The notes under the pieces: generated by a model
Told to the model about the DNA's origin: nothing
Database searches by the model: none
The model's input: the letters and a program-made list of their open reading frames with translations, nothing else
NCBI GenBank assembly: GCA_964522375.1
Contig: CAZFVB010000004.1
Span: forward strand, 24,528 to 79,335
Direction of reading: 5' to 3'
From: an uncultured Chloroflexota bacterium
Lineage (GTDB): Bacteria; Chloroflexota; UBA11872
Length of the DNA stretch: 54,808 nucleotides
Made by a program: the position numbers and the translations under genes
Part shown: piece after piece, positions 1-54,808 of the stretch
Layout: each line of letters begins with the position of its first letter
Position numbering within the stretch: position 1 is the stretch's first letter

Positions 1-2672
1 GCCTTGCTTTTCGAAGACCTTCGGCGTCGAGAGGAACCACCCTGTGCGGCCACCCGCTCGGCGCGGGCGGCGAGAAGTTGGACCGCGTCTTCAATTGTGA
101 TTTCCCGTGGGTCACGGCCTTTTGGAAGGCTGGCATTGATCTCGCCGTCTGTGACGTATGGGCCATACCGACCATCGCGTACTACTACAGGTAATCCAGA
201 GGCGGGGTGGGTCCCAAGGTCCGCAAGTTGTTGGCCGCCACGTCGTGATTCTCGAGGTGCATTCAGCAATGCGATGGCCTGGTCAATATTGAACGTACTT
301 AGCGCTCTATATCTCTCGTCACCATCACCAGGCAGGCTGCGGTTTTCCGTGCCGGACTTGACATAGGGGCCATACGGTCCATCCTGCACGGTGACCTGGT
401 TACCTGAGGTTGGATGCTCACCCAGAACCCGGGGGTACTGCAAGAGCTCGAGAGCCTGCTCCAGTGTTATCGATTCGACGGGGACGGTTGGCCAGATGCT
501 TGCCGTTCGGGGCCTCTCAGCTCCTTCTCCCTGAGCTTCACCGACTTGTAGGTAGGCGCCGTTGCGGCCGACCTTGACAAAAATCGGCAGGCCGGATTCT
601 GGCTCGGCACCAAGGGTTCGGTCACCTTGAGACGCTTTCTCAAGTAGTTCATTGGCAACGGCGATGGTTAGCTCGTCCGGTGCCATCTCCTCGGGAACCT
701 GTGCTCGAATTGATTCGTCAGTTGGTGACTGAATATATGGTCCGTAGCGACCGACTCTGACTGCTAGGCCCGAGTCCTTGCTACCTAGTGGGATGGTTGA
801 GACCGCTCGGGCATCAATCTGGTCCCCGCTGGTTTCAATGCGGTGCTGGAGGCCGTCGGGAAGCATGTCGCTATCCGGATCTGCGGTGCTGGTGCCGAAA
901 TAGAATTCGGAGAGCCACGGCTGAGGGTCAAGCTCTCCATTTGCGACTTGGTCCAGGCTGTCGTTCATGCGGGCCGTGAAACCAGAGTCGATCAATTCTG
1001 AGAAGTGCTCCGTCATTAGGTTCATGACAGCGAAGGCGGTCCAACGTGGGACGAGCGAAGTTCCGCTCCGTTCAACATAGCGGTCCTGAATGCGTTCAAG
1101 GATGCTGGCATATGTAGAGGGACGCCCGATCCCAAGCCGTTCCAATTCACGGATCAGGCTTGCCTCGGTCCATCGATCAGGCGGGCGTGTTTCATGCTCT
1201 GTGGGTTCAAGTTCCGTCACAGTTACCGAATCGTCTTCAGCCAGGGACGGAAGGAACGCCTGATCATCGTCATTTCGTCTGCTCTGTTCGTTCGTGATAC
1301 GCAGGAAGCCGTCAAAGATCACCACCTGCCCGTTTGCCTGGAAAGTAGCCTGGCCATCGGCCCCTGCAGGCCCCTCAAGGAGGATGCGAGTTCGTTCCAG
1401 ACGGGCGTCAGGCATCTGGGATGCCAGCGTTCGCCTCCAAATGAGTTCGTAGAGCCGACGAGCATCCTCGTTGATGTCGGACGAAAGATCGGTGGGGTCA
1501 GTGAATTGTTCTCCGGAAGGCCGGATAGCTTCGTGGGCCTCTTGAGCGCTGGAGTCGCTGGTCTTATAGCGGCGAGATTGATCGGGAAGGTACTCGTCAC
1601 CGAAGCGTTGTTTGATTTCAAGACGAGCCGCAGCCAGGGCTTGGGCTGAGAGCGTCGTTGAATCTGTTCGCATATACGTGATGTAACCGTTTTCATACAA
1701 CTGTTGTGCTGCGCGCATGGTTCGGCCTGGGCTAAATCGAAGCTGACCGCTCGCTGCTTGCTGAAGCGTAGACGTGATGAGAGGTGGTCTCGGGCGTTGG
1801 GTTCTCGGTGTCTTTTCTACCGACCGCACGACAAGGTCTGAGCCGTTAAGCGCTTCGGCGAGTCGAAGAACATCTCGCTCCAGCAGGTGCTGCACTACAG
1901 ATGTTGAGGACAGTTCCCCGGACGCGGGATCGAAATCGCTTGCCCCAGCAATCTTTTGGTTAGCGAGTGTGATGAGGCGGGCCGAAAAGGGAGCGTCGGA
2001 TTCTCTGGGCGTCTTGAGTTCGGCCGTCAATCCCCCGAACTTGGCTCGAACAAACGCCATGCGCTCCCGTTCGCGATCAACAATGAGTCGGACAGCTGGC
2101 GACTGGACTCGTCCTGCCGAAAGTCCGCTTGCAACTTTTTTCCACAACACTGGAGAGATCTCAAAGCCGACCAGGCGATCGACGATACGGCGGGATTCTT
2201 GGGCCTTGAACAACTGTTCGTCGATGGTCCTCGTGTTTTGAAGAGCCTCCTCAATAGCAGGCTTTGTTATTTCATGGAAGACGAGTCGACCAACGGGCAC
2301 TTTGGGCTTGAGTGCTTCCACAAGATGCTTAGCTATAGCTTCGCCTTCACGGTCTTCGTCTGTTGCCAGCAGCAACGCATCAGCCGTCTTTAATTGACGC
2401 TTCAGATCAGCGACAATTTTTTTTGATCGAGCAGGGATGACGTACACCGGAGCGAATCCCTCGTCGACGTTTATGCCAAGTCGCGACCACGACTTTCCGC
2501 GGACCGCTTCAGGGATATCTGCTGCATTCACTGGAAGATCACGAATATGCCCAACTGACGATTCGACCGTGTACTCGGAGCCAAGAATCCCGGCGATCGT
2601 TCTTGCCTTAGCCGGTGATTCAACGATCACTAAGGTGTTTGAAGTTGCAGTGCGTGATCGGGCGGCTGTCAT
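1..2672 (-). CDS. topA: DNA topoisomerase I (type IA), running off the left edge of the window (stop codon not included)
   Basis: Not in the ORF track because it has no stop in the window. Manual translation from ATG at 2672 gives MTAARSRTATSNTLVIVESPAKARTI...VGHIRDLP (TOPRIM N-terminus), the active-site segment AQQLYENGYITYMRTDS, four C-terminal G(R/P)(Y/N)G(P/A)Y repeats and a basic tail. Confidence 0.97.
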   Translation of the reverse strand, partial: MTAARSRTATSNTLVIVESPAKARTIAGILGSEYTVESSVGHIRDLPVNAADIPEAVRGKSWSRLGINVDEGFAPVYVIPARSKKIVADLKRQLKTADALLLATDEDREGEAIAKHLVEALKPKVPVGRLVFHEITKPAIEEALQNTRTIDEQLFKAQESRRIVDRLVGFEISPVLWKKVASGLSAGRVQSPAVRLIVDRERERMAFVRAKFGGLTAELKTPRESDAPFSARLITLANQKIAGASDFDPASGELSSTSVVQHLLERDVLRLAEALNGSDLVVRSVEKTPRTQRPRPPLITSTLQQAASGQLRFSPGRTMRAAQQLYENGYITYMRTDSTTLSAQALAAARLEIKQRFGDEYLPDQSRRYKTSDSSAQEAHEAIRPSGEQFTDPTDLSSDINEDARRLYELIWRRTLASQMPDARLERTRILLEGPAGADGQATFQANGQVVIFDGFLRITNEQSRRNDDDQAFLPSLAEDDSVTVTELEPTEHETRPPDRWTEASLIRELERLGIGRPSTYASILERIQDRYVERSGTSLVPRWTAFAVMNLMTEHFSELIDSGFTARMNDSLDQVANGELDPQPWLSEFYFGTSTADPDSDMLPDGLQHRIETSGDQIDARAVSTIPLGSKDSGLAVRVGRYGPYIQSPTDESIRAQVPEEMAPDELTIAVANELLEKASQGDRTLGAEPESGLPIFVKVGRNGAYLQVGEAQGEGAERPRTASIWPTVPVESITLEQALELLQYPRVLGEHPTSGNQVTVQDGPYGPYVKSGTENRSLPGDGDERYRALSTFNIDQAIALLNAPRESRRGGQQLADLGTHPASGLPVVVRDGRYGPYVTDGEINASLPKGRDPREITIEDAVQLLAARAERVAAQGGSSRRRRSSKSK

Positions 2673-2762
2673 TGGTTCATTTGAATCTTCGAGGCATTTC
2701 TAGCGTGGGAAAAAGCTTTTGCCACAGCCTGTGAGGTCATACGGTCTATACCAACGTAGCAA

Positions 2763-5700
2763 TCATTGCGGTGAGATGTCACCACTTCCAGTTGTAACCG
2801 GTTGCTGCTCTGATGCTTTTAGGCTGTCCCATCGCAAAATACTATCGAGCAGGGCTAAAAGCTGTTCTGGCCATTCGGGAGCGTCCTGAAACCCTCTCCA
2901 CACAAGTCCGTGGTGGCCCTGGCGCATTCGTCTGCCGATAACCTTTGCGATAACGGCCGAGTTAACACGCCGTCCTGAGGGAATCTTAATGATGAGTTCA
3001 TGGTTGTAGGTCGTGATGCTTGGAATGCCGAGTTCGATAGCTCTGACTTTGACTCGCAGAATGGTGGCCATATTGGCAACGGCTTCAGGAAGTTCACCGA
3101 ACCTGTCCCGAATGTCTGCGATGGCTTCCTCAACTGAGGGTATGGTCTTGAGGCTCGCCAGTCGCTGATACTCCCGCACCTTGGCGCCATACGTCCCCAT
3201 GTATTCATCAGGAAGATACGCATCGAGTGGAAGATCAACGACCACGGGCGGTGACTCTTCTTGCTCCACCTGAGTTCCTTGCAACTCTTGCACGGCCGCC
3301 CTCAACATTCGTGTGTAAAGGTCGAAGCCGACGGTTGTGACATGCCCATGTTGGTCAGCTCCCAAAAGGTTGCCCGCCCCACGAATCTCGAGGTCACGCA
3401 TTGCGATTCGAAAGCCGGCTCCTAGTTCGGACGCCTCAAGAATTGTTTGGAGGCGCTTTTCGGCGTCTTCTGTAAGCTTTTGGTCTTTTTGATAAAGAAA
3501 ATATGCATAGGCTTGCGCTTCAGCCCGGCCCACGCGTCCACGAAGCTGATACAACTGTGAGAGACCGAACCTCCATGCATCGTTGATGATGATGGTGTTC
3601 ACATTGGGGATGTCCAGACCGTTCTCAATAATGGCGGTGGACAGAAGCACCTGCGCGTCCCCACGAGCAAACCTGTACATCACTTCTTCGAGTTCATTCG
3701 ATGACATTTGTCCATGCCCGACGAGGATGTCGACTGACGGAAGGAGTGTTTTGAGTCGCTCCGCCCAGGTGTTTATCGTCTGGATTCGGTTATGGAGGAA
3801 ATAGACCTGACCACCCCTGTCAATCTCATTCTGAATAGCGTTGCAGACGATCTCATCGTGATAGATCGACACATACGTTTTTACCGGTAGTCGACGTTCG
3901 GGTGGTGATTCAATGACACTGATTTCTCGAAGACCGCTTAACGCCATATGAAGGGTTCGAGGAATAGGGGTAGCGGTTAAGGTCACGACATCCACGTTAT
4001 GACGCAGGGCCTTGAGTTGCTCCTTTTGCTGGACCCCAAAGCGCTGTTCTTCATCGATTACTACTAGGCCGAGGTCGGCAAAGGCAACGTCCTTCTGGAG
4101 CACTCTGTGTGTTCCGATGACGACATTGACATCCCCGGATGCGAGTCCGCCGAGCACGGCTTCTTGTTCGGACTTTTTTCTGAAGCGGCTGAGCTGGGCA
4201 ATCTTTAAGGGGAACTCCCGCATTCGTGACGTAAATGTGTCGTAGTGCTGTTGCGCTAGAACAGTTGTTGGGACGAGGATGGCTACCTGTTTCCCAGACA
4301 TCGCTGCTTTGAAGGTGGCCCGTAGGGCAACTTCAGTTTTCCCGTAACCCACATCCCCTGCGATGAGGCGGTCCATAGGCCTCGCCCGTTCCATGTCCCC
4401 TTTGACATCTGTTATTGCCCGCAATTGGTCTGGGGTTTCAATGAAGGGGAACTTGTCTTCAAACTCCCCCTGCCACGGAGAATCCCCCTCAAAGGAATGG
4501 CCAACGGACGTTTCACGTGCCGCGTAAATCTCAAGCAGCTCCGAGGCGATTTCTTCGGCCGAGCGCTGGGCCTTCTTTTTTGCCTTTGTCCAATCCGCCG
4601 TTCCGAGGCGGTTGAGCTTGGGCTCCCGATCACTCATTCCTACATATTTTTGGATGCGTCCTATCTGGTCGACGGGTATATAGAGACGGTCTGTTCCCAT
4701 GTACTCCAACGCTAAGTACTCTCGTTGGCCACTGGACTCAGTCATCTGAACAATGCCTTGGAATCGACCGATTCCATGCTCGACATGCACAACGAAATCG
4801 CCGGTCTTAAGGTCGGCCAGAAATGTCCGGTCGGTATTGCTAGCGCCCTTGCGAAGGCGCCGGGCAGTCTTTCGACCAAAGAGCTCACTGTCTGTGATCA
4901 GTACGAGTTTCGAGTCGGGATGTCGCCAACCTTCAGCCAGGGTTGCTTTTAAAACAGAGATTGTCTTTGGATCGGGAGCCTCCAGGATTTCTTCAGTAAG
5001 AGAGCTGTCCACTCCCTGTTCTGCTAGCAGTCGCTGCAGTCGCTCACCTTGATGGCTCACGATCACGATTCGATTTTTTGCCTCCTGAAGCTGCAGGAGG
5101 TCATCAGCCATGTGCTGCAAACGACCGCCGTAAGGTTTTTGAGCCTCAAACCCGTCGATAATGCTTCGTGCCATCGTGGTAGACGTTGGAAGTTCTGGGG
5201 TATATGTCAGCCGGAGTTGCGATTCATCAAGTCTGGCCAAGATGTGGGATGCACTACATAGGGGCGAAGGAAATTCTGGGGGAAGCTCGCCGTTGGATGT
5301 GAGTCGGTCACGATTGGTTTCTGCCGATGTTTCTGTGTGCCTCGCGGCAGCGGATACATGGTCAGGCTCATCGACGACCACAAGGCTGGTGGGGGTGTAA
5401 TCAAAGAGTGTGGCTGGTCGAGGCATCAGGCTCATTGAGTAGAACGCCGCATCGTCGAAGTGTTCAGAGTTCTTAAGTTGGTCGTGATGTCGGCTCCAAA
5501 CATCTCGGTCTTCAGCCCGTAGCGCGTCCAGGTTCATCTCCTCCAGTCGTGTGGCTAAGTCAGGGCCAAGCCACGTAGCGATTTCTGTAGCTGGAGTCAG
5601 AAGAAGCGGATGAGGCGATCCAAACGAGCGTTGCGTTTTTGGATCGAATTTTCGAATGGATTCCAGTTCCGAACCAAGAAAGTCAACCCGGACGGGCCAT

Positions 5701-6287
5701 CCCGCATTTGGGGTGAAAATATCTATGATGCCGCCACGGTGCGCGAATTCGCCTGGTCGCTCCACCAAGGGGGTGGATTGGTAGCCCATGGCAATCAACT
5801 TTCGGGTCACTTCGTTAAGGTCGGATTGGTTTCCCGGAGCCAATGAAAGGGAATGGGCTAAGAACTCCTTGAGGGGCATGAGGTGTCTCATTAAGGCGCG
5901 TACCGTTGTTGTGATGATGGGAGCAGCAGGCGACGGGGACTCAAGTTGCTGTTGCAAGCGTCCAAGGACGGAGACTCGCTGCGCCAGGATCTCGTTGCTT
6001 ATAGCAAGTAGGGAATAGGGAGGGACGTCAACATCTGGAAAGTGGATCGCTGGCCTATTGGGGGCCCATACGCCGATATCATTAGCAAACTCTGCTGCTC
6101 GGGCTTCTTCGGCGGTTACAACAATGATTGGGGCATTGCTGTTGCAAGCCAACGCAGAAATGAATGCGGCCTTGGCCCCATCACGAATCTCAACGACTTG
6201 GCAAGAAGGTTTTTCAAATCCTGCGCTTAATGCCCCCGAAAGACCGGCGTCCTTGCCGAGAAGGTTAAGAAGACCGATCAGCGACAT
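2763..6287 (-). CDS. mfd: Transcription-repair coupling factor
   Basis: 1174 aa. UvrB-like N-terminus, CarD/RID domain (GDFVVHVEHGIGRF), SF2 motifs GDVGYGKT, DEEQRFG, TATPIPRT and QLRGRVGR, TRG motif (RDLEIRGAGNLLG). Confidence 0.98.
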   Translation of the reverse strand: MSLIGLLNLLGKDAGLSGALSAGFEKPSCQVVEIRDGAKAAFISALACNSNAPIIVVTAEEARAAEFANDIGVWAPNRPAIHFPDVDVPPYSLLAISNEILAQRVSVLGRLQQQLESPSPAAPIITTTVRALMRHLMPLKEFLAHSLSLAPGNQSDLNEVTRKLIAMGYQSTPLVERPGEFAHRGGIIDIFTPNAGWPVRVDFLGSELESIRKFDPKTQRSFGSPHPLLLTPATEIATWLGPDLATRLEEMNLDALRAEDRDVWSRHHDQLKNSEHFDDAAFYSMSLMPRPATLFDYTPTSLVVVDEPDHVSAAARHTETSAETNRDRLTSNGELPPEFPSPLCSASHILARLDESQLRLTYTPELPTSTTMARSIIDGFEAQKPYGGRLQHMADDLLQLQEAKNRIVIVSHQGERLQRLLAEQGVDSSLTEEILEAPDPKTISVLKATLAEGWRHPDSKLVLITDSELFGRKTARRLRKGASNTDRTFLADLKTGDFVVHVEHGIGRFQGIVQMTESSGQREYLALEYMGTDRLYIPVDQIGRIQKYVGMSDREPKLNRLGTADWTKAKKKAQRSAEEIASELLEIYAARETSVGHSFEGDSPWQGEFEDKFPFIETPDQLRAITDVKGDMERARPMDRLIAGDVGYGKTEVALRATFKAAMSGKQVAILVPTTVLAQQHYDTFTSRMREFPLKIAQLSRFRKKSEQEAVLGGLASGDVNVVIGTHRVLQKDVAFADLGLVVIDEEQRFGVQQKEQLKALRHNVDVVTLTATPIPRTLHMALSGLREISVIESPPERRLPVKTYVSIYHDEIVCNAIQNEIDRGGQVYFLHNRIQTINTWAERLKTLLPSVDILVGHGQMSSNELEEVMYRFARGDAQVLLSTAIIENGLDIPNVNTIIINDAWRFGLSQLYQLRGRVGRAEAQAYAYFLYQKDQKLTEDAEKRLQTILEASELGAGFRIAMRDLEIRGAGNLLGADQHGHVTTVGFDLYTRMLRAAVQELQGTQVEQEESPPVVVDLPLDAYLPDEYMGTYGAKVREYQRLASLKTIPSVEEAIADIRDRFGELPEAVANMATILRVKVRAIELGIPSITTYNHELIIKIPSGRRVNSAVIAKVIGRRMRQGHHGLVWRGFQDAPEWPEQLLALLDSILRWDSLKASEQQPVTTGSGDISPQ

Positions 6288-6903
6288 CGATCACGTTAAA
6301 TGCACTCATGGCGGTGTGCATGTCCTTGGCCACGATGGTCCGCACCGCAGCGGCAGCCTCATGGATGGCAGTCTGCACAATCGGCTGTTCGATGGAAGAA
6401 AACTCGTCAAGCACATAGGTGGCCGGGTCGACATTGTCCGGGGGGCGACCAAGACCGATTTTCACCCTTTGGAACTTATCGGTGTTCAAAGCCTGAATGA
6501 TCGACCGCACTCCGTTGTGCCCCCCCGCGCCTCCGTCAGAGCGGAGCCTGAGCCGTCCAAAACTCAGATCCATATCATCATGCACCACAATAATTTCTGC
6601 GGGTTCCAAGAAGAGGTCCTTCGCGGCGGCTAAAACAGAATTGCCTGACTTGTTCACAAAGCTTCGAGGTTTGAGGAGCGCAACCGGCTGCCCTTCAATA
6701 TTTCCTAGCCATAAGTTGGCCCGGTACTTTGTTTTCATCCATCTCCCTGCCCCAGTCCGCGCGAGTTCGTTGCAAACTCGAAATCCAATGTTATGTCGAG
6801 TTAGTTGATATTCCGTACCGGGATTCCCAAGGCCAACAATCAAATAGGATCGCTGAATATTCGCTCCGGGTAACAACTGCCGAACAGAATTCCATCTCTT
6901 CAT
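6265..6903 (-). CDS. pth: Peptidyl-tRNA hydrolase
   Basis: LIVGLGNPG, TRHNIGF, VVHDDMDL and GGHNGVRS motifs. ATGA overlap with the rsmA stop. Confidence 0.97.
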   Translation of the reverse strand: MKRWNSVRQLLPGANIQRSYLIVGLGNPGTEYQLTRHNIGFRVCNELARTGAGRWMKTKYRANLWLGNIEGQPVALLKPRSFVNKSGNSVLAAAKDLFLEPAEIIVVHDDMDLSFGRLRLRSDGGAGGHNGVRSIIQALNTDKFQRVKIGLGRPPDNVDPATYVLDEFSSIEQPIVQTAIHEAAAAVRTIVAKDMHTAMSAFNVIDVADRSS

Positions 6904-7724
6904 TGCGGATCACGGTTCCTTGTCGTCCGTACAGCTTCTGCCAGGGCATCCCATTCCTCCAGGGTGACGGTTTGTGGCCGTCGGGCGGGGTCGATGCGAG
7001 TCTGGTGCATCACTTGCTCAATCTCACTTTCCGATCGTCCGAGTCCTGCGGCAAGTGAGTTTCTAAGCTTTTTTCTGGTCTGTGAGAAACCGTGTCGTGC
7101 AAGCGCTATCCGACTTTGCAGATCCACGCCGCGCAGAGTGTCTGGGTGAAGTGGTTGAATGCGAACGAGTGACGACGTGACTTTTGGACGCGGCCGAAAA
7201 GCATTCGGAGAAACGTCGAAGAGATGGCGAACCTCAGCGTGTGACTGCACGATTACGCTTAAGAGGCCCATTCGCCCTGGCTCTGCGATGAGCTTTTCAG
7301 CTACTTCCTTTTGCAATAGCACGGTCAAGCTGCGTGGCGCATGTTCGGACTCAAGTAGATCAACAATCAGTCGAGTTCCCACACTGTAGGGAAGGTTTGC
7401 GACGACATGAAACGGCCCTCCTGCAATCTCGGACATATTCATTTTTCGAGCATCACCGGAAATGATTTTTACGAGCCTATGACCAGCAAACCTTTTTTGG
7501 AGTCCTAGTGAGAGCAGATTATCCACCTCGATCGCAAAAACTTTGAGTCCAAGCGCGATCAGAGCGTCAGTTAAATTGCCGGTTCCTGCGCCGATTTCTA
7601 CAACGGTCGTGCCTGGGGCCAAGGCTGCGGAAGCAGCAATACGACGTTGGATACCTCGGTCGACGAGAAAGTTCTGGCCGCGTCTACGTGAGGGGCGAAA
7701 AATCGCCTTTGAAGGTTCAGTCAC
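6900..7724 (-). CDS. rsmA: 16S rRNA m6,2A1518/1519 dimethyltransferase (KsgA)
   Basis: GQNFLVD, VVEIGAGTG, VANLPY, LQKEVA and FRPRPKVTS motifs. Confidence 0.96.
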   Translation of the reverse strand: MTEPSKAIFRPSRRRGQNFLVDRGIQRRIAASAALAPGTTVVEIGAGTGNLTDALIALGLKVFAIEVDNLLSLGLQKRFAGHRLVKIISGDARKMNMSEIAGGPFHVVANLPYSVGTRLIVDLLESEHAPRSLTVLLQKEVAEKLIAEPGRMGLLSVIVQSHAEVRHLFDVSPNAFRPRPKVTSSLVRIQPLHPDTLRGVDLQSRIALARHGFSQTRKKLRNSLAAGLGRSESEIEQVMHQTRIDPARRPQTVTLEEWDALAEAVRTTRNRDPQ

Positions 7725-7749
7725 TCCCTAGTATCACATCGAGTGGGAC

Positions 7750-8490
7750 TTAGACTGCGAGATAGCCCCCATCGGCATAAAGGGTTGTTCCGGTTATGTA
7801 GACCGATCGATCTGAGAGTAAGAAGGCGATGCACCCCGCGATTTCGGAAGGGTCAGCGTAGCGTCTAAGTGGCACTAGGCCCTCCCGCTGACTTCGGAGA
7901 GTGGCGTCGGACCAAACGTCTTCTGTCATTTTGGTTGTTGTTAGCCCGGGGCCCACACAGTTAACCCTAATGTTGTGAGGCGCCAGTTCTTGTGCAATAG
8001 CCCGTGTAACCGTACGAAGGGCTCCCTTGGCGGACGAATAATGGGCCTGCCCTGACTCAGCGACCTCTGACCGAATGGAACTCACGTGGACGATCGAACC
8101 AGGTGCTTTCCTATCAATAAGGTGCTCGGCAACTGCTTTCGTCATGAACACCGGTCCTCGCACCAGCACGTTGCACATCCTTATCCACGAGGCCGTATCA
8201 ATTTCAACGAGAGCCCGACGATCGGTATAGCCCGCGATATTAGCTAGCGCATCGATCTTTCCATGCGTTTCAACAGTGTTGGCAACTAGTTGTTGGCTGG
8301 CTTCTACATCGGCAACGTCAAGCCACTGCGCAGTGACACTTTCGCTAAGCGGGGATGCGGCGGTCCAACGATGAAGCTCATCGATATCAATGTCGCACGC
8401 GACAACGCGGTACCCATCGGTTACCAGTCGTTCTACACATGAGCGGCCAATGCCACGTGCGGCTCCCGTTACGATCGCTACGCGAGACAT
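7750..8490 (-). CDS. Short-chain dehydrogenase/reductase (FabG-like SDR)
   Basis: TGAARGIG, NIAG, YSSAK (YxxxK) and VNCVGPG motifs. Confidence 0.92.
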   Translation of the reverse strand: MSRVAIVTGAARGIGRSCVERLVTDGYRVVACDIDIDELHRWTAASPLSESVTAQWLDVADVEASQQLVANTVETHGKIDALANIAGYTDRRALVEIDTASWIRMCNVLVRGPVFMTKAVAEHLIDRKAPGSIVHVSSIRSEVAESGQAHYSSAKGALRTVTRAIAQELAPHNIRVNCVGPGLTTTKMTEDVWSDATLRSQREGLVPLRRYADPSEIAGCIAFLLSDRSVYITGTTLYADGGYLAV

Positions 8491-9266
8491 CAGTGCGTCA
8501 ATTCTCCACCGTCAACCATGACCGTGACGCCAGTGACATAGCTTGCGTCACCTGAGGCTAGGAAAGTTGCTAAATCAGCAATGTCGGAAGGTTGGCCGAG
8601 GCGCCCCATGGGTATACGAGCCAGCTGTTCATTCAACGCGCTTTGGTTTTCAAGAAGCGATTCCGTGAGAGGCGTTTCGGCTACTCCCGGGCCAATGGCG
8701 CACACCCGGATGTTGTGGGGCGCTAACTCTACGGCTGCAGCCTTTGTCAGCATGCGAACGCCGCCCTTGGAAGCGCAATAGGAGGTGTGAATAAATCCAG
8801 CCACATCTTCACGCATAGACGACATATTAATGATGACCCCGCCAGCCGACTGGGTTTTCATTTGCGTTGCTGCCGCTCGTACACCGTGAAACACGCCCAT
8901 AAGGTTTACGGCCATGACGGCATCGAATGCGTCCACAGTAAGATCGAGGAACCGTTCCCGAATAGTGATGCCCGCGTTATTCACCATTACATCCAGCCGA
9001 CCCCATCGTTCGGAAACTTGAACAACCGCTGCAGTTACTTCATCAAGACGGGTTACGTCGGTTTCTATAACTACTGCGTCTCCACCCGCTCCTTCTATGA
9101 GTCGGAGTGTCTCTTGGGCTGCTTCAAGGTCTTTGTCTGCAAGACCGAGCTTCGCTCCATCTCGGGCCAGGTTTTGACTAATTGCTCTGCCAAAACCGGA
9201 AGCAGCGCCAGTAACCAGGGCCACCTTGCCCTTTAGAGGAGCAGGAGGATTATTTGAGGAAGTCAT
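8490..9266 (-). CDS. Short-chain dehydrogenase/reductase (glucose-1-dehydrogenase/FabG-like SDR)
   Basis: TGAASGFG, NNAG, YCASK and IGPG motifs. Stop overlaps the start of the next SDR. Confidence 0.93.
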   Translation of the reverse strand: MTSSNNPPAPLKGKVALVTGAASGFGRAISQNLARDGAKLGLADKDLEAAQETLRLIEGAGGDAVVIETDVTRLDEVTAAVVQVSERWGRLDVMVNNAGITIRERFLDLTVDAFDAVMAVNLMGVFHGVRAAATQMKTQSAGGVIINMSSMREDVAGFIHTSYCASKGGVRMLTKAAAVELAPHNIRVCAIGPGVAETPLTESLLENQSALNEQLARIPMGRLGQPSDIADLATFLASGDASYVTGVTVMVDGGELTH

Positions 9267-9330
9267 ACGGCTGCAGAGCCTAGCAAAACCGGATTGATGT
9301 TGTACTCGGTGGCAGGTTCATTCCTACCCA

Positions 9331-9960
9331 TCAGGGTCTGTTGCGGGGTGTCTTTGAAGAAATTCCTTTTTCGATGTCTTCGAGATGCGTGCATGCGGCT
9401 CTGCCGGCCTTGCCACGATGGCTAATTACATCCTTTTCGGCGTTGGTAAGTTCCGCCATCGTTCTGTTCCTGTCAGTAACAAGAAATATGGGGTCATATC
9501 CAAAGCCCCGATGCCCAATGGGCTCCATTGAGATCTCCCCATCCACGGTGGCCTCAATTGTGTAGACGATGGCACCGGTTTGGTCTGCTACAGCGATCGC
9601 ACATCGATAGCGAGCAGACCGGAGTTCTTGACCAACATTCCTCAACATATGGAGAACCTTTTCATTTCGGTCATCGTCAGTTGCGTCTGCGCCGGCAAAA
9701 CGACTCGAATAAATTCCGGGTTGTCCATGGAGAGCGTCAATCTCGAGGCCGGAATCATCTGAGATGGCCCAGCAACCATAGTGTTGTGCATAACCTATGG
9801 CCTTTAGCGCTGCGTTTTGAGCAAACGTTGTTCCGGATTCCTCGACTTCTATTGAGGCGCCAAGATCGGTTGGTATACACAGCGAAACAGATGAGCCGAC
9901 AAATATCCTTCGGAATTCGTCATGTTTGTGCTTGCTCGATGAGGCGATTAGCAACTGCAT
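9331..9960 (-). CDS. rdgB: Non-canonical purine NTP pyrophosphatase (RdgB/HAM1)
   Basis: TFAQNAALKA, DDSGLEIDALHGQPGIYSSR, GFGYDPIF and SHRG motifs. Confidence 0.95.
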   Translation of the reverse strand: MQLLIASSSKHKHDEFRRIFVGSSVSLCIPTDLGASIEVEESGTTFAQNAALKAIGYAQHYGCWAISDDSGLEIDALHGQPGIYSSRFAGADATDDDRNEKVLHMLRNVGQELRSARYRCAIAVADQTGAIVYTIEATVDGEISMEPIGHRGFGYDPIFLVTDRNRTMAELTNAEKDVISHRGKAGRAACTHLEDIEKGISSKTPRNRP

Positions 9961-10278
9961 ATGGGCTCCAGAAGGCGCATTCTGTTTACCTGCCGCTTGC
10001 GTCTCAGTACTGCCGTCTTATAGCTTAAACTTCTCAATCCTAAGGCATTGGGGTCGATCAAGTTCGATTCATAGGGTCCCCTCTCTCGTCCTTGGTCGCT
10101 GTGGTCTTGGCCTCCAATTTGTTCTCAGCCGCATGGCGATAGCCTTCTGTTTAGCGCGTAGAATTGTTATCGTGATGTGATCACGGCCTTGGCTTTTCCT
10201 ATAGTCAAGCCCAACAACTCCAAGCCGATTTTGTTCTTGAGTTGTGCCCTGCCCCAATGGGATGCAAGGAAGGAAACC

Positions 10279-11154
10279 ATGTCAGCGATTGACGCCGAGC
10301 AGTCCTTTAAGGACTTGGGCAACGCGATCATTAAAGGTGAAGCCGAGGCTGTAGTAACGATCGTTAATGATTGTCTTGCTGCTGATATTGGGGCTTCAGA
10401 GATCATCAATGAAGGCATGATCCCGGGAATGGATGTCGTTGGGGAGCTTTTTCGTACCAACCAGTACTACGTACCTGAGGTTCTCATCTCTGCCCGTGCA
10501 ATGAAGGGTGGCATGGCCATTCTCCGGCCAATCCTCGCCGAAACAGGTGTGCCGCCTGTAGGTGAGGTGGTTATTGGTACGGTTCGCGGGGATTTGCATG
10601 ACATTGGAAAGAATCTTGTTGCGATGATGCTGGAAGGTGCAGGTTTTTCGGTCCACGATACCGGCATCGATACACACCCAGATGAGTATGTGCAGACATC
10701 TGTTCAGAACGATGCCAACATCATTGGCATGTCGGCCTTGCTGACGACGACGATGACTAACATGCGCAACACCATTGAAGCCGTAGAGGCCGCGGGCCTG
10801 GCTGACAAGGTTCACTGTATTGTCGGAGGTGCCCCTGTCACTCAACGATATGCGGACGAAATCGGTGCGGATGGATACGCGGCTGACGCAGCCTCAGCCG
10901 TCATTTTGGCCAAGAGGCTCCGGGGTGTTTTGGGCAGTGATGATGATGGGGAGGACATGGGGCGGGCGCTGTATCTCCAGGCTCGAGACGCATTGCAGGT
11001 GGCAGTTCGTGAAGAGCCTGGAACTGATTCTCATTCGGAGGGTTTAATGGAAGCCGAGGGTCTAGTGGAACAGGCTCGTGCGGCCGGTTATGAATTGACC
11101 CACATCGATCGAATCATGGCCGAGATTGATCGGGAGAAACAGCGCACCGTATAA
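10279..11154 (+). CDS. Corrinoid (cobalamin-binding) methyl-carrier protein, MtbC/MttC/MetH-cap type, with a C-terminal extension
   Basis: Four-helix cap (GMDVVGELF...YYVPEVLISARAM) plus B12-binding domain with DxHxxG (GDLHDIGKNLV) and GMSALLTTTM. Start moved to ATG 10279, preceded by AAGGAAGGA. About 77 extra C-terminal residues. Confidence 0.92.
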   Translation: MSAIDAEQSFKDLGNAIIKGEAEAVVTIVNDCLAADIGASEIINEGMIPGMDVVGELFRTNQYYVPEVLISARAMKGGMAILRPILAETGVPPVGEVVIGTVRGDLHDIGKNLVAMMLEGAGFSVHDTGIDTHPDEYVQTSVQNDANIIGMSALLTTTMTNMRNTIEAVEAAGLADKVHCIVGGAPVTQRYADEIGADGYAADAASAVILAKRLRGVLGSDDDGEDMGRALYLQARDALQVAVREEPGTDSHSEGLMEAEGLVEQARAAGYELTHIDRIMAEIDREKQRTV

Positions 11155-11159
11155 ATGCG

Positions 11160-12023
11160 CTACGTCCTTGATGACGTAAGGCCTATTCTTGCCGCAGTGC
11201 CTCCTAGGAGATCTGCGAGGTCACTGGGGTTAAGTTTGCTGTTCTCTGCATGTCGCAATGCTTGTGCCTGATTAATTAACGGGTAATCACTACCGAACAA
11301 GAGTTTTCCAGGTGCAAGTGACGACATCACATGGAAAACCTTCTGGTTATAGACAAGATGGCTAGCCGAAGAGTCATAGAAGACGTTTTCTGTCTGTTTG
11401 TGTATTTCGGGTATCAACTCGTGGATCGCTAGCCCAATACCCCAGTGAGCCAAGATGACTGGTATAGCCCCCTCAGTTGCATCAATTAGGTTCCAAATTG
11501 CCGGAGCTGTAGTAGTGCTGTCCTTACCGGGATAGTTATGGCCAAGCAATTCACTGGTATGGACAAGCAACACCATTCGGAAGTGCTTTGCGACATCCAC
11601 AAATTGGTGAACCCTCGTTCTATCGAAAAGGTTCCAGCCTTGACCCTGTGGAAACAATTCCCCGACCCCGACGGCGCCACGGGCGTAACAGCGCTCCACT
11701 TCCTGGACGCAGAAATCAATGTCGTTAGGAGGGGCTACACAGAAAGGAATGATCCGACCGTTTGATGACGCTGCGGCATCCAGGATGTAATCGTTATGCA
11801 TTTGGCACAGGCCCGCATCTCTCCATGCAAAACCGAAAGCAACGCTGGCGTCAACACCCGCGTTATCCATGGACGCTATTAGGGCCTCACCGTTGGCCAG
11901 TTTGTGCCGACCGTTTTGGTAGAGGCGTCGAAACCATAGATCCGCACCAAAGTAACGGTCTCGATGCTCTGCAATGTCAGGCGGAAAGATATGAGTGTGA
12001 GTGTCAATACGTGGAGTTGTCAT
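11160..12023 (-). CDS. Amidohydrolase-family (Amidohydro_2) metal-dependent TIM-barrel hydrolase
   Basis: IDTHTH (HxH), GVGEL, VLLVH, ILAHWG and LLFGSDYP motifs. Confidence 0.88.
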   Translation of the reverse strand: MTTPRIDTHTHIFPPDIAEHRDRYFGADLWFRRLYQNGRHKLANGEALIASMDNAGVDASVAFGFAWRDAGLCQMHNDYILDAAASSNGRIIPFCVAPPNDIDFCVQEVERCYARGAVGVGELFPQGQGWNLFDRTRVHQFVDVAKHFRMVLLVHTSELLGHNYPGKDSTTTAPAIWNLIDATEGAIPVILAHWGIGLAIHELIPEIHKQTENVFYDSSASHLVYNQKVFHVMSSLAPGKLLFGSDYPLINQAQALRHAENSKLNPSDLADLLGGTAARIGLTSSRT

Positions 12024-12204
12024 GCACGCCTATATTTCGGGCCACGACTGCATCGTTTCGACAATTAGGGTCCCTGTCCGCCTCGTGTCTTATCTGGGTT
12101 AGCCGATATCTTTTGTTGTTGGAAATAAGCGCCAGCCTAAGTATGCATGTGTGTTGGGTGCCACTAGTGCTTCGAAGGAAGCTTGCCACTATACTCGCAG
12201 TGTA

Positions 12205-12813
12205 ATGAGAGCATTCATTGCAATTAGAATTCCGTTACAGTTCCGAGAGGCGTTAGCTGGTGAGGCTGCCAGCCTCGTTCAAATCAGCCGTCACACCCGA
12301 CCTGTCACGGTCGGAAATATCCATTTGACTCTAGCCTTTCTTGGAAATGTTTCCTCACAAAGCAGTGACAGTGTTATGTCAGCCATGGAAACAGCAGCTA
12401 CTGGGTTTAAACCTTTACGTCTTGGATTCGACTCGGGTGGAACATTCCCGTTATACGGGGTTCCCCGTATCGGGTGGGTGGGTGTAACTGGTGACCTGGA
12501 ACCTCTTCGCGAGGTTCAAGGGGCGATCACTGAAGCCATGCGAGGTATTGGAATCCGTGTCGATAAACGGCCGTTTAGCCCACATGTAACCCTCGCACGT
12601 ATTGGACGACAAGCTACACCATCAGAACGAATTGCCGTGAGGCGAGGACTGGAGGCTCTGGATCTTAACCATCTTGGTCAGTTCGTGGCCTATGGGATTA
12701 GTTTTATAGAAAGTGATCTAACGCTTGATGGCGCCGCCCATCAAGAGTTGTTCGAAATAGAGTTCAGGCCGGGCCGGGTTACGAGAAAACGGCGACGATT
12801 CGGGCTGTTCTAA
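12205..12813 (+). CDS. thpR: RNA 2',3'-cyclic phosphodiesterase (2H phosphoesterase, LigT/ThpR)
   Basis: MRAFIAI start at ATG 12205. Two HxT motifs (IHLTLAFLG, PHVTLAR). Confidence 0.93.
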   Translation: MRAFIAIRIPLQFREALAGEAASLVQISRHTRPVTVGNIHLTLAFLGNVSSQSSDSVMSAMETAATGFKPLRLGFDSGGTFPLYGVPRIGWVGVTGDLEPLREVQGAITEAMRGIGIRVDKRPFSPHVTLARIGRQATPSERIAVRRGLEALDLNHLGQFVAYGISFIESDLTLDGAAHQELFEIEFRPGRVTRKRRRFGLF

Positions 12814-14423
12814 ATGGTTTGACCGGTTTTGTTGGGGGGTCCCCATCCGCCACCGCCAGGGGTGTCAATACGGATCCGGTCTCCGGCTTCAAGGGAGAAC
12901 GTTGTCTTGCCGGGCAGCTTTTGACTCCGTCCCGATCTTCGAGTGACCTTGTTAAGCCCGCAGTTCCCAGGTTGACCGCCAGCGGACCCCCATGGAGGTC
13001 GCAAGCGACGCTCAGTAATAACGGTGGCTACTGACGGCACAAGTGCGACCAATTCCCGGATAATGCCAGACCCTCCGACGTGGCGTCCCGAGCCTCCCGA
13101 CGCACGACGCAATTCATATCGCTTTGCCAACAACGGGTAAGCCAGCTCCAGAGCTTCAATTGGTGTATTCCTGGTATTAGTCATCGCTACTTGAATGCCA
13201 TCAGCCCCTGGCCCAAATGGACCGCCACCGGACCCTCCACCTATTGTTTCGTAGTACGAAAACGGCCTGTTTCGAATAGAGTCATAACCACCAATGATTA
13301 GGTTGTTCATCGTTCCTTGGCTAGCCGCAGGGATCACGTCCGGCAGCGCCTGCGAGAGAGCTCCCCAGATCGTGTCAACGATGCGCTGTGATGTCTCAAC
13401 ATTCCCCGCAGAAACCGCGTGTGGAGAGCGAGGGGCCAACAATGAATCCGGTGGAATGGTAAAGGTAAGTGCGGCAGCGACGCCTTCATTTGCAGGGACG
13501 TCTGCTCCCATTAAGCAACGCGCAACATAGATCGCAGCAGAGTGTGTAACTGACTCTGGAGCATTCATTGCCCCAGCTACGGCTGCCGTAGTTCCTGAAA
13601 AGTCGAAATGCAAACGCCCCTCGTCGACGGAAAGTAGGAGCGAGATTTTCGCGGGCTCGCCACCAAGTCCATCGTCATCCAAGAAGTCCGAAAAACCATA
13701 CGAGCCATTGGGGATGCGTTTGAGACGGGTCTGGGCAAGCCGTTGTGTGTACTCAAGTAAGGTCTTGGCTTTTTCAGTCAACGTTTGAGCACCGTATCGA
13801 TCAGCCAACGCGGCAATACGGGATTCTCCAATTTGATGGGAAGCTAATTGTGCCGAGAGATCACCTGAACGTTCGTCCGGTGTCCTTACATTCCTGCAAA
13901 TTATTTCGACGAGCTGGGTGTCTAGGACGCCCGCGTCTACCAACTTCAACGGGGGGATGACTAAACCCTCGTGAAAAATCTCTGTGCTTGGTGGCATGGA
14001 CCCTGGTGCCATCCCGCCGATATCAGCATGATGAGCACGAGTCGCAACCCACCCCCACTGAGTTTTCGAGGTCCGACGACCGACGAAAACTGGAGAGACT
14101 GTTGTGATGTCAGGGAGGTGGGTGCCCCCCATGTAAGGATCGTTCAGAATTAGCACGTCCCCTGAAGCAGGCTTGGCCTTCCCATAACTCTCAATTGCCG
14201 CGGAGACAGAAGCAGGCATCGATCCCAGATGGACTGGTATATGTGCGGCCTGAGCAAGCATTTTCCCCGAACGATCAAAAATCGCGCACGAGTGATCTAA
14301 CCGCTCCTTAATATTCGGTGAATAGGAGCTTTGTTGAACGGAAACACCCATCTCTTCAGCGACAGACGTGAAAAGATGGTTGAACACCTCGATGTCAAAG
14401 GTTTTGGAGCGGTCGGTTGTCAT
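12810..14423 (-). CDS. Hydantoinase B / 5-oxoprolinase family subunit
   Basis: SPNIKERLDHSCA, HIPVHLGSM, NDPYMGGTHLPD, HHADIGG and GTMNN motifs. Start taken at ATG 14423 (the track extends it to 14462). Confidence 0.93.
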   Translation of the reverse strand: MTTDRSKTFDIEVFNHLFTSVAEEMGVSVQQSSYSPNIKERLDHSCAIFDRSGKMLAQAAHIPVHLGSMPASVSAAIESYGKAKPASGDVLILNDPYMGGTHLPDITTVSPVFVGRRTSKTQWGWVATRAHHADIGGMAPGSMPPSTEIFHEGLVIPPLKLVDAGVLDTQLVEIICRNVRTPDERSGDLSAQLASHQIGESRIAALADRYGAQTLTEKAKTLLEYTQRLAQTRLKRIPNGSYGFSDFLDDDGLGGEPAKISLLLSVDEGRLHFDFSGTTAAVAGAMNAPESVTHSAAIYVARCLMGADVPANEGVAAALTFTIPPDSLLAPRSPHAVSAGNVETSQRIVDTIWGALSQALPDVIPAASQGTMNNLIIGGYDSIRNRPFSYYETIGGGSGGGPFGPGADGIQVAMTNTRNTPIEALELAYPLLAKRYELRRASGGSGRHVGGSGIIRELVALVPSVATVITERRLRPPWGSAGGQPGNCGLNKVTRRSGRSQKLPGKTTFSLEAGDRIRIDTPGGGGWGPPNKTGQTI

Positions 14424-14508
14424 TGGGCCAGCATACAGCCAAGGACGATGGGCCTCGTTCAAAGAAGGTGCTCAGCGTTATAATCAACTTTTAGCCAGAT
14501 TTGGATCG

Positions 14509-14940
14509 ATGCCCAAGAGTTGGCAAGAAGAAGTTCAAGAAATCCTGGATGATTCGGCTCGCCGGCCTGCACGGCGTTCCCCCAATCTCCCTGACAACAT
14601 TCAGGGCCCGACGGCCCTTCTGGATTCACTAGGTCAATGGGTCAGACGACGATTTGCGACCACTGGGGAGATGCTTGTTACAGCCGCTGTCTTAATCGTG
14701 CTTGCCATGTTCCTTTCAATCTTCCTGCGGCAGTTAGCTTCAATCGTAGTTGTTGGGGGCGCGATGGTTTTCGCGGGTGCGTTGGCTCGAGGCATTTTCG
14801 AGCGTCGAGGTGCTCGCTATGAAGCCCGGCGGTCCAAGGGTCCAGTAATGTGGCGCGGTCGAGTAATTGAGTCTCCACGACAGCCAGGATCATTTCCTCA
14901 TCGTGTATGGAATGCGCTCCGCCGTGTGTGGAAGCGCTAA
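14509..14940 (+). CDS. Hypothetical membrane protein (two predicted TM helices)
   Basis: ATG 14509, with TATAAT at 14479-14484 upstream. Hydrophobic pair MLVTAAVLIVLAMFLSIFL / LASIVVVGGAMVFAGALA. Co-oriented with the yhaM-like gene. Confidence 0.65.
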   Translation: MPKSWQEEVQEILDDSARRPARRSPNLPDNIQGPTALLDSLGQWVRRRFATTGEMLVTAAVLIVLAMFLSIFLRQLASIVVVGGAMVFAGALARGIFERRGARYEARRSKGPVMWRGRVIESPRQPGSFPHRVWNALRRVWKR

Positions 14941-14958
14941 TTAAGGTGCTTGTCCCCT

Positions 14959-15900
14959 ATGAATATTTCTGAGATTTCCGCGGGAGATCTTGTCCACGGT
15001 GTCTTTCTGGTCGCCGACGTAGATGTGCGAGAGACACGCAACGGGAATCCATATCTTCGGATGACCTTGCGGGATCGTGAAGGTGAACGTATCGACGGCC
15101 TATTCTTTGGAGTATCCGAAAGGGACATTTCGGCCGTTAGCAGCGGGAAAGCGTTTGAGGTTGACGGAGAAGCCGACGAATACCGAAATCGAGTAAACGT
15201 CAAAATCAACAGCATGCGTATTTCTGAAGAAGTTTGGGATGCCGAAGCGTATTTGCCGCAATCAACACAAGACCCTGAATCTCTACTTGCCTTCGTATCT
15301 GAAACTGTCGACAGCATCACATCATCGGAGATTCGTAACGTCATCCGCACCGTTCTCTCAGATCCTGAAGTGAGGAGTCGCTTGACCCGATGGCCGGCGG
15401 CGAAAACCCGCCATCACGCTTGGCTTGGAGGCCTCCTTGAGCATACCGTTGAGATGCTCAAGATTGCTGGCGCGGTTGCAGCAGCGTTCCCGAAGCTTGA
15501 CCGTGACCTTCTTCTTGCCGGGGTGGTTCTGCACGATCTAGGCAAGCTGTATGAACTGGGGCTAGCAGCAGATATCGAGTACACAATTCCTGGAAATCTC
15601 GAAGGGCATATGGTGCAAGGTGTTCAGATACTTGACCGTGCTTTGTCAGAAAACTCTGTGGAAGAAGAGATTCAGACGCTGTTGCGCCATCTGGTTCTAA
15701 GCCATCAAGGCCAATTGGACTACGCGGCAGTTGTTGAACCGATGATCCCGGAGGCCATAGCGCTCCATTACATCGACCAGCTTTCTTCACAGGTTCGACC
15801 AGCGATAGAAGATATTCATGCTGCCGAAAAGAAAGGTGTTCACGGGGCATTCATTCGTGGACAAACAGCAATGCGATCCCTGTATGTTCGTTCAGAATAG
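14959..15900 (+). CDS. yhaM: 3'-5' exoribonuclease YhaM/Cbf1 family (OB fold plus HD domain)
   Basis: N-terminal OB fold (GNPYLRMTLRDREG), HHAWLGGLLEHT, LHDLGK (HD) and PEAIALHYID motifs. Confidence 0.88.
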   Translation: MNISEISAGDLVHGVFLVADVDVRETRNGNPYLRMTLRDREGERIDGLFFGVSERDISAVSSGKAFEVDGEADEYRNRVNVKINSMRISEEVWDAEAYLPQSTQDPESLLAFVSETVDSITSSEIRNVIRTVLSDPEVRSRLTRWPAAKTRHHAWLGGLLEHTVEMLKIAGAVAAAFPKLDRDLLLAGVVLHDLGKLYELGLAADIEYTIPGNLEGHMVQGVQILDRALSENSVEEEIQTLLRHLVLSHQGQLDYAAVVEPMIPEAIALHYIDQLSSQVRPAIEDIHAAEKKGVHGAFIRGQTAMRSLYVRSE

Positions 15901-15937
15901 GTGGCTCCCAGTTCCGTAGAAGCATTCTGGGAACTAT

Positions 15938-18601
15938 CTATCCTTTGAGGGCTTCCATTCGCTCCTTAACCTGTCCCACTCGATTGCGAGCCGCTTCGGC
16001 ACGCTGCTTTTCCTTGAGGATCACGGCTTCGGGTGCTCGTGCTAGAAAGTTTTCATTGGCGAGCAATTCTTCGGCACGTCCTAGCGTTTCCTGAGCCTCG
16101 GCCAATTCTCGGGCCAAACGCTTTTGCTCGGTGGCGAGATCGACCAAGCCTGAGACAGGAAGCGTAACTTCTGCACCGCTAGCCCGCACTGTGAGTGCTG
16201 GATCCTCGAATGTTGTGTCTGAGGGATGGAAGGTCAGAGGGCGAACACGAGCCATTCGTTCAATCGTTAACGCCTCTTGCTGCAATTCGATGGCGCCACC
16301 TGCTATTCGCGCCTCAATCTCCCGTGCTGGATCGACATCAGCTTCATGTCGGGCATTCCGAATACCCTGAATAACCTCAATTACACCTCGGATCCTCGCG
16401 ATGGATGCAAGGTCGATGTCTGTAGACGGTTCACATATTTCGGCTCCAATCAGGAGCTTTGATCCATCTGGCTCAGCACCAGCAGCGCGAAAATGGGTCC
16501 AAATCTCCTCGGTGACAAACGGCATGAAGGGGTGGAGCAGCCTCAACATACAGCCAAGAACATCTTTAAGGGTTGTGGCAACACGGGCCATTGCGGCTTC
16601 ATCTTCGCCGTACAGTCGAATCTTTGCTGCTTCGACATACCAGTCAAAAACTTCGCTCCAAAGGTAATCCTGCAGTGCTCTGCCTGCTTCTCCAAACCGG
16701 AAGCGGTCGATGTCGTCCACAACTTCGGCGTGCACTTGGTGCATCCTGCTAGTGATCCAGCGATCAAGAGCCGTTGAAGCTGCGGGAGATACTGACCCGG
16801 CTCGTTCCATTGCGGAAATAACAAATTTGGCCCCGTTCCATAGCTTGTTAGCAAAGTGTCCGGAGCGCTCAATGCGTTCGAAATTGAGACGCATGTCGTT
16901 TCCGGCGGTACTTCCAGTAACGAAGGCAAGCCGCATCGCATCCACCCCATAACGATCGATGGTTTCAGCGGGGTCGTCTCCGGCTTGATAGTTTGATTTC
17001 TGGACTTTGGTTCCGTCGAGATGGCGTACAAGGCCGTGGAGATATACGTCACGGAATGGAACATCGCCGGTGAGCTCAAGACCTAACATGACCATTCGGG
17101 CGACCCAGAAAAAGATGATGTCATACCCTGTTTCCAGTACATCTGTGGGGTAAAAACGACGCATGTCGGCCGTGTCCTCTGGCCAACCTAGCGTTGAGAA
17201 TGGCCAGAGGCCTGAGCTGAACCATGTGTCGAGAACGTCTTGATCTTGCTCAAGATTTAGGCCCCCGCATGCATGGCATACATTTGGTTCTTCTCGAGCA
17301 ACAATTACTTCAGAACAATCTTGGCAATACCAGACGGGAAGGCGATGGCCCAGCCACAATTGCCGGGAAATGCACCATGGCTGAATGTCCTCCATCCACC
17401 GCAGGAACTCATCCTTGAATCTAGGGGGATGAAACTTGATTGTTTCTTGATTTACAGCGGCTGCAGCGGCAGCGGCCATAGACGTTACATCTACAAACCA
17501 TTGTTCTGAAACGAGAGGCTCAATGACGGCGCCATCTCTGGAGCAATGGCCAACCGAATGTTCATGTGCTTCCTCTCGCTCTAGCAGGCCTTCTTCTTTC
17601 AGAAATGAAAGGTATTCGCCACGGGCGACCAGTCGATCTTTTCCGGCCCACTTCCCAGCTTCTTCATTTAGAGAGCCATCACCGTTCATAATATTTATGA
17701 CGGGCAGTTTATGCCGCTGCCCTATAGCCCAGTCATTGGGGTCATGCCCGGGTGTAACTTTCACAGCTCCGGATCCAAATTCTGGGTCCACGAAACTGTC
17801 TGCGATGACAGGGATCTCTCGTCCGACTCCTGGTACAACCGCATGCTCACCGACCACGGAGGTATACCTTTCGTCGTCTGGATGCACTGCTATCGCGGTG
17901 TCACCGAGCATAGTCTCTGGCCGCGTCGTCGCCACCGTAACGTACGTGCCGTTCGCCAGGGGATAGCGAATATGCCAGAGGCTGCCAGGGACATCGTGGT
18001 ATTCCACCTCAAGATCGCTTATTGCGGACTGGTCCTCTGGACACCAATTAACCAAGTACGCTCCTCGATAAACAAGCTTCCGTTCATAGAGCCGTACGAA
18101 GGCTTCACGAACAGCGCGGGATAATTGCTCGTCAAGGGTGAAGTGCTCGCGCGTCCAGTCAACTGAAGCGCCAAGTCGACGCAACTGATCATTGATCGTC
18201 CCCCCCACCGAAGCCTTCCAGTCCCAGAATCTTTCTTCGAAGGCTTGCCGGCCAAGTTGGTGTCGCGTAGTCCCCTCTTCACTGAGATTGCGTTCGATAA
18301 CATTTTGGGTCGCGATAGCGGCATGGTCAGTTCCTGGAATCCAAAGGGCAGCTCGACCTCGCATCCGGTGCCACCTCGTCATTAAGTCCTGGTACGCGAC
18401 AAAAAGGACATGGCCGTTGTGCAGCTGGCCAGTGATATTGGGCGGTGGGATAGCGATAGTGAAGGGTTGGCGATCAGCTTCCGGCGATGGTTGGAAGTAA
18501 CCCGCAGTCTCCCATTCCGCGTACAGCCGGGCTTCTACCGAGCTATGGTCAAATGGCCCGTTCATGGCATCGAGCACCGACATCTTGTGCTCGGACGTCA
18601 T
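15938..18601 (-). CDS. valS: Valine--tRNA ligase
   Basis: PPPNITG, DHAAIATQ, ATTRPETMLGD, WCISRQLWLGH, DVLDTWFSS, C-terminal coiled coil. Start at ATG 18601 after GGGAG. The HIGH and KMSKS motifs are variant (HNGH, KVQKS). Confidence 0.97.
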   Translation of the reverse strand: MTSEHKMSVLDAMNGPFDHSSVEARLYAEWETAGYFQPSPEADRQPFTIAIPPPNITGQLHNGHVLFVAYQDLMTRWHRMRGRAALWIPGTDHAAIATQNVIERNLSEEGTTRHQLGRQAFEERFWDWKASVGGTINDQLRRLGASVDWTREHFTLDEQLSRAVREAFVRLYERKLVYRGAYLVNWCPEDQSAISDLEVEYHDVPGSLWHIRYPLANGTYVTVATTRPETMLGDTAIAVHPDDERYTSVVGEHAVVPGVGREIPVIADSFVDPEFGSGAVKVTPGHDPNDWAIGQRHKLPVINIMNGDGSLNEEAGKWAGKDRLVARGEYLSFLKEEGLLEREEAHEHSVGHCSRDGAVIEPLVSEQWFVDVTSMAAAAAAAVNQETIKFHPPRFKDEFLRWMEDIQPWCISRQLWLGHRLPVWYCQDCSEVIVAREEPNVCHACGGLNLEQDQDVLDTWFSSGLWPFSTLGWPEDTADMRRFYPTDVLETGYDIIFFWVARMVMLGLELTGDVPFRDVYLHGLVRHLDGTKVQKSNYQAGDDPAETIDRYGVDAMRLAFVTGSTAGNDMRLNFERIERSGHFANKLWNGAKFVISAMERAGSVSPAASTALDRWITSRMHQVHAEVVDDIDRFRFGEAGRALQDYLWSEVFDWYVEAAKIRLYGEDEAAMARVATTLKDVLGCMLRLLHPFMPFVTEEIWTHFRAAGAEPDGSKLLIGAEICEPSTDIDLASIARIRGVIEVIQGIRNARHEADVDPAREIEARIAGGAIELQQEALTIERMARVRPLTFHPSDTTFEDPALTVRASGAEVTLPVSGLVDLATEQKRLARELAEAQETLGRAEELLANENFLARAPEAVILKEKQRAEAARNRVGQVKERMEALKG

Positions 18602-18746
18602 TGGTATCTCCCACAAGTATCGACCCGGAACAGGTCCAGAAACGAACATCCTACCTGTGGCATAGGTCCAGTCCTACATTTAAGCACCCTTGCATCGACG
18701 ATTATTTGTCCAAAACTTTGTAGCACGGTTGCCAGGCCTTTGTTGA

Positions 18747-20516
18747 TCAGATCCGTGCTTGTGCAGTGTGAAGTTCGTAATAAGCGCCTGGCTGCGACAC
18801 CAGTTCATCGTGGGTTCCCTGTTGAACGATTTGGCCGTTCTCCAGCACTAAAATGACATCCGCATTGCGAATGGTTGAGAGTCGGTGCGCAATTACAAAA
18901 CTAGTCCGATTCGCAAGGACGTTTACCAGGGCTTTTTGAATCTCATACTCGGACTCGGTATCAATATCCGATGTAGCTTCGTCAAGGATGAGGATGGCTG
19001 GATCAGCCACGATTGCCCGCGCTAGCGCGATTCGTTGTTGCTGTCCGCGTGACAAGCGAAGACCGCCATCACCAACCCCTGTATGAATCCCGTCCTTTAA
19101 AGCGTGAACAAACTCACTGGCGCTGGCCAGAGATACGGCGTGTTGCACTTCTTCGTCAGAGGCCATCGGATTCCCATAGCGAATGTTGTCCGCAATAGTC
19201 CCGGAAAAGAGAAACGTTTCTTGGGGGACGTAGGCCAATTCGCTTCGCAGCGTATTGATGCGTAGATCGTTGAGACGTTTCCCATCAATCAATATTTCCC
19301 CCTGGCTTGGTTCATAGAATCTGGCAATGAGGCCTACCAATGTGGTCTTGCCAGAACCTGTTGAGCCAACCAGAGCAACTGTCTGTCCAGCCTTTGCCAC
19401 GAAGGAGACTTCCGTCAGCACCGGGGTGATCCGGTCATAGCTAAAGCTCACCTGCTTAAATTCAACCTTGCCTGTGGGCGCGACCAGATCCTGCGCATCC
19501 GGCCGGTCGACAATGTCCTGGGGTACATCCATGAACTGAAAGATTCGATCTGCTGCAGCCAGGCCGGACTGGATCACATAGTTCACACGAACAAGCTCCG
19601 TTAGTGGCTGATGGAAAATTTGCAAATAGGCGAGGAAGGCAATCAGGGTTCCTGGTGTCATTTCTCCCAAGGTGATCTGCCATCCCCCATACCCAAGGAT
19701 CGCCGCCACGCTTAGTGCGCTTAAGCCTTCAATCAACGGGGTTGCTATCGATTCAACCGTTGTCGTCCGTAGATTAGCCTGCAGGTTTTCTCGATTTTCG
19801 GTCTGGAAGCGCTCCGTGTCCGCTTCCTCACGCGCAAATGCTCGACTAACCCTCACCCCACTGACATTTTCCTCTATTGCCGTATTGATATTGGCAATCG
19901 ATTCCTGCACACGACGATATCGGACACGCAATAGTCGTGCGGTGATCATGCTGGTGAGCACCATGAGAGGGACCACCGACAGGATTATGAGGGTCAACCT
20001 CCATTCGAGCGTCAACATGACTACCAGGTAAATAAGCAGCGTGATTAACCCAACGCCAGCTCCGAGAACCTGTCCTTGCATGGCTTGCTGGACTGCGTTT
20101 ACATCAGCTGTCAGATGGGAGACCGTGTCGCCTGTTCGTTGAGTCTCGAAAAAACGCATCGAATGCCGGACCATTCGATGAAACATGTCTCGTGCGACCT
20201 CGTAGACGATTTGTTGGCTTGTACGACCGAACAAGTAGAAATTGATGTAGTTGAGAATTGACCTGCAGACGTAGACCAGGATTAACACGCCCGCGAGCCG
20301 GAGCGCCCCGGCGGCATCTCCTTGGGCAATGAAGTCATCTACTACGATTTTTGTCATCCATGGCGGTACGAGATTGACAAGAGCTGCAATGGAAAGAGCA
20401 CCGAAGGCCAGAGCCACCTTTCGACGGTGAGGCCGCACGTATTTTAAGAATCGACGCAGGGTTCCTGCGACCGCCCGACCGGACAAGTTCGAAGTGTCGA
20501 CATGGGTGGTGCGCAT
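18747..20516 (-). CDS. ABC exporter, fused permease/ATPase (heterodimer partner)
   Basis: Six-TM domain plus Walker A GSTGSGKT, variant signature LSRGQQQR and Walker B ILILDEATS. Confidence 0.93.
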   Translation of the reverse strand: MRTTHVDTSNLSGRAVAGTLRRFLKYVRPHRRKVALAFGALSIAALVNLVPPWMTKIVVDDFIAQGDAAGALRLAGVLILVYVCRSILNYINFYLFGRTSQQIVYEVARDMFHRMVRHSMRFFETQRTGDTVSHLTADVNAVQQAMQGQVLGAGVGLITLLIYLVVMLTLEWRLTLIILSVVPLMVLTSMITARLLRVRYRRVQESIANINTAIEENVSGVRVSRAFAREEADTERFQTENRENLQANLRTTTVESIATPLIEGLSALSVAAILGYGGWQITLGEMTPGTLIAFLAYLQIFHQPLTELVRVNYVIQSGLAAADRIFQFMDVPQDIVDRPDAQDLVAPTGKVEFKQVSFSYDRITPVLTEVSFVAKAGQTVALVGSTGSGKTTLVGLIARFYEPSQGEILIDGKRLNDLRINTLRSELAYVPQETFLFSGTIADNIRYGNPMASDEEVQHAVSLASASEFVHALKDGIHTGVGDGGLRLSRGQQQRIALARAIVADPAILILDEATSDIDTESEYEIQKALVNVLANRTSFVIAHRLSTIRNADVILVLENGQIVQQGTHDELVSQPGAYYELHTAQARI

Positions 20517-22268
20517 TTACACGCCTTCACCTTCGGTGACAGACGTCACGCTATCTTCCTGAAGCTTGAACTGCAGGTCGTAGATTTTGCGGTAAGTAGC
20601 GCTGTCAAGGAGCAATTCTTCATGGGTGCCTCGGGCGACAATAACCCCTTCATCTAATACGACGATTTGATCGACTCGGCGAATAGTCGAGAGTCGATGG
20701 GCAATCACGATCGTTGTTCGGTCCAACATTAGTTCTTCAAGTGCCTTTTGGATGGCCTGGTCGGTTCGGGTGTCGACACTTGAAGTGGCTTCGTCCAAAA
20801 CCAGTATCGCGGGTTGGACGAGCATCGCCCGAGCAATTGCGATGCGTTGTCGTTGCCCTCCTGAGAGCCTGACCCCTCGGTCACCAATGACCGTGTCATA
20901 GCCGTCCGGGAGCTCATTGATAAATTCGTCAGCCGCGGCAAGATTTGTCGCGTGCCTTATTTGCTCCATGGAAGCTTCGCTCATTCCAAAACGGAGGTTT
21001 TCAGCGATGGTCATGTTGAAGAGGAAGGTTTCCTGCATAACCATCCCGATGCTAGACCGAAGCTCGTTTAGCCGAACATCTCGAAGGTCGTGGCCATCTA
21101 TCCGGATAGTCCCTTGGCTCGGGTCATAAAATCTCGGAAGCAAATTGACAAGGGTGCTTTTACCTGAGCCACTGCGGCCCACGATCGCCAGAGACTGTCC
21201 AGCCGGGATGTGCAGAGAGATGTCGCGAAGGATGGGGTCGCTCTCACCGTATTGAAAGGTCACGTTTTCAAACTCTACGTCGCCACGAATATGACCCATC
21301 GACTCTGGCTGGGGAACTTCTTCGACCTCCAGGGGCGTATCGATGATCTGAAAAACTCGCTCGCCCGACGTAATGGCTTGGTGAGAGATTTGAACCGCGA
21401 AGCCTAGAAACCGTGTGGGCGCAAGCATTAGCAAGAGATATCCCTGAAAGGCTACGAGGCCACCCAGGGTGAAGTCGCTATGAACCACACGCCACGCGCC
21501 TACTCCGAGGATAAGCGCCGTAGCGACCCCGGCCAGCAAGTCGATCCCCTGAATGTATAGACCGATGTTTCTGATGGTTTTTGTGCGCAGGTCTCTGAGC
21601 TTTGAGTTCTGCACGTCGAAACGGCGCTCTTGATGATCCTCCCGCGCGAAGGCCTGGATGACCTTGACCCCATTGATCCCCTCGCGAATTTCAACATTGA
21701 CGACTCCCATTTGTTCATTCGCTTGACGAAACAGGGGGACAACCCGGCGTGCTAAAGATTGCAGGGCTAGAAAAAATGGGACGAGCACGAGCAACGAAAC
21801 TGCCAGTACCCAATCGAGGGCCACCATGAACACCAAATTAAACAGAATCATCGCAATGGATGACAGGATCACGGTTCCAGCCATGTTGAAGAAAAACTGG
21901 ATCATATTGACGTCGTTTGTAACCCGGGACATCAAATCTCCCGTCTGATGTCGATCAAAGAAGCTCATAGATTTAGAACTGAGATGCGTGTACAGGTCAT
22001 TTCGAATATCGTGGACTACTCTTTGCCCCACATACCGGGCCGCATAAAGGCGACCGGCCATGACGACGTTTGAGGCAATGACCGCAGCCACGAACAGGCC
22101 AAGAACGACAAAGAGAACAGACAAGTTCTTGCCCAAAACACCGTCGTCGATCGCTATCTTGCTTAGGGTGGGTGGCAGGGTGCGGAGCAAGGACCCAATC
22201 ACAAGAGCGACGACTAGAGTCGCTACGAGTTGTTTTTCCGTCTTTAGATATGCAAGAAGCCGGCCCAA
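20517..22268 (-). CDS. ABC exporter, fused permease/ATPase (heterodimer partner)
   Basis: Walker A GRSGSGKS, LSGGQRQR, LVLDEATS. Abuts the downstream paralog. Confidence 0.93.
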   Translation of the reverse strand: MGRLLAYLKTEKQLVATLVVALVIGSLLRTLPPTLSKIAIDDGVLGKNLSVLFVVLGLFVAAVIASNVVMAGRLYAARYVGQRVVHDIRNDLYTHLSSKSMSFFDRHQTGDLMSRVTNDVNMIQFFFNMAGTVILSSIAMILFNLVFMVALDWVLAVSLLVLVPFFLALQSLARRVVPLFRQANEQMGVVNVEIREGINGVKVIQAFAREDHQERRFDVQNSKLRDLRTKTIRNIGLYIQGIDLLAGVATALILGVGAWRVVHSDFTLGGLVAFQGYLLLMLAPTRFLGFAVQISHQAITSGERVFQIIDTPLEVEEVPQPESMGHIRGDVEFENVTFQYGESDPILRDISLHIPAGQSLAIVGRSGSGKSTLVNLLPRFYDPSQGTIRIDGHDLRDVRLNELRSSIGMVMQETFLFNMTIAENLRFGMSEASMEQIRHATNLAAADEFINELPDGYDTVIGDRGVRLSGGQRQRIAIARAMLVQPAILVLDEATSSVDTRTDQAIQKALEELMLDRTTIVIAHRLSTIRRVDQIVVLDEGVIVARGTHEELLLDSATYRKIYDLQFKLQEDSVTSVTEGEGV

Positions 22269-22421
22269 GGTATGAATTTAAAGCGCTCCACTGCCGTTGA
22301 ACGAAAGGCACGCCGCAACTCGGCAATGCAACGCCATTTTTGCATTATTTAGAAATGCTGTAGTGCGAAGCCTTCCCGAACATTATCGAGACATACATTT
22401 CGTTTCACTAAAATGTCCGAC

Positions 22422-22435
22422 AGGAAATATTTCCT
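22422..22435. promoter_or_regulatory. Perfect 14-bp palindrome AGGAAATATTTCCT in a divergent intergenic region (candidate operator)
   Basis: Self-complementary sequence read directly. It abuts a TTGACC-N17-AATAAT sigma70-like element (22435-22463). Confidence 0.4.
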
Positions 22436-22694
22436 TGACCGAACAACCTGACTTAACAATAATTTTGAGGCGGCGTATGGTCGGGGGGCCTATGGCTAGG
22501 CCGCGGATTGCTGTGGGTATCCCTTCGGAGAAGTGACCATACCAAGATGACGGCCCCGTTGTGTTGATGTTGCCAACGCGTAAGTGTGCGGCTATGCACC
22601 GGGTCAGCAACCCATTACTAAACAAACGCATGCTCTTCCGTGCGTGTCGGGTGCCAGATGTTGTCCGTAGTGTTTATGTCGAGTTGGTTCTTTC

Positions 22695-23822
22695 ATGAAG
22701 CGCCGGCCCCGACGTCGCATACCAATAGGCGAAACCCCCTGGCTTCAAGATGGCTTGTTTAGTGACGAACATGGGGTGATCGCACCTTCCGTGGTTAGAG
22801 AACCGCTGTACCTACAGCCAGTTAGAGAGCGCTCTGCACTCCATCAGTCTCGACGCCTTCGGGAACAGAGATTTCGCAATGTTGTTCAATTTATCTTTGT
22901 TGGGCTGGCGGCCGTGTTGGGAAGTCTCATGCTCGTCAGCATGCTCACGACGATTGAACCCCCTCGGCCGGACACAGGTACTTTTATTAACCAGCTAGGT
23001 GGAAATGGCGTCTCCACGGATAGCGGAGTCATCGAAGGAGCGCAGGCGTTCACCGAAAGCCCATTCACGAGGCCACTGAATTCCCCCATGATTTCTGCCC
23101 AATCCGCCATTCTGATTAATTTAGACGAACGTCTGGTTTTGCATAAAAAGGAAGCCTATGCACGCCGGGCACCGGCCAGTTTTTCCAAGATTGCCCTAGC
23201 GGTAACAGCCCTTGAATACGCTAACCCGGATGAGCAGATCAAGGTTCCCGAAGATGCCCGCGTACAACCAAACCCAAGAATTGGTCTGGTACCTGGGGAG
23301 TCACTTTCTTTACGGGACCTTTTGTACGCACTGCTGTTGCCGTCCGGAAATGACGCGGCGGAAGCCATTGTGGCTGGGACGGGTGACCACGCCCACGTCG
23401 TGCACAAAATGAAATTGCTGGTTGAGCAACTAGGCCTCAACGACACTCGATTTGTTAATCCTGCTGGCTTCGACGCCGAGGACCAATACACGACGGCATA
23501 CGATGCGGCAGTGCTCGCGACGCATGCCATGGACCGATTCCCACTGCTTGCAGAAATCGTATCCACCCGAAGCTATGTAATCCCTGAGCGAACACATAAC
23601 CGGTCATACAGTTTGAAAAATTTAAACGAGCTTCTTTGGTCTTATGACGGAGCCACCGGCATGAAGACAGGCACTACGGACGAGGCCGGACAAAACCTGA
23701 TTGCCAGTGCTACACGAAATGGAGACACCCTGATGGTCGTTGTGATGGGCAGCGCCGATCGTGTAGAAGATGCCAGAACGTTACTTGACTTTGGGTTTCG
23801 AGCCATTCAGGCGCAGGGCTAA
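22695..23822 (+). CDS. D-alanyl-D-alanine carboxypeptidase (peptidase S11) with N-terminal membrane anchor
   Basis: SxxK (ASFSKI), SxN (SGND) and KTG (KTGTT) penicillin-binding-protein motifs. Confidence 0.92.
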   Translation: MKRRPRRRIPIGETPWLQDGLFSDEHGVIAPSVVREPLYLQPVRERSALHQSRRLREQRFRNVVQFIFVGLAAVLGSLMLVSMLTTIEPPRPDTGTFINQLGGNGVSTDSGVIEGAQAFTESPFTRPLNSPMISAQSAILINLDERLVLHKKEAYARRAPASFSKIALAVTALEYANPDEQIKVPEDARVQPNPRIGLVPGESLSLRDLLYALLLPSGNDAAEAIVAGTGDHAHVVHKMKLLVEQLGLNDTRFVNPAGFDAEDQYTTAYDAAVLATHAMDRFPLLAEIVSTRSYVIPERTHNRSYSLKNLNELLWSYDGATGMKTGTTDEAGQNLIASATRNGDTLMVVVMGSADRVEDARTLLDFGFRAIQAQG

Positions 23823-24046
23823 TGGGAAAGATTGGATTGATCGGATCTATATTTCAGACGTCGTAATCACGTATCCTTTGACCGTACCGTTTTTGGTCAG
23901 ATGAAGAGCTTGCTGCTTAGTTGTCGTGCTTTTGCCGACGATTTCAGCAAACACGGTTGGTTTGATGCCACAATGTGGTTAATCAAACCAGACACCGTAG
24001 CTGGTTCCTTGGCCATACATTCACTCGTGCCACAGAGAGGCAGGAA

Positions 24047-24274
24047 ATGCCCTTAAACATCGGACCCCTAGAACTTGTCATTATTCTGCTTATTGTGATT
24101 GCCCTCTTCGGCGCAGGAAGAATCGCGGGCGTAGGTAGCGCGTTGGGAAAGAGCGTGCGTGAATTCCGCGAAGAAGCGCGTTCTGAAGATGAAGAGGGTG
24201 AAGACGGCGACGACGATGGCGAGGAGTCAACTGTAGCTGAAGGTTCGGAGTCTTCGACGAAAAAGGAAGAGTGA
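24047..24274 (+). CDS. tatA: Twin-arginine translocase subunit TatA
   Basis: MPLNIGPLELVIILLIVIALFGAGRI...LGKSVREFR with an acidic tail. ATG 24047 after GAGGCAGGA. Confidence 0.95.
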   Translation: MPLNIGPLELVIILLIVIALFGAGRIAGVGSALGKSVREFREEARSEDEEGEDGDDDGEESTVAEGSESSTKKEE

Positions 24275-24334
24275 CATTTCCCGAGTGGTTGGCCGTTCTT
24301 CAACCTCCGGCACTCAGTACGTCTTTCGCCTTTC

Positions 24335-25333
24335 ATGCCGGGCATAGTCCCTCAGATCGTCTTTGAGCCTAATGGTGACGTTTCTATTGGTGGTCTGCGG
24401 CTACCCAAACCCTCTACCAGTCAAGTTCTGGTTCGTTCACGAAAGACCCAGGTAAGTGCAGGGACAGAGCGAAACACTTTAGAACTCCGGCGGGAAAAGT
24501 CAGAGCCCACCGGGTATACAAGCGTCGGAGTAATCGAAGAAATTGGTTCGGGCGTAGAGGGTTATACCGTTGGTGATCGCGTTGTGACCATCACCCCTCA
24601 TCAGGGAGCCGCATTGGTCGATATAGATCAGCTAACCAATATGGATGGCTATCTTGGCGTAATCCCAGATGATGTTTCAGACTCGCAGGCCACCTTTGCG
24701 GTGCTTGGAGACGTAGCACTTCACGGTGTTCGTCGGGCCCAGCCATACCTTGGGGAATCGGTCGCTGTTTTTGGACAAGGTCTTGTGGGTCAACTGACAA
24801 CGTCTTTTGCTGTACTTGCAGGAGCAGATCCCGTCATTGCTGTAGATGTCCTGGATGAACGCCTTGAGATGGCTCGGGTTTCGGGAGCAACCGCGACCGT
24901 GAATGCCCGTGAGACAGACGCGATTGGAGCTGTACACGATTTGACGAATGGTGGGGCTCGGGTTGTTTTTATGGCCGCTCGAGACCCGTCCGTTATGTCA
25001 AGCAGTCTTAAGTCCGCGGCCAAAGGCGGCACCGTATGCCTGACGGGAAGTCCGCCTGGAACGGTTGAACTGAACCTGCAGGATGAAATTCTGCGACACG
25101 AGTTGAATCTCATTGGAAACTACCAGAAGGATTATCCGGTCACCCCGTACCATAGGTTTCAGTGGACACGGTCAGCTAACCGGTCCTACATCCTCAATAT
25201 GATTGCCAAAGGACGTCTTAAAGTTGACCACCTGATCAGTCATGACGTTTCGTACACAAGAGCCTCAGAGATCTACAGCATGATTTCGAAAGGACCAGAG
25301 GGATGGCTCGGGGTGCTGTTCGATTGGACCTGA
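24335..25333 (+). CDS. Medium-chain dehydrogenase/reductase (zinc-binding alcohol dehydrogenase superfamily)
   Basis: VSAGTE and GYTSVG (variant of GHExxG) motifs, Rossmann GQGLVG. Confidence 0.85.
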   Translation: MPGIVPQIVFEPNGDVSIGGLRLPKPSTSQVLVRSRKTQVSAGTERNTLELRREKSEPTGYTSVGVIEEIGSGVEGYTVGDRVVTITPHQGAALVDIDQLTNMDGYLGVIPDDVSDSQATFAVLGDVALHGVRRAQPYLGESVAVFGQGLVGQLTTSFAVLAGADPVIAVDVLDERLEMARVSGATATVNARETDAIGAVHDLTNGGARVVFMAARDPSVMSSSLKSAAKGGTVCLTGSPPGTVELNLQDEILRHELNLIGNYQKDYPVTPYHRFQWTRSANRSYILNMIAKGRLKVDHLISHDVSYTRASEIYSMISKGPEGWLGVLFDWT

Positions 25334-25358
25334 GTGCCACGTGACTGAACCGCGGACC

Positions 25359-25382
25359 AGGGGCATTTGGTGTTTTGCCCCT
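25359..25382. terminator. Stem-loop between convergent genes (possible terminator)
   Basis: AGGGGCA-N10-TGCCCCT 7-bp inverted repeat. No clean U-tract directly after it on either strand. Confidence 0.3.
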
Positions 25383-25417
25383 CAGAAAAGAGTCCTACTG
25401 GTCGAGGAGATACGTAC

Positions 25418-26473
25418 CTAGAGATCCCGGGGTACGTTTAAAGGCTCTTCCTTCAGCACATGTGCCGCTGCCAGGCCACGTTCTGAACTGGGACTGTTAT
25501 TCACGATCCGTTGCAGCTGTAGTACGGCGTGTGCGTCGCCCTGCCGGGCCTTGTCCACCATGTCAGCAAATCCTTGCTCACCATATGAGTTGTCCTTGGG
25601 AGACACCGGTCCATCACGATCGAGCCAATAATGCTGAAGCGTCGCATCTGTCCATGCAGCATAGATTTCGTCCCAACTAATGACAGGGGGATCGCCTTGC
25701 AAGTGCGGCTCCAACATGTGTTCGGCGACCGGGTTGAGATCTGACTGATACCGGTTATCAAGAGAGACACGAAGACGATCCTCGGTAACGTTGGGCAAGG
25801 CCCGGTGTAACGTCAGACTATGAAAAAGCAACGCATCACCAGGCTCGTAATCTATCGAATGCCAGCCTCCACGCTGCTCAGCCCCTTCTACTACCAGAGA
25901 CCCCGCGCCGAGCGAAAACTTATGATCCAGAACTTTTCCTACATGATGAGATTGTGGAAGCACAGCTAATCCACCGAGTTCAATCGGGCACTCACCAACA
26001 GGGGCCCAACACGTATAGGTGTCAAAGCTTCCCTGGAAGTGAACGAAGTCCTGGTGGACGGGGGTCGTGTGCTCGGTGAACTGCGGAAACCAAATGCGTG
26101 CAATTTTTGCCGGATGTGGAAAAACAGGCCCGTCAACAATCTTTCCCATTACATCAAGTGCGGATGGCCAATGACCAGCTTCATGGAAGGACTGCAGGCT
26201 ATACACCTGGTGGTAGACGTCGGTGTAGCCCGGATCGCCTTCGGTGCATTTCCTGGACACGTCGGCGATACCATCCATGGGGTCTGTATCGGCCACCAAC
26301 CATCCACCATTCTGGATCACCGTGAGCATGTCCTTGCGTAACGCCAGAACTGCATCAGGATCGAAGAGTCTCTTAATGAAGAGATACCCATCTCTTTTCA
26401 TCCGCGCTCGAAGTTCAACCGGATCATTAAGCGCGTCGTTTGCCGCCGTCAGCGTTTTTAGCTCAGTGGACAT
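25418..26473 (-). CDS. Phytanoyl-CoA dioxygenase (PhyH) family Fe(II)/2-oxoglutarate dioxygenase
   Basis: HxD (TPVHQDF) and distal His (FHSLTLHRALPN) facial triad, RVSLDNRY. Confidence 0.9.
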   Translation of the reverse strand: MSTELKTLTAANDALNDPVELRARMKRDGYLFIKRLFDPDAVLALRKDMLTVIQNGGWLVADTDPMDGIADVSRKCTEGDPGYTDVYHQVYSLQSFHEAGHWPSALDVMGKIVDGPVFPHPAKIARIWFPQFTEHTTPVHQDFVHFQGSFDTYTCWAPVGECPIELGGLAVLPQSHHVGKVLDHKFSLGAGSLVVEGAEQRGGWHSIDYEPGDALLFHSLTLHRALPNVTEDRLRVSLDNRYQSDLNPVAEHMLEPHLQGDPPVISWDEIYAAWTDATLQHYWLDRDGPVSPKDNSYGEQGFADMVDKARQGDAHAVLQLQRIVNNSPSSERGLAAAHVLKEEPLNVPRDL

Positions 26474-26564
26474 CTGATTTCTCCGAAAGATCCCGCGGTT
26501 TCGGCGCTGAGAATGGTAACCATGCGCAGCACTGGTGGCCAGAGCACAACTCCGGAACTAGATG

Positions 26565-27944
26565 TCAGGCGCTAGATCGCCACTGTAGATGCGCCCGCCG
26601 GGCCTTTCGGTTGGGTCGGCTGCCCTGAAGGTGCGTAGAGCCTGTCTGAGCCGCCACGAGTTCTGGCTGCTCAGACTTTGGGCTCCGCTCAGAGGATTGA
26701 CTGAACCGTCGTCGGTTCCGGCGCATTCGTCTTTCTGACGAAGGGACGCTATCACCCCTGCCAAAAGACCCGTCCGTATTGCCTTCATGCTTGTCAGCCA
26801 TCGAGGCCTCTTGTTCTGGTGAAACTCCATTCAACACGCCTACGTTCGGGCGTGAAAAAGAAGCCTTGATGCCCAGTTCACGATCCAACTTGCGCGCCTC
26901 TCGAGTCTCTTCGGGATGTACAAGAGAAACCACGAGTCCCTCGCGGCCGGCTCGGGCAGTCCGTCCAGACCGATGCACATAGGTCTTGGTGTCGGCGGGC
27001 GGGTCGTAGTGCAGGACCACGGCGACGGCATCGACATGAATCCCTCTGGCGGCGACGTCTGTGGCTACCAGGGCCTGTACGTGGCCAGAAGAAAATTGAT
27101 TAAGAGCTCGCGCTCGTTGATTCTGAGTTCGGCTGCCGTGGATGGTCGCTACGTTTATATCGAAACGGCTCAGTTGCTTCGCGAGTCTATTTGCGCCATG
27201 GCGTGTTCTACAGAAGACCAAAGCCGGCGAGACAGTTTTCAAAACATCTGCCGTTACCCGCAGCCGTTCACTTTTCGGCACCGACCAAAAGAAGTGGCGC
27301 GCGGATGATATGTCGGGTGACTCATTGCCGATGGCGTGGTGTACAGGATCTCGTTGATATGCCTTAGTAAACTTTTCAACGTCTCGGTCCAAAGTCGCGG
27401 AAAACAGAAAGGTCTGCCGTTCCTTCGATGTTTGGTCCAGCAGGCGCTTTACAGCAGGCATGAACCCCATATCTACCATTCGGTCAGCTTCGTCAAGGAC
27501 GACCCGCGTTACAGCCGATAGATCGACCCGCCCCTGCGCAATAAGGTCCTCGAGCCGACCAGGACATGCCACGAGAACTTCAATTCCTCGTTGAAGCATT
27601 TTGTACTGCTGGCCGTACCCTACCCCGCCGTACACAGCGCCCACACGCACATCGTCAGCAAACGAACGTAGTACCACCGTGATTTGTTCGGCGAGCTCAC
27701 GTGTCGGCGCTAGAACTAGCGCGTGGGGCTGTTTGGAGTTGGCTCGTTCAAGGTTGCTAACCAAAGGGATACCAAACGCGATGGTCTTACCAGAACCCGT
27801 CGGGGCTCGACCGCAGACATCCCTACCATCAAGTCCATCGGTAATCGTGGCGGATTGGATTTCAAACGGGACAGAAATACCATCACGCTCAAGAGCACGA
27901 CAAATGCGTGCAGAAACGCCCAATTGGGCAAAAGTAACTGACAT
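26565..27944 (-). CDS. DEAD-box ATP-dependent RNA helicase (RhlE-like)
   Basis: Q motif, APTGSGKT, PTRELA, LDEADRM, SAT, ATDVAARG and HRSGRTAR motifs, basic C-terminal tail. Start taken at ATG 27944. Confidence 0.95.
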   Translation of the reverse strand: MSVTFAQLGVSARICRALERDGISVPFEIQSATITDGLDGRDVCGRAPTGSGKTIAFGIPLVSNLERANSKQPHALVLAPTRELAEQITVVLRSFADDVRVGAVYGGVGYGQQYKMLQRGIEVLVACPGRLEDLIAQGRVDLSAVTRVVLDEADRMVDMGFMPAVKRLLDQTSKERQTFLFSATLDRDVEKFTKAYQRDPVHHAIGNESPDISSARHFFWSVPKSERLRVTADVLKTVSPALVFCRTRHGANRLAKQLSRFDINVATIHGSRTQNQRARALNQFSSGHVQALVATDVAARGIHVDAVAVVLHYDPPADTKTYVHRSGRTARAGREGLVVSLVHPEETREARKLDRELGIKASFSRPNVGVLNGVSPEQEASMADKHEGNTDGSFGRGDSVPSSERRMRRNRRRFSQSSERSPKSEQPELVAAQTGSTHLQGSRPNRKARRAHLQWRSSA

Positions 27945-28182
27945 AAAACTCCCAGTCGCATGCAACGGCGACAAACAAACGCCGTGGCAATTCAGGGCGC
28001 AACGTAGATTCGCGGATATTCAGGAATGGTTCACTATGACTGATGCAGAAAGCTTTTGTCCGCGAACCCGCTGGTGTATTGCTCTTCCAGCGATGTACAC
28101 ATGGTAAACGCATTTGATCGGAAACTGCGACAATTATTTGGACTGTTGATGATGAAAACAACTTTGAACCAATGACGAACTT

Positions 28183-28845
28183 ATGTGCACCTCCCACGGG
28201 TCTGCGGCGGCCATGGCAATGAGGACGCCTGCTGTCCTTCGGGCGATCGAATCACTGGCCCATGGACGCATGGTCCTAGCTGTTGATGACAAGGACCGAG
28301 AAGACGAGGCTGATCTTGTTATTGCCGCGGACTTTGCCACGCCTGAAGCCTTGACGTTCATGGCACACACCGGGGGAGGCCTGATCTGTGTTGCAATGAC
28401 CGGTGAGCGTCTGGACGACCTTGAGATTGGCTTGATGGTGCCGATCCATCAGAACACGGCGTTACTTCAAACCGCCTTTACCGTCTCTGTCGACGTTGTT
28501 GATGGCGCCACCACAGGAATTTCCGCCTTCGATCGAGCCCTTACGATTCAGGCGCTTGTTGCTGCCGAAACAAAGCCTTCAGACCTGGCCCGTCCTGGCC
28601 ACATATTCCCGCTACGCGCCCACGACAATGGTGTGCTGGGTAGACGAGGCCAGACTGAAATGGGTGTGGACTTGACGCGTCTTGCCGGATGCACGCCCGC
28701 AGCAGTGATCTGTGAATTAATGGGGTCTGATGGAAACATGACCCGCGGCTCAGACCTTCAACAATTCTCCCGTGAACACGATCTTCCAATCGTCAGCGTG
28801 GAAGAAGTTGTCGCATATCGGCAGTCGATGGGTGGAAATTCCTAG
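28183..28845 (+). CDS. ribB: 3,4-dihydroxy-2-butanone-4-phosphate synthase (stand-alone)
   Basis: DDKDREDEADL, TAFTVSVD, TGISAFDR, RPGHIFPL and AAVICE motifs. Exact start uncertain. Confidence 0.92.
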   Translation: MCTSHGSAAAMAMRTPAVLRAIESLAHGRMVLAVDDKDREDEADLVIAADFATPEALTFMAHTGGGLICVAMTGERLDDLEIGLMVPIHQNTALLQTAFTVSVDVVDGATTGISAFDRALTIQALVAAETKPSDLARPGHIFPLRAHDNGVLGRRGQTEMGVDLTRLAGCTPAAVICELMGSDGNMTRGSDLQQFSREHDLPIVSVEEVVAYRQSMGGNS

Positions 28846-28961
28846 AACGAAGAACGCTGATATCAAGATCAATGCGCTGCGTACCTTGGAATTACGTGCA
28901 CGTTTACTGGAATACTTAAGGTGCAACATTCTGACAGCGTTGTTAGCCGGGAGTAGTGCTC

Positions 28962-29702
28962 ATGCAGTCCGTAAACATTTCCTTTCTTGGCCATGCTTCC
29001 TTTCGATTCACGACTGCCAGCAATGAGGTGATTTACTTCGATCCGTGGCTTGATGACAACCCGTCGTGTGCCGTGTCCATTGCGGATATTGATCGGGCGG
29101 ATGTGGTCTGCGTTTCTCACGGGCATGTCGACCATCTAGGTGATGCAATCGCACTCGTAAAAAAGACCGGAGCGACACTTATTGCAAGCCCGGAAATTGC
29201 CGGCTACGCCTCAACGCATGGGATCGGGTATGACACCGACTCGATCCCCCTGAATATAGGGGGCTCTGTCGGGCTTGGGTCAGTCACATACACCATGGTT
29301 CGTGCTGACCATTCCACGGGGCTACATGGCGATGCGTATAAAGACGGAACAATCTATGCGGAGCCCGATGGAAGTGTCTGTGGATTTGTTCTAACAGTTC
29401 AGGATGGCCCGGTAATTTATGACACCGCGGACACAGGAGTGTTTGGCGACATGGCGTTGATTAGCCAGATGTATGCCCCGGACCTCGTTATCATGCCCGT
29501 CGGTGGCAAGTACACCATGGGTGTGAAAGAAGCTTCCGTGGCGGCCGGCTTGATGCGGCCAGAAGCGGTGATCCCCTGCCACTACGATACGTTCCCCAAC
29601 CAGGCTGCTGACCTCAAGGACCTGAAAGACCGAATAGACCTACTCACTCCCCGAACCCGACTGTTGCCTATGAAGCCTGGGAGCGAAATCAGCTTTCCGT
29701 AA
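28962..29702 (+). CDS. Metallo-beta-lactamase-fold metal-dependent hydrolase (UPF0173-like)
   Basis: FLGHASF, SHGHVDHLGD (HxHxDH) and IPCHYDTFP motifs. ATG 28962 after GGGAG. Confidence 0.9.
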   Translation: MQSVNISFLGHASFRFTTASNEVIYFDPWLDDNPSCAVSIADIDRADVVCVSHGHVDHLGDAIALVKKTGATLIASPEIAGYASTHGIGYDTDSIPLNIGGSVGLGSVTYTMVRADHSTGLHGDAYKDGTIYAEPDGSVCGFVLTVQDGPVIYDTADTGVFGDMALISQMYAPDLVIMPVGGKYTMGVKEASVAAGLMRPEAVIPCHYDTFPNQAADLKDLKDRIDLLTPRTRLLPMKPGSEISFP

Positions 29703-29729
29703 GTCAGGTGAAGGTGGCAGAGATCGGGG

Positions 29730-30563
29730 CTAGGAATCTCCTGACGTCGGGACACTCAATGACAGCCGTTCGAACGCCAACGCGGCGTGCTGAAATGGAT
29801 CGTAGTCAGGGCGAGCCTGCACCTGCATGGAGATCTCAACGGTTTGGTATCCGTTGTAACCAGTGGCTGCCATCAACCCAAATTCATAGGCGTAGTCATA
29901 GGTGTCTTCGCCGGGAGTTAAGAAGCGGAAATTCGGCTCAACTCCGTCTACGCCCTTGAGGTGAGTGTTTACAGAGTACGCCCCGAGCATCGACACACAT
30001 GTTTCAACTGGAATTCCTTGCGCTAAGAAATGGCTGTTATCGAAATTCACCTTTAAAGCAGACGAGGAAACCTTTTCCAGTAGCTCTAGCATCTGGTCCG
30101 GAGTGTGCAGGGCCTGGCCCACGTGAGGCTCGATTGCCAAGAGGATCCCTGATTCTTCGGCCAGGCGCGCCAAATCACCTACTCGGTCTACCAGCACATC
30201 ACGGATAGACGCCCATGTTCCCGACTCGCCACCTACCGTGGTGATGACAACAGGCGGGGCATGCATTCCAAGATCCAATGCCAGTTCCATGGATCCCTTG
30301 ATCCTCTTCATGCTCTGCTGGTGAGCGTATTTTTCAGTAAGCAGGAGGGAAGAATGAGCAGCAATTGCGGGCAACTCTAGTGCATGGGTTGCATAAAGCG
30401 ACCGTATAAGGGTTCGCCGCTTGGCATTGAGGGACTCTAGCTTGGTGGGGAATCGCTCAGCGACGGCCAATTCAACACCCTGGTATCCGATTGCTGCTAG
30501 AGCGGGGATTGCATCCTCAATGTCTACCGTAGCCATTCCCCACGTACTGAATCCGAGTTTCAT
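29730..30563 (-). CDS. Sugar phosphate isomerase/epimerase (xylose-isomerase-like TIM barrel)
   Basis: AIEPH, NFDNSH, THLKG and TVE metal-ligand pattern. Confidence 0.87.
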   Translation of the reverse strand: MKLGFSTWGMATVDIEDAIPALAAIGYQGVELAVAERFPTKLESLNAKRRTLIRSLYATHALELPAIAAHSSLLLTEKYAHQQSMKRIKGSMELALDLGMHAPPVVITTVGGESGTWASIRDVLVDRVGDLARLAEESGILLAIEPHVGQALHTPDQMLELLEKVSSSALKVNFDNSHFLAQGIPVETCVSMLGAYSVNTHLKGVDGVEPNFRFLTPGEDTYDYAYEFGLMAATGYNGYQTVEISMQVQARPDYDPFQHAALAFERLSLSVPTSGDS

Positions 30564-30570
30564 AAGCCCC

Positions 30571-31389
30571 TCATCTGGGAATGCCGATTATGTACGAAAG
30601 GGCCTTCGGGCCTGGCCCACTGGTTAGCCCCACCTGCCACTCAAATGACTTCGCAGGATTAGCTTGGCGTACGATGCGGCGAAGGCCATCTTGGTCATAT
30701 GCACGAAGAATTGAAACTGTCGCGTCCCACCAAATATAGAGAGGTATGAACGGCAACAGATAGGTGAAGATGAGCCTTGACCACCGAAACGGACGCACCC
30801 TGGGTGTTCCGATGAGGACCAGAAGAGGCACGAAAATGTTGAGGATGAGAGCCACCGGAAACAGCAAGTAGCCAATTGCCCGGGGAACCCGTTGAAGAAC
30901 ACCTGGGCCCCAGATATCAAATATGGCGATAGGCCGACCCTTCATCGTCAATCTGGTCAGCACTTGCACGGCGACATTCTCAGGAAAATGATGGAAGGCA
31001 AGCATCATGGTGTAGGCATCTGCACTGTCGGCCGCACCCCTAACAACGTCGGATGCCTCCGGGGAATATTGAAGGCGACTCCCGGACTCTCGAGCCAAGT
31101 AGTTCGCAGCCCGAAGGTTTGGGTATTTGTCAGAGAGGGTTATACGCACGTTGCCAACGCCAAGATCATCCAGTTGCGGCAACAGCGATAACCAACCGCC
31201 ACCAGACCCGGAACACAAGTCAACAACATGAGGACCATCCAAATCCTTGAGGAATCCGGCCATGCGGGTTGCTGCAGAGCGGTATAGCCCCATTCGCTCA
31301 GAGGTGAATCGGACCCAATCGGTGCCTAGATCACGAAACCATGACGGAACAAACGGAAGGTCCTCAATTTCAATGAGATGGGCCGGCAT
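30571..31389 (-). CDS. Class I SAM-dependent methyltransferase-like protein
   Basis: VVDLCSGSGG (motif I), LSDKYP and AFHHF motifs, hydrophobic insert. Confidence 0.75.
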   Translation of the reverse strand: MPAHLIEIEDLPFVPSWFRDLGTDWVRFTSERMGLYRSAATRMAGFLKDLDGPHVVDLCSGSGGGWLSLLPQLDDLGVGNVRITLSDKYPNLRAANYLARESGSRLQYSPEASDVVRGAADSADAYTMMLAFHHFPENVAVQVLTRLTMKGRPIAIFDIWGPGVLQRVPRAIGYLLFPVALILNIFVPLLVLIGTPRVRPFRWSRLIFTYLLPFIPLYIWWDATVSILRAYDQDGLRRIVRQANPAKSFEWQVGLTSGPGPKALSYIIGIPR

Positions 31390-31393
31390 TGGT

Positions 31394-32272
31394 CTAGCCC
31401 TCGGCCTCCGCCATGAACGCTTTTACAGATAAACGCACACGTTCCATATACACCGAGTAAGCGGTTGGCTCAAAACCAAGCTCGTATAAGAGTGGGCTCG
31501 GTTCATACCAGGCAAAGGCTTGCGAGTTTTCGAGGTAGGTAGCAATGTCCGCCGGAAGTCCAAGTGCCTCCAGGTAATCTCTGGCATACCGTTGTCCCGT
31601 GATGCGCCAGCTTTCCCCACCAGACACATGCACCACATGGCCTTCAGGTTTAGACAGGCCTGCGAGTCGCACAATGGCGTCGGCAACATCTTCAGCGAGG
31701 ACAAATTCCATGCGTTGCTCGCTTGTGAAAGGCCAGGGTTCGGGTGGCTCAAGAACCGCAGCTACAGCGACCCCTGAAATCCGAGCAATTGTTGCTGACG
31801 GCACCAGGTCCTTGACGACATGTTCCGCGGCAACCTTACTCTCGGCATATATGGTCGACGGGTTTATCGTGTGACTCGTCGAGACGATGGCATCTGACTG
31901 ATCGCAGGCCCCGTACACGACAACGGACGACGCAAATACAAGGTGCGGATCAGCCCCATGTCGTCGGACAGCATGCAACAGGGTTTCCGTACCCTCTACA
32001 TTCACACGGAACGTTTGCTCACGATTTCTTTCAGAGTGTGGAGGAAGAATGGCCGCCAGGTGGACCACGGTCTCCACATCAGCAATCACGTCTTGAAGAT
32101 CAGATGGTTTTGTGAGGTCGCCTTTGACCACCGTGACACCTTCGACCCCTTCCACGTGCGCGAAATCGGCCTGGGGAAGGTCGAAAGCCCGAACCTCAGC
32201 ACCTGAAGATGCCAGCATGCGAGAAACTTGCGTCCCAAGACGGCCAGCCCCCCCGGTCACAAGGATGCTCAC
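31394..32272 (-). CDS. NAD-dependent epimerase/dehydratase (extended SDR)
   Basis: TGGAGRLG, VHLAA, ASS and YAESK motifs. Confidence 0.9.
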   Translation of the reverse strand: MSILVTGGAGRLGTQVSRMLASSGAEVRAFDLPQADFAHVEGVEGVTVVKGDLTKPSDLQDVIADVETVVHLAAILPPHSERNREQTFRVNVEGTETLLHAVRRHGADPHLVFASSVVVYGACDQSDAIVSTSHTINPSTIYAESKVAAEHVVKDLVPSATIARISGVAVAAVLEPPEPWPFTSEQRMEFVLAEDVADAIVRLAGLSKPEGHVVHVSGGESWRITGQRYARDYLEALGLPADIATYLENSQAFAWYEPSPLLYELGFEPTAYSVYMERVRLSVKAFMAEAEG

Positions 32273-32302
32273 GTAGCCACTACTTTGCCGACAACAGCAC
32301 CA

Positions 32303-32614
32303 TTACGTAATTGCGATCCCTCCAGAGCCTGTTGTCTTTCCTTGCAGCTTAATCACAGACGCCTCCACAGCTTCGAGAGCGGCTAGATCTGACGAGGACC
32401 CATCACCATACGCGTCACTGGCTGCGGTAGCGGACCGTGAAACAGCTGCTGTAAATGGCACCGCGAGGGCACCCTTGATAAACACGTGACTTTGAACCTC
32501 TTCCAGGGCCGCAACGAGCGTTTGCAGTCGTTCAGCCATAGCCCCTGAATGGTGTGGAAGTAACGCAACAAGCAATGTGTGAGCTTCAATCACCTGGTCC
32601 TCGGCGCGACTCAT
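32303..32614 (-). CDS. Hypothetical protein (103 aa, helical)
   Basis: Fills the gap between the DUF362 gene and the epimerase in a co-oriented operon. No recognised motif. Confidence 0.6.
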   Translation of the reverse strand: MSRAEDQVIEAHTLLVALLPHHSGAMAERLQTLVAALEEVQSHVFIKGALAVPFTAAVSRSATAASDAYGDGSSSDLAALEAVEASVIKLQGKTTGSGGIAIT

Positions 32615-32624
32615 AGATTCCCCT

Positions 32625-33962
32625 TTACATCACCGCTTCAATATCAATTTCAGTCTTACGATCAAATCCAAGGCCGTCATGCCGTTCTTCAGGGAACGGG
32701 TTCTCTCGTTGGAACAACGGCCCATACTTGAGTCCAATCTTCCGACGGTCCATTGGGTCAAGATACGCATCGTTGGTGTCGTGCGGTTCCACCTCGACCA
32801 ACTCGTACTCTGTACTGCCCAATCCATTTTTTACGGCGGTTTTGAGTTGGATTTCCTCGCTCATTCCAATCACGTCCGGCGAAACACCTGACGCATGCGC
32901 AAACTTGTGGTCGCCCGCTCCCATCACGCCCCAATCGTCGGCAGCAGATCCAGGGGTGCCCTGTGAAGCCACCACGGCATCAAGGCATGCCTGGTCAAGC
33001 GCTACCGGATCTCGGCCAGCAAAAATGCCGATGTGGGGAACGAGCGCAGTGTCAGCGTGATCCACGCAATCACACCGGGGTGATATGTCGATGGCAAAGT
33101 TGAGGAATCCAACCTTGCCCTTGAGAGCTTTGACCGCGGCCAGCGCGCCATCCGCCATAGCTGCCTGCGAGGCCGCGTAATACTGAATCGGGGTTTCCCA
33201 TACACCGTTACTTACCATCAAGCCCAGACAGCCGAGACAACTGGTGCACTTGTCCCGATGCCTCTGGTAAGAGCCGTTGTTTTTCTCAAGGGCGCCGTAC
33301 GGACACACATCAGGAATGGCATTGAGGACGGCATCGTTGACATGTTCAGGGTGTTCAATAACCGTCGCTGGAAGACTGTAGGTGGGATGACCTCCCATAT
33401 GCACGTTGTACTTACCCCGCTTTGACTGGGCACCAATACCCATGTTCTTGATGGATCCCCCGACCATGCCCAGGGGATGGCCCTTAAAGTGCGTAAGCAC
33501 AATGGCCGAATCGGCCAGGGCGAGCGCCTTCGCTATATAGGCCTCCTGGAGGATGTAGCCCTCTGGCAAATCCACATGAACATCATCGGTGCCATTGAAT
33601 CCGTCAGCGGCGATAAAAGGAGCCCCTAGAGTTGCCGAGGTGAACCCGTTGCGCTCGGCCACCCGCATCAAGTCCGGCGCAGTGACTCGGTCAGCGGTAG
33701 GGCTGTATGTCTACGAGGAGGTGTCGCAAACAAACGGCTTACCGCCAAGTTCTTTGATCCGATCGCATATTGCACGTGCGTATACCGGACGTAGATAGGC
33801 CGTGTTATTCCATTCACCACAATGGATTTTGCCCGCCACAATATCGCCAGGATTGACGAGATCGTCGTACCCGGCAGCTTCAAACAATCGAAGCGCTTGA
33901 GCCACTAGCCCCGTCTGGGTTGAGTGACTCCGCATCTCCATGGTGTACACGGTTGATGGCAT
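32625..33962 (-). pseudogene. DUF362 (COG2768-type) Fe-S protein interrupted by an in-frame TAG at codon 84
   Basis: Track ORFs 33711-33989 and 32625-33671 are in the same frame. Continuous reading gives ...GKIHCGEWNNTAYLRPVY...GGKPFVCDTSS*TYSPTADRVTAPDLMRVAERNGF...HFKGH...KNMGIG...CPYGA...CTSCLGC. TAG at 33711-33713. Confidence 0.8.
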
Positions 33963-34036
33963 CGGATATCTCACAGGTCGTCGGTTCACGGGTATCTTAC
34001 GCTAAGCTCGAGATGAGGTAGATCCACGGAGGCTGT

Positions 34037-34975
34037 ATGACTGGTCGAGGCCCACATTGGCACGGTGTACTACCGGCCACTCTATGTCCCTTCAAACAAG
34101 ATCTCTCAATCGATGAGGTCGAACTCGCCCGATACACGCAATGGCTCTGCGGCCATGACGGCATCCGAGGCCTCGTTTGTAATGGCCACACAGGTGAATG
34201 CGGATCCCTGTTGCCCGAAGAACGAGCCGATGTAACGCGCATTATGGCCGAAGCCGCCAATGGTGCTGTTCCAGTCATAAGTGGGATTACGGCGGAGGGA
34301 ACCGCAGAAGCTGTTCGCCTAGCCGAGCACGCCCAAGATGCTGGCGCTACGGGCATCCTTGTGATGCCACCCCACATGTGGCTGCGTTTCGGCCGACAAC
34401 CCGATGCCGCGTACCACTACTTTAAGGACATTGCGGCTTCGACTGACCTGGACATCATCGTGCACCAGTACCCATTGTGGACAAAAGCACACTACTACAC
34501 AGAAGAATTGCTAAAGATTTGCACCCTCGACGAAGTCGTAGCTGTAAAAAATGGGGATCGAGACCTGGCACGCTACGAGTTCAACGTCAGGGCTATGCGA
34601 AAAGAAGCTCCGGACGTCGCGATTCTAAGTTGTCACGACGAATACCTAATGGCCACCTTGCTCGTCGGAGCTGATGGAGGCCTCGTCGGATTCGCTGGCT
34701 TCGTGCCTGAACTCATCACCGCGCTCGTGAAGGCCTGCCTAAGTGGGAATTATCCGGAAGCCCGGAATGTTCAAGATCGTATCTTTCCGCTGACTCAAGC
34801 CGTGTATCGACTCGGTGAACCATCTGCCACTGCCCACGCACGAATGAAAGAGGCCATGGTGATGCTTGGTCGGCTTCCGAACGCCATCACGCGGCCTCCA
34901 GTGATCGCTATGGACGACGAGGAACGGGCAACCATCAGAGATTGGCTCGAACAAGCTGGCATGTTGGAAGGCTAG
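34037..34975 (+). CDS. Dihydrodipicolinate-synthase (DapA/NAL) family lyase/aldolase
   Basis: NGHTGE, conserved Tyr region (VHQYP) and Schiff-base Lys (VAVKNGD). Confidence 0.9.
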   Translation: MTGRGPHWHGVLPATLCPFKQDLSIDEVELARYTQWLCGHDGIRGLVCNGHTGECGSLLPEERADVTRIMAEAANGAVPVISGITAEGTAEAVRLAEHAQDAGATGILVMPPHMWLRFGRQPDAAYHYFKDIAASTDLDIIVHQYPLWTKAHYYTEELLKICTLDEVVAVKNGDRDLARYEFNVRAMRKEAPDVAILSCHDEYLMATLLVGADGGLVGFAGFVPELITALVKACLSGNYPEARNVQDRIFPLTQAVYRLGEPSATAHARMKEAMVMLGRLPNAITRPPVIAMDDEERATIRDWLEQAGMLEG

Positions 34976-34999
34976 CGCTAGTTAGTGCAGGACGAATCT

Positions 35000-36844
35000 T
35001 CACCGATAAGCCCGTGCCTGCATTTCAAACAAGTGCGCGTACTGCCTTCCGAGTTCGATGAGATCTTGATGGGTTCCATGTTCAATATCGCGACCCTCAT
35101 CAAGCACAAGGATCTGGTCAGCCATTCGGACCGTTGTAAAACGATGCGAGATTAGAATCGCCATCTTGTCTTCAGCCAGTGCACGAAATTGCTCAAAAAC
35201 CTCATGCTCGCTCTGCACGTCGAGTGACGACGTTGGTTCGTCGAGAACCAACATCTGGGCATCACGCATAAAGCCCCTCGCCAACGCAATCTTTTGCCAC
35301 TGGCCAATCGAAAGGTTTACGCCTCCACGGAACCATCGGCCTAATTGGGTGGCGTACCCCTTGGGAAGGTCCGTAATGACATCTGCGGCCCCGCTACGCG
35401 CCGCCGCATGTTGGACTCGAGTCAGATCGTCGATATCAGGCAACGATCCATACCCGATGTTGGTCTGGGCCGTCTCCTGATACTTCCCATAATCCTGGAA
35501 AATTACACCGATTTGCGTCCGGAGGTCATCGACGTCATAGTCGCGGATATCGAGTCCATCGATCAGGATCTGGCCAGCGTCCGCATCATAGAATCGGGAA
35601 ATGAGTTTCACTAAAGTAGTCTTGCCTGCGCCATTAGCCCCGACAAGGGCTACGGATTCACCCGGTGCAATCGTAAAGGAGACGTCCCGCAAGACAGGGG
35701 CGTTGGTTCCTGGGTAACTGAAGGTCACATTCCGAAACTCGAGACCTGTAGCCAGTGGTCGATTAAGCTTTTTACCTCCCGGGCGAGCCTGTATGCGGGG
35801 TTGAAATTCCAGAAACTCGAAAAAATTGTTTACGAAAAGGCCGCGTTCGTAAATACGCGTAACACCCTGTAAGAGTTGGTTGCTCGCATCAACGGTCTGT
35901 TGATACGCCACGTAATACGTTCCCAGCGCCCCAATGCGAAGAAAGCCCTGAACCACCTGGTACGCCACAAAGGTAAAGACACCCGCGCTCGACACGGCTC
36001 CTATACCTTGGAGGAAGGCAGTCGCTCGGCTACTCCGAAGCGTAAGACTTCGGTTTTCTCGAAAGAACTTTTCGAATGTTTTTCGATATACCCGGATTAA
36101 GTGTCGGCCAAGACCAAAGATTCTGAGTTCCTTGATGTAATCATCGTTAGTGATCAGCCATCGGAAATACCCGAGCTTCCGAACTTCAGGTGACCGCCAC
36201 GTCTGGAGACGAAAACGCTCCCGCCCGTACTTGATCTCCACAAGAAGTGCTGGCGTGGTGGTCACGAGCACCACCAGGACAATCCACCACGAAATCGAAA
36301 AAAGAACCACCGCCAGCGTCAACAAGGCTATTGCTTGTTGCACCACACCAAAAGATTCCGAGACGATTTGCATGGGGCCCTCGCGGGCTTCGCGTTGTGC
36401 GTTTTCCAACCGGTCATAGAAATCCGAATTCTCGAAATAGGAGATATCCAGCTCTTCTGATTTCTCGAGGATCATGAGATTTGTCCGATTGCTAAAGAGA
36501 TCACCGAGTATCGAGCTGACTGCTCCACGGCCGGCGCGAAGCAGGAATGCCGCAAGAACCACAGCTGCCTGAATCCCTACCAGCAGCGCAACACGATCAA
36601 ATGATCCTCCTCCAACACGAATGGCATCATCGACGGCCGTCAGGACAGCGCCTAACAGATATGCCGTCGCCGCAGGCGCAAAGGCACTGGCGACAGTAAA
36701 TCCGAGCAGCAGACCTGTGAGCTTCGGACTTGTCGTCCACACAAGACGGAATACACGGAGCGCGTTGAAAAACGCTTCATTTGCGCGAGCCACCGTAAAT
36801 TCGGCCTGATCAGTCATGCCGCCGCGATGCATGTAATCCACCAC
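35000..36844 (-). CDS. ABC exporter, fused permease/ATPase
   Basis: GANGAGKT, LSIGQWQK and LVLDEPTS motifs, N-terminal TM domain. Start may be ATG 36817. Confidence 0.92.
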   Translation of the reverse strand: MVDYMHRGGMTDQAEFTVARANEAFFNALRVFRLVWTTSPKLTGLLLGFTVASAFAPAATAYLLGAVLTAVDDAIRVGGGSFDRVALLVGIQAAVVLAAFLLRAGRGAVSSILGDLFSNRTNLMILEKSEELDISYFENSDFYDRLENAQREAREGPMQIVSESFGVVQQAIALLTLAVVLFSISWWIVLVVLVTTTPALLVEIKYGRERFRLQTWRSPEVRKLGYFRWLITNDDYIKELRIFGLGRHLIRVYRKTFEKFFRENRSLTLRSSRATAFLQGIGAVSSAGVFTFVAYQVVQGFLRIGALGTYYVAYQQTVDASNQLLQGVTRIYERGLFVNNFFEFLEFQPRIQARPGGKKLNRPLATGLEFRNVTFSYPGTNAPVLRDVSFTIAPGESVALVGANGAGKTTLVKLISRFYDADAGQILIDGLDIRDYDVDDLRTQIGVIFQDYGKYQETAQTNIGYGSLPDIDDLTRVQHAAARSGAADVITDLPKGYATQLGRWFRGGVNLSIGQWQKIALARGFMRDAQMLVLDEPTSSLDVQSEHEVFEQFRALAEDKMAILISHRFTTVRMADQILVLDEGRDIEHGTHQDLIELGRQYAHLFEMQARAYR

Positions 36845-37035
36845 CTATATGAGTCGAGAACTAGCCTACGGTGCGTAGCTTGGGGTAATCGAATGCTTCC
36901 ACGATGAAGATCCGCTTACGGCAACTATCTTGTTGACCGCAAGAGACCGAATTGAAGGTAGCGTTAGCTAGCCAGAGAAGGCATCGTTAGCAAACCGTCG
37001 CCGATAAACCAGAGTCTCACCGGAAGGAATTCAGA

Positions 37036-37677
37036 TTAGCCGGTCTCTTGTGTCCGAAGGGATGCAATGCCAACCGCAACAGTTATCACCGTAAATCCGA
37101 TCCAAGAGACAAGACCTATCACTGAGTTGTCGACCCAGACATTCACAAACAGCAGTGCTCCAGCCACCGCGAGGAGCCATCCCAAAATGACAGGGAGCAT
37201 CTTTTGGAAGGCCATCGCTATGCCCAGCGAAACAAGACCAAGGCCCCAGAGGACACCAAGCCCGGAGCCAATCTCTGTCGCAATCATCAACGTTGTTGAT
37301 CCGGCGTCAAATCCTAATCCTTCCTTCAGCGCTACATCTGGTGCTCCCTTGGTTAGCCCCCAGTTGGCAAGACTCACGCCGAGCACGGCAGGGAAAATAA
37401 CCGTTGAGGCCGACCCGAGGGCTGAGCCGGCGCCCGAGCCTGCCCGAGCTTCAAGTGCGAGCATTCCGAAGCCAACAAGTACAGCAAAGAACGACACACC
37501 CCCAAGGAGTCCAGTAAGGGATGCGGCAAACCTGTTGTCAAGAGTTGCCTGCAAAACAACGCCTGGAAGATCATCCTGGCCTGTACCCAGTAATGCAGTA
37601 CGTAGGAACCCAAAGATTAAGAGCAGTCCAATAGGACCAATCGTCAAGAACCAGCCAGCAAGCTTACGGGTACTCAC
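37036..37677 (-). CDS. Hypothetical integral membrane protein (about 6 TM helices)
   Basis: Multiple hydrophobic segments. GTG 37677 after GGGGA (the track starts at 37722). Directly downstream of grdA. Confidence 0.7.
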   Translation of the reverse strand: MSTRKLAGWFLTIGPIGLLLIFGFLRTALLGTGQDDLPGVVLQATLDNRFAASLTGLLGGVSFFAVLVGFGMLALEARAGSGAGSALGSASTVIFPAVLGVSLANWGLTKGAPDVALKEGLGFDAGSTTLMIATEIGSGLGVLWGLGLVSLGIAMAFQKMLPVILGWLLAVAGALLFVNVWVDNSVIGLVSWIGFTVITVAVGIASLRTQETG

Positions 37678-37790
37678 GTGTTTCCCCAGATCTCTCGTGA
37701 CAATGGAGTGTTTCTTGACCAAAGTCTATGACCAGCGGTCACCCCATTCAAACAGGTCGCTAGCAGACACCAATCTTGCTCACTAGGTGA

Positions 37791-38258
37791 TTACAGTTCC
37801 GTCGCCCTGGCACGAACCCCTTGTACGGCTTCCGCGATGTCCTCAACGTCCAGGGCCATTTCAGCGAGTCCGACCTCCGCTTCATAGACCGAGGGTTCAA
37901 CCTGTTGGGAAATTTGGTGCTCAGTGATGTGGTAGACGGGAAGGTTGAGATTGGATCCGGCGAGCGGACCAGCCCATGTCGGATCACCGGTCGTCATGGT
38001 TTCGGCATACAAGGTGCTGCTTTCCGGTGTTGGTGTTCCCAGGAGGACCACCGTATCGTCGCTACCTACCTGCTCCAGTGTTCTTTGAATCTCTGCCTGA
38101 CCGTCCAGGTCAAGTCCGCCAGAGGCTGTTCAGATAAAGCAGTGCGTGAGTTCGAGGATCACTTCAGCGCCCACGCTTCGGGCACATTCGCCAATGGCCG
38201 TGCCGGGCACCCCATCTCGTTCACCAAGCGCAATGATCTTTTTGCCTCGAAGGTCCAT
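37791..38258 (-). CDS. grdA: Glycine/sarcosine/betaine reductase selenoprotein A (155 aa, Sec43)
   Basis: Manual translation: MDLRGKKIIALGERDGVPGTAIGEC...THCFI-U(TGA 38130-38132)-TASGGLDL...AETMTTGDPTWAGPLAG...LPVYHITE...EMALDVEDI. Shows the GrdA CxxU motif and the GDPT(F/W)AGPLAG signature. AAGGA precedes the ATG. The track shows only the last 86 aa. Confidence 0.95.
38091..38124 (-). promoter_or_regulatory. SECIS-like hairpin of grdA
   Basis: After UGA: CUCUG-GCGGA-CUUGACC-[UGGAC]-GGUCAGG-CAGAG. 7-bp upper stem, 5-bp lower stem, apical loop starting 23 nt after the UGA with G at position 2. Confidence 0.8.
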
Positions 38259-38287
38259 GTGCTGATCCTTGTTCTTTCTGCCGACCA

Positions 38288-39748
38288 CTAGAAATTCTGA
38301 TCAGGGTTAGATTCTAATATAAGCGAGAGACCATCAGACAGCTGGGTCATACGTCCAAGAAAAAGACTCCCTTTCGCGAGGAACATCACGCGTCTCAGAT
38401 CCCTATGTTTTAGCCCCTCGATTGCGTGCGCCATGTACGGGATGGCGGACGCAATATGTCCTTGCGTAGGAGAAAACCCGGGTAGGCCACGAGCCCGGAC
38501 AAACTCATCCCGGTCACTGCGGTCAATCTCACCACGAATAGCCGCTAGGCCGGCAAGCAGACGATAGTTACGCATGGCAACATCGCCGCTCCCCGAGGGT
38601 TCGGTAATGTCCGGATCATGAAGTTCCGTGGCAAAGCGATCGATGTCTGAAAACTGCAAGTCCGCGCTGGCCAGCGGCTTTGCTACGAGATGCTCCAGTA
38701 TTGCCTGTTGTGACGAGCCAGCCGCCACTGGGTGTTTCCCAATGACGTCCATACGCAGGAGGGGCGACACCCCATCATCGGCATCAAGCAGCATGGCGAC
38801 GCCTACCAGCACGTCTTCCAGAACAGGCATTTCGTGCTTAAGGTGACCTTGGAATTTCATGCCAAGCTTGGCCAGTGAAGCTCCACCAACCACGACAACC
38901 TTGGATTCAACACCTGCCGCAATGAGTGACGCGCCAAGCATCAGCGCATGTACTGGACCGCAGCAAAAAGCCTTCGTATCCGACCCTGTGGCTGTGTCGC
39001 AACCACACATTTCCGCGATGGCTTTCGCTAAGTTGCCTCCACCGCGCTGATACCGTTCACCCACAGCTTCCTCGCCACTGTTCAGCACATAATCGATCGT
39101 GGATGGATCCTCCCCGGAATCCCGAAGAAGTGACCGCAGAGCAAAAGCTCCCGTCGTCTTGCATGCAAGATTCTCCAGCAATACGGCAGCGCTCAGACTC
39201 TCGTCTTCATCGTGATCTCGGCTAATACATCCGACCAGATCGCCGTCGGGTCGAAGAAGGGGCAACGCGGTCCCCGCTGCCACCTGCTGTTGAATCGCCT
39301 TACGTGGGTGGCCAGACTCCAAGCAGGCTAGATCAGCAACTGTCACCAGGGGATTGCCCTCTAAAGACTCTCTAATCTGGGCTGCAAACACCTCCTCGAG
39401 CCACACTAAATCAAAGCGATCGGAAACCTTTAGGAGGCCAAAGAATTCATCTCCGGAAACAATCTGGCCGTGGGGATGTCCTTGTTGAGCCTCACCATCA
39501 AGATGACGGTAATACGGTCGCTTCCGATCCCAAAGTCGCTCCGGCGTCAAACTCCCTAACAAAGCACGGTGCGGCGGGTATCGAGCCGCATCCTCGAAAC
39601 TTCGAAGAGAGGCCGCGAGTTGTCCTTCGAGCGTCGCATCTTTTTGGAGTTCCCGTACTGGCTTTGATCCATATCGAACCAGGCCTGGCGTGTGCGCCAC
39701 GAAGAACCGGGCGGCCTTGATAACGGGCCGTGGCTGACTCGTACTCAA
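38288..39748 (-). CDS. grdC: Glycine/sarcosine/betaine reductase component C subunit beta (FabH/thiolase-like fold)
   Basis: HTPGLVRYG, HDEDESLSAAVLLENLACK, SGEEAVGERYQRGGGNLAKAIAE, FCCGP, GFSPTQGHIASA and KGSLFLGRMTQLSDGLS motifs. TTGA overlap with the upstream gene. Confidence 0.93.
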   Translation of the reverse strand: MSTSQPRPVIKAARFFVAHTPGLVRYGSKPVRELQKDATLEGQLAASLRSFEDAARYPPHRALLGSLTPERLWDRKRPYYRHLDGEAQQGHPHGQIVSGDEFFGLLKVSDRFDLVWLEEVFAAQIRESLEGNPLVTVADLACLESGHPRKAIQQQVAAGTALPLLRPDGDLVGCISRDHDEDESLSAAVLLENLACKTTGAFALRSLLRDSGEDPSTIDYVLNSGEEAVGERYQRGGGNLAKAIAEMCGCDTATGSDTKAFCCGPVHALMLGASLIAAGVESKVVVVGGASLAKLGMKFQGHLKHEMPVLEDVLVGVAMLLDADDGVSPLLRMDVIGKHPVAAGSSQQAILEHLVAKPLASADLQFSDIDRFATELHDPDITEPSGSGDVAMRNYRLLAGLAAIRGEIDRSDRDEFVRARGLPGFSPTQGHIASAIPYMAHAIEGLKHRDLRRVMFLAKGSLFLGRMTQLSDGLSLILESNPDQNF

Positions 39749-41049
39749 TAGTCAATTGCGCTTAGATTGTTATAGCCGTAGTGATCGTCATACCTGCGTG
39801 GGACCGGCATTCGAGCGGTCGCGGGCATCATTTGTTTTCGCATGGGACCATCCAGCCCACTCCCACCCGGCATTTCCTGCAATCCAATCACGCGCTTCAT
39901 CTCCGGAGCTTCCGGGAATTCCTGAACAGCCGCCTGGTAAAACCCGGTGCTCACAATCGCGTCCGCTTCAGGAATGGGCTCGAGCATGGTCGGCGCTCCG
40001 TCATAGGAATTATCTTCACTGGTGAGGAAGACGGTCTTAATGCCCATATCTTCACAGGCCTCGATCGTACGAATGATTTCGATAAATTCATTTCCACCAG
40101 CATCCCATGTCATTAAAGCCCCGTCGGCTCCCAGCATCTTCGCCAACTTGGCTGCCTGCTTGCCAACCAACTCCTTTTCAGCCCACGTTGTCCACTCCGT
40201 ACGAACAACGACCACCCCCAGAAAATCAATATCCTGTCCATGCCGACGGCACAGGTCGAAAAGCACAGGATTGTTTGACATGGTCCATGAGGTCGCAAAT
40301 CCCGTTCGATATGGACCGGTGACCGCCCCATCCAAGATCTCGTTGGGATGCATGAGCCATGGTGGGTCCAGGTACCCACGCCCATAGGTCGCGTTGCCAA
40401 ATGTCGCCGCCGACCCCGACATAGCCTGGGGTGAATGCAACCCCATGAGATATGCGACTTTTGGCAGGTTACTGCTGACCTGGGAAAGCTCAAACACCTC
40501 TGTGTCCGGAGGATCGAGATCTATGACGGCCTCTGCCAGCAGGTCGCTCACGGTGAGGGTCGCTCCATGAATAACTTGATTTTTCTCGTGGATAGGAAGC
40601 GAAGATTTGGGCTCAACTACCAGCCCAAGATTCACCAGGGATCCGTATGGCATCACATCAGCCCACGGCCCCACCATATCGAGAAACATAAACACGTGGT
40701 CATGGCCGGAGTCATGCCATCCAACACTTGATATCTCGACCAGAGCCATATTTGTGAGCCGATGCGTGCGACCACGACCAACCATTTGAGCCGGGCGCCC
40801 ACACATTCCTGGATATACCTGGCCCGGCCCGTCAACTTTCACCATAGGCTCAACTACATCCCGAACAGGCCACAGACGCACGGCTTCCCCAGGCATGGCG
40901 ACTTCCAGATCGACACTCTCAATCAACCCGTCTGACATAAGCGTACGAAGCAGTCCTTCCCGATCTACCGTCAGCACTCCGTCGCGCCAGGCGGTGGCCG
41001 ACCCAAAAACCACCTCCCTAACTGGAAAACGACCGACGTCAAGACGCAT
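39745..41049 (-). CDS. Glycine/sarcosine/betaine reductase component B proprotein (GrdE/GrdG/GrdI family)
   Basis: MRLDVG..., PVRDVVEPMVKVDGPG, PNEILDGA...NNPV, GQDIDFLGVVV, KMLGADG and GIKTV motifs. The start overlaps the grdB stop by 11 nt. Confidence 0.9.
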   Translation of the reverse strand: MRLDVGRFPVREVVFGSATAWRDGVLTVDREGLLRTLMSDGLIESVDLEVAMPGEAVRLWPVRDVVEPMVKVDGPGQVYPGMCGRPAQMVGRGRTHRLTNMALVEISSVGWHDSGHDHVFMFLDMVGPWADVMPYGSLVNLGLVVEPKSSLPIHEKNQVIHGATLTVSDLLAEAVIDLDPPDTEVFELSQVSSNLPKVAYLMGLHSPQAMSGSAATFGNATYGRGYLDPPWLMHPNEILDGAVTGPYRTGFATSWTMSNNPVLFDLCRRHGQDIDFLGVVVVRTEWTTWAEKELVGKQAAKLAKMLGADGALMTWDAGGNEFIEIIRTIEACEDMGIKTVFLTSEDNSYDGAPTMLEPIPEADAIVSTGFYQAAVQEFPEAPEMKRVIGLQEMPGGSGLDGPMRKQMMPATARMPVPRRYDDHYGYNNLSAIDY

Positions 41050-42382
41050 GACTTGCATCCGTATTAGTCGGCAGCGCCTCGGTATCAGGATCAAACAGCG
41101 TCGGTTCAGTCACGGACGTTTCCAGTGCGCGCAGTGCGGCGCTTGTGATCTTCACCCCATAGGAAAAATCATCATCGGCACTTAGTTCAGGATTTCCACA
41201 GACATGCTCGATCCGACACCCCCGTACCACGCGACTCTGACCCGTAACCATCGGCAAACCGTGGATTGCTGAAATCATTGCCACAGGGATACCAGCTCGC
41301 TCGATCTCCTTCGCTATCGTTGCACCGCAACGATTACAGGTTCCTCAGGTTGCGACGAGCAGCACGCCATCGACCTTACCTTCCTGCAGTTCCCGGGCAA
41401 TACCTTGGCCGAGCACCTTGGCTTGAGCCACAGGGGTCCCGGTTCCGGCCGTGGTGAAGATTGAATCGTAAATCCTCCCAATCTTGCCTTCGCTCTCCAA
41501 CAGCCGGGCTTGCGCGAGTGGCAGGACATAGTTTGGGTTCTCATTAACAAGGCCGTTGAAGTAGCCGCCGTGAAAGGCCTCCCACCGCACGCGCTCAAGG
41601 GAATCGATGCCATCGACCGAGTGCCGGTAGTAGTGTTGGGAGTGACCGTTGGTGGCGCCATGTGGATTTCCCTTCGGGATCAATCCGCCGCTGCTGACCA
41701 GGCCAATCGTGGCGCTCGCAACGCTCGCCACCGGTGGAGCCGGCGTGACCTCTTCAGGTGTTCGGTAGGGGATCTCGGTCTCGAACGGATCACCTCGCAA
41801 TTTGGCCATGAGCATGTTGGTGGCTCTCTCGCTCCCCGGACGTTGACGCACCCAGGGCCGACGTTCTCGAGTTGGGATATACCCGTCCATTTCAGCCGGT
41901 CCCCGGCCCTCGCCAGTGCCAAGTTTGTACGCCAGTTTCCACATCGCACTAAGCGCCCGCGCCATGTCGGCTGCCGTTTCTTCAGTTCGGATAGCAAGAA
42001 CACCGCTGCGGTATATGCTCAAACCCGGATTCTCGGGATGCATGCCAGTGACAGTCGGAATTTCAAGCTTGGCAGCCACGTGGCTCACGTGGCTACAGGC
42101 CAGGCCATAGCGGCCGGACCCAAAGGCAGGACCCGCAACCACAACGTCAGGGCGTAGATCCTTCAGCATCTGAAGAAGCGACTCACTTACTTCCTCAGTT
42201 TGTTCGTTAAAGGTGTTGTCACCACAGATGATGGTCGCCTTTAGTGAAGCCGTGTCACCCATTAGATTCACAAGAGCACGGGCGGCACCTTCAGGATGTG
42301 CGCTCAGACTGAGTTCGTGGTTCGCAGCTTCCTCTCCGCCGATGCCGGCAAAGAATTGATTGAGATAATGCACGACCTGCAT
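41039..42382 (-). CDS. grdB: Glycine/sarcosine/betaine reductase selenoprotein B (GrdB/GrdF/GrdH family; 447 aa, Sec346)
   Basis: MQVVHYLNQFFAGIGGEE, AGPAFGSGRYG and HGGY motifs. VDGVLLVAT-U(TGA 41345-41347)-GTCNRCGATIAKEIERAGIPV continues in frame into track ORF 41039-41284, giving the UxxCxxC motif. Confidence 0.95.
41316..41334 (-). promoter_or_regulatory. SECIS-like hairpin of grdB
   Basis: Perfect 8-bp stem AUCGUUGC-[GGU]-GCAACGAU. The loop starts 19 nt after the UGA and begins with G. Confidence 0.85.
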
Positions 42383-42524
42383 CGATGATCTTTGCCCTTC
42401 TTTTCATCCGTAGGATTGTCAGACACCGAAACGATCTTAGGTTTTGAGCAGTTGTTGAGCAAGGTCACCCCGGCACACTGTCCACCACATGAGATAACCG
42501 TCGATCGACTCAACGTGTTCCAGT

Positions 42525-43763
42525 TCAACAGGTCCTAACGAGTTCACGATCTCGCTTTGTCAGGACTTCACAACCAGTATCGGTAACTGCAACCGTTTCA
42601 CTCACACCAACCCCCGCGCGGCCGATATCACGTGCCACGGCCCGGACATGAAACACGTGTCCCGGTTGAAGCACGGGATAGGTTTCGATCGACTTCGTAC
42701 TACGCCATCCGCGAGTTGCCATCTGTAAACCAGGCACATCAGCCCAATCAGGCTCAAATCCAAGTCCCACCGAGTACCCACGGTTGCCGTCAGAAAAGAC
42801 TTGTGTCGGTAGCTCCAGTAATGACTCAGATGCTTCCTCCGCAATCGATACCGTAGAGGCCCCCGGTCTCATCCGCGCAATTGTGCGCTCGACAGCGGTA
42901 AGGCAAGCGACATACATGTCGCCCCACAAACTGTCTGCAAAATCCCCAACAATTCCGGTTCGGATCATAGGGGCCGTGTATCGATTGACGCACGCACCCC
43001 ACTCCATGAGAACCGCATCGCCACGAGCTATACGGCGTCGACGAAAGGTGGTGTGCGGAATACCCGAATGATCTCCGATCGTGACAATCGGTTGAATGGA
43101 CATCCGCTCACTGCCGCCTCCGATGATAGCTCCGTACGCTGCGGCCGCGACCTCAGCGTCCATCGCGCCATCCACAACCGCATCGACCGCCACCTCAAAC
43201 CCCAAGCTGGTAAGTCGAGCAGCTTCTCGCAGTGATTCAATTTCCTCTCGACTTTTTACAGCCCGCACCTGTTCAACAAGGCCATGGCAATAGATAGGGT
43301 CAACCGCGATCGCCTCCTGCACGGCAACGAAGGCCTGATACCCGCCGCCGTGTTGATGATGCTCCCATCCAAGCCGTTTCTGTCCCCAGCCACGCTTACG
43401 CAACAATTCACTTAGAGCCATGATCGGATCCCCCGCCCAGGGGAAAGTAACCACGTCTTGAAGCCAGCATGACACCAGGGCGTTGTACGCCTCAAACTCA
43501 TCGACAAGAAGGAGTGGGTCTCCGTCTGTAGGAACCAGGAGGAACGCCGGCGCCGCTGACGCAAGGGTTTCATAGCCACTGAGATAAGAAATGTTTGGCA
43601 TGAACGTGCATACAAGCGCCTCGAGACCTTGCCGGGCGATATTCTGTTGCGCCCCCTGTAAACGTCTCGCGTACTCCTGCTCAGAGAAAGCAAGGTCTTT
43701 TACGCCTTCGGCGCCGGCTGGCTGTTGGAACTCGCTAAATCTCTCTGCATGTCCTGATGTCAT
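42525..43763 (-). CDS. M24-fold hydrolase of the creatinase / ectoine-hydrolase (DoeA) branch
   Basis: FSEQEYARRL N-domain, NISYLSGY, GIPHTT, EWGACVNRYTAPMIRT, GYSVGLGFEPDW and GVSETVAVT motifs. The prolidase metal ligands are only partly kept. Start taken at ATG 43763. Confidence 0.8.
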   Translation of the reverse strand: MTSGHAERFSEFQQPAGAEGVKDLAFSEQEYARRLQGAQQNIARQGLEALVCTFMPNISYLSGYETLASAAPAFLLVPTDGDPLLLVDEFEAYNALVSCWLQDVVTFPWAGDPIMALSELLRKRGWGQKRLGWEHHQHGGGYQAFVAVQEAIAVDPIYCHGLVEQVRAVKSREEIESLREAARLTSLGFEVAVDAVVDGAMDAEVAAAAYGAIIGGGSERMSIQPIVTIGDHSGIPHTTFRRRRIARGDAVLMEWGACVNRYTAPMIRTGIVGDFADSLWGDMYVACLTAVERTIARMRPGASTVSIAEEASESLLELPTQVFSDGNRGYSVGLGFEPDWADVPGLQMATRGWRSTKSIETYPVLQPGHVFHVRAVARDIGRAGVGVSETVAVTDTGCEVLTKRDRELVRTC

Positions 43764-43904
43764 GTGAAAAGCCCCGCAAACATCGCGGCTTGTCCGAAGG
43801 GAATCAAACACAAGGATTCTATGTTTGGGATCACAGCTTTAGAGCACTAGGTCAAAGGGGGATTCCAACGTCGCATTGAAAATAGCCTCATAGCTAGCTA
43901 TCAC

Positions 43905-44882
43905 TCATGCGGCGGAGACCTTGCTTACTCCCAACTCTTCCATCACGCGAAACAGGTCCTCTTTAGCCCCATCTGAAACCGCTTGGAACGGAGGGCGCAT
44001 CGGGCCTCCGTATAGACCCACATACTCAAGAGATGCCTTGACCAGGGCAGCATGATGGTAATAACCATGCGAGCCGCCATCACCTGTATACGTGCCACCG
44101 AACCACTCCATGTAAGGAACCAATGTCGAGTGCAGCCGATCTGCGGCCCCATAGTCACCCGTCTCAAGCAAGTGGAAATATTCGAGTTCAAACTCGGGCC
44201 ACCAGGTGAGTGGGGCAGAAATAAACCCTGTCGCTCCATGCATGTGGGCAACCGTCGATGTGAACCCTAGAGAGTTATCGATAAACACAAAGCGGTCGGC
44301 GTAGCGGTCCAACGCCACTACCATTTCGTCGAAGATTCCCGCACTCCCGTACTTGAGCGACACGATACCTGGGAGTTCAGCGAGTCGCTCAATCAGGGGG
44401 ATCGTCAATTTGGTGCCGAGGGTTCCTCGCCACGACTGATCGTAAATCATGATGCCCGCATTAAGGGATTCGGAAATAATGCGGTACCAGTCGTACATCC
44501 CCTGTTCATCAATTTGGTAATAACACGGTGGGGGGATCATTACGTAACGAGCACCGGTATCAATAGAACGCTGACCTAGCTCGATGACACGGTCAATGTT
44601 CAACCCGGCAACACCGGCCACGACCGGGAAGGCATCACCGCCCGTCTCTAAGGCGATCCCCAACATCTCCTGCTGCTCTTCGTCAGACAGGCTTAGGTAT
44701 TCACCCGTGCCACAGGGGGCAATGGCGAACCCATTGCCAGTGCGAACACCCGCGTCGACCAGGAACTTCAGATTCGATCGCAACGCGGTCACATTCAAGC
44801 GCAGGTCGTCGTGAAACGGCGCCATGACGAGAGCCACAGGGCCTCGAAGTTCATCCTTAATGGCCTTCATGTCCAATGCCAT
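43905..44882 (-). CDS. Dihydrodipicolinate-synthase (DapA/NAL) family lyase/aldolase
   Basis: CGTGE, IMIYD and IVSLKYG (Schiff-base Lys) motifs. Start at ATG 44882 or 44885 after GGGGG. The track start (45044) overlaps the tRNA. Confidence 0.9.
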   Translation of the reverse strand: MALDMKAIKDELRGPVALVMAPFHDDLRLNVTALRSNLKFLVDAGVRTGNGFAIAPCGTGEYLSLSDEEQQEMLGIALETGGDAFPVVAGVAGLNIDRVIELGQRSIDTGARYVMIPPPCYYQIDEQGMYDWYRIISESLNAGIMIYDQSWRGTLGTKLTIPLIERLAELPGIVSLKYGSAGIFDEMVVALDRYADRFVFIDNSLGFTSTVAHMHGATGFISAPLTWWPEFELEYFHLLETGDYGAADRLHSTLVPYMEWFGGTYTGDGGSHGYYHHAALVKASLEYVGLYGGPMRPPFQAVSDGAKEDLFRVMEELGVSKVSAA

Positions 44883-45038
44883 CATCCCCCCGTTCAATGA
44901 CCACACATTTCCGGCAAGCGCTTTGTGTTCTCTGGCCACCGGAGCCGGAGTATACAGTTCTCCGTGAATTTCTCTGCAAGCTGACCCGGAAAAGACCCGT
45001 GTGCAGTAAGGACCAATTGCTGTCAGCTCGTCAACACT

Positions 45039-45114
45039 TGGCACCCCCGGCAGGATTCGAACCTGCGACCCACGGCTTAGAAGGCCGTCGCTCTGTCCAC
45101 TGAGCTACGGGGGC
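45039..45114 (-). tRNA. tRNA-Arg (anticodon TCT), CCA encoded
   Basis: GCCCCCG-TAGCTCAGTGGACAGAGC-GACGGC-CTTCTAA-GCCGT-GGGTC-GCAGG-TTCGAAT-CCTGC-CGGGGGT-GCCA. 76-nt cloverleaf. Confidence 0.97.
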
Positions 45115-45226
45115 ATTTCTTGTACGGGATGAGTCTGGCACAGGTGACAAAGAGACCAGCGATTCTCCAAGTACAGAAATCAAAGAAAGAAGTTCTGCCA
45201 TAGAGAACGCAAAGCTTTGTTGAGAG

Positions 45227-46174
45227 CTAGCGGTACCCGTCTTCGAGACCAGATACGTCCTGACCAGGGTCCATCAATTCAACAAGGTTTGTTGAAGCAA
45301 GTTCGGCGCGCCGGCTTGCAAGGCCGTCCTCATATGTGGGCATGTCTACTTGGTAAAGAACACCTGTGGGAATACGATCCCCCCACTCAAAAGATTTCGC
45401 GATAGCAGCCTGCTGTTTCGCCACGATCTCATCCGCATTGCCTGCGTCCGCAACCCGCCCATCAAATCCTTCCTCAGACAACTTGTAGACGCGCTGGCTC
45501 CCGATGTCAGAGCCTCTAAAAAAGTCGACCGTCATCAAATCGTTATAGATAGGACACGGCTGAAGAATGTCCAGGAGGGCGGTGCCGCGATGTTGGATGG
45601 CCTGTAGGATCAAGTCCACTAGTTCAGCTTGAGCCATGGCATAACCTCGCGCTACAAAGGTGTAGCCACTGGCAATCGCTAGGCCAATAGGATTCACGTT
45701 GGACTGGATCGACGGTTCAGCCATGGACTTTGTCTGGACACCCCGTCGCATCGTTGGAGCGGCCTGACCTTTTGTTAGGCCATAGACACCATTGTTGTGG
45801 ACCAAGTACGCGAAATTGACATTCCGACGACCCGAGTTCACAAAGTATCCGGCACCAATGCCGTATCCATCACCGTCACCACCCGCCACCAAGACTTCGA
45901 GGTCCCGGTTTGCAAGCTTGACACCCGTAGCCACGTTTAAGGCTCGACCATGCAGTGTGTGCAAACCATACGTGCCAATGTAATGCGGAAGCTTTCCAGA
46001 GCAGCCAATGCCAGAAATAACTGCAATCTCATGCGGGGGACGACCAAGCTTGGCAAGCGCCTGCTTCACCGCACTAAGGATTCCAAAGTCCCCGCACCCA
46101 CCACACCAATCGGGATGGGAATCATCAACACCGAACGACTTCGCCGTCAACTCTGAAGATGCAACTACAGCCAT
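45227..46174 (-). CDS. korB: 2-oxoacid:ferredoxin oxidoreductase beta subunit
   Basis: WCGGCGD, SGIGCSG, HTLHGR and TPP motif GDGDG...NNGVYGLTKGQ. The 2-oxoglutarate specificity is inferred from the adjacent sucCD. Confidence 0.92.
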   Translation of the reverse strand: MAVVASSELTAKSFGVDDSHPDWCGGCGDFGILSAVKQALAKLGRPPHEIAVISGIGCSGKLPHYIGTYGLHTLHGRALNVATGVKLANRDLEVLVAGGDGDGYGIGAGYFVNSGRRNVNFAYLVHNNGVYGLTKGQAAPTMRRGVQTKSMAEPSIQSNVNPIGLAIASGYTFVARGYAMAQAELVDLILQAIQHRGTALLDILQPCPIYNDLMTVDFFRGSDIGSQRVYKLSEEGFDGRVADAGNADEIVAKQQAAIAKSFEWGDRIPTGVLYQVDMPTYEDGLASRRAELASTNLVELMDPGQDVSGLEDGYR

Positions 46175-46194
46175 TTGTTAATCATTTCTGCCAT

Positions 46195-48054
46195 TTATGG
46201 GTGGGACAGCACGAGCCGACCAGCGTCGGAGGTGTGATGGGTGGTTAAGGCTTCAACAACCTCGTCCTCAGAAAACGGTCGACCGTCATATTTCAGGGCT
46301 TGGCGATGCAACTGAATACCGGTCTGTTCAGCAATTAGCATTCCCAACTGGCTCATGTAATTGTCCTCGAGCACGACTGCTCGAGTTGCCGAGGCCAAGA
46401 ACTCGCTCACCGCCTTTGTCGGAAAGGGGCGGAGCATCTTGATCTGAAGGAAGTTAGCAGAAATCTTATGCTCGGACTTTAATACGTGCAACGCATCAAT
46501 AATGGGACCTCTTGTTGATCCCCAGCCTACAACGCTGATCTCGGCTTCCCTAGGGCCAATCAACTCGTACTGCCACTCGTCAGAAATTTCCTGCAGAGCC
46601 AAGTCCAGCTTGCCCATTCGTTTTTCCATCTGAGCCATTCGGTTTTCAACCTGTTCGTCAATACGCCCACGTTCAGTGTGTTCATCACTCGTAGTGACAA
46701 ACGCACCACCAGGTGTCCCAAACAACGCTCGGGGACTAATGCCAGATTCAGTAAGGGCGTGTCGTCGATAGGAGCCTTGCCCGTTAGAGCCGTTTGACCA
46801 TATTTCTCCACGATCGATTGGAAGCTCCTCTAGCCCCAGCCCATCCTCGGTTACCAAAGAATTGGCAATGAACTTGTCAGCAATCACAACCACAGGCATC
46901 TGATATCGATCCCCCCAATTGAAAGCCATATGCGTCATACGGGCAGCGTCACGCGCATCACCCGGTGCTACCACCATATGAGGGAATTCGCCATGGGCAG
47001 GTTGCAGTGCAAATCTAAGGTCTTGCTGTGCTTGGCGGGTAGGTAAGCCAGTACTTGGACCTCCACGTTGCCACAGCACAACAACAGGACCCGGAGCTTC
47101 CGTAATTGACGCAAAGCCAATGCCTTCTGCCATGAGACTGAATCCAGGCCCAGCAGTCGATGTAGATGCGCGCACGCCAGCGTGTGCCGCCCCCACGGCC
47201 ATATTCATTGAGGCGATTTCGTCTTCGGCCTGAAGGACCACGATGGGATAGTCGCCTTGATGCTGTTCCAGCATGACGCTTTCATCGGAAGCAGGAGCGA
47301 TTGGGTAATACGTTTGAAAGACACATCCAGCATGGAGCTTTGCAATGCCAACCGCATCAACACCCTTGATCAGCATGTGCTTCTTGCGGTCTGGCTGTTC
47401 CTCCAAGGAAACGTGGAAGCCCTTATCAGCATGGGCTTCGTGCGTAGCTTTCGCCGCACGCTCTAAAACAGCACGGTTGAATTCCACCATGGCCTGATGA
47501 CGGGTGGGCAATCGTTCAGCTACGACGGCCACGACATTGGCCACATCAAAGCCGAGCAGTGCGCAGCTCGCAGCGATGGGCACCATGTTCCGCATCACGT
47601 TATGCCGGCGGGCGTTGTACTCCTGTCCCATCCCCTCCACGGCCTCCTGAACAAGATCGTCATAGGCCAGTTCAAGCACGTGAATATCGTCACGTGTTAT
47701 GGCGTCCCTATCTACTTTGGCCGCCGTATCAACGACCACCACGCCACCAGGCGCCACCCGATGCAGATGGCCACCATGACGTTGGTAATCCTGGTGAGGA
47801 TCCGTCCCCAACAATGTTTCCGCATCGAGCGCAAGCAACAAATCAATCGACTCAACGTGGGAGTGAACAGGACGGTCGCTCGTCCGCACCCGATAATTAA
47901 TGTGACGACCCATGATGTTCGAGTGATATTCAATATTGGAGAACACATACAAGCCAGCCCGGACACAGGCCTTAGCAAAAACCTCGGAAGACGTATTAAC
48001 CCCACCGCTCAGCGCAGGGCCACCAATCATCCACGAGAGATTGTTTTTCACCAT
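46195..48054 (-). CDS. korA: 2-oxoacid:ferredoxin oxidoreductase alpha subunit (gamma-alpha fusion)
   Basis: EYHSNIMGRH, YPIAPAS, QAEDEIA, TSTAGPGFSLM and QRGGPSTGLPT motifs. Start taken at ATG 48054. Confidence 0.93.
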   Translation of the reverse strand: MVKNNLSWMIGGPALSGGVNTSSEVFAKACVRAGLYVFSNIEYHSNIMGRHINYRVRTSDRPVHSHVESIDLLLALDAETLLGTDPHQDYQRHGGHLHRVAPGGVVVVDTAAKVDRDAITRDDIHVLELAYDDLVQEAVEGMGQEYNARRHNVMRNMVPIAASCALLGFDVANVVAVVAERLPTRHQAMVEFNRAVLERAAKATHEAHADKGFHVSLEEQPDRKKHMLIKGVDAVGIAKLHAGCVFQTYYPIAPASDESVMLEQHQGDYPIVVLQAEDEIASMNMAVGAAHAGVRASTSTAGPGFSLMAEGIGFASITEAPGPVVVLWQRGGPSTGLPTRQAQQDLRFALQPAHGEFPHMVVAPGDARDAARMTHMAFNWGDRYQMPVVVIADKFIANSLVTEDGLGLEELPIDRGEIWSNGSNGQGSYRRHALTESGISPRALFGTPGGAFVTTSDEHTERGRIDEQVENRMAQMEKRMGKLDLALQEISDEWQYELIGPREAEISVVGWGSTRGPIIDALHVLKSEHKISANFLQIKMLRPFPTKAVSEFLASATRAVVLEDNYMSQLGMLIAEQTGIQLHRQALKYDGRPFSEDEVVEALTTHHTSDAGRLVLSHP

Positions 48055-48157
48055 CTCGCTATCCAACCAGGACAAAGCGAAGCTGCATCATGCGCACTGG
48101 TCCGTCGTGAAAACTATTGAAAGGTCTGCTCATTATGGGGCTTTGTCGACGGTTCGC

Positions 48158-49039
48158 CTAATTGATCCGCTCAGCCAGCAAACGCGCGGCTTCTTCCGGC
48201 GTGGACCCAACAGTTACGCCCGCATTTCTTAGCGCTTCTTCTTTCAGCTTCGCCGTTCCTGAGGTGCCGGACACAATGGCGCCCGCATGACCCATTCGAC
48301 GCTCTGGAGGTGCCGTCTTTCCTGCGATAAAGGCGCTCACTGGTTTTGACATGCGCTCACGAATATAGAGCGCCGCACGCTCCTCATCGTCTCCACCTAT
48401 TTCGCCCAAGAGGACAACCCCTGTCGTTGACTCATCGGCCTCAAACATTTTGAGCACATCAACAAATCGTGTGCCGATGATCGGGTCTCCACCGATACCG
48501 ACCGTTGTGGATTGGCCTAAACCGAGGTTTGTTAGGTGTTGGACAACCTCGTACGTGAGAGTCCCACTTCGACTTACGACACCCACAGGACCAGGTGAAT
48601 GGACGCCCCACGGCATCACACCGACCTTGACCATGTCACCGGGAGTTGTAACGCCAGGGCAATTTGGGCCAATCAGATGAGCTCCCGCCGCCCGCACCCG
48701 CGGCATGACCCGAAGCATGTCTAACACCGGTATCCCTTCGGTTAAACAAATAATCACATCAATCCCAGCCGCGACATCTTCAAGTATGGCGTCCGCGGCG
48801 AACGGCGCAGGAACAAAAATACAGGCCACGTTTGCATTGGTTGCTCCGACAGCATCATGAACAGTATTGAACACAGGCACGCCCTCAAGATTTTTCACGA
48901 TCTCGCCCGCACGCCCAGGGGTGACACCCGCCACAAGCGGTGTTCCCGCCTCACGCATGAGTTGACTGTGAAAAGACCCTTGTCCACCCGTCATGCCTTG
49001 TACAAGTAATCGAGTTGACCCATCAAGCAGGATACTCAC
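48158..49039 (-). CDS. sucD: Succinyl-CoA synthetase alpha subunit
   Basis: [26 protein letters not shown] and MGHAG (phospho-His) motifs. Confidence 0.97.
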
Positions 49040-50166
49040 GAGACAGCCTCCACGACGCGTGCCGCCGCACGATCCATAGACACCTCGGCCCGCAATCCTT
49101 CTTGCTCAAGAAGGACTTTAGCTTCGGCTTCCCGTGTCCCCGCCACTCTCACCACGATCGGTACGTCTCTCGACAAGCTTCGTCGGGCCTCAATCACGCC
49201 AGTGGCGACATCATCAGCCCGAGTAATACCACCGAATATGTTGATCAGGACGGCCTTAACGTTTTCGTCCGAAAGAATTATGTCAAACGCCTCCGTAATG
49301 CGCTCAACCCCCGCACCGCCACCTACATCCAAAAAGTTCGCTGGCTCACCACCGTGGTTCTTGATCACATCCATGGTGGCCATCGCTAAACCTGCGCCAT
49401 TGACCATACAGCCAATTGAGCCATCGAGTTTGATGTAGCTCACTCCTGCTTCTCGAGCACGTCGCTCGGCTGGATTCTCTTCAGCCTCCTGGCGAACCGA
49501 CCTCATCTCTGGTTGGCGGTATAAGGCGTTCTCATCAATCGTCAACTTGGCATCAATCGCCAAAAGATTCCCTTCGACGTCAACCACCAACGGGTTAACT
49601 TCGGCCAACGAAGCATCGACATCAATAAATGCATTAATCAGGCCTGATGCAATCCCAACGAATTGCGCGGTCTGGTCACCCTCCAATCCCAATTGGAAAG
49701 CTAAAGTTCTCGCTTGCCACGCCGGAAGGCCCTCGTCAGGGGACACCTCTACTCTGTGTATCGCCTCCGGATCTGCGACAGCAACCTCTTCTATGTCAAC
49801 ACCACCCTTGCTGCTCGCCATCAGAAGCAACTGTTGAGAGACTCGATCCACAACAATTCCTAAATAGAACTCCCGAACAATATCCACTGCTGGCGCGACC
49901 AACACCGAGGAAACGCCCTCACCAGCAATCGTCAACTGAAAGATATCTTGAGCAACCTCACCAGCCTCTGCGGGTGTCTTGGCAAGCTTCACCCCACCAG
50001 CCTTACCGCGACCACCGGCCAGCACCTGTGCCTTAACGACCACCTCACAAGCAAACGTCTCAGCCGCCTCAACTACTGCTTCCGCAGACGTGGCCAGAAC
50101 ACCGTCAGGCACTGGTAGTCCATGCCGCCTGAAGACAGACCGCGCCTCAAACTCTCTTACTTTCAT
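49036..50166 (-). CDS. sucC: Succinyl-CoA synthetase beta subunit
   Basis: KAQVLAGGRGKAGGVK, NGAGLAMATMD, PANFLDVGG and NIFGGI motifs. Confidence 0.97.
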   Translation of the reverse strand: MKVREFEARSVFRRHGLPVPDGVLATSAEAVVEAAETFACEVVVKAQVLAGGRGKAGGVKLAKTPAEAGEVAQDIFQLTIAGEGVSSVLVAPAVDIVREFYLGIVVDRVSQQLLLMASSKGGVDIEEVAVADPEAIHRVEVSPDEGLPAWQARTLAFQLGLEGDQTAQFVGIASGLINAFIDVDASLAEVNPLVVDVEGNLLAIDAKLTIDENALYRQPEMRSVRQEAEENPAERRAREAGVSYIKLDGSIGCMVNGAGLAMATMDVIKNHGGEPANFLDVGGGAGVERITEAFDIILSDENVKAVLINIFGGITRADDVATGVIEARRSLSRDVPIVVRVAGTREAEAKVLLEQEGLRAEVSMDRAAARVVEAVS

Positions 50167-50199
50167 ACTGAGTTACCGTGGAGTCGTGCAGCCACTCAA

Positions 50200-50652
50200 C
50201 TAGGCCTCGAAGATCCACGCATCAATCCCACGACCATAACTGGCAAGTTCCTCATCGCGGAACCAATGGCCTATTTCCTTCGCCGCCGTCTCTGGTGCGT
50301 CTGACGCATGGACCAGATTCCGCAAACCAGCCACCGCAAAATCTCCACGGATCGTCCCAGGCGCTGCCTCATGAGGACGGGTTGACCCGACCATCGCACG
50401 GACAATCGATATAACCTCTGTCCCCTCCAGCACGGCACCAATAACTGGGCCACTCTGAAGGTGCTGAACAAGCCCCTCGAAGAAAAACTTGCCTTCATGT
50501 TCCCCGTAATGCTCACTTGCCTGGGCTTCACTCACCGACAGAAGTTTGAGCCCGACAATCCGTAATCCGCGCTGCTCAAACCTTTCAAGAATCTGCATCG
50601 CTATGCCTCGCTGTAGCGCATCCGGCTTCAGCAGGATTAATGTGCGTTCCGT
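50200..50652 (-). CDS. ndk: Nucleoside diphosphate kinase (150 aa; apparent ACG start codon)
   Basis: ACG-GAA-CGC-ACA gives xERTLILLKPDALQRG, followed by HYGEHEGKFFF, PGTIRGDF and NLVHASD. AGGAGG lies 6 nt upstream of the ACG. Confidence 0.93.
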   Translation of the reverse strand, partial: TERTLILLKPDALQRGIAMQILERFEQRGLRIVGLKLLSVSEAQASEHYGEHEGKFFFEGLVQHLQSGPVIGAVLEGTEVISIVRAMVGSTRPHEAAPGTIRGDFAVAGLRNLVHASDAPETAAKEIGHWFRDEELASYGRGIDAWIFEA

Positions 50653-50676
50653 TGTAGACCTCCTATGGTGCGCATT

Positions 50677-51021
50677 TCAGGACGAATTCTCCGTCGCTGA
50701 AAGCATCTCGGTAACACGATCTCGAAGCATTTCTACATCAATCTTAATACCACCAATCAATACTGCCTGCCAGTGTCCCACCCGAATCGCTAGACACTGT
50801 GCATCGCCCGTCACAAACCACAACTCTTCAATCTGACCCAGGCCAACAGCCTCAACCACATGTTCCATGCTCCCAATCCCTGCCGCCAAAAGACCTGCGC
50901 CTGCGGAGTCTGAAACGCCTCCAAGATCACCGACCGGTGCATCACCCAACCTCCAAACAACGGCACCTCTGACCCCCTCCATCCCCCGAAGATTCGTGTA
51001 AATATCAGCCGTTGCGTTCAT
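50677..51021 (-). CDS. Roadblock/LC7 (MglB-like) domain protein
   Basis: 114 aa with the pattern MEGVRGAVV...D...G...LGQIEELW. ATGA overlap with the TPR gene. Confidence 0.7.
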   Translation of the reverse strand: MNATADIYTNLRGMEGVRGAVVWRLGDAPVGDLGGVSDSAGAGLLAAGIGSMEHVVEAVGLGQIEELWFVTGDAQCLAIRVGHWQAVLIGGIKIDVEMLRDRVTEMLSATENSS

Positions 51022-52331
51022 TTTTTATCCTCATCAGATCCTTCCCTTGCTCTGAAATACGCGTCGGCTGCAGCCTGTGGTCGACTGGTCCGCATATAGT
51101 GATCTCCCAGAAGCTTCCATCCGTCGGGATTCAACTCCGGGTGGACTGACGCTTCCAAGAGAAGAGCATCCACTTCGTCGGCATCTATCGCCGCATCACT
51201 AACGACGTCTGAAAGAAGGCTACGTGCTTCCTTCCATTGCTGACGCCTAATCAAATCATGAGCCCAGGCAACTGTCGAAAAGACCGGAGCCGACGGGTCC
51301 TCAGATAGATGTACTGTGGAAGTGGCCTGGCTCGATACGCTTTCCATCACATCGGCAACAGGCACCCGCTCCCCTTCTTCGTCCATAGATCTCGTCTCGG
51401 GTGACGAACCATTGCCAACCGGAGAGTTTTCCTCGCCTGCATCCCCAGATTCCACAGGGATGGAAGGCTCGGGACCTCTCAGGTGCTTTACAATGGGCTC
51501 AGGATCCTCGTCAGACTGCTGAAGGGCCACCTCGGACACGGACTCGTCGAAGACAGTCAAGAGGCTTTCGGGAACCTTAACTACTGGAAGTTCCGGCAGT
51601 ACCAGTCGGTGCACTTCCAGAGAGGCAAGAAGTTGTCGAGCCTCTTCAAATTCAGGATCAATCTGCCCAACCCGCTCGAGTAAATCTTGACCCTCAGCCG
51701 TACGCCCGCGCTCCGACAGAATGTGAGCTCGCATTACAGCGGCACGCACACAGTCTTCTGCTTGATCGGTGACAACGCGACATTCAGCCTCACATGTCGA
51801 CAATCGACCGAGGCGCCACAAGGTCTCCGCGTATGTCAGCCGAACATCGACACGCTCCGGCAATTCGGAAATCGCGATGCGTGCCTGCCGTTCCGCCAAC
51901 TCAGGCCATCCAAGCCTCATGTACACCCGAGCCAGAACTGCCGCGTTTACCTCAAGGGCATCGGCGTCGACATTCAGCACTCCAAGAGCGATCGACAAAA
52001 CATTCTGGTCATTGGGGACCAACTCTAAGGCCTGACGGGCCGTAGCACGAGCACGATCCACATCGTTGCCGGCAAGAAACAGTCGGGCCTGAATAGCTCG
52101 TGCTTCCGAATTCGAGGGTTCGGCAGATGTCACGATCTGCAAGTCATCCAAAGCCGATTGAAAGTCGCCGTTGTGCTCGGAAAGTAGCGCGCGCAGCACA
52201 AGGGCTCGTGGATATCGGGCGAAAGAGTCGAGTAGTAGGGTAGATACTCGTTCGGCTTGCTCAACGTCACCACGTTCTAGTGACTCCCGGCCGACAGCAG
52301 CGACAACACTCGGAGAGCGTTCAGTGACCAT
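51018..52331 (-). CDS. Tetratricopeptide-repeat protein
   Basis: N-terminal TPR-like helical repeats, a P/E/S-rich linker and a C-terminal TPR (WKLLGDHYMRTSRPQAAADAY). Confidence 0.8.
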   Translation of the reverse strand: MVTERSPSVVAAVGRESLERGDVEQAERVSTLLLDSFARYPRALVLRALLSEHNGDFQSALDDLQIVTSAEPSNSEARAIQARLFLAGNDVDRARATARQALELVPNDQNVLSIALGVLNVDADALEVNAAVLARVYMRLGWPELAERQARIAISELPERVDVRLTYAETLWRLGRLSTCEAECRVVTDQAEDCVRAAVMRAHILSERGRTAEGQDLLERVGQIDPEFEEARQLLASLEVHRLVLPELPVVKVPESLLTVFDESVSEVALQQSDEDPEPIVKHLRGPEPSIPVESGDAGEENSPVGNGSSPETRSMDEEGERVPVADVMESVSSQATSTVHLSEDPSAPVFSTVAWAHDLIRRQQWKEARSLLSDVVSDAAIDADEVDALLLEASVHPELNPDGWKLLGDHYMRTSRPQAAADAYFRAREGSDEDKK

Positions 52332-53622
52332 TGGCTAAAGCCTGTACCTTGCCCGAGATTCTTGAAATCTCCTTAATTGGACCCGAAAGCGCAACGTTTG
52401 GCCAACCCTGCATAAAGCTGGACCTGGCCGCCAAGTTAACGTCGTTCGTGGTAATTGCGCTCACACGACCGATCAGATCGGCTGGCCCACAAACCTCAGG
52501 TTCCAGAACAACTTCCCGCGCGTACCACGCCGCAATTACTGCAGAATCCTCCAAGGCACGAACAAGCGCTCCGACAACATAGTTCCTGGCACGCTCGACT
52601 TCATCGTCGGTCACGCCAACCACCGCCACATCATCAAGTTGCTCAAAAACAACGGTGATGGCATCAACCAGACGGGCCGGGTCCGTCGAGCCTTCAATTG
52701 TGAGAGCGCTGTGGTGACCCGCTTGAAGAATGTCGGCACCAATGTCATAGGTTAGACCGCGACGTTCTCGCAACTCCTGCACCAGCCGTGACCCAAATCC
52801 TGCACCAAGAACTGCAGCGAGTAAATCAATGGCGTACCGGCGAGGATCACGACGCCCAGGCACGAACCCTCCAATAGAAAAATAGGCCTGTTCAGCCTCC
52901 TTGCCAATGAGCATGGGTTCATCCGCGACTCTGGATTCGCCATCGAAGCTTGGATATTCCTGACGGCACCCAGAAGTGAACCCATCGAATTCCTTTTCCA
53001 AAACGTCTAGACCGCTCCTCGGATCAATGGAACCAGCCACAGCAACAACCGTATTAGCACCGGCAAACATGTGTCGCGCTCTTTCTGACAAATCGTCTCG
53101 GGCGAGCTCCCGAACAGTGGCGACACTGCCAGCAATTTCGCGCCCGAATGGGTGCTCTGGCCAAAGTCGAGAGATCAAAGCCCTGCGAGCCATCTCCTCC
53201 GGAAGATCTTCAAGCATTGCCAGTTCATCAAGAATTACCAAACGTTCTTTTTCAATCTCCCGTTCATCCATGACAGGCTCATGCACCATTTCCGAGATTA
53301 ACCGCAGGGCCTTTTCCCAGGCCTCCACCGGAACCTTGGCTGCCACCGAAGTAATCTCTAATTCAGTGGCTGCATTGATCTGGCCGCCAAGACGCTCAAT
53401 TGCGATAGCGATCAGAGACGGCTGGCCACTGCGGTCTCGGAATAACATGTGTTCAACAAAATGCGTTATCCCATTGTGTTCAGCACATTCGGTACCCGAG
53501 CCAATACGGGATGCGAGATAAATGCTTACCGCTCGAGTATGTGGCACAGGCAAAACAATGACTTCAACACCGTTTGCAAGGGTCCTGCTAAAGGCGCCCG
53601 GAACCCCATTCGCCACAGGCAT
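52321..53622 (-). CDS. M16 (pitrilysin/insulinase) family zinc peptidase
   Basis: Inverted zinc motif HFVEH (HxxEH), GGQINAAT and SRLVQELRERRGLTY. Confidence 0.93.
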   Translation of the reverse strand: MPVANGVPGAFSRTLANGVEVIVLPVPHTRAVSIYLASRIGSGTECAEHNGITHFVEHMLFRDRSGQPSLIAIAIERLGGQINAATELEITSVAAKVPVEAWEKALRLISEMVHEPVMDEREIEKERLVILDELAMLEDLPEEMARRALISRLWPEHPFGREIAGSVATVRELARDDLSERARHMFAGANTVVAVAGSIDPRSGLDVLEKEFDGFTSGCRQEYPSFDGESRVADEPMLIGKEAEQAYFSIGGFVPGRRDPRRYAIDLLAAVLGAGFGSRLVQELRERRGLTYDIGADILQAGHHSALTIEGSTDPARLVDAITVVFEQLDDVAVVGVTDDEVERARNYVVGALVRALEDSAVIAAWYAREVVLEPEVCGPADLIGRVSAITTNDVNLAARSSFMQGWPNVALSGPIKEISRISGKVQALANGH

Positions 53623-53649
53623 ACCTAGGTGGTGCGAGCGTAGCGAAAG

Positions 53650-53775
53650 CTACGGCTTTGCGCGCGACCGGCGTCTAGCCGGGGTTGTAGATTCTCGCTC
53701 AGCCTTCCGACGCAGCCGCCCAATCTTTTTCGTGCGGCGATGCTTTTGCCAAGCAACACGCTTACGCTTATTCAA
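53650..53775 (-). CDS. Small highly basic protein (41 aa), below the ORF-track cutoff
   Basis: TTG 53775 to TAG gives MNKRKRVAWQKHRRTKKIGRLRRKAERESTTPARRRSRAKP (19 of 41 residues are K/R). A CGTAGC-TTTC-GCTACG hairpin overlaps the stop. Confidence 0.6.
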   Translation of the reverse strand: MNKRKRVAWQKHRRTKKIGRLRRKAERESTTPARRRSRAKP

Positions 53776-53877
53776 GGAATTACCGTACCCGGATGTAGAT
53801 CGTCCTGAAATGATAGCAGTGGTAGCGGGTCGTGCCTCTGATACGCTAGCCTTTTCAGTTCACACACGGGTGCCAGC

Positions 53878-54651
53878 GTGAAATTGGCCGCACAGGTCAG
53901 AAGAGCTCCGGGAGATTCGTTAGCCTCCCGGATTGAATGCTTGGCTCAGGCTGGATTTGAAGCTGTGGAGGTTCACACCGACGCCCTTGAACAACTTGGC
54001 GAATACCAAGCAGCACTTCGATCGGTTGGAATTCCCGCCCTCAGCATGTGTCCGGCGGGCCCCGACTTTGATCTGGTCAGAGATGAGTTTTCCCAGCAAC
54101 GGCGGATCAACAACATCCGGAAAGCCCTCGATAGCTGCAACGCCCTCGGAATTAAAGCCTTCATCTCAGTGCCCGTGCGCGGAGGTCTTCCACAAGGAAT
54201 TTCTGTAAATGACGAAATTGAAAGCTATGTCCGCGCTCTTGAGCAGTTAGCGCCCCATGCAGAAGCGGCCGGGGTCACCATTGTGGTTGAGCCTCTAAAT
54301 CGATATGAAACGCACCTGGTCAACACCGTAAGCGACGGAATAGCAATCGCGGAACGAATCGGAAGTCCCTGTATTAAAGTGCTCGCAGACACGTTTCACA
54401 TGTCCATCGAGGAAGACGATCTCGGCACGTCGATTTTGGCCGCATCTCAATGGATCGCACATGTCCACCTGGCCGACAATCAACGGGCGCAGCCCGGAAC
54501 AGGCATGATCGACTTCCCCACTGTATTTTCTGCGCTTCACAAGATTGGCTACGACGGATCTATGGCTTTGGAATGCCGTCTTCGAGGAGACCCGAGCACT
54601 GCCTTACACGAAACCAACCGATACCTACGAACGGCTCGAACCTCCAGCTGA
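53878..54651 (+). CDS. Sugar phosphate isomerase/epimerase (IolI / D-psicose-3-epimerase-like TIM barrel)
   Basis: VVEPLNRYE, LADTFHM, HVHLADNQR and ALEC metal-ligand pattern. Confidence 0.9.
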   Translation: MKLAAQVRRAPGDSLASRIECLAQAGFEAVEVHTDALEQLGEYQAALRSVGIPALSMCPAGPDFDLVRDEFSQQRRINNIRKALDSCNALGIKAFISVPVRGGLPQGISVNDEIESYVRALEQLAPHAEAAGVTIVVEPLNRYETHLVNTVSDGIAIAERIGSPCIKVLADTFHMSIEEDDLGTSILAASQWIAHVHLADNQRAQPGTGMIDFPTVFSALHKIGYDGSMALECRLRGDPSTALHETNRYLRTARTSS

Positions 54652-54654
54652 TTC

Positions 54655-54808
54655 ATGGTGCGGCCCAGCATGATCACCTCAGAGAGAATCGACCAGATCC
54701 TTACCGAGGCTGCGAACAAACGCACACTCGTCCTCGGTGACATGGTCGTCGATGAACACATCATCGGTGCTGCTCGTCAGATCGCACGTGAAGCTCCCAT
54801 CCCCGTCA
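54655..54808 (+). CDS. PfkB-family carbohydrate kinase, RfaE/HldE-like, running off the right edge of the window
   Basis: MVRPSMITSERIDQILTEAANKRTLVLGDMVVDEHIIGAARQIAREAPIPV resembles the RfaE N-terminus VxGDxMLDxY...RISPEAPVPV. Start is 54655 or 54670. Confidence 0.8.
   Translation, partial: MVRPSMITSERIDQILTEAANKRTLVLGDMVVDEHIIGAARQIAREAPIPV

What the first reader, a model, noticed from the sequence alone, without database searches (positions are those of the whole stretch)
37791..38258. Hidden selenoprotein GrdA (CxxU) with a coding-overlapped SECIS hairpin
Seen: the track reports only an 86-aa fragment. The real gene starts at ATG 38258 and reads through TGA 38130-38132 in T-H-C-F-I-U-T-A. 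A two-stem hairpin (38091-38124) with a UGGAC loop follows. Known: GrdA carries the CxxU redox motif and accepts the carboxymethyl-selenoether. Bacterial SECIS elements lie just 3' of the UGA with an apical G. Standard pipelines would call this a pseudogene or two fragments.
Basis: partly seen in the sequence, partly recalled or inferred. Interest (0 to 1): 0.75.

Follow-up and report, generated by a model that had tools for sequence, protein, structure and literature searches.

The report
Ordinary GrdA selenoprotein gene, split by ORF callers
This is a genuine but ordinary gene for selenoprotein A of a glycine-reductase-type enzyme in a marine bacterium, and it looks broken only because its selenocysteine codon (UGA) is normally read as a stop.

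Summary
On the minus strand, ATG 38258 to TAA 37791 is one frame with a single in-frame TGA (38130-38132, codon 43) in the context T-H-C-F-I-U-T-A.

- **Family match.** The read-through protein (155 aa) matches GrdA end to end: Pfam GRDA 1.2e-53, and the NCBIfam equivalog at 185 bits against a cut-off of 130.
- **Orthologues.** All 80 relatives fetched carry TGA at this codon.
- **Hairpin.** The upper stem-loop 38096-38114 (7 bp, loop UGGAC) meets every rule of the published bacterial SECIS model. It is paired in 97% of orthologue cells, has one compensatory pair, and has frozen synonymous sites.
- **Context.** TGA is a normal stop elsewhere in the window. grdA sits in a grdB-like(Sec)/grdE-like/grdC/grdA operon, and the grdB-like UGA is followed by an Rfam SECIS_4 match.
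- **Public data.** Gene calls on identical contigs split grdA into 42-aa and 68-aa pieces. Marine metatranscriptome contigs span the UGA.

Verdict: a real Sec-decoded GrdA, a known kind, of low interest. The divergent operon without grdD around it is the more interesting matter.

The parts
37791..38258 (-). grdA coding sequence, 155 codons plus TAA; selenoprotein A of a glycine/sarcosine/betaine-type reductase
   Evidence: Pfam PF04723 at 1.2e-53 over profile positions 1-147 of 147. NCBIfam NF040748 equivalog at 185 bits, cut-off 130. Against the 91% relative L087, synonymous:nonsynonymous codon changes are 9:2 before and 21:6 after the TGA.
38130..38132 (-). UGA read as selenocysteine (residue 43)
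   Evidence: TGA stands at the aligned codon in 80 of 80 relatives. Full-length database homologues show W or G there, which I infer are calls under codes that read TGA as a residue. The base is identical in independent metagenome and metatranscriptome contigs.
38130..38141 (-). CxxU redox motif (Cys40-Phe-Ile-Sec43)
   Evidence: Cys40, Thr44 and Gly47 are identical in all 82 aligned genes. Residue 42 is Val in 80 of 82 and Ile here.
38096..38114 (-). SECIS upper stem-loop: CUUGACC / UGGAC / GGUCAGG, lying inside codons 49-55 (L-D-L-D-G-Q-A)
   Evidence: 97.1% of cells paired over 78 sequences, with A-U to G-C compensation in L048, L052, L056 and L062. Third-position entropy is 0.17-0.38 bit inside against 1.10-1.94 elsewhere. 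MFE is -8.4 kcal/mol. A covariance model built from relatives only scores 51 bits, E 2e-19, here.
38120..38124 (-).
   Evidence: Folds in this sequence, but helix 1 is paired in only 37.4% of orthologue cells. The pair at nt 138 is broken (U to C) in L087.
38091..38095 (-). 3' arm of the lower stem (CAGAG); specific to this window
   Evidence: Same as the 5' arm.
38266..38270 (-). Shine-Dalgarno-like AAGGA, 7 nt before the ATG
   Evidence: Read from the sequence. The N-terminus MDLRGKK aligns with MELKGKK of homologues.
38288..39748 (-). grdC (component C, beta subunit); its stop lies 29 nt before the grdA start
   Evidence: NF040746 equivalog at 586.6 bits, cut-off 450. A grdC homologue was found on 78 of the 80 relatives' loci, in most of them directly upstream of grdA.
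39745..41094 (-). grdE/grdG-like component B alpha (proprotein family)
   Evidence: PF09338 at 8.3e-82. Far below the substrate-specific NCBIfam cut-offs: GrdG 209.7 against 780.
41039..42382 (-). grdB-like selenoprotein B with an in-frame TGA at 41345-41347 (U-G-T-C-N-R-C)
   Evidence: TIGR01918 at 324 bits, cut-off 65. GrdF, GrdB and GrdH all score below their cut-offs.
41307..41344 (-). SECIS of the grdB-like gene
   Evidence: Rfam RF01990 SECIS_4 at 45.5 bits, gathering score 38, E 1.9e-07.

Best explanation
The stretch is an intact grdA gene, the last gene of a grdB-like / grdE-like / grdC / grdA operon of a marine planktonic bacterium. Judging by its nearest relatives, the organism is probably a Dehalococcoidia (SAR202-type) Chloroflexota.

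The ribosome reads UGA at codon 43 as selenocysteine. The mRNA folds into a 7-bp stem with a UGGAC loop whose apical GG lies 22 nt past the UGA. By analogy with known bacterial SECIS elements, this stem-loop recruits SelB-GTP-Sec-tRNA(Sec) to the stalled codon.

The product is a 155-aa alpha/beta protein with its Cys40-x-x-Sec43 motif in a flexible loop. It would accept the carboxymethyl group from protein B as a selenoether, be cleaved reductively through its own Cys40 to give a protein C-bound acetyl thioester and a Se-S bond, and then be re-reduced by a thiol system.

Shown here: the frame, family membership, conservation of the UGA, RNA-level constraint on the upper stem, the operon partners, that TGA is otherwise a stop, and transcription in situ. 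Inferred from established GrdA and SECIS biochemistry: SelB binding, Sec insertion, and the selenoether chemistry.
For: - Frame and motif.
- Full-length GrdA profile matches above curated cut-offs.
- 80 of 80 relatives have TGA at the aligned codon. GrdA is reported to have no known Cys homologues (PMC1794560).
- The bSECIS rules of PMC13188914 Fig. 2 are all met: 5-nt loop with G at position 2 followed by G, 7-bp upper stem, 22-nt spacing, MFE -8.4 (upper stem) and -13.1 (both stems) kcal/mol.
- Upper stem: 97.1% of cells paired, one compensatory pair, U-A/U-G alternation.
- Synonymous sites of Leu49, Leu51 and Gly53 have entropies of 0.17, 0.38 and 0.28 bit. The 50 other conserved four- or six-fold codons of the gene range from 1.10 to 1.94 (mean 1.56), so the three stem codons are the three lowest of 53.
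- A covariance model built without the window finds only this site: 51 bits, E 2e-19, next best 11 bits.
- TGA ends 15 of 37 window ORFs, so it is a real stop in this organism.
- Purifying selection acts on both sides of the TGA against the 91% relative: 9:2 and 21:6 synonymous:nonsynonymous.
- A second Sec gene in the same operon has an Rfam SECIS_4 match.
- grdC is adjacent in the window, and a grdC homologue was found on 78 of 80 relatives' loci, mostly directly upstream of grdA.
- The sequence is identical in metagenome contigs of three studies. Metatranscriptome contigs 38069-38262 and 38093-38255 span the UGA and the stem without any change.
- AF2 model: pLDDT 91.5 overall, with the lowest confidence (69) in residues 41-50 around the Sec.
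Against: - No selA, selB, selD or tRNA-Sec in the 54.8-kb window.
- The hairpin is not more stable than shuffled sequence (z +0.31).
- No Rfam SECIS family matches it, even at E up to 10.
- The lower stem is not conserved.
- No grdD and no thioredoxin or thioredoxin reductase was found in the window, so the usual partners for the last steps are unplaced.
- Metatranscriptome contigs are short and may contain DNA carry-over.
Confidence: 0.9

Rival explanations
1. Pseudogene: the TGA is a nonsense mutation, and only a 42-aa peptide or nothing is made.
For: Naive ORF calling and public gene calls give two fragments. Sec machinery is not shown for this genome.
Against: TGA stands at the same codon in 80 of 80 relatives from several phyla. 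Synonymous changes dominate on both sides of it. The sequence is identical in independent samples. The family is known only in the Sec form (PMC1794560).
Confidence: 0.02
2. The organism has lost Sec decoding, or the machinery is absent, so grdA and the grdB-like gene are recent relics that still look intact.
For: No sel genes or tRNA-Sec were found in the window. The genome was not searchable.
Against: Two Sec genes in one operon both keep their UGA and SECIS. Purifying selection persists between 91%-identical lineages. The gene is transcribed in seawater. 54.8 kb is a small sample of a genome.
Confidence: 0.04
3. TGA is a sense codon (Trp or Gly, codes 4 or 25) in this organism, as the W and G in database homologues would suggest.
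For: Full-length database homologues show CFVW or CYVG at the site.
Against: 15 of 37 well-supported ORFs in the window end at TGA with full-length profile matches. The W and G are best explained as artefacts of the translation table used on short metagenome contigs.
Confidence: 0.01
4. The gene is a Sec-GrdA, but the conserved stem-loop only reflects the conserved peptide L-D-L-[DE]-G-Q and codon bias. The real SECIS would lie elsewhere or be unnecessary.
For: The stem lies in a conserved peptide. MFE is not above shuffles. There is no Rfam SECIS hit.
Against: The synonymous third positions inside the stem are the three least variable of 53 comparable codons. Gly53 uses GGU in 78 of 82 genes and GGC only in the four genes where its partner changed A to G. 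All bSECIS geometric rules are met.
Confidence: 0.03

Closest known systems
GrdA, selenoprotein A of the glycine/sarcosine/betaine reductase complexes of Clostridia (Peptoclostridium litorale, Eubacterium acidaminophilum, Clostridium sticklandii); PF04723 / NF040748
   Same: Same length class (about 155 aa), a full-length profile match, the CxxU motif with Sec near residue 43-44, a SECIS directly after the UGA inside the reading frame, and a location in a grd operon beside grdC and a Sec-containing protein B.
   Different: - At most 68% identical to any GTDB representative.
- Ile instead of Val before Sec.
- Gene order B-E-C-A instead of the clostridial orders.
- No grdD, trxA, trxB or grdX found in the window.
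- The host is a marine planktonic, probably Chloroflexota, bacterium rather than an amino-acid-fermenting Firmicute.
GrdEBCA clusters reported in SAR202 / Dehalococcoidia and other MAGs (Lost City study, bioRxiv 10.1101/2022.01.25.477282)
   Same: Same set of four grd genes without grdD. The nearest relatives of the window's GrdA are Dehalococcoidia/SAR202 MAGs.
   Different: Most of the Lost City clusters are described with selA, selB and trxA alongside. None of these is next to this operon. Here an M24 hydrolase and a DapA-like gene precede it.
Bacterial SECIS consensus (bSECISearch model of Zhang and Gladyshev, as summarised in PMC13188914 Fig. 2) and the E. coli fdhF SECIS
   Same: A stem-loop in the coding sequence just 3' of the UGA, a small apical loop with G[G/U] at its start, and spacing and energy within the model's limits.
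   Different: N1 and N2 of the loop (U and C) do not pair in this window, whereas they do (U-A or U-G) in the relatives that have Glu at codon 52. It is not matched by any Rfam SECIS family, whereas the neighbouring grdB-like SECIS matches SECIS_4.

Membership tests
GrdA (PF04723 / NCBIfam NF040748 reduct_selen_A) | Full-length profile match above the curated cut-off | tested here: met
   Pfam 181.3 bits (cut-off 22), profile 1-147 of 147. NCBIfam equivalog 185 bits (cut-off 130), profile 1-149 of 151.
GrdA (PF04723 / NCBIfam NF040748 reduct_selen_A) | CxxU motif with Sec encoded by an in-frame UGA at the family's conserved position | tested here: met
   C40-F-I-U43. 80 of 80 relatives have TGA there and Cys40 is invariant.
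GrdA (PF04723 / NCBIfam NF040748 reduct_selen_A) | Encoded with protein B (GrdB/E type) and protein C (GrdC) genes | tested here: met
   grdB-like, grdE-like and grdC lie directly upstream on the same strand. The same contiguous B-E-C-A order occurs in 18 of 80 relatives' loci, and a grdC homologue was found on 78 of 80.
GrdA (PF04723 / NCBIfam NF040748 reduct_selen_A) | GrdD and a thioredoxin system available as partners | tested here: inconclusive
   None was found among the window's ORFs or beside the operon of relative L049. The rest of the genome was not searchable.
GrdA (PF04723 / NCBIfam NF040748 reduct_selen_A) | Genome encodes selA, selB, selC and selD | not testable with these tools
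There are no sel genes and no tRNA-Sec in the window.
GrdA (PF04723 / NCBIfam NF040748 reduct_selen_A) | Selenium in the protein; carboxymethyl-selenoether intermediate | not testable with these tools
   Needs 75Se labelling, mass spectrometry or an enzyme assay.
Bacterial SECIS (bSECIS consensus model) | Apical loop 3-9 nt, upper stem 4-16 bp, G in the first two loop positions, 16-37 nt between UGA and loop, MFE <= -7.5 kcal/mol | tested here: met
   Loop UGGAC (5 nt, G at positions 2 and 3), 7-bp stem, 22 nt spacing, -8.4 kcal/mol for the upper stem alone. Rules taken from PMC13188914.
Bacterial SECIS (bSECIS consensus model) | Structure conserved in orthologues beyond what the protein requires | tested here: met
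   Upper stem: 97.1% paired, one compensatory pair, frozen synonymous sites, covariance-model hit at 51 bits. The lower stem is not conserved (37.4% paired).
Bacterial SECIS (bSECIS consensus model) | Binds SelB and directs Sec insertion | not testable with these tools
   Needs a binding or reporter assay.
Rfam SECIS families (SECIS_1 to SECIS_5) | Covariance-model match at or above the gathering score | tested here: not met
   No SECIS family hit on 37950-38300, even at E up to 10. The grdB-like SECIS does match SECIS_4 (45.5 bits, gathering 38). The grdA element therefore works like a bSECIS but is not a member of a curated Rfam family.

The most novel reading that the evidence does not exclude
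This GrdA may be the selenoether carrier of a reductase whose substrate is not glycine, sarcosine or betaine. Its B subunits fall far below all three substrate-specific family cut-offs, no grdD or thioredoxin genes were found in the window, and in this lineage alone an M24 creatinase/ectoine-hydrolase-like enzyme and a DapA-like lyase were placed in front of it. That could feed it a compound released by hydrolysis, in an oxic-ocean SAR202-type bacterium.
Probability: 0.2. Interest if true: 0.55.

Novelty: new member of a known kind. Interest (0 to 1): 0.15.

Why it matters
For GrdA itself the value is in annotation. The gene is intact, and the public gene calls for this widespread seawater population split it, and its grdB-like neighbour, into fragments. 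As a result the reductase is missed in metabolic reconstructions.

The conserved, codon-embedded stem (CUUGACC-UGGAN-GGUCARG) is a clean marker for finding grdA UGA codons in Chloroflexota, Rokubacteria, Entotheonella and Latescibacterota MAGs. No Rfam family matched it here.

Nothing in it challenges current knowledge of selenocysteine decoding.

Tried and rejected
- **Sec machinery in the genome.** The Sec-machinery test could not be run.
- **Rfam at permissive thresholds on the hairpin.** Only a meaningless mir-653 hit at E 8.
- **Thermodynamic test of the hairpin.** Not above shuffles, so it is rejected as evidence.
- **RNAalifold on the 78-sequence alignment.** It kept only the four innermost pairs. 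The full 7-bp stem was tested explicitly instead.
- **Exact look-up of the GrdC product.** Failed, probably because of a different start codon. The truncated GrdB fragment worked.
- **aragorn on the 80 relatives' loci.** No tRNA-Sec near any grd operon.
- **PDB by sequence and by fold.** No relative of GrdA has a solved structure: 0 sequence hits, and the best Foldseek E-value is 6e-3 with TM 0.44-0.46.
- **Cys-form orthologues.** None seen. Every full-length database hit has W or G at the Sec position, i.e. TGA.
- **The 228-aa ORF downstream (37036-37722) as a candidate grdD.** Rejected. It matches no family and looks like a multi-pass membrane protein.

Full report
**Observation.** Read on the minus strand, the window has ATG at 38258, a single in-frame TGA at 38130-38132 and TAA at 37791-37793. 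Translating with TGA as U gives a 155-residue protein with the context ...LELTHCFIUTASGGLDLDGQ.... The mechanical ORF list shows the two pieces a naive caller would report. An AAGGA lies 7 nt before the ATG, and the stop of the upstream gene lies 29 nt before it.

**Identity of the protein.**
- The read-through product matches Pfam GRDA over the whole profile in one stretch that crosses the TGA (1.2e-53, profile 1-147 of 147).
- It matches the NCBIfam equivalog for glycine/sarcosine/betaine reductase selenoprotein A at 185 bits against a cut-off of 130.
- The genes directly upstream on the same strand are:
  - grdC (NF040746, 586.6 bits, cut-off 450);
  - a GrdE/GrdG-family component B alpha;
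  - a GrdB-family selenoprotein B whose frame also continues through a TGA (41345-41347, motif U-G-T-C-N-R-C).
- That second TGA is followed immediately by a match to Rfam SECIS_4 (41307-41344, 45.5 bits, gathering score 38).

**Is the TGA a conserved feature?**
- A search of 5.8 billion proteins returned 807 GrdA relatives. Most are 85-113-aa C-terminal fragments, which is what callers make of a Sec gene. The full-length ones carry W (one carries G) at the Sec position. I read these as calls under tables that read TGA as a residue.
- I fetched 80 loci from species-representative genomes. The best is 68% identical, and they come from Dehalococcoidia/SAR202, Chloroflexota, Latescibacterota, Rokubacteria/Methylomirabilota, Entotheonella, Nitrospinota and others. 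All 80 have TGA at the aligned codon: 78 in C-F-V-*-T, L028 in C-S-V-*-T, and L058 with a different residue after the motif.
- This agrees with the literature statement that GrdA has no known Cys-containing homologues (PMC1794560).
- TGA is otherwise an ordinary stop in this organism. It ends 15 of 37 well-supported ORFs in the window, which excludes a code in which TGA is a sense codon.
- Against a 91%-identical relative from another metagenome (L087), the TGA is kept. Codon changes are 9 synonymous to 2 nonsynonymous before it and 21 to 6 after it. Both halves are therefore under purifying selection as coding sequence.

**The hairpin.**
Its energy is -13.1 kcal/mol, or -8.4 for the upper stem alone.
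- The 66-nt stretch is no more stable than dinucleotide shuffles (z +0.31), so stability alone proves nothing.
- The comparative evidence is decisive for the upper stem only. In a gap-free alignment of 78 distinct sequences:
  - The seven upper pairs form standard pairs in 97.1% of cells. U-A alternates with U-G at one pair.
  - There is one true compensation. Where Asp50 GAC became Gly GGC (L048, L052, L056, L062), the partner Gly53 GGU became GGC.
  - The lower stem is paired in only 37.4% of cells. It is also broken by a U-to-C change in the 91% relative.
- Because the stem lies in a conserved peptide, I tested synonymous sites. The three four- or six-fold-degenerate codons with a silent third base in the stem or at its loop edge are Leu49, Leu51 and Gly53. 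Their third-position entropies are 0.17, 0.38 and 0.28 bit.
- The 50 comparable conserved codons elsewhere in the gene range from 1.10 to 1.94 (mean 1.56). The codons between the UGA and the stem vary freely, at 1.1-1.8.
- The three stem codons are thus the three least variable of 53. That is an RNA-level constraint, not a protein-level one.
- A covariance model built from the 77 relatives without the window finds exactly one site in the 54.8-kb window: 38091-38132 on the minus strand, 51 bits, E 2e-19, with the next best at 11 bits.
- The element meets every rule of the published bacterial SECIS model (PMC13188914, Fig. 2):

| Rule | Required | Found here |
|---|---|---|
| Apical loop length | 3-9 nt | 5 nt (UGGAC) |
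| Upper stem | 4-16 bp | 7 bp |
| G in the first two loop positions | yes | G at position 2, followed by G |
| Spacing from UGA to loop | 16-37 nt | 22 nt |
| MFE | at most -7.5 kcal/mol | -8.4 kcal/mol |

- It matches no Rfam SECIS family, even at E up to 10. I therefore describe it as working like a bSECIS without filing it under a curated Rfam family.

**Reality of the sequence, and expression.**
- The grdA sequence is identical in two ENA metagenome contigs from different samples (L081, L082). On those contigs the public gene calls split it into 42-aa and 68-aa GRDA pieces and split the grdB-like gene as well.
- The 701-nt stretch around the gene occurs in at least 20 marine plankton or seawater runs from about nine studies. 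It shows no difference in contigs from three of those studies.
- Marine metatranscriptome contigs cover 38069-38262 and 38093-38255 without change, so they cross the UGA and the stem. Another covers 37851-38060.
- This shows transcription in situ, with the usual caveat about DNA carry-over and short contigs.

**Structure.** AlphaFold2 with 24 sequences gives a confident small alpha/beta fold (pLDDT 91.5, pTM 0.89). Its least confident block (69) is residues 41-50, directly after strand 32-39. This places the CxxU motif in a flexible loop. No solved structure resembles it by sequence or by fold (best E 6e-3, TM about 0.45).

**What could not be tested.**
- The window itself holds housekeeping genes (topA, mfd, pth, rsmA, valS), transporters, 2-oxoacid:ferredoxin oxidoreductase and succinyl-CoA ligase. 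It holds no selA, selB, selD or tRNA-Sec.
- No tRNA-Sec lies near the grd operons of the 80 relatives.
- The indirect case is strong. Two Sec genes in one operon each have a conserved UGA and SECIS, and both are under purifying selection.

**Mechanism.**
- Shown here: one reading frame, GrdA family membership, the conserved UGA, a constrained stem-loop at the legal distance, the operon partners, TGA as a true stop elsewhere, and transcription.
- Inferred from established knowledge of bacterial Sec decoding and of glycine reductase (summarised in PMC13188914):
  1. SelB-GTP-Sec-tRNA(Sec) binds the apical part of the stem-loop and delivers Sec to UGA43.
  2. The Sec of GrdA takes the carboxymethyl group from the pyruvoyl-containing protein B as a selenoether.
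  3. Cys40 resolves it to a protein C-bound acetyl thioester, which gives acetyl phosphate.
  4. The Se-S bond is re-reduced by a dithiol system.

**Comparison and novelty.**
- This is a typical GrdA. GrdEBCA clusters in SAR202 Dehalococcoidia MAGs have been reported (bioRxiv 10.1101/2022.01.25.477282).
- A single GrdA was already seen in the Global Ocean Sampling selenoproteome (PMC2398784).
- The 'hidden' aspect is a gene-calling artefact. I rate it a new member of a known kind, of low interest.

**The surrounding operon is less ordinary.**
- The order B-E-C-A is shared contiguously by 18 of the 80 relatives' loci, with 50-57% identity to the window's GrdB-like protein.
- No grdD or trx genes were found in the window, and none beside the operon of L049.
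- The B and E subunits score far below the glycine-, sarcosine- and betaine-specific cut-offs.
- The M24 hydrolase and DapA-like genes in front of the operon are found in none (M24) and at most one (DapA-like) of the 80 relatives' loci.
- Another note of this scan (e1-5218299) covers that operon. I confirmed its gene content but did not pursue the substrate question.

Noticed in passing
window 41039-42382 (-), TGA 41345-41347, SECIS 41307-41344: A second split selenoprotein. The GrdB-family protein B has U-G-T-C-N-R-C and an Rfam SECIS_4 match directly after the UGA. Public gene calls cut it into 345-aa and about 80-aa pieces.
   Followed up: partly
window 37791-45044 (-): The operon is non-canonical. 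It runs DapA-like, M24 creatinase/ectoine-hydrolase-like, grdB-like, grdE-like, grdC, grdA. No grdD, trxA or trxB was found in the window. The B and E subunits are far below the Gly/Sar/betaine-specific NCBIfam cut-offs. B-E-C-A is shared by 18 of 80 relatives' loci, but the M24 gene by none and the DapA-like gene by one, weakly.
   Followed up: partly
window 37036-37722 (-): The ORF after grdA (213-228 aa) matches no Pfam or NCBIfam family. It is rich in Gly, Ala and Leu with several hydrophobic spans, so it is probably a membrane protein. It is called as a gene on L081 and L082, and an ORF of similar length (211 residues, cut at the contig end) follows grdA on the related contig L088. It has no homologue in the 80 GTDB loci.
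   Followed up: partly
window 10177-11154 (+): A corrinoid protein closest to the glycine-betaine-specific MtgC (189.8 bits, below the cut-off of 370). This hints at methylated-amine metabolism in the same genome as a sarcosine/betaine-reductase-like enzyme.
   Followed up: no
window 45039-45114 (-) and 43905-45044 (-): tRNA-Arg(TCT) overlaps the first codons of the longest DapA-like ORF by 6 nt. The public call on L081 is 332 aa rather than 379, so the true start is probably further downstream.
   Followed up: no
window 45227-50166 (-); L049 1346-3169: 2-oxoacid:ferredoxin oxidoreductase alpha and beta subunits and succinyl-CoA ligase lie just upstream of the grd cluster. A 2-oxoacid:acceptor oxidoreductase also lies near the grd operon of relative L049. 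This may be a recurring link to a low-potential electron donor.
   Followed up: no
database proteins P0003-P0028: Full-length GrdA entries in public protein collections carry Trp (one carries Gly) at the Sec position. They are probably products of gene calling under tables that read TGA as a residue, on short metagenome contigs. They could be mistaken for non-Sec GrdA variants.
   Followed up: partly
relatives L021, L023, L027, L032 and others, columns 5-11 with 47-53 of alignment A2: Many Dehalococcoidia grdA genes can form a different, long-range lower helix (ACGUCCGC ... GCGGACGU) around the conserved upper stem. The window cannot form it. Lower parts of the element therefore seem to be lineage-specific.
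   Followed up: no
model m877f0a5c3e93 (GrdA): The confident AF2 model of GrdA has no significant match among solved structures (best TM about 0.45). The family appears to lack an experimental structure in the PDB copy searched.
   Followed up: yes

What the first reader, a model, noticed from the sequence alone, without database searches (positions are those of the whole stretch)
37791..44882. Non-canonical selenocysteine-dependent reductase system (grdB[Sec]-grdE-like-grdC-grdA[Sec]) led by a creatinase/DoeA-like hydrolase and a DapA-family lyase
Seen: six co-oriented genes. The four grd genes are tightly coupled (11-nt overlap, TTGA overlap, 29-nt gap), with two in-frame UGAs in correct motifs, each followed by a SECIS-like hairpin. 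Departures from the clostridial paradigm: gene order B-E-C-A, no grdD, no trxA/trxB/grdX, a GrdE-like subunit without the cleavage-loop cysteines, and an upstream hydrolase and lyase. Known: canonical glycine/sarcosine/betaine reductases cleave the C-N bond via Sec and conserve energy as acetyl phosphate. Creatinase coupled to sarcosine reductase is known in Tissierella. Inference: this may be an undescribed variant that reductively cleaves an N-substituted or quaternary amine osmolyte, possibly generated by the upstream hydrolase, in a non-clostridial and probably Chloroflexota host. This is the best candidate for a novel system in the window.
Basis: partly seen in the sequence, partly recalled or inferred. 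Interest (0 to 1): 0.9.

Follow-up and report, generated by a model that had tools for sequence, protein, structure and literature searches.

The report
GrdD-less selenoprotein reductase operon, marine Chloroflexota
This is a real, transcribed four-gene selenium-dependent enzyme system related to the glycine/betaine reductases of anaerobes; it belongs to a widespread but unstudied branch that lacks two standard parts, so its substrate and end product are unknown, and the two upstream genes are probably just neighbours.

Summary
Six co-oriented minus-strand genes are present, with two in-frame UGAs in the right motifs. A SECIS follows each: an Rfam SECIS_4 match in grdB and a conserved, covarying hairpin in grdA.

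The four grd genes are a genuine non-canonical variant.
- The GrdB-like protein forms its own clade (SH-aLRT 100). It fails the NCBIfam cut-offs for GrdB, GrdF and GrdH. It lacks two Asp residues that the canonical GrdB, the bona fide GrdH and the GrdF-like sequence compared here all keep.
- The GrdE-like protein has no cysteine at the pyruvoyl site (Cys242), like betaine reductase GrdI.
- Its GrdC belongs to a clade that is always followed by grdA and never by grdD. That holds for 93 loci from at least seven phyla, against 40 canonical loci with grdD.
- B/E with C-A is the only conserved neighbourhood.

The hydrolase and lyase part is not supported. The pair is deleted in the 94%-identical relative, absent from all distant loci, and occurs without grd genes next to sialidase-like genes.

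The host is a planktonic marine Chloroflexota, and metatranscriptome contigs match the genes exactly.

Verdict: new variant of a known kind, moderately interesting.

The parts
41039..42382 (-). grdB-like selenoprotein B ('W-type'), 447 aa. The Sec codon is at 41345-41347 and the true stop (TGA) at 41039-41041.
   Evidence: - PF07355 374 bits; TIGR01918 412 bits (passes).
- Below the GrdB, GrdF and GrdH cut-offs: 381 vs 602, 405 vs 800, 345 vs 775.
- Fails the published GrdB and GrdF motifs.
- Forms a clade of 21 loci with SH-aLRT 100.
41307..41344 (-). SECIS element of grdB, directly 3' of the UGA: an 8-bp stem with a GGU loop, lying inside the coding sequence.
   Evidence: Rfam RF01990 SECIS_4, 45.5 bits (gathering score 38), E 2.6e-8. 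Fold.
39745..41049 (-). grdE-like partner subunit of protein B, 434 aa. Unprocessed type, with no Cys at the pyruvoyl site. Overlaps grdB by 11 nt.
   Evidence: - PF09338 275 bits; GrdG 210 vs 780; FarE 131 vs 675.
- The loop reads DGAVTGPYR----TGFATSW, against the canonical DGAIVSGNC-VSACDKN.
38288..39748 (-). grdC (protein C beta subunit), 486 aa, of the clade that has no grdD next to it. TTG start in a TTGA overlap with the grdE stop.
   Evidence: - NF040746 587 bits, cut-off 450.
- Cys262 aligns with the catalytic Cys of KAS III 1MZJ.
- Placement in the GrdC tree.
37791..38258 (-). grdA selenoprotein A, 155 aa from ATG 38258. Sec codon at 38130-38132 in the motif CFIU (CxxU).
   Evidence: - NF040748 185 bits, cut-off 130.
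- TGA conserved in 208 of 208 homologues.
- An exact metatranscriptome contig at 38069-38262 spans the UGA.
38096..38114 (-). SECIS hairpin of grdA (CUUGACC-UGGAC-GGUCAGG), 18 nt after the UGA.
   Evidence: - Consensus fold of 77 distinct relatives.
- Stem pairs kept in 73-77 of 77 sequences.
- AU->GC double change in 3 sequences.
- Synonymous sites in the stem are 95-100% conserved.
42383..42524 (-). Conserved 142-nt non-coding leader upstream of grdB.
   Evidence: It aligns in the window, L011 and L005. In L005 it follows tRNA-Arg directly, and a short stretch resembling the 3' end of the M24 gene remains. No Rfam family matches it.
42525..43763 (-). DoeA/creatinase-clade M24 hydrolase, 412 aa. 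Adjacent to the grd core but probably not part of it.
   Evidence: - PF00557 and PF01321; NF038259 186 bits vs 575.
- Best solved structure is ectoine hydrolase DoeA 6TWJ, E 2e-26.
- Synteny is variable.
43905..44882 (-). DapA/DHDPS-family class I aldolase or lyase, 325 aa. Adjacent to the grd core but probably not part of it.
   Evidence: - PF00701 111 bits; below every NCBIfam equivalog cut-off.
- 'SLKYG' aligns with 'GIKYA' of DHDPS 3D0C; I read this Lys as the Schiff-base residue from knowledge of the family, and 3D0C's catalytic residue was not checked.
- A DHDPS-family gene lies next to the M24 gene in L011, L012 and L214.
45039..45114 (-). tRNA-Arg(tct). Marks the upstream boundary and limits the start of the DapA-like gene.
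   Evidence: ARAGORN and Rfam tRNA, 73 bits. The same tRNA precedes grdB directly in L005.

Best explanation
The four genes grdB-like (Sec), grdE-like, grdC and grdA (Sec) encode a functional selenocysteine-dependent reductase of the glycine/sarcosine/betaine-reductase family. It belongs to an uncharacterised branch.

Inferred mechanism, by homology:
1. The substrate-specific 'protein B' is the GrdB-like protein plus an unprocessed GrdE-like partner. It binds a compound of the type X-CH2-COO-.
2. Sec346 of the GrdB-like protein attacks the methylene carbon and displaces X.
3. The carboxymethyl group passes to Sec of GrdA (CxxU).
4. GrdC takes it over as an acetyl thioester on its thiolase-type Cys262, leaving GrdA oxidised.

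Three features argue that X is not the primary or secondary amine of glycine or sarcosine. The partner subunit has no cysteine to form a pyruvoyl group. The GrdB-like protein lacks two Asp residues that are kept in the canonical GrdB, bona fide GrdH and GrdF-like sequences compared here. No grdD lies nearby.

The same features suggest that the acetyl group is not released by the classical GrdD phosphorolysis to acetyl phosphate. More probably it leaves as acetyl-CoA or acetate, or through an unlinked enzyme. The reductant is not encoded in the locus.

The upstream M24 hydrolase and DapA-family lyase form a separate two-gene module that lies next to the operon only in this lineage.

Shown here: gene identities, Sec recoding signals, clade membership, the missing residues, synteny and transcription. 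Inferred: the chemistry, the class of substrate and the product.
For: - Family matches and cut-offs.
- SECIS_4 match in grdB, and a conserved, covarying grdA hairpin.
- Sec codon conserved in 208 of 208 GrdA and 137 of 137 GrdB-like sequences.
- The window's GrdB clade is monophyletic (SH-aLRT 100). It is separate from canonical GrdB and from a bona fide GrdH of Clostridium carboxidivorans, which scores 867 against a cut-off of 775.
- The window clade reads [FY]H[GAS]GY[FY]N and LPLxx. The canonical GrdB, the one bona fide GrdH and the one GrdF-like sequence in the alignment read HGGxD and PxD. Both published motifs also require these Asp (PMC9751293).
- The canonical GrdE Cys is at position 242 in Paraclostridium, matching the labelled C. 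difficile peptide in PMC9908766. The window clade and GrdI have no Cys there.
- Fourteen canonical GrdD queries (NF040747 about 600 bits) find nothing in the 54.8-kb window or in 86 related loci.
- On the GrdC tree a single branch (support 100) separates 93 GrdD-less loci from all GrdD-adjacent ones. The trait needs 3 changes, against 33 in shuffles.
- B/E with C-A is the only neighbourhood conserved across loci.
- GrdC Cys262 aligns with the KAS III catalytic Cys and is invariant in both clades.
- Exact metatranscriptome contigs lie on grdA, the grdB/E junction, grdE and the grdB 5' end.
- On the independence of the M24 and DapA genes.
Against: - A GrdD encoded elsewhere would restore the classical end chemistry.
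- Lack of the pyruvoyl cysteine is shared with betaine reductase GrdI, so an ordinary betaine-type substrate is not excluded.
- The functional meaning of the two lost Asp residues is inferred from conservation only. No structure exists for any family member.
- The M24 and DapA genes are adjacent and co-oriented in two of the three closest lineages, so a lineage-specific functional link cannot be ruled out.
- RNA evidence comes from sparse contigs in metatranscriptomes, which may contain DNA.
Confidence: 0.6

Rival explanations
1. This is an ordinary betaine reductase, or another known Grd specificity, whose remaining parts (GrdD, thioredoxin and thioredoxin reductase) are simply encoded elsewhere in the genome. 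It would make trimethylamine and acetyl phosphate as in Eubacterium acidaminophilum.
For: - The GrdE-like subunit lacks Cys242 exactly as GrdI does.
- GrdA and GrdC pass their NCBIfam equivalog cut-offs.
- The UxxCxxC motif is intact.
- Betaine is abundant in seawater, where the organism lives.
- The genome could not be searched.
Against: - The GrdB-like protein scores 345 against the GrdH model's cut-off of 775, lower than against GrdF or GrdB.
- It lies in a separate clade from a bona fide GrdH.
- GrdH keeps both Asp residues that the window clade has lost.
- In canonical systems grdD directly follows grdC in every locus long enough to show it. It never does in the 93 loci of the window's GrdC clade, which span at least seven phyla.
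Confidence: 0.2
2. One reading: the DoeA/creatinase-like hydrolase, with the DapA-family lyase, converts an osmolyte such as creatine or an ectoine-like compound into the substrate of the reductase. The six genes would then form one pathway, as with creatinase and sarcosine reductase in Tissierella.
For: - All six genes are co-oriented.
- The pair precedes grdB in the window and in the 88%-identical relatives L011 and L012.
- The M24 protein has the DoeA-type replacements at two of the metal-ligand positions (E in LMEWG, and A-P in YTAPMIRT), and DoeA is its best solved relative.
- One SAR202 locus has an M24 homologue 5 kb from grdC (L040).
Against: - The pair is missing from the 94%-identical relative. 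There tRNA-Arg abuts the conserved grdB leader and a stretch resembling the M24 3' end remains, which indicates deletion with the grd genes retained.
- It is absent from about 80 more distant loci.
- A 70%-identical M24 lies with a DHDPS-family gene, without grd genes, beside BNR/sialidase-like genes. In L011 and L012 a GlcNAc 2-epimerase lies upstream. Both point to amino-sugar or sialic-acid-type catabolism.
- M24 copies at 58-60% identity stand alone.
- Gaps of 142 nt and about 141 nt (94 nt with the alternative GTG start of the M24 gene) separate these genes, unlike the overlapping grd genes.
- Sarcosine, the product of creatinase, would need the pyruvoyl group that is missing here.
Confidence: 0.1
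3. The locus is a decaying or non-functional remnant of a Grd system, and the UGAs act as true stops.
For: Missing grdD, trx genes and the pyruvoyl cysteine could be read as decay.
Against: - All four ORFs are intact and overlap tightly.
- The frames continue in homology past both UGAs.
- SECIS elements are conserved, one with a compensatory change.
- The same architecture is kept at 50-65% identity across phyla.
- Transcripts are detected.
Confidence: 0.02

Closest known systems
Betaine reductase (GrdH/GrdI with GrdA, GrdC, GrdD and the thioredoxin system), Eubacterium acidaminophilum type. The control here is the Clostridium carboxidivorans P7 locus L181.
   Same: - Two selenoproteins (A with CxxU, B with UxxCxxC).
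- A partner subunit of the Gly_reductase family without the pyruvoyl cysteine.
- A GrdC with the thiolase-type Cys.
   Different: - The GrdB-like protein is in another clade (345 bits against a cut-off of 775).
- It lacks both Asp residues kept by GrdH.
- The loop of the E-like subunit is 4-5 residues shorter.
- grdC is followed by grdA and not by grdD.
- No trx genes are nearby.
- The host is an uncultured marine planktonic Chloroflexota, not an anaerobic Firmicute.
Glycine reductase GrdABCDE of Stickland-fermenting Clostridia (Acetoanaerobium sticklandii, Clostridioides difficile).
   Same: Homologous A, B, E and C components, Sec recoding with a coding-region SECIS, and the presumed carboxymethyl-selenoether chemistry.
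   Different: - Canonical order is E-A-B-C-D with grdD; here it is B-E-C-A without grdD.
- No Cys242, so no pyruvoyl group.
- Fails TIGR01917 (381 vs 602) and the published GrdB motif.
GrdD-less Grd-type clusters of SAR202/Dehalococcoidia and soil Actinomycetota. A separate SAR202 GrdB clade is noted in the Lost City preprint 10.1101/2022.01.25.477282. Other windows of this scan also record such clusters, in unchecked AI notes.
   Same: The same GrdC clade with a grdC-grdA pair, no grdD, E-like subunits without the pyruvoyl Cys, and uncultured and probably largely aerobic hosts (no oxygen trait was tested here).
   Different: - The window's protein B is a separate type (W).
- It keeps UxxCxxC, whereas the common SAR202 E-then-B type reads UGTSTRS and the Actinomycetota type reads UGTGTRC.
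- It alone has lost the HGGxD and PxD aspartates.
Creatinase coupled to sarcosine reductase in Tissierella creatinophila (from general knowledge; not tested here).
   Same: An M24 creatinase-fold hydrolase next to Grd-type genes.
   Different: - The M24 here is closer to ectoine hydrolase DoeA than to creatinase (E 2e-26 against 1e-10).
- It is not syntenic in relatives.
- The reductase lacks the pyruvoyl group expected for sarcosine.

Membership tests
Glycine/sarcosine/betaine/D-proline reductase selenoprotein B superfamily (TIGR01918, PF07355) | Full-length match above the curated cut-off, with Sec in UxxCxxC | tested here: met
   TIGR01918 412 bits (cut-off 65); PF07355 374 bits; VATUGTCNRCGA
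Glycine reductase (GrdB/GrdE) | GrdB equivalog score (TIGR01917, at least 602) and the GrdB motif AHGGxD[QTAP]...RV[IL]PxD...TxGNxTxV (PMC9751293) | tested here: not met
   381 bits. The motif regex fails; the window reads FHGGYFNG, YVLPLAQ and FTTAGTGTPVA
Glycine reductase (GrdB/GrdE) | GrdE proprotein with Cys242, which becomes the pyruvoyl group | tested here: not met
   The aligned column is Arg in the window and Cys in 54 canonical sequences. In L120 the Cys is residue 242 (PMC9908766)
Sarcosine reductase (GrdF/GrdG) | NCBIfam NF040794 (at least 800) and NF040793 (at least 780); GrdF motif IHGGYDR...TTGTGT | tested here: not met
   405 and 210 bits; the motif fails
Betaine reductase (GrdH/GrdI) | NCBIfam NF040795 score of at least 775 | tested here: not met
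   345 bits. The control GrdH of C. carboxidivorans scores 867 and falls in a separate clade
Betaine reductase (GrdH/GrdI) | Unprocessed alpha subunit (no Cys at the cleavage site) | tested here: met
   GrdI has Phe and the window has Arg at the Cys242 column. This shared trait does not define membership.
Fluoroacetate reductase (FarE) and D-proline reductase (PrdA/PrdB) | Equivalog scores: NF053623 at least 675; TIGR04480 at least 700; TIGR04483 at least 300 | tested here: not met
   131, 36 and 70 bits
Grd protein A | GrdA equivalog with the CxxU motif | tested here: met
   NF040748 185 bits (cut-off 130); CFIU
Grd protein C (GrdC+GrdD) | GrdC beta subunit equivalog | tested here: met
   NF040746 587 bits (cut-off 450)
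Grd protein C (GrdC+GrdD) | GrdD alpha subunit (NF040747, acetyl-accepting Cys) encoded next to grdC | tested here: not met
   tblastn with 14 verified GrdD sequences found no match in the window or in 86 related loci. GrdD is present after grdC in canonical loci.
Grd protein C (GrdC+GrdD) | GrdD present anywhere in the genome | not testable with these tools
Classical Grd operon | Thioredoxin and thioredoxin reductase (and GrdX) in the locus | tested here: not met
   No Trx-family domains among the window ORFs scanned. Genome-wide presence could not be tested.
Bacterial SECIS | Stem-loop directly 3' of the in-frame UGA | tested here: met
   grdB: Rfam SECIS_4, 45.5 bits (gathering score 38). 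grdA: a conserved hairpin with a compensatory pair.
Ectoine hydrolase DoeA / creatinase (for the M24 gene) | NCBIfam NF038259 (at least 575) or TIGR02993 (at least 613) | tested here: not met
   186 and 130 bits. It shares the DoeA-type replacements at two of the metal-ligand positions, and its best PDB match is DoeA 6TWJ at E 2e-26.

The most novel reading that the evidence does not exclude
The W-type protein B, together with the GrdD-less GrdC-GrdA core, may be a self-sufficient four-protein selenoenzyme. With it, aerobic or microaerobic marine and soil bacteria (SAR202 and other Chloroflexota, Entotheonella, Rokubacteria) would reductively cleave an abundant carboxymethyl compound with a non-amine or onium leaving group. 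Candidates are betaine analogues, dimethylsulfonioacetate and arsenobetaine. The acetyl group would be delivered directly to CoA from the thiolase-type Cys of GrdC. This would be an assimilatory route distinct from Stickland-type energy conservation, and a previously unrecognised selenium demand in the ocean.
Probability: 0.15. Interest if true: 0.85.

Novelty: new variant of a known kind. Interest (0 to 1): 0.6.

Why it matters
Grd-type reductases are textbook enzymes of strictly anaerobic amino-acid fermenters. Here a complete, Sec-dependent relative sits in a planktonic marine Chloroflexota. Its relatives occur in several hundred species genomes of SAR202, Entotheonella, Rokubacteria, Acidobacteriota and others.

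The branch lacks the subunit that makes acetyl phosphate. It also lacks the pyruvoyl cofactor and the two aspartates kept in the canonical GrdB, GrdH and GrdF-like sequences compared here. Both the substrate and the product are therefore open questions.

Solving them could reveal a new sink for a marine osmolyte or a related carboxymethyl compound. It could also explain part of the selenium requirement of abundant uncultured bacteria.

In practice, both selenoprotein genes are split by standard gene callers (see the calls in L005, L006 and L008), so the system is under-annotated.

Tried and rejected
2. An exact-sequence look-up of the window's own GrdC found no record.
3. Solved structures: none for the GrdB-like or GrdE-like proteins, so residues could not be mapped to an active site. 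I did not run structure prediction, because no tool here measures distances in a model.
4. Thermodynamic tests of the two SECIS hairpins were not significant (z -0.25 and -0.41). The evidence rests on the Rfam model and on comparative conservation instead.
5. I considered that the Asp-to-aromatic change marks an 'aromatic box' for a quaternary amine, as in betaine binding. I rejected it as evidence because bona fide GrdH keeps the Asp residues.
6. 2-oxoacid:ferredoxin oxidoreductase as a dedicated electron donor. It is adjacent in the window, L005 and L006 only, not in the other roughly 80 loci, so this is probably coincidence.
7. DUF362, the 228-aa membrane protein and the ABC exporter as partners. 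They are conserved only within the closest lineage.
8. The promoter and terminator scan was uninformative, with fewer sites than in shuffles.
9. The Rfam E-value scan of the conserved grdB leader found no riboswitch.
10. Literature searches for a described GrdD-less system found only the Lost City preprint's remark on a separate SAR202 GrdB clade.

Full report
**Observation.** The region 37791-44882 holds six co-oriented minus-strand genes.
- Pfam and NCBIfam identify a DHDPS/DapA-family protein at 43905-44882. Its longer ORF would overlap tRNA-Arg(tct) at 45039-45114.
- The next gene is an M24/Creatinase_N hydrolase at 42525-43763.
- Then come a GrdB-family selenoprotein (41039-42382), a Gly_reductase-family (GrdE-like) protein (39745-41049), GrdC (38288-39748) and GrdA (37791-38258).
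- Both in-frame UGAs sit in the expected motifs: VATUGTCNRCGA at 41345-41347 and HCFIUTASGG at 38130-38132.

**Recoding signals.**
- The 38 bases after the grdB UGA match Rfam SECIS_4 above its gathering score (45.5 against 38, E 2.6e-8).
- The grdA hairpin (38096-38114) is not thermodynamically exceptional.
- In 77 distinct relatives its stem is nevertheless kept in 73-77 sequences per pair. Synonymous third positions in the stem are 95-100% identical, against 40-65% outside it. One pair changes AU to GC on both sides in three sequences.
- TGA is present at the Sec position in all 208 GrdA homologues collected, and Sec is at the GrdB site in all 137 GrdB-like sequences aligned.

**Where the proteins belong.**
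- GrdA and GrdC pass their NCBIfam equivalog cut-offs.
- The GrdB-like protein passes only the broad subfamily model. It falls far below GrdB (381 vs 602), GrdF (405 vs 800) and GrdH (345 vs 775).
- The GrdE-like protein is far below GrdG (210 vs 780), FarE (131 vs 675) and PrdA (36 vs 700).
- It fails both published sequence motifs for GrdB and GrdF (PMC9751293).

To obtain references I scanned species genomes for the canonical GrdA motif CFVUTAAGAMD. That scan returned 120 loci. These include E-A-B-C-D operons of Firmicutes and a bona fide GrdH/GrdI locus of Clostridium carboxidivorans P7, scoring 867 against a cut-off of 775.
- In a tree of 126 GrdB-like sequences, the window's type (21 loci) is one clade with SH-aLRT 100. 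It is separate from canonical GrdB (98), GrdH, a GrdF-like sequence and three other environmental types.
- The canonical GrdB, the GrdH and the GrdF-like sequences read HGGxD and PxD.
- The window clade reads [FY]H[GAS]GY[FY]N and LPLxx, so both aspartates are gone.
- The UxxCxxC motif is retained.

**The partner subunit.**
- Canonical GrdE reads DGAIVSGNC-VSACDKN.
- In Paraclostridium this Cys is residue 242, the residue shown by mass spectrometry to become the pyruvoyl group in C. difficile (PMC9908766).
- The window protein reads DGAVTGPYR----TGFATSW, with Arg in that column and a shorter loop.
- None of the GrdE-like proteins from the 86 related loci has Cys there.
- GrdI, the partner of bona fide GrdH, has Phe.
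- The subunit is therefore of the unprocessed type, a trait shared with betaine reductase. This argues against glycine or sarcosine as substrate.

**GrdD and the neighbourhood.** A GrdC profile found relatives in 416 species genomes. The best 80 are Dehalococcoidia/SAR202, Entotheonella (Tectimicrobiota), Rokubacteria, Methylomirabilota, Acidobacteriota, Binatota, Nitrospinota and others.
- Across 86 non-redundant loci, grdC is almost always followed directly by grdA.
- A B/E pair lies nearby in variable order. B-E-C-A, as in the window, is one of the common layouts.
- All-against-all clustering of flanking ORFs found no other recurrent family. What recurs is housekeeping synteny within sublineages.
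- I verified GrdD in canonical loci (NF040747 about 600 bits) and searched with 14 such sequences. There were no matches in the window or in the 86 loci, apart from one weak match (25% identity, probably PlsX).
- On a GrdC tree a single branch with support 100 separates 93 GrdD-less loci from all GrdD-adjacent ones. Two apparent exceptions do have GrdD. The trait needs 3 changes, against 33 under shuffling.
- The Actinomycetota E-B-C-A loci fall on the GrdD-less side.
- GrdC Cys262 aligns with the catalytic Cys of KAS III (1MZJ) and is invariant in both clades. It is a plausible acetyl acceptor.

**The upstream hydrolase and lyase.**
- The M24 protein is closest to ectoine hydrolase DoeA (6TWJ, E 2e-26). 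Creatinase 1CHM scores only 1e-10.
- It shares DoeA's replacements at two of the metal-ligand positions, but it is far below the DoeA cut-offs.
- In the DapA-family protein 'SLKYG' aligns with 'GIKYA' of DHDPS 3D0C. I read this Lys as the Schiff-base residue from knowledge of the family.

Synteny argues against a link to the reductase.
- The relative with 94% GrdE identity (L005) has the same flanks (OFOR, tRNA-Arg, grdBECA, membrane protein, ABC exporter, DHDPS, DUF362) but lacks both genes. tRNA-Arg abuts the conserved grdB leader, and a short stretch resembling the M24 3' end remains. This indicates a deletion.
- The 88% relatives (L011, L012) keep the pair, with a GlcNAc 2-epimerase upstream.
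- A 70%-identical M24 lies with a DHDPS-family gene between BNR/sialidase-like genes and has no grd genes nearby.
- Copies at 58-60% identity stand alone.
- About 80 more distant grd loci lack the pair.
- The pair looks like an independent catabolic module, possibly related to amino sugars or sialic acids, that happens to adjoin the operon in this lineage.

**Host and expression.**
- SucC is at best 69% identical to a Chloroflexota MAG, then 50-60% to other Chloroflexota and Anaerolineae.
- The locus is present near-identically in seawater and marine-plankton metagenomes from at least ten studies.
- Three marine metatranscriptomes contain contigs that match with no differences. They fall on grdA (38069-38262, spanning the UGA), the grdB/grdE junction (40967-41147), grdE, the grdB 5' end and the DapA-like gene.
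- This is sparse evidence and DNA carry-over is possible, but it is consistent with transcription in situ.

**Mechanism and verdict.** The best reading is a functional Grd-family selenoenzyme of an uncharacterised branch.
- A W-type protein B cleaves an X-CH2-COO- compound. With no pyruvoyl group and no Asp pair, X is probably not a primary or secondary amine.
- It hands the carboxymethyl group to Sec-GrdA.
- GrdC then forms an acetyl thioester on Cys262.
- Release does not use an adjacent GrdD, so the product may be acetyl-CoA or acetate rather than acetyl phosphate.
- The steps after gene identification are inferred by homology.
- The main rival is an ordinary betaine-type reductase with GrdD and Trx encoded elsewhere. 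It remains possible (about 0.2).

In the searched literature only a preprint remarks on a separate SAR202 GrdB clade and 'GrdEBCA' clusters (10.1101/2022.01.25.477282). Unchecked notes from other windows of this scan describe related GrdD-less clusters. My independent tests agree with them. I rate this a new variant of a known kind: real, widespread and biochemically open, but not unique to this window.

Noticed in passing
L058, L060-L092 (for example L058:5302-6576): The commonest SAR202 GrdB type (gene order E then B, divergent from grdC-grdA) has Sec but reads UGTSTRSGA. Both cysteines of the UxxCxxC motif are replaced by Ser. Actinomycetota-type loci read UGTGTRC.
   Followed up: partly
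L008:3301-16392 (SAR202 MAG, GCA_024711665.1): Three different GrdB/GrdE pairs (one W-type and two 'X-type') surround a single grdC-grdA pair, next to an H+-pyrophosphatase gene. This resembles the several substrate-specific protein B sets of Eubacterium acidaminophilum that share one A/C core.
   Followed up: partly
L005:8302-8667 compared with window 42383-45226: The 94%-identical relative has tRNA-Arg(tct) directly before the grdB leader. A roughly 35-nt stretch there resembles the 3' end of the M24 gene. This points to a clean two-gene deletion next to a tRNA gene.
   Followed up: yes
window 34037-34975 (+) and 32625-33671 (-): A second DapA/DHDPS-family gene and a DUF362 (Fe-S) gene lie downstream of the operon. 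They are conserved with it in L005 and L011. DUF362 also lies near the grd genes in the SAR202 loci L008 and L009.
   Followed up: partly
window 37036-37722 (-): A 228-aa hydrophobic, probably membrane, protein with no Pfam match lies directly downstream of grdA, followed by an ABC exporter (35000-36844). Both are conserved only in the closest relatives.
   Followed up: partly
window 10177-11154 (+) and 12810-14462 (-): A corrinoid (B12-binding plus B12-binding_2) protein and a hydantoinase B/oxoprolinase subunit lie in the same window. Corrinoid proteins of this type serve methyltransferase systems, including betaine demethylation. No link was tested.
   Followed up: no
L214:5019-9284: A DHDPS-family gene and an M24 gene (70% identical to the window's M24) sit between two BNR/sialidase-like genes in a 3.3-Mb contig. 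This suggests a role in sialic-acid-like or glycan catabolism for this M24 subfamily.
   Followed up: partly
window GrdC residue 224 (about 39077-39079): GrdC proteins with an adjacent GrdD have an invariant Cys (38 of 38) at the column where the window has Ser. GrdD-less GrdC proteins have Ser in 52 and Cys in 23 of 95. They often have a Cys-Cys pair at 262-263, where canonical ones have Cys-Ala.
   Followed up: partly
window 45227-50166 (-): A 2-oxoacid:ferredoxin oxidoreductase (alpha and beta) and succinyl-CoA ligase lie just upstream of the tRNA. OFOR genes also lie near the grd genes in L006, but not in the other roughly 80 loci.
   Followed up: yes

Follow-up and report, generated by a model that had tools for sequence, protein, structure and literature searches.

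The 54.8-kb window (the whole stretch of DNA analyzed) carries on its minus strand one gene cluster in the order B-E-C-A, made up of a selenoprotein B family gene, an adjoining partner gene of the GrdE/PrdA family, GrdC, and GrdA. The first of these is a complete coding sequence at 41039..42382, which starts with ATG at 42382, ends with TGA at 41041..41039, and comprises 447 codons including that for the putative selenocysteine (Sec) residue, Sec346. The frame from 42382 to 41039 has a sole interruption, the TGA at 41347..41345 (codon 346), whose assignment to Sec is based on the reading of the frame and on aligned homologues. This in-frame UGA opens the redox motif U-G-T-C-N-R-C (UxxCxxC; U346-G-T-C349-N-R-C352) at 41327..41347 and is followed by a coding segment of 101 codons (41039..41344), in which gene finders place a separate open reading frame (ORF) of 70 to 81 aa. 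The ORFs at 41345-42382 and 41039-41284 are parts of the same 447-codon frame, with exactly 20 sense codons (GTCNRCGATIAKEIERAGIP) between UGA346 and the first codon of the 81-aa ORF, GTG 41284. An earlier note on this DNA had proposed both this arrangement, one frame joined by 20 sense codons with UGA346 in UxxCxxC, and a perfect 8-bp hairpin with a GGU loop formed by the codons for N-R-C-G-A-T-I; reading of the frame confirmed the former, and the latter was located at 41316-41334.

Downstream of the selenoprotein B gene, and overlapping its end by 11 nt, lies the gene for a GrdE/GrdG-like partner subunit (39745..41049, minus strand; PF09338; a 434-aa call). It is followed on the same strand by the gene for GrdC, the component C beta subunit (38288..39748; NF040746, 586.6 bits against a cut-off of 450), which starts at TTG 39748 or, according to the gene caller, at 39700, and by that for GrdA, selenoprotein A (37791..38258, minus strand; NF040748, 185 bits against a cut-off of 130). 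GrdA has a second in-frame UGA at 38132..38130, within C-F-I-U, with a hairpin predicted by folding at 38124..38091, and it is likewise cut in two by gene callers. In the partner subunit the Cys loop that gives rise to a pyruvoyl group is missing: 28 Bacillota-type partners read SGNCVSACDK at this place, the window sequence TGPYRTGF-ATSW. A tblastn search with confirmed GrdD (component C alpha) found no such gene in the window or in the flanks of loci with the B-E order. Upstream, an M24/DoeA-like hydrolase gene and a DapA-like gene are conserved neither in the 83% identical locus L087 nor in other relatives; a functional link to them was therefore rejected, and they were not used to infer the substrate.

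The earlier note had called the product selenoprotein B, with reference to GrdB, GrdF, and GrdH. The family assignment stands, as the protein scores 373.8 bits with Pfam PF07355 (GRDB; cut-off 22) and 412.4 bits with TIGR01918 (cut-off 65.45), the latter alignment covering residues 2-431 and spanning the UGA. The equivalog cut-offs, however, are not reached for GrdB (TIGR01917, 380.8 against 602.2 bits), GrdF (NF040794, 405.5 against 800), or GrdH (NF040795, 344.7 against 775). Nor does the protein match the published motifs of GrdB or GrdF: it has GPAFGSGRYG, FHGGYFN, and TAGTGTPV where GPxF[NF]AGRYG, AHGGxD or IHGGYDR, and TxGNxTxV or TTGTGT are given, so that HGGYF stands in place of HGGxD or HGGYDR (PMC9751293). 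Judged by its sequence, the window protein is a member of the selenoprotein B subfamily in the broad sense, without assignment to GrdB, GrdF, or GrdH as an equivalog. A sequence search of the PDB returned no solved structural relative of the product.

If UGA346 were a true stop, the locus would hold either a pseudogene or a split gene encoding a 345-aa protein and an 81-aa protein from the GTG at 41284. This is how automatic callers annotate every public metagenome copy found (345 aa plus 81, 79, or 70 aa), and TGA is indeed the commonest true stop codon in the window, ending 17 of 41 genes, the selenoprotein B gene among them. With so many genes ending in TGA, the codon is not reassigned, and global reassignment (code 4 or 25) is ruled out. 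The sequence beyond UGA346, however, evolves as coding sequence. The 20 codons from UGA346 to the GTG show protein-level conservation, with synonymous sites of K, E, I, and E changing freely; alignments to the family HMMs run through this gap; and dN/dS between the window and L087 is equal on either side of the UGA (0.09 on the 3' side and 0.10 on the 5' side; dS 1.11). A stop would also cut the catalytic UxxCxxC in two. In the alignment, TGA occupies the Sec column in 84 of 84 homologous loci from >10 phyla, all with the same arrangement and cultured glycine reducers included, and four independent marine metagenome contigs have the same TGA together with an identical hairpin. Termination at UGA346 is thus extremely unlikely. 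One full-length homologue (P0004), known from its protein sequence alone, has C at the Sec column and is a candidate Cys form; the GOS data are reported to include 75 Cys forms (PMC2398784).

The hairpin (41316..41334, minus strand) begins 10 nt past UGA346 and consists of a perfect 8-bp stem, AUCGUUGC pairing with GCAACGAU, closed by a 3-nt GGU loop; its inner 6 bp, CGUUGC/GCAACG, are the conserved core. Its stem is written in the second and third positions of the N codon, in the codons for R-C-G-A-T, and in the first two positions of the I codon. Scored with the Rfam covariance model, the element is a full match to RF01990 (SECIS_4) at 41307..41344 on the minus strand (model positions 1-38, starting at the first base after UGA346), with 45.5 bits against a gathering score of 38 and an E value of 1.9e-7 for the whole window. 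In Firmicutes glycine reductase operons with glycine riboswitches (Peptostreptococcus, Thermohalobacter, and Clostridium), SECIS_4 is found at the same position, as it is in the window relatives L001, L003, and L087. The window hairpin is without a bulged U; at the third position of the loop, the 84 loci have U in 37, C in 35, G in 11, and A in 1. Perfect 8-bp hairpins as such are not rare in this DNA (7 loci in the window against 2.45 in shuffles), and the argument from rarity was dropped; the folding energy of the 71-nt region (z = -0.8) is not significant and was therefore left out of the evidence. The significance of the hairpin comes instead from the SECIS_4 E value, from the probability of the codon combination given the peptide and the codon usage of the window (~0.003), and from conservation across 84 loci.

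Synonymous-site conservation across orthologues, the check that the earlier note had suggested, was strongly positive over the 84 loci: among 79 degenerate columns with conserved amino acids, only four stem codons have a normalized codon entropy of <=0.14, while the rest are at >=0.65, and synonymous sites vary freely in 74 other conserved columns. Arg351 is CGT in 81 of 84 homologous loci and Cys352 is TGC in all 84, while Ala354 is GCA in 80 of 82 and Thr355 is ACG in 75 of 79; Cys349, next to the stem but outside it, is TGC in 47 and TGT in 36. The hairpin and the CxxC part of UxxCxxC are written in one and the same set of bases, as the earlier note had recognized, and their synonymous sites are consequently frozen. 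The core pairs are formed in 95 to 100% of sequences, with compensatory changes, so the hairpin is conserved, the opposite of one of the findings that the note had named as refuting its reading. Paired cells amount to 90.8%, against 20 to 63% when the 3' partner is slid. Both sides have changed in 12 cells, giving a covariation score reached by 0 of 500 shuffles; 3 sequences have the compensatory change of U-A to C-G, and intermediates with a broken pair are absent. In a natural homologue with Ser (TCC) at the Sec column (L088), the single non-Sec control, the codons are relaxed (CGC, GCG) and the stem is broken. By these alignments, the SECIS_4 stem is kept by selection acting on the RNA.

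Such a hairpin might be retained for a reason other than Sec, as a palindrome bound by a protein at the level of the DNA, as a signal for pausing or attenuation, or as a by-product of codon preference, and the frequency of perfect 8-bp hairpins in the window, the unremarkable folding z-score of the wider region, and the conservation of the amino acids themselves would all fit. Codon preference is nevertheless excluded, because CGT, TGC, GCA, and ACG recur here in organisms that differ greatly in codon usage, and because other occurrences of these amino acids within the gene are free to use alternative codons. G-U wobbles occur in the stem on the sense strand and, together with the compensatory changes, point to pairing in sense-strand RNA; moreover, hairpin and UGA keep a fixed spacing, the stem is gone in the one homologue that lacks the UGA, and the element agrees with the curated SECIS_4 model. 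We regard a role unrelated to Sec as highly unlikely.

UGA346 could also be read through without Sec, by a near-cognate Cys- or Trp-tRNA or by leaky suppression, in a host that lacks the Sec machinery and in which the hairpin is a leftover. A scan of the larger ORFs found no selA, selB, selC, or selD within the 54.8-kb window, which is compatible with such a host. A leftover hairpin, however, would decay, as it has in L088, whereas both the window and L087 have an intact one despite near saturation of the synonymous sites between them (dS 1.1). Two UGA genes, each with its own hairpin, are also kept in one operon, and the invariance of TGA at the Sec column tells against this explanation as it does against a stop. 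Read-through of this kind is very unlikely. The presence of GrdA, a second selenoprotein gene with UGA, in the same operon in turn counts for the reading of UGA346 as Sec. Very probably, then, the locus holds a single gene for a selenoprotein B-type subunit of a glycine reductase-like complex, in which UGA346 is decoded as Sec via the SECIS_4 hairpin.

In the model established for E. coli and Moorella, hairpin-bound SelB-GTP brings Sec-tRNA(Sec) before release factor 2 terminates translation. By analogy, the mRNA just past UGA346 would fold into the 6-bp core (8 bp here) with its GGN loop ~10 to 12 nt downstream, and SelB-GTP carrying Sec-tRNA(Sec) would bind this hairpin and hand Sec to the ribosome ahead of release factor 2, so that the UGA at codon 346 would be translated as Sec. 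The E. coli fdhF SECIS is a coding-region hairpin directly 3' of the UGA, with a spacing of ~11 nt and a G and a U in the apical loop. The window hairpin similarly lies inside the coding region and directly 3' of the UGA, but it belongs to another Rfam family, and its stem is short and perfect, without a bulged U and with a 3-nt loop. The 447-aa product is predicted to pair with the adjoining GrdE-like subunit and to act together with GrdA, also a putative Sec protein, and GrdC.

With GrdB, GrdF, and GrdH of Peptoclostridium acidaminophilum and Clostridium sticklandii the window protein shares the Pfam and TIGR family, UxxCxxC, the SECIS_4 hairpin, and an operon with GrdE-type, GrdA, and GrdC genes. 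The position of Sec is equivalent as well, 346 of 447 in the window protein compared with 350 of 436 in GrdB and 352 of 440 in GrdH of C. sticklandii (PMC3091704), and motifs of the UxxC and UxxCxxC types have been listed (PMC13188914). Identity to Bacillota proteins is, however, only 41 to 44%. Those systems have the order E-(A)-B-C-D, whereas the cluster here is B-E-C-A with no GrdD nearby, and, unlike their loci, the window yielded no glycine riboswitch in an Rfam search. Homologues have the motif U-G-[TS]-C-[NTH]-R-C; where GrdB, GrdF, and GrdH have Thr, the window protein has Asn, and the stem is thereby lengthened to 8 bp. The partner of the betaine enzyme also lacks the pyruvoyl Cys, and betaine is unable to form a Schiff base. 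The window system thus resembles betaine reductase, in which GrdH acts with unprocessed GrdI, in having a partner without the Cys that is cleaved to a pyruvoyl group, yet the window protein scores lower on the GrdH model than on those of GrdF or GrdB. The PrdB subunit of D-proline reductase is homologous to the C-terminal half and has its Sec in UxxC, but it is ~240 aa long without the N-terminal half, and the 447-aa window protein scores 69.8 bits with TIGR04483, far under the cut-off of 300. The earlier note had described this Sec as the known nucleophile on the substrate C-N carbon; in the literature, an attack of this kind by Sec is put forward as a hypothesis and is unproven (PMC10298544, PMC3091704), and the Sec of PrdB has the same proposed role on the substrate alpha-carbon (PMC3091704). 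Sec346 may act in this way.

In the tree, the window protein falls outside the Bacillota clade, in a separate, well-supported non-Firmicutes clade that spans Chloroflexota, Rokubacteria, Nitrospinota, Binatia, and Tectimicrobiota and is characterized by UGTCNRC, the order B-E-C-A, a partner without the pyruvoyl Cys, and neither GrdD nor a glycine riboswitch nearby. The recoding mechanism itself is textbook knowledge and already catalogued in Rfam; what is new is a member in an uncharacterized marine bacterial branch. Its frozen stem codons provide a clean example of dual protein and RNA coding. Because the selenoprotein B and GrdA genes are cut in two, metabolic reconstructions of this marine lineage miss two selenoproteins and its selenium requirement. 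Contigs from metatranscriptomes correspond to grdA and to two parts of grdB, its 5' end and the end beyond the UGA, with UGA346 itself outside the matches; they suggest that the enzyme of the non-Firmicutes clade is present and transcribed in seawater, although the runs may contain DNA. It is tempting to speculate, if with considerable doubt, that the clade reduces a substrate other than glycine, sarcosine, or betaine. If so, Sec346 would attack the substrate directly, with no Schiff base, and the abundant open-ocean Chloroflexota would possess an unrecognized selenium-dependent pathway of reductive C-N (or C-X) cleavage.

The selenoprotein-B-family coding sequence runs on the minus strand from an ATG at 42382 to a TGA at 41041..41039, open save for a sole internal TGA at 41347..41345 (codon 346). 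In the ORF list it appears as two pieces, one of 345 aa (41345-42382) and one of 81 aa with a GTG start (41039-41284); exactly as the earlier note had read them, the two form one frame, bridged by the 20 sense codons of GTCNRCGATIAKEIERAGIP, and the UxxCxxC motif placed there is seen as U346-G-T-C349-N-R-C352. The window protein scores 373.8 bits against Pfam GRDB and 412.4 bits (cut-off 65.45) against the NCBIfam subfamily [quoted passage not shown] and the family profiles span the UGA, aligning to residue 431. Global reassignment of TGA is ruled out, since, among genuine stops in the window, TGA is the commonest and terminates 17 of 41 genes, the selenoprotein B gene among them. A sequencing error is excluded by four independent marine metagenome contigs with an identical TGA and hairpin, in all of which gene callers split the gene. 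The window gene is a genuine selenoprotein gene, and the earlier note read it correctly.

The codons AAU CGU UGC GGU GCA ACG AUA, encoding N-R-C-G-A-T-I, hold AUCGUUGC-GGU-GCAACGAU, a perfect 8-bp stem with a 3-nt loop (41334..41316, minus strand) that starts 10 nt past the UGA and matches its earlier description in every detail. A perfect 8-bp hairpin is by itself not rare in the window (seven loci versus ~2.5 in shuffled sequence), and the stability of the 71-nt fold is not unusual (z = -0.8). The weight of the case against chance lies in the comparative data and in two further results. Rfam SECIS_4 (RF01990; gathering score, 38) matches at 41344..41307, directly after the UGA, with 45.5 bits and an E value of 1.9e-7 for the whole window, and, with the codon usage of the window itself, the peptide N-R-C-G-A-T would be encoded by exactly this stem-forming codon set with a probability of ~0.003. 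SECIS_4 also matches the equivalent site in operons with glycine riboswitches from Peptostreptococcus faecalis, Thermohalobacter berrensis, and Clostridium oceanicum. Because its consensus, when translated, is the Bacillota peptide GTCTRCGATMVKE, the model is in effect the SECIS of the selenoprotein B family, and the hairpin is a bona fide, family-typical SECIS. Elsewhere in the gene, at 42074-42094, the codons for S-H-V-S-H-V-A form a near-perfect palindrome, AGCCACGTGAGCCACGTGGCT, with no hint of function.

The comparative set comprised 80 loci from GTDB species genomes and a metagenome locus (L087) 83% identical to the window, giving 84 genes with the window included, as several loci carry two copies. 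All 84 have TGA at the Sec column, the alignment column of UGA346. Codon entropy was computed from the codon alignment for 79 degenerate columns with at least 90% amino acid conservation. This comparison of synonymous sites, suggested in the earlier note, sets apart four stem codons with normalized entropies of at most 0.14, namely Arg351 (CGT in 81/84; 0.09), Cys352 (TGC in 84/84; 0), Ala354 (GCA in 80/82; 0.08), and Thr355 (ACG in 75/79; 0.14), from all remaining conserved columns, in which codons varied (0.65 to 1.0). Cys349, an internal control three codons 5' of Cys352 and off the stem, is TGC in 47 genes and TGT in 36, and the loop glycine codon is variable (GGT 37, GGC 35, GGG 11, GGA 1). 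In the DNA alignment, 90.8% of cells were paired, versus 20 to 63% with the 3' arm slid, and the hairpin is conserved, its six core pairs (CGUUGC/GCAACG) being present in 95 to 100% of sequences. The CGU codon is replaced by CGC in three sequences, each of which carries a compensating G opposite (U-A to C-G, 0 broken), and pair 15-31 has nine compensatory cells; the few G-U wobbles are consistent with sense-strand RNA pairing. Only Asn-type (AAU...AUN) sequences have the two outer pairs, and it is as one of these that the window stem reaches 8 bp. Codon entropy, pair counts, and the SECIS_4 match together bear out the proposal that the same bases encode both the CxxC motif and the RNA signal. 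A natural control for the link between stem and UGA, consisting of one sequence only, is L088, from a 71%-GC organism, where the Sec column holds Ser (TCC) and CGC with GCG leaves a mid-stem C·A mismatch. This full-length homologue (6001-7347 of its metagenome contig) is accompanied by a GrdE-like gene, with GrdC and GrdA absent downstream, and may either be inactive or act differently.

Between the window and L087, dS is 1.11 both upstream and downstream of the UGA, with dN/dS 0.10 before and 0.09 after; in comparisons with L001, L002, L003, and L010, post-UGA dN/dS is 0.07 to 0.16. The selenoprotein B sequence was found in many marine plankton and seawater metagenomes. Metatranscriptome contigs from two seawater runs, which stop short of UGA346 and may include DNA carry-over, match grdA with its UGA and both the 5' end and the post-UGA end of the selenoprotein B gene at 100% identity (38069-38262, 40757-40934, 40967-41147, and 42258-42391; zero mismatches), which suggests that the grd-like operon is expressed in the sea.

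The gene overlaps by 11 nt that of its partner, a GrdE/GrdG-like subunit (39745-41049, minus strand). Downstream on the same strand are GrdC (586.6 bits; cut-off, 450) and GrdA (selenoprotein A, 37791-38258), which once read through reaches 185 bits against the NF040748 equivalog cut-off of 130. Its frame is likewise split by a UGA (38132..38130, in T-H-C-F-I-U), followed by a two-part hairpin (38124..38091) at which none of the Rfam SECIS families reached threshold. At residues ~255-275 the partner reads TGPYRTGF-ATSW, whereas Bacillota GrdE has SGNCVSACDK, and it lacks the Cys for a pyruvoyl group. Partners encoded at 35 B-E-order loci likewise lack the Cys loop; a single Cys (GKCTW) is present at nine other loci.

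Classical bacterial Sec insertion is very probably the mechanism at UGA346. The rule for hairpin-UGA spacing and the SelB contacts come from E. coli fdhF. By analogy, SelB carrying Sec-tRNASec would bind the hairpin, located ~11 nt away on the 3' side of the UGA, and would outcompete release factor 2. No Sec-machinery genes were found in the 54.8-kb window. The attack of Sec on the substrate carbon, previously taken as known, is indeed proposed in the literature, as a hypothesis for GrdB/PrdB rather than an established fact: Sec attacks the substrate alpha-carbon as a nucleophile, with resolution via C349/C352 (window numbering) to a selenenylsulfide (PMC10298544, PMC3091704). Since the partner lacks a pyruvoyl precursor, direct attack by Sec346 without a Schiff base would be the more plausible variant here, as is also assumed for betaine reductase. 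A sequence search for a solved structure of a relative found none.

The window protein falls below the equivalog cut-offs of GrdB, GrdF, and GrdH and does not match the published GrdB and GrdF motifs (PMC9751293). In the maximum-likelihood tree it pairs with L087 (100/100) and then joins a Dehalococcoidia MAG (100/99), and all three lie within an 18-member clade (100/95) that comprises Chloroflexota, Rokubacteria, Nitrospinota, Entotheonellaceae, Binatia, and Methylomirabilia; the Bacillota proteins belong to a different clade, with 30 members. The order B-E(-C-A) and the motif UG[TS]CNRC are common to the non-Firmicutes loci, and most of their partners lack the SGNCVSACDK loop; 35 loci are of this type, versus 28 of the Bacillota type (E-B order, UGTCTRC, Cys loop). 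GrdD, the component C alpha subunit (verified query), lies directly after GrdC only in Bacillota and Synergistota loci. Neither the window nor the remaining loci contain it, and it adjoins GrdC in none of the non-Firmicutes loci (L001-L039); it may be encoded in another part of the genome or not be needed. Canonical Bacillota grd operons have an upstream glycine riboswitch (L056 4096-4194, L066 4032-4140, L060 6005-6074), whereas none was found in the window or its relatives L001, L003, and L087. The upstream M24/DoeA-like hydrolase and DapA-like genes are not conserved in relatives. The longest DapA-like ORF (43905-45044, minus strand) overlaps by 6 nt a tRNA-Arg(TCT) (45039-45114, minus strand) lying between it and 2-oxoacid:ferredoxin oxidoreductase genes, so that its true start is probably further downstream (332 aa according to gene callers). 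The alpha and beta subunit genes of that oxidoreductase are located near the grd-like cluster in the window (45227-48075, minus strand) and also in the Dehalococcoidia locus L001 (2733-5500). The missed cut-offs and motifs, the separate clade, the gene order, the partner's missing Cys loop, and the lack of a neighboring GrdD and a glycine riboswitch set the window protein apart from the characterized enzymes.

Several Dehalococcoidia genomes (L014, L035, L042, L070; OZ220681, OZ244715, OZ253497) hold multiple selenoprotein B/GrdE-like paralogue pairs, with tandem arrays of up to three or four in L014 and three separate loci on one chromosome, a pattern suggesting that the family has diversified into substrate-specific units. 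GrdB has long been known as a selenoprotein with a UxxCxxC-type motif and is reported from marine metagenomes (PMC13188914, PMC2398784, PMC3091704), so that neither the recoding event nor its signal is new in kind. The mechanism is known and catalogued, and the window gene is a new, mis-annotated member from an uncharacterized marine clade; interest centers on which substrate the reductase of this clade uses and how it is composed, rather than on the recoding itself.
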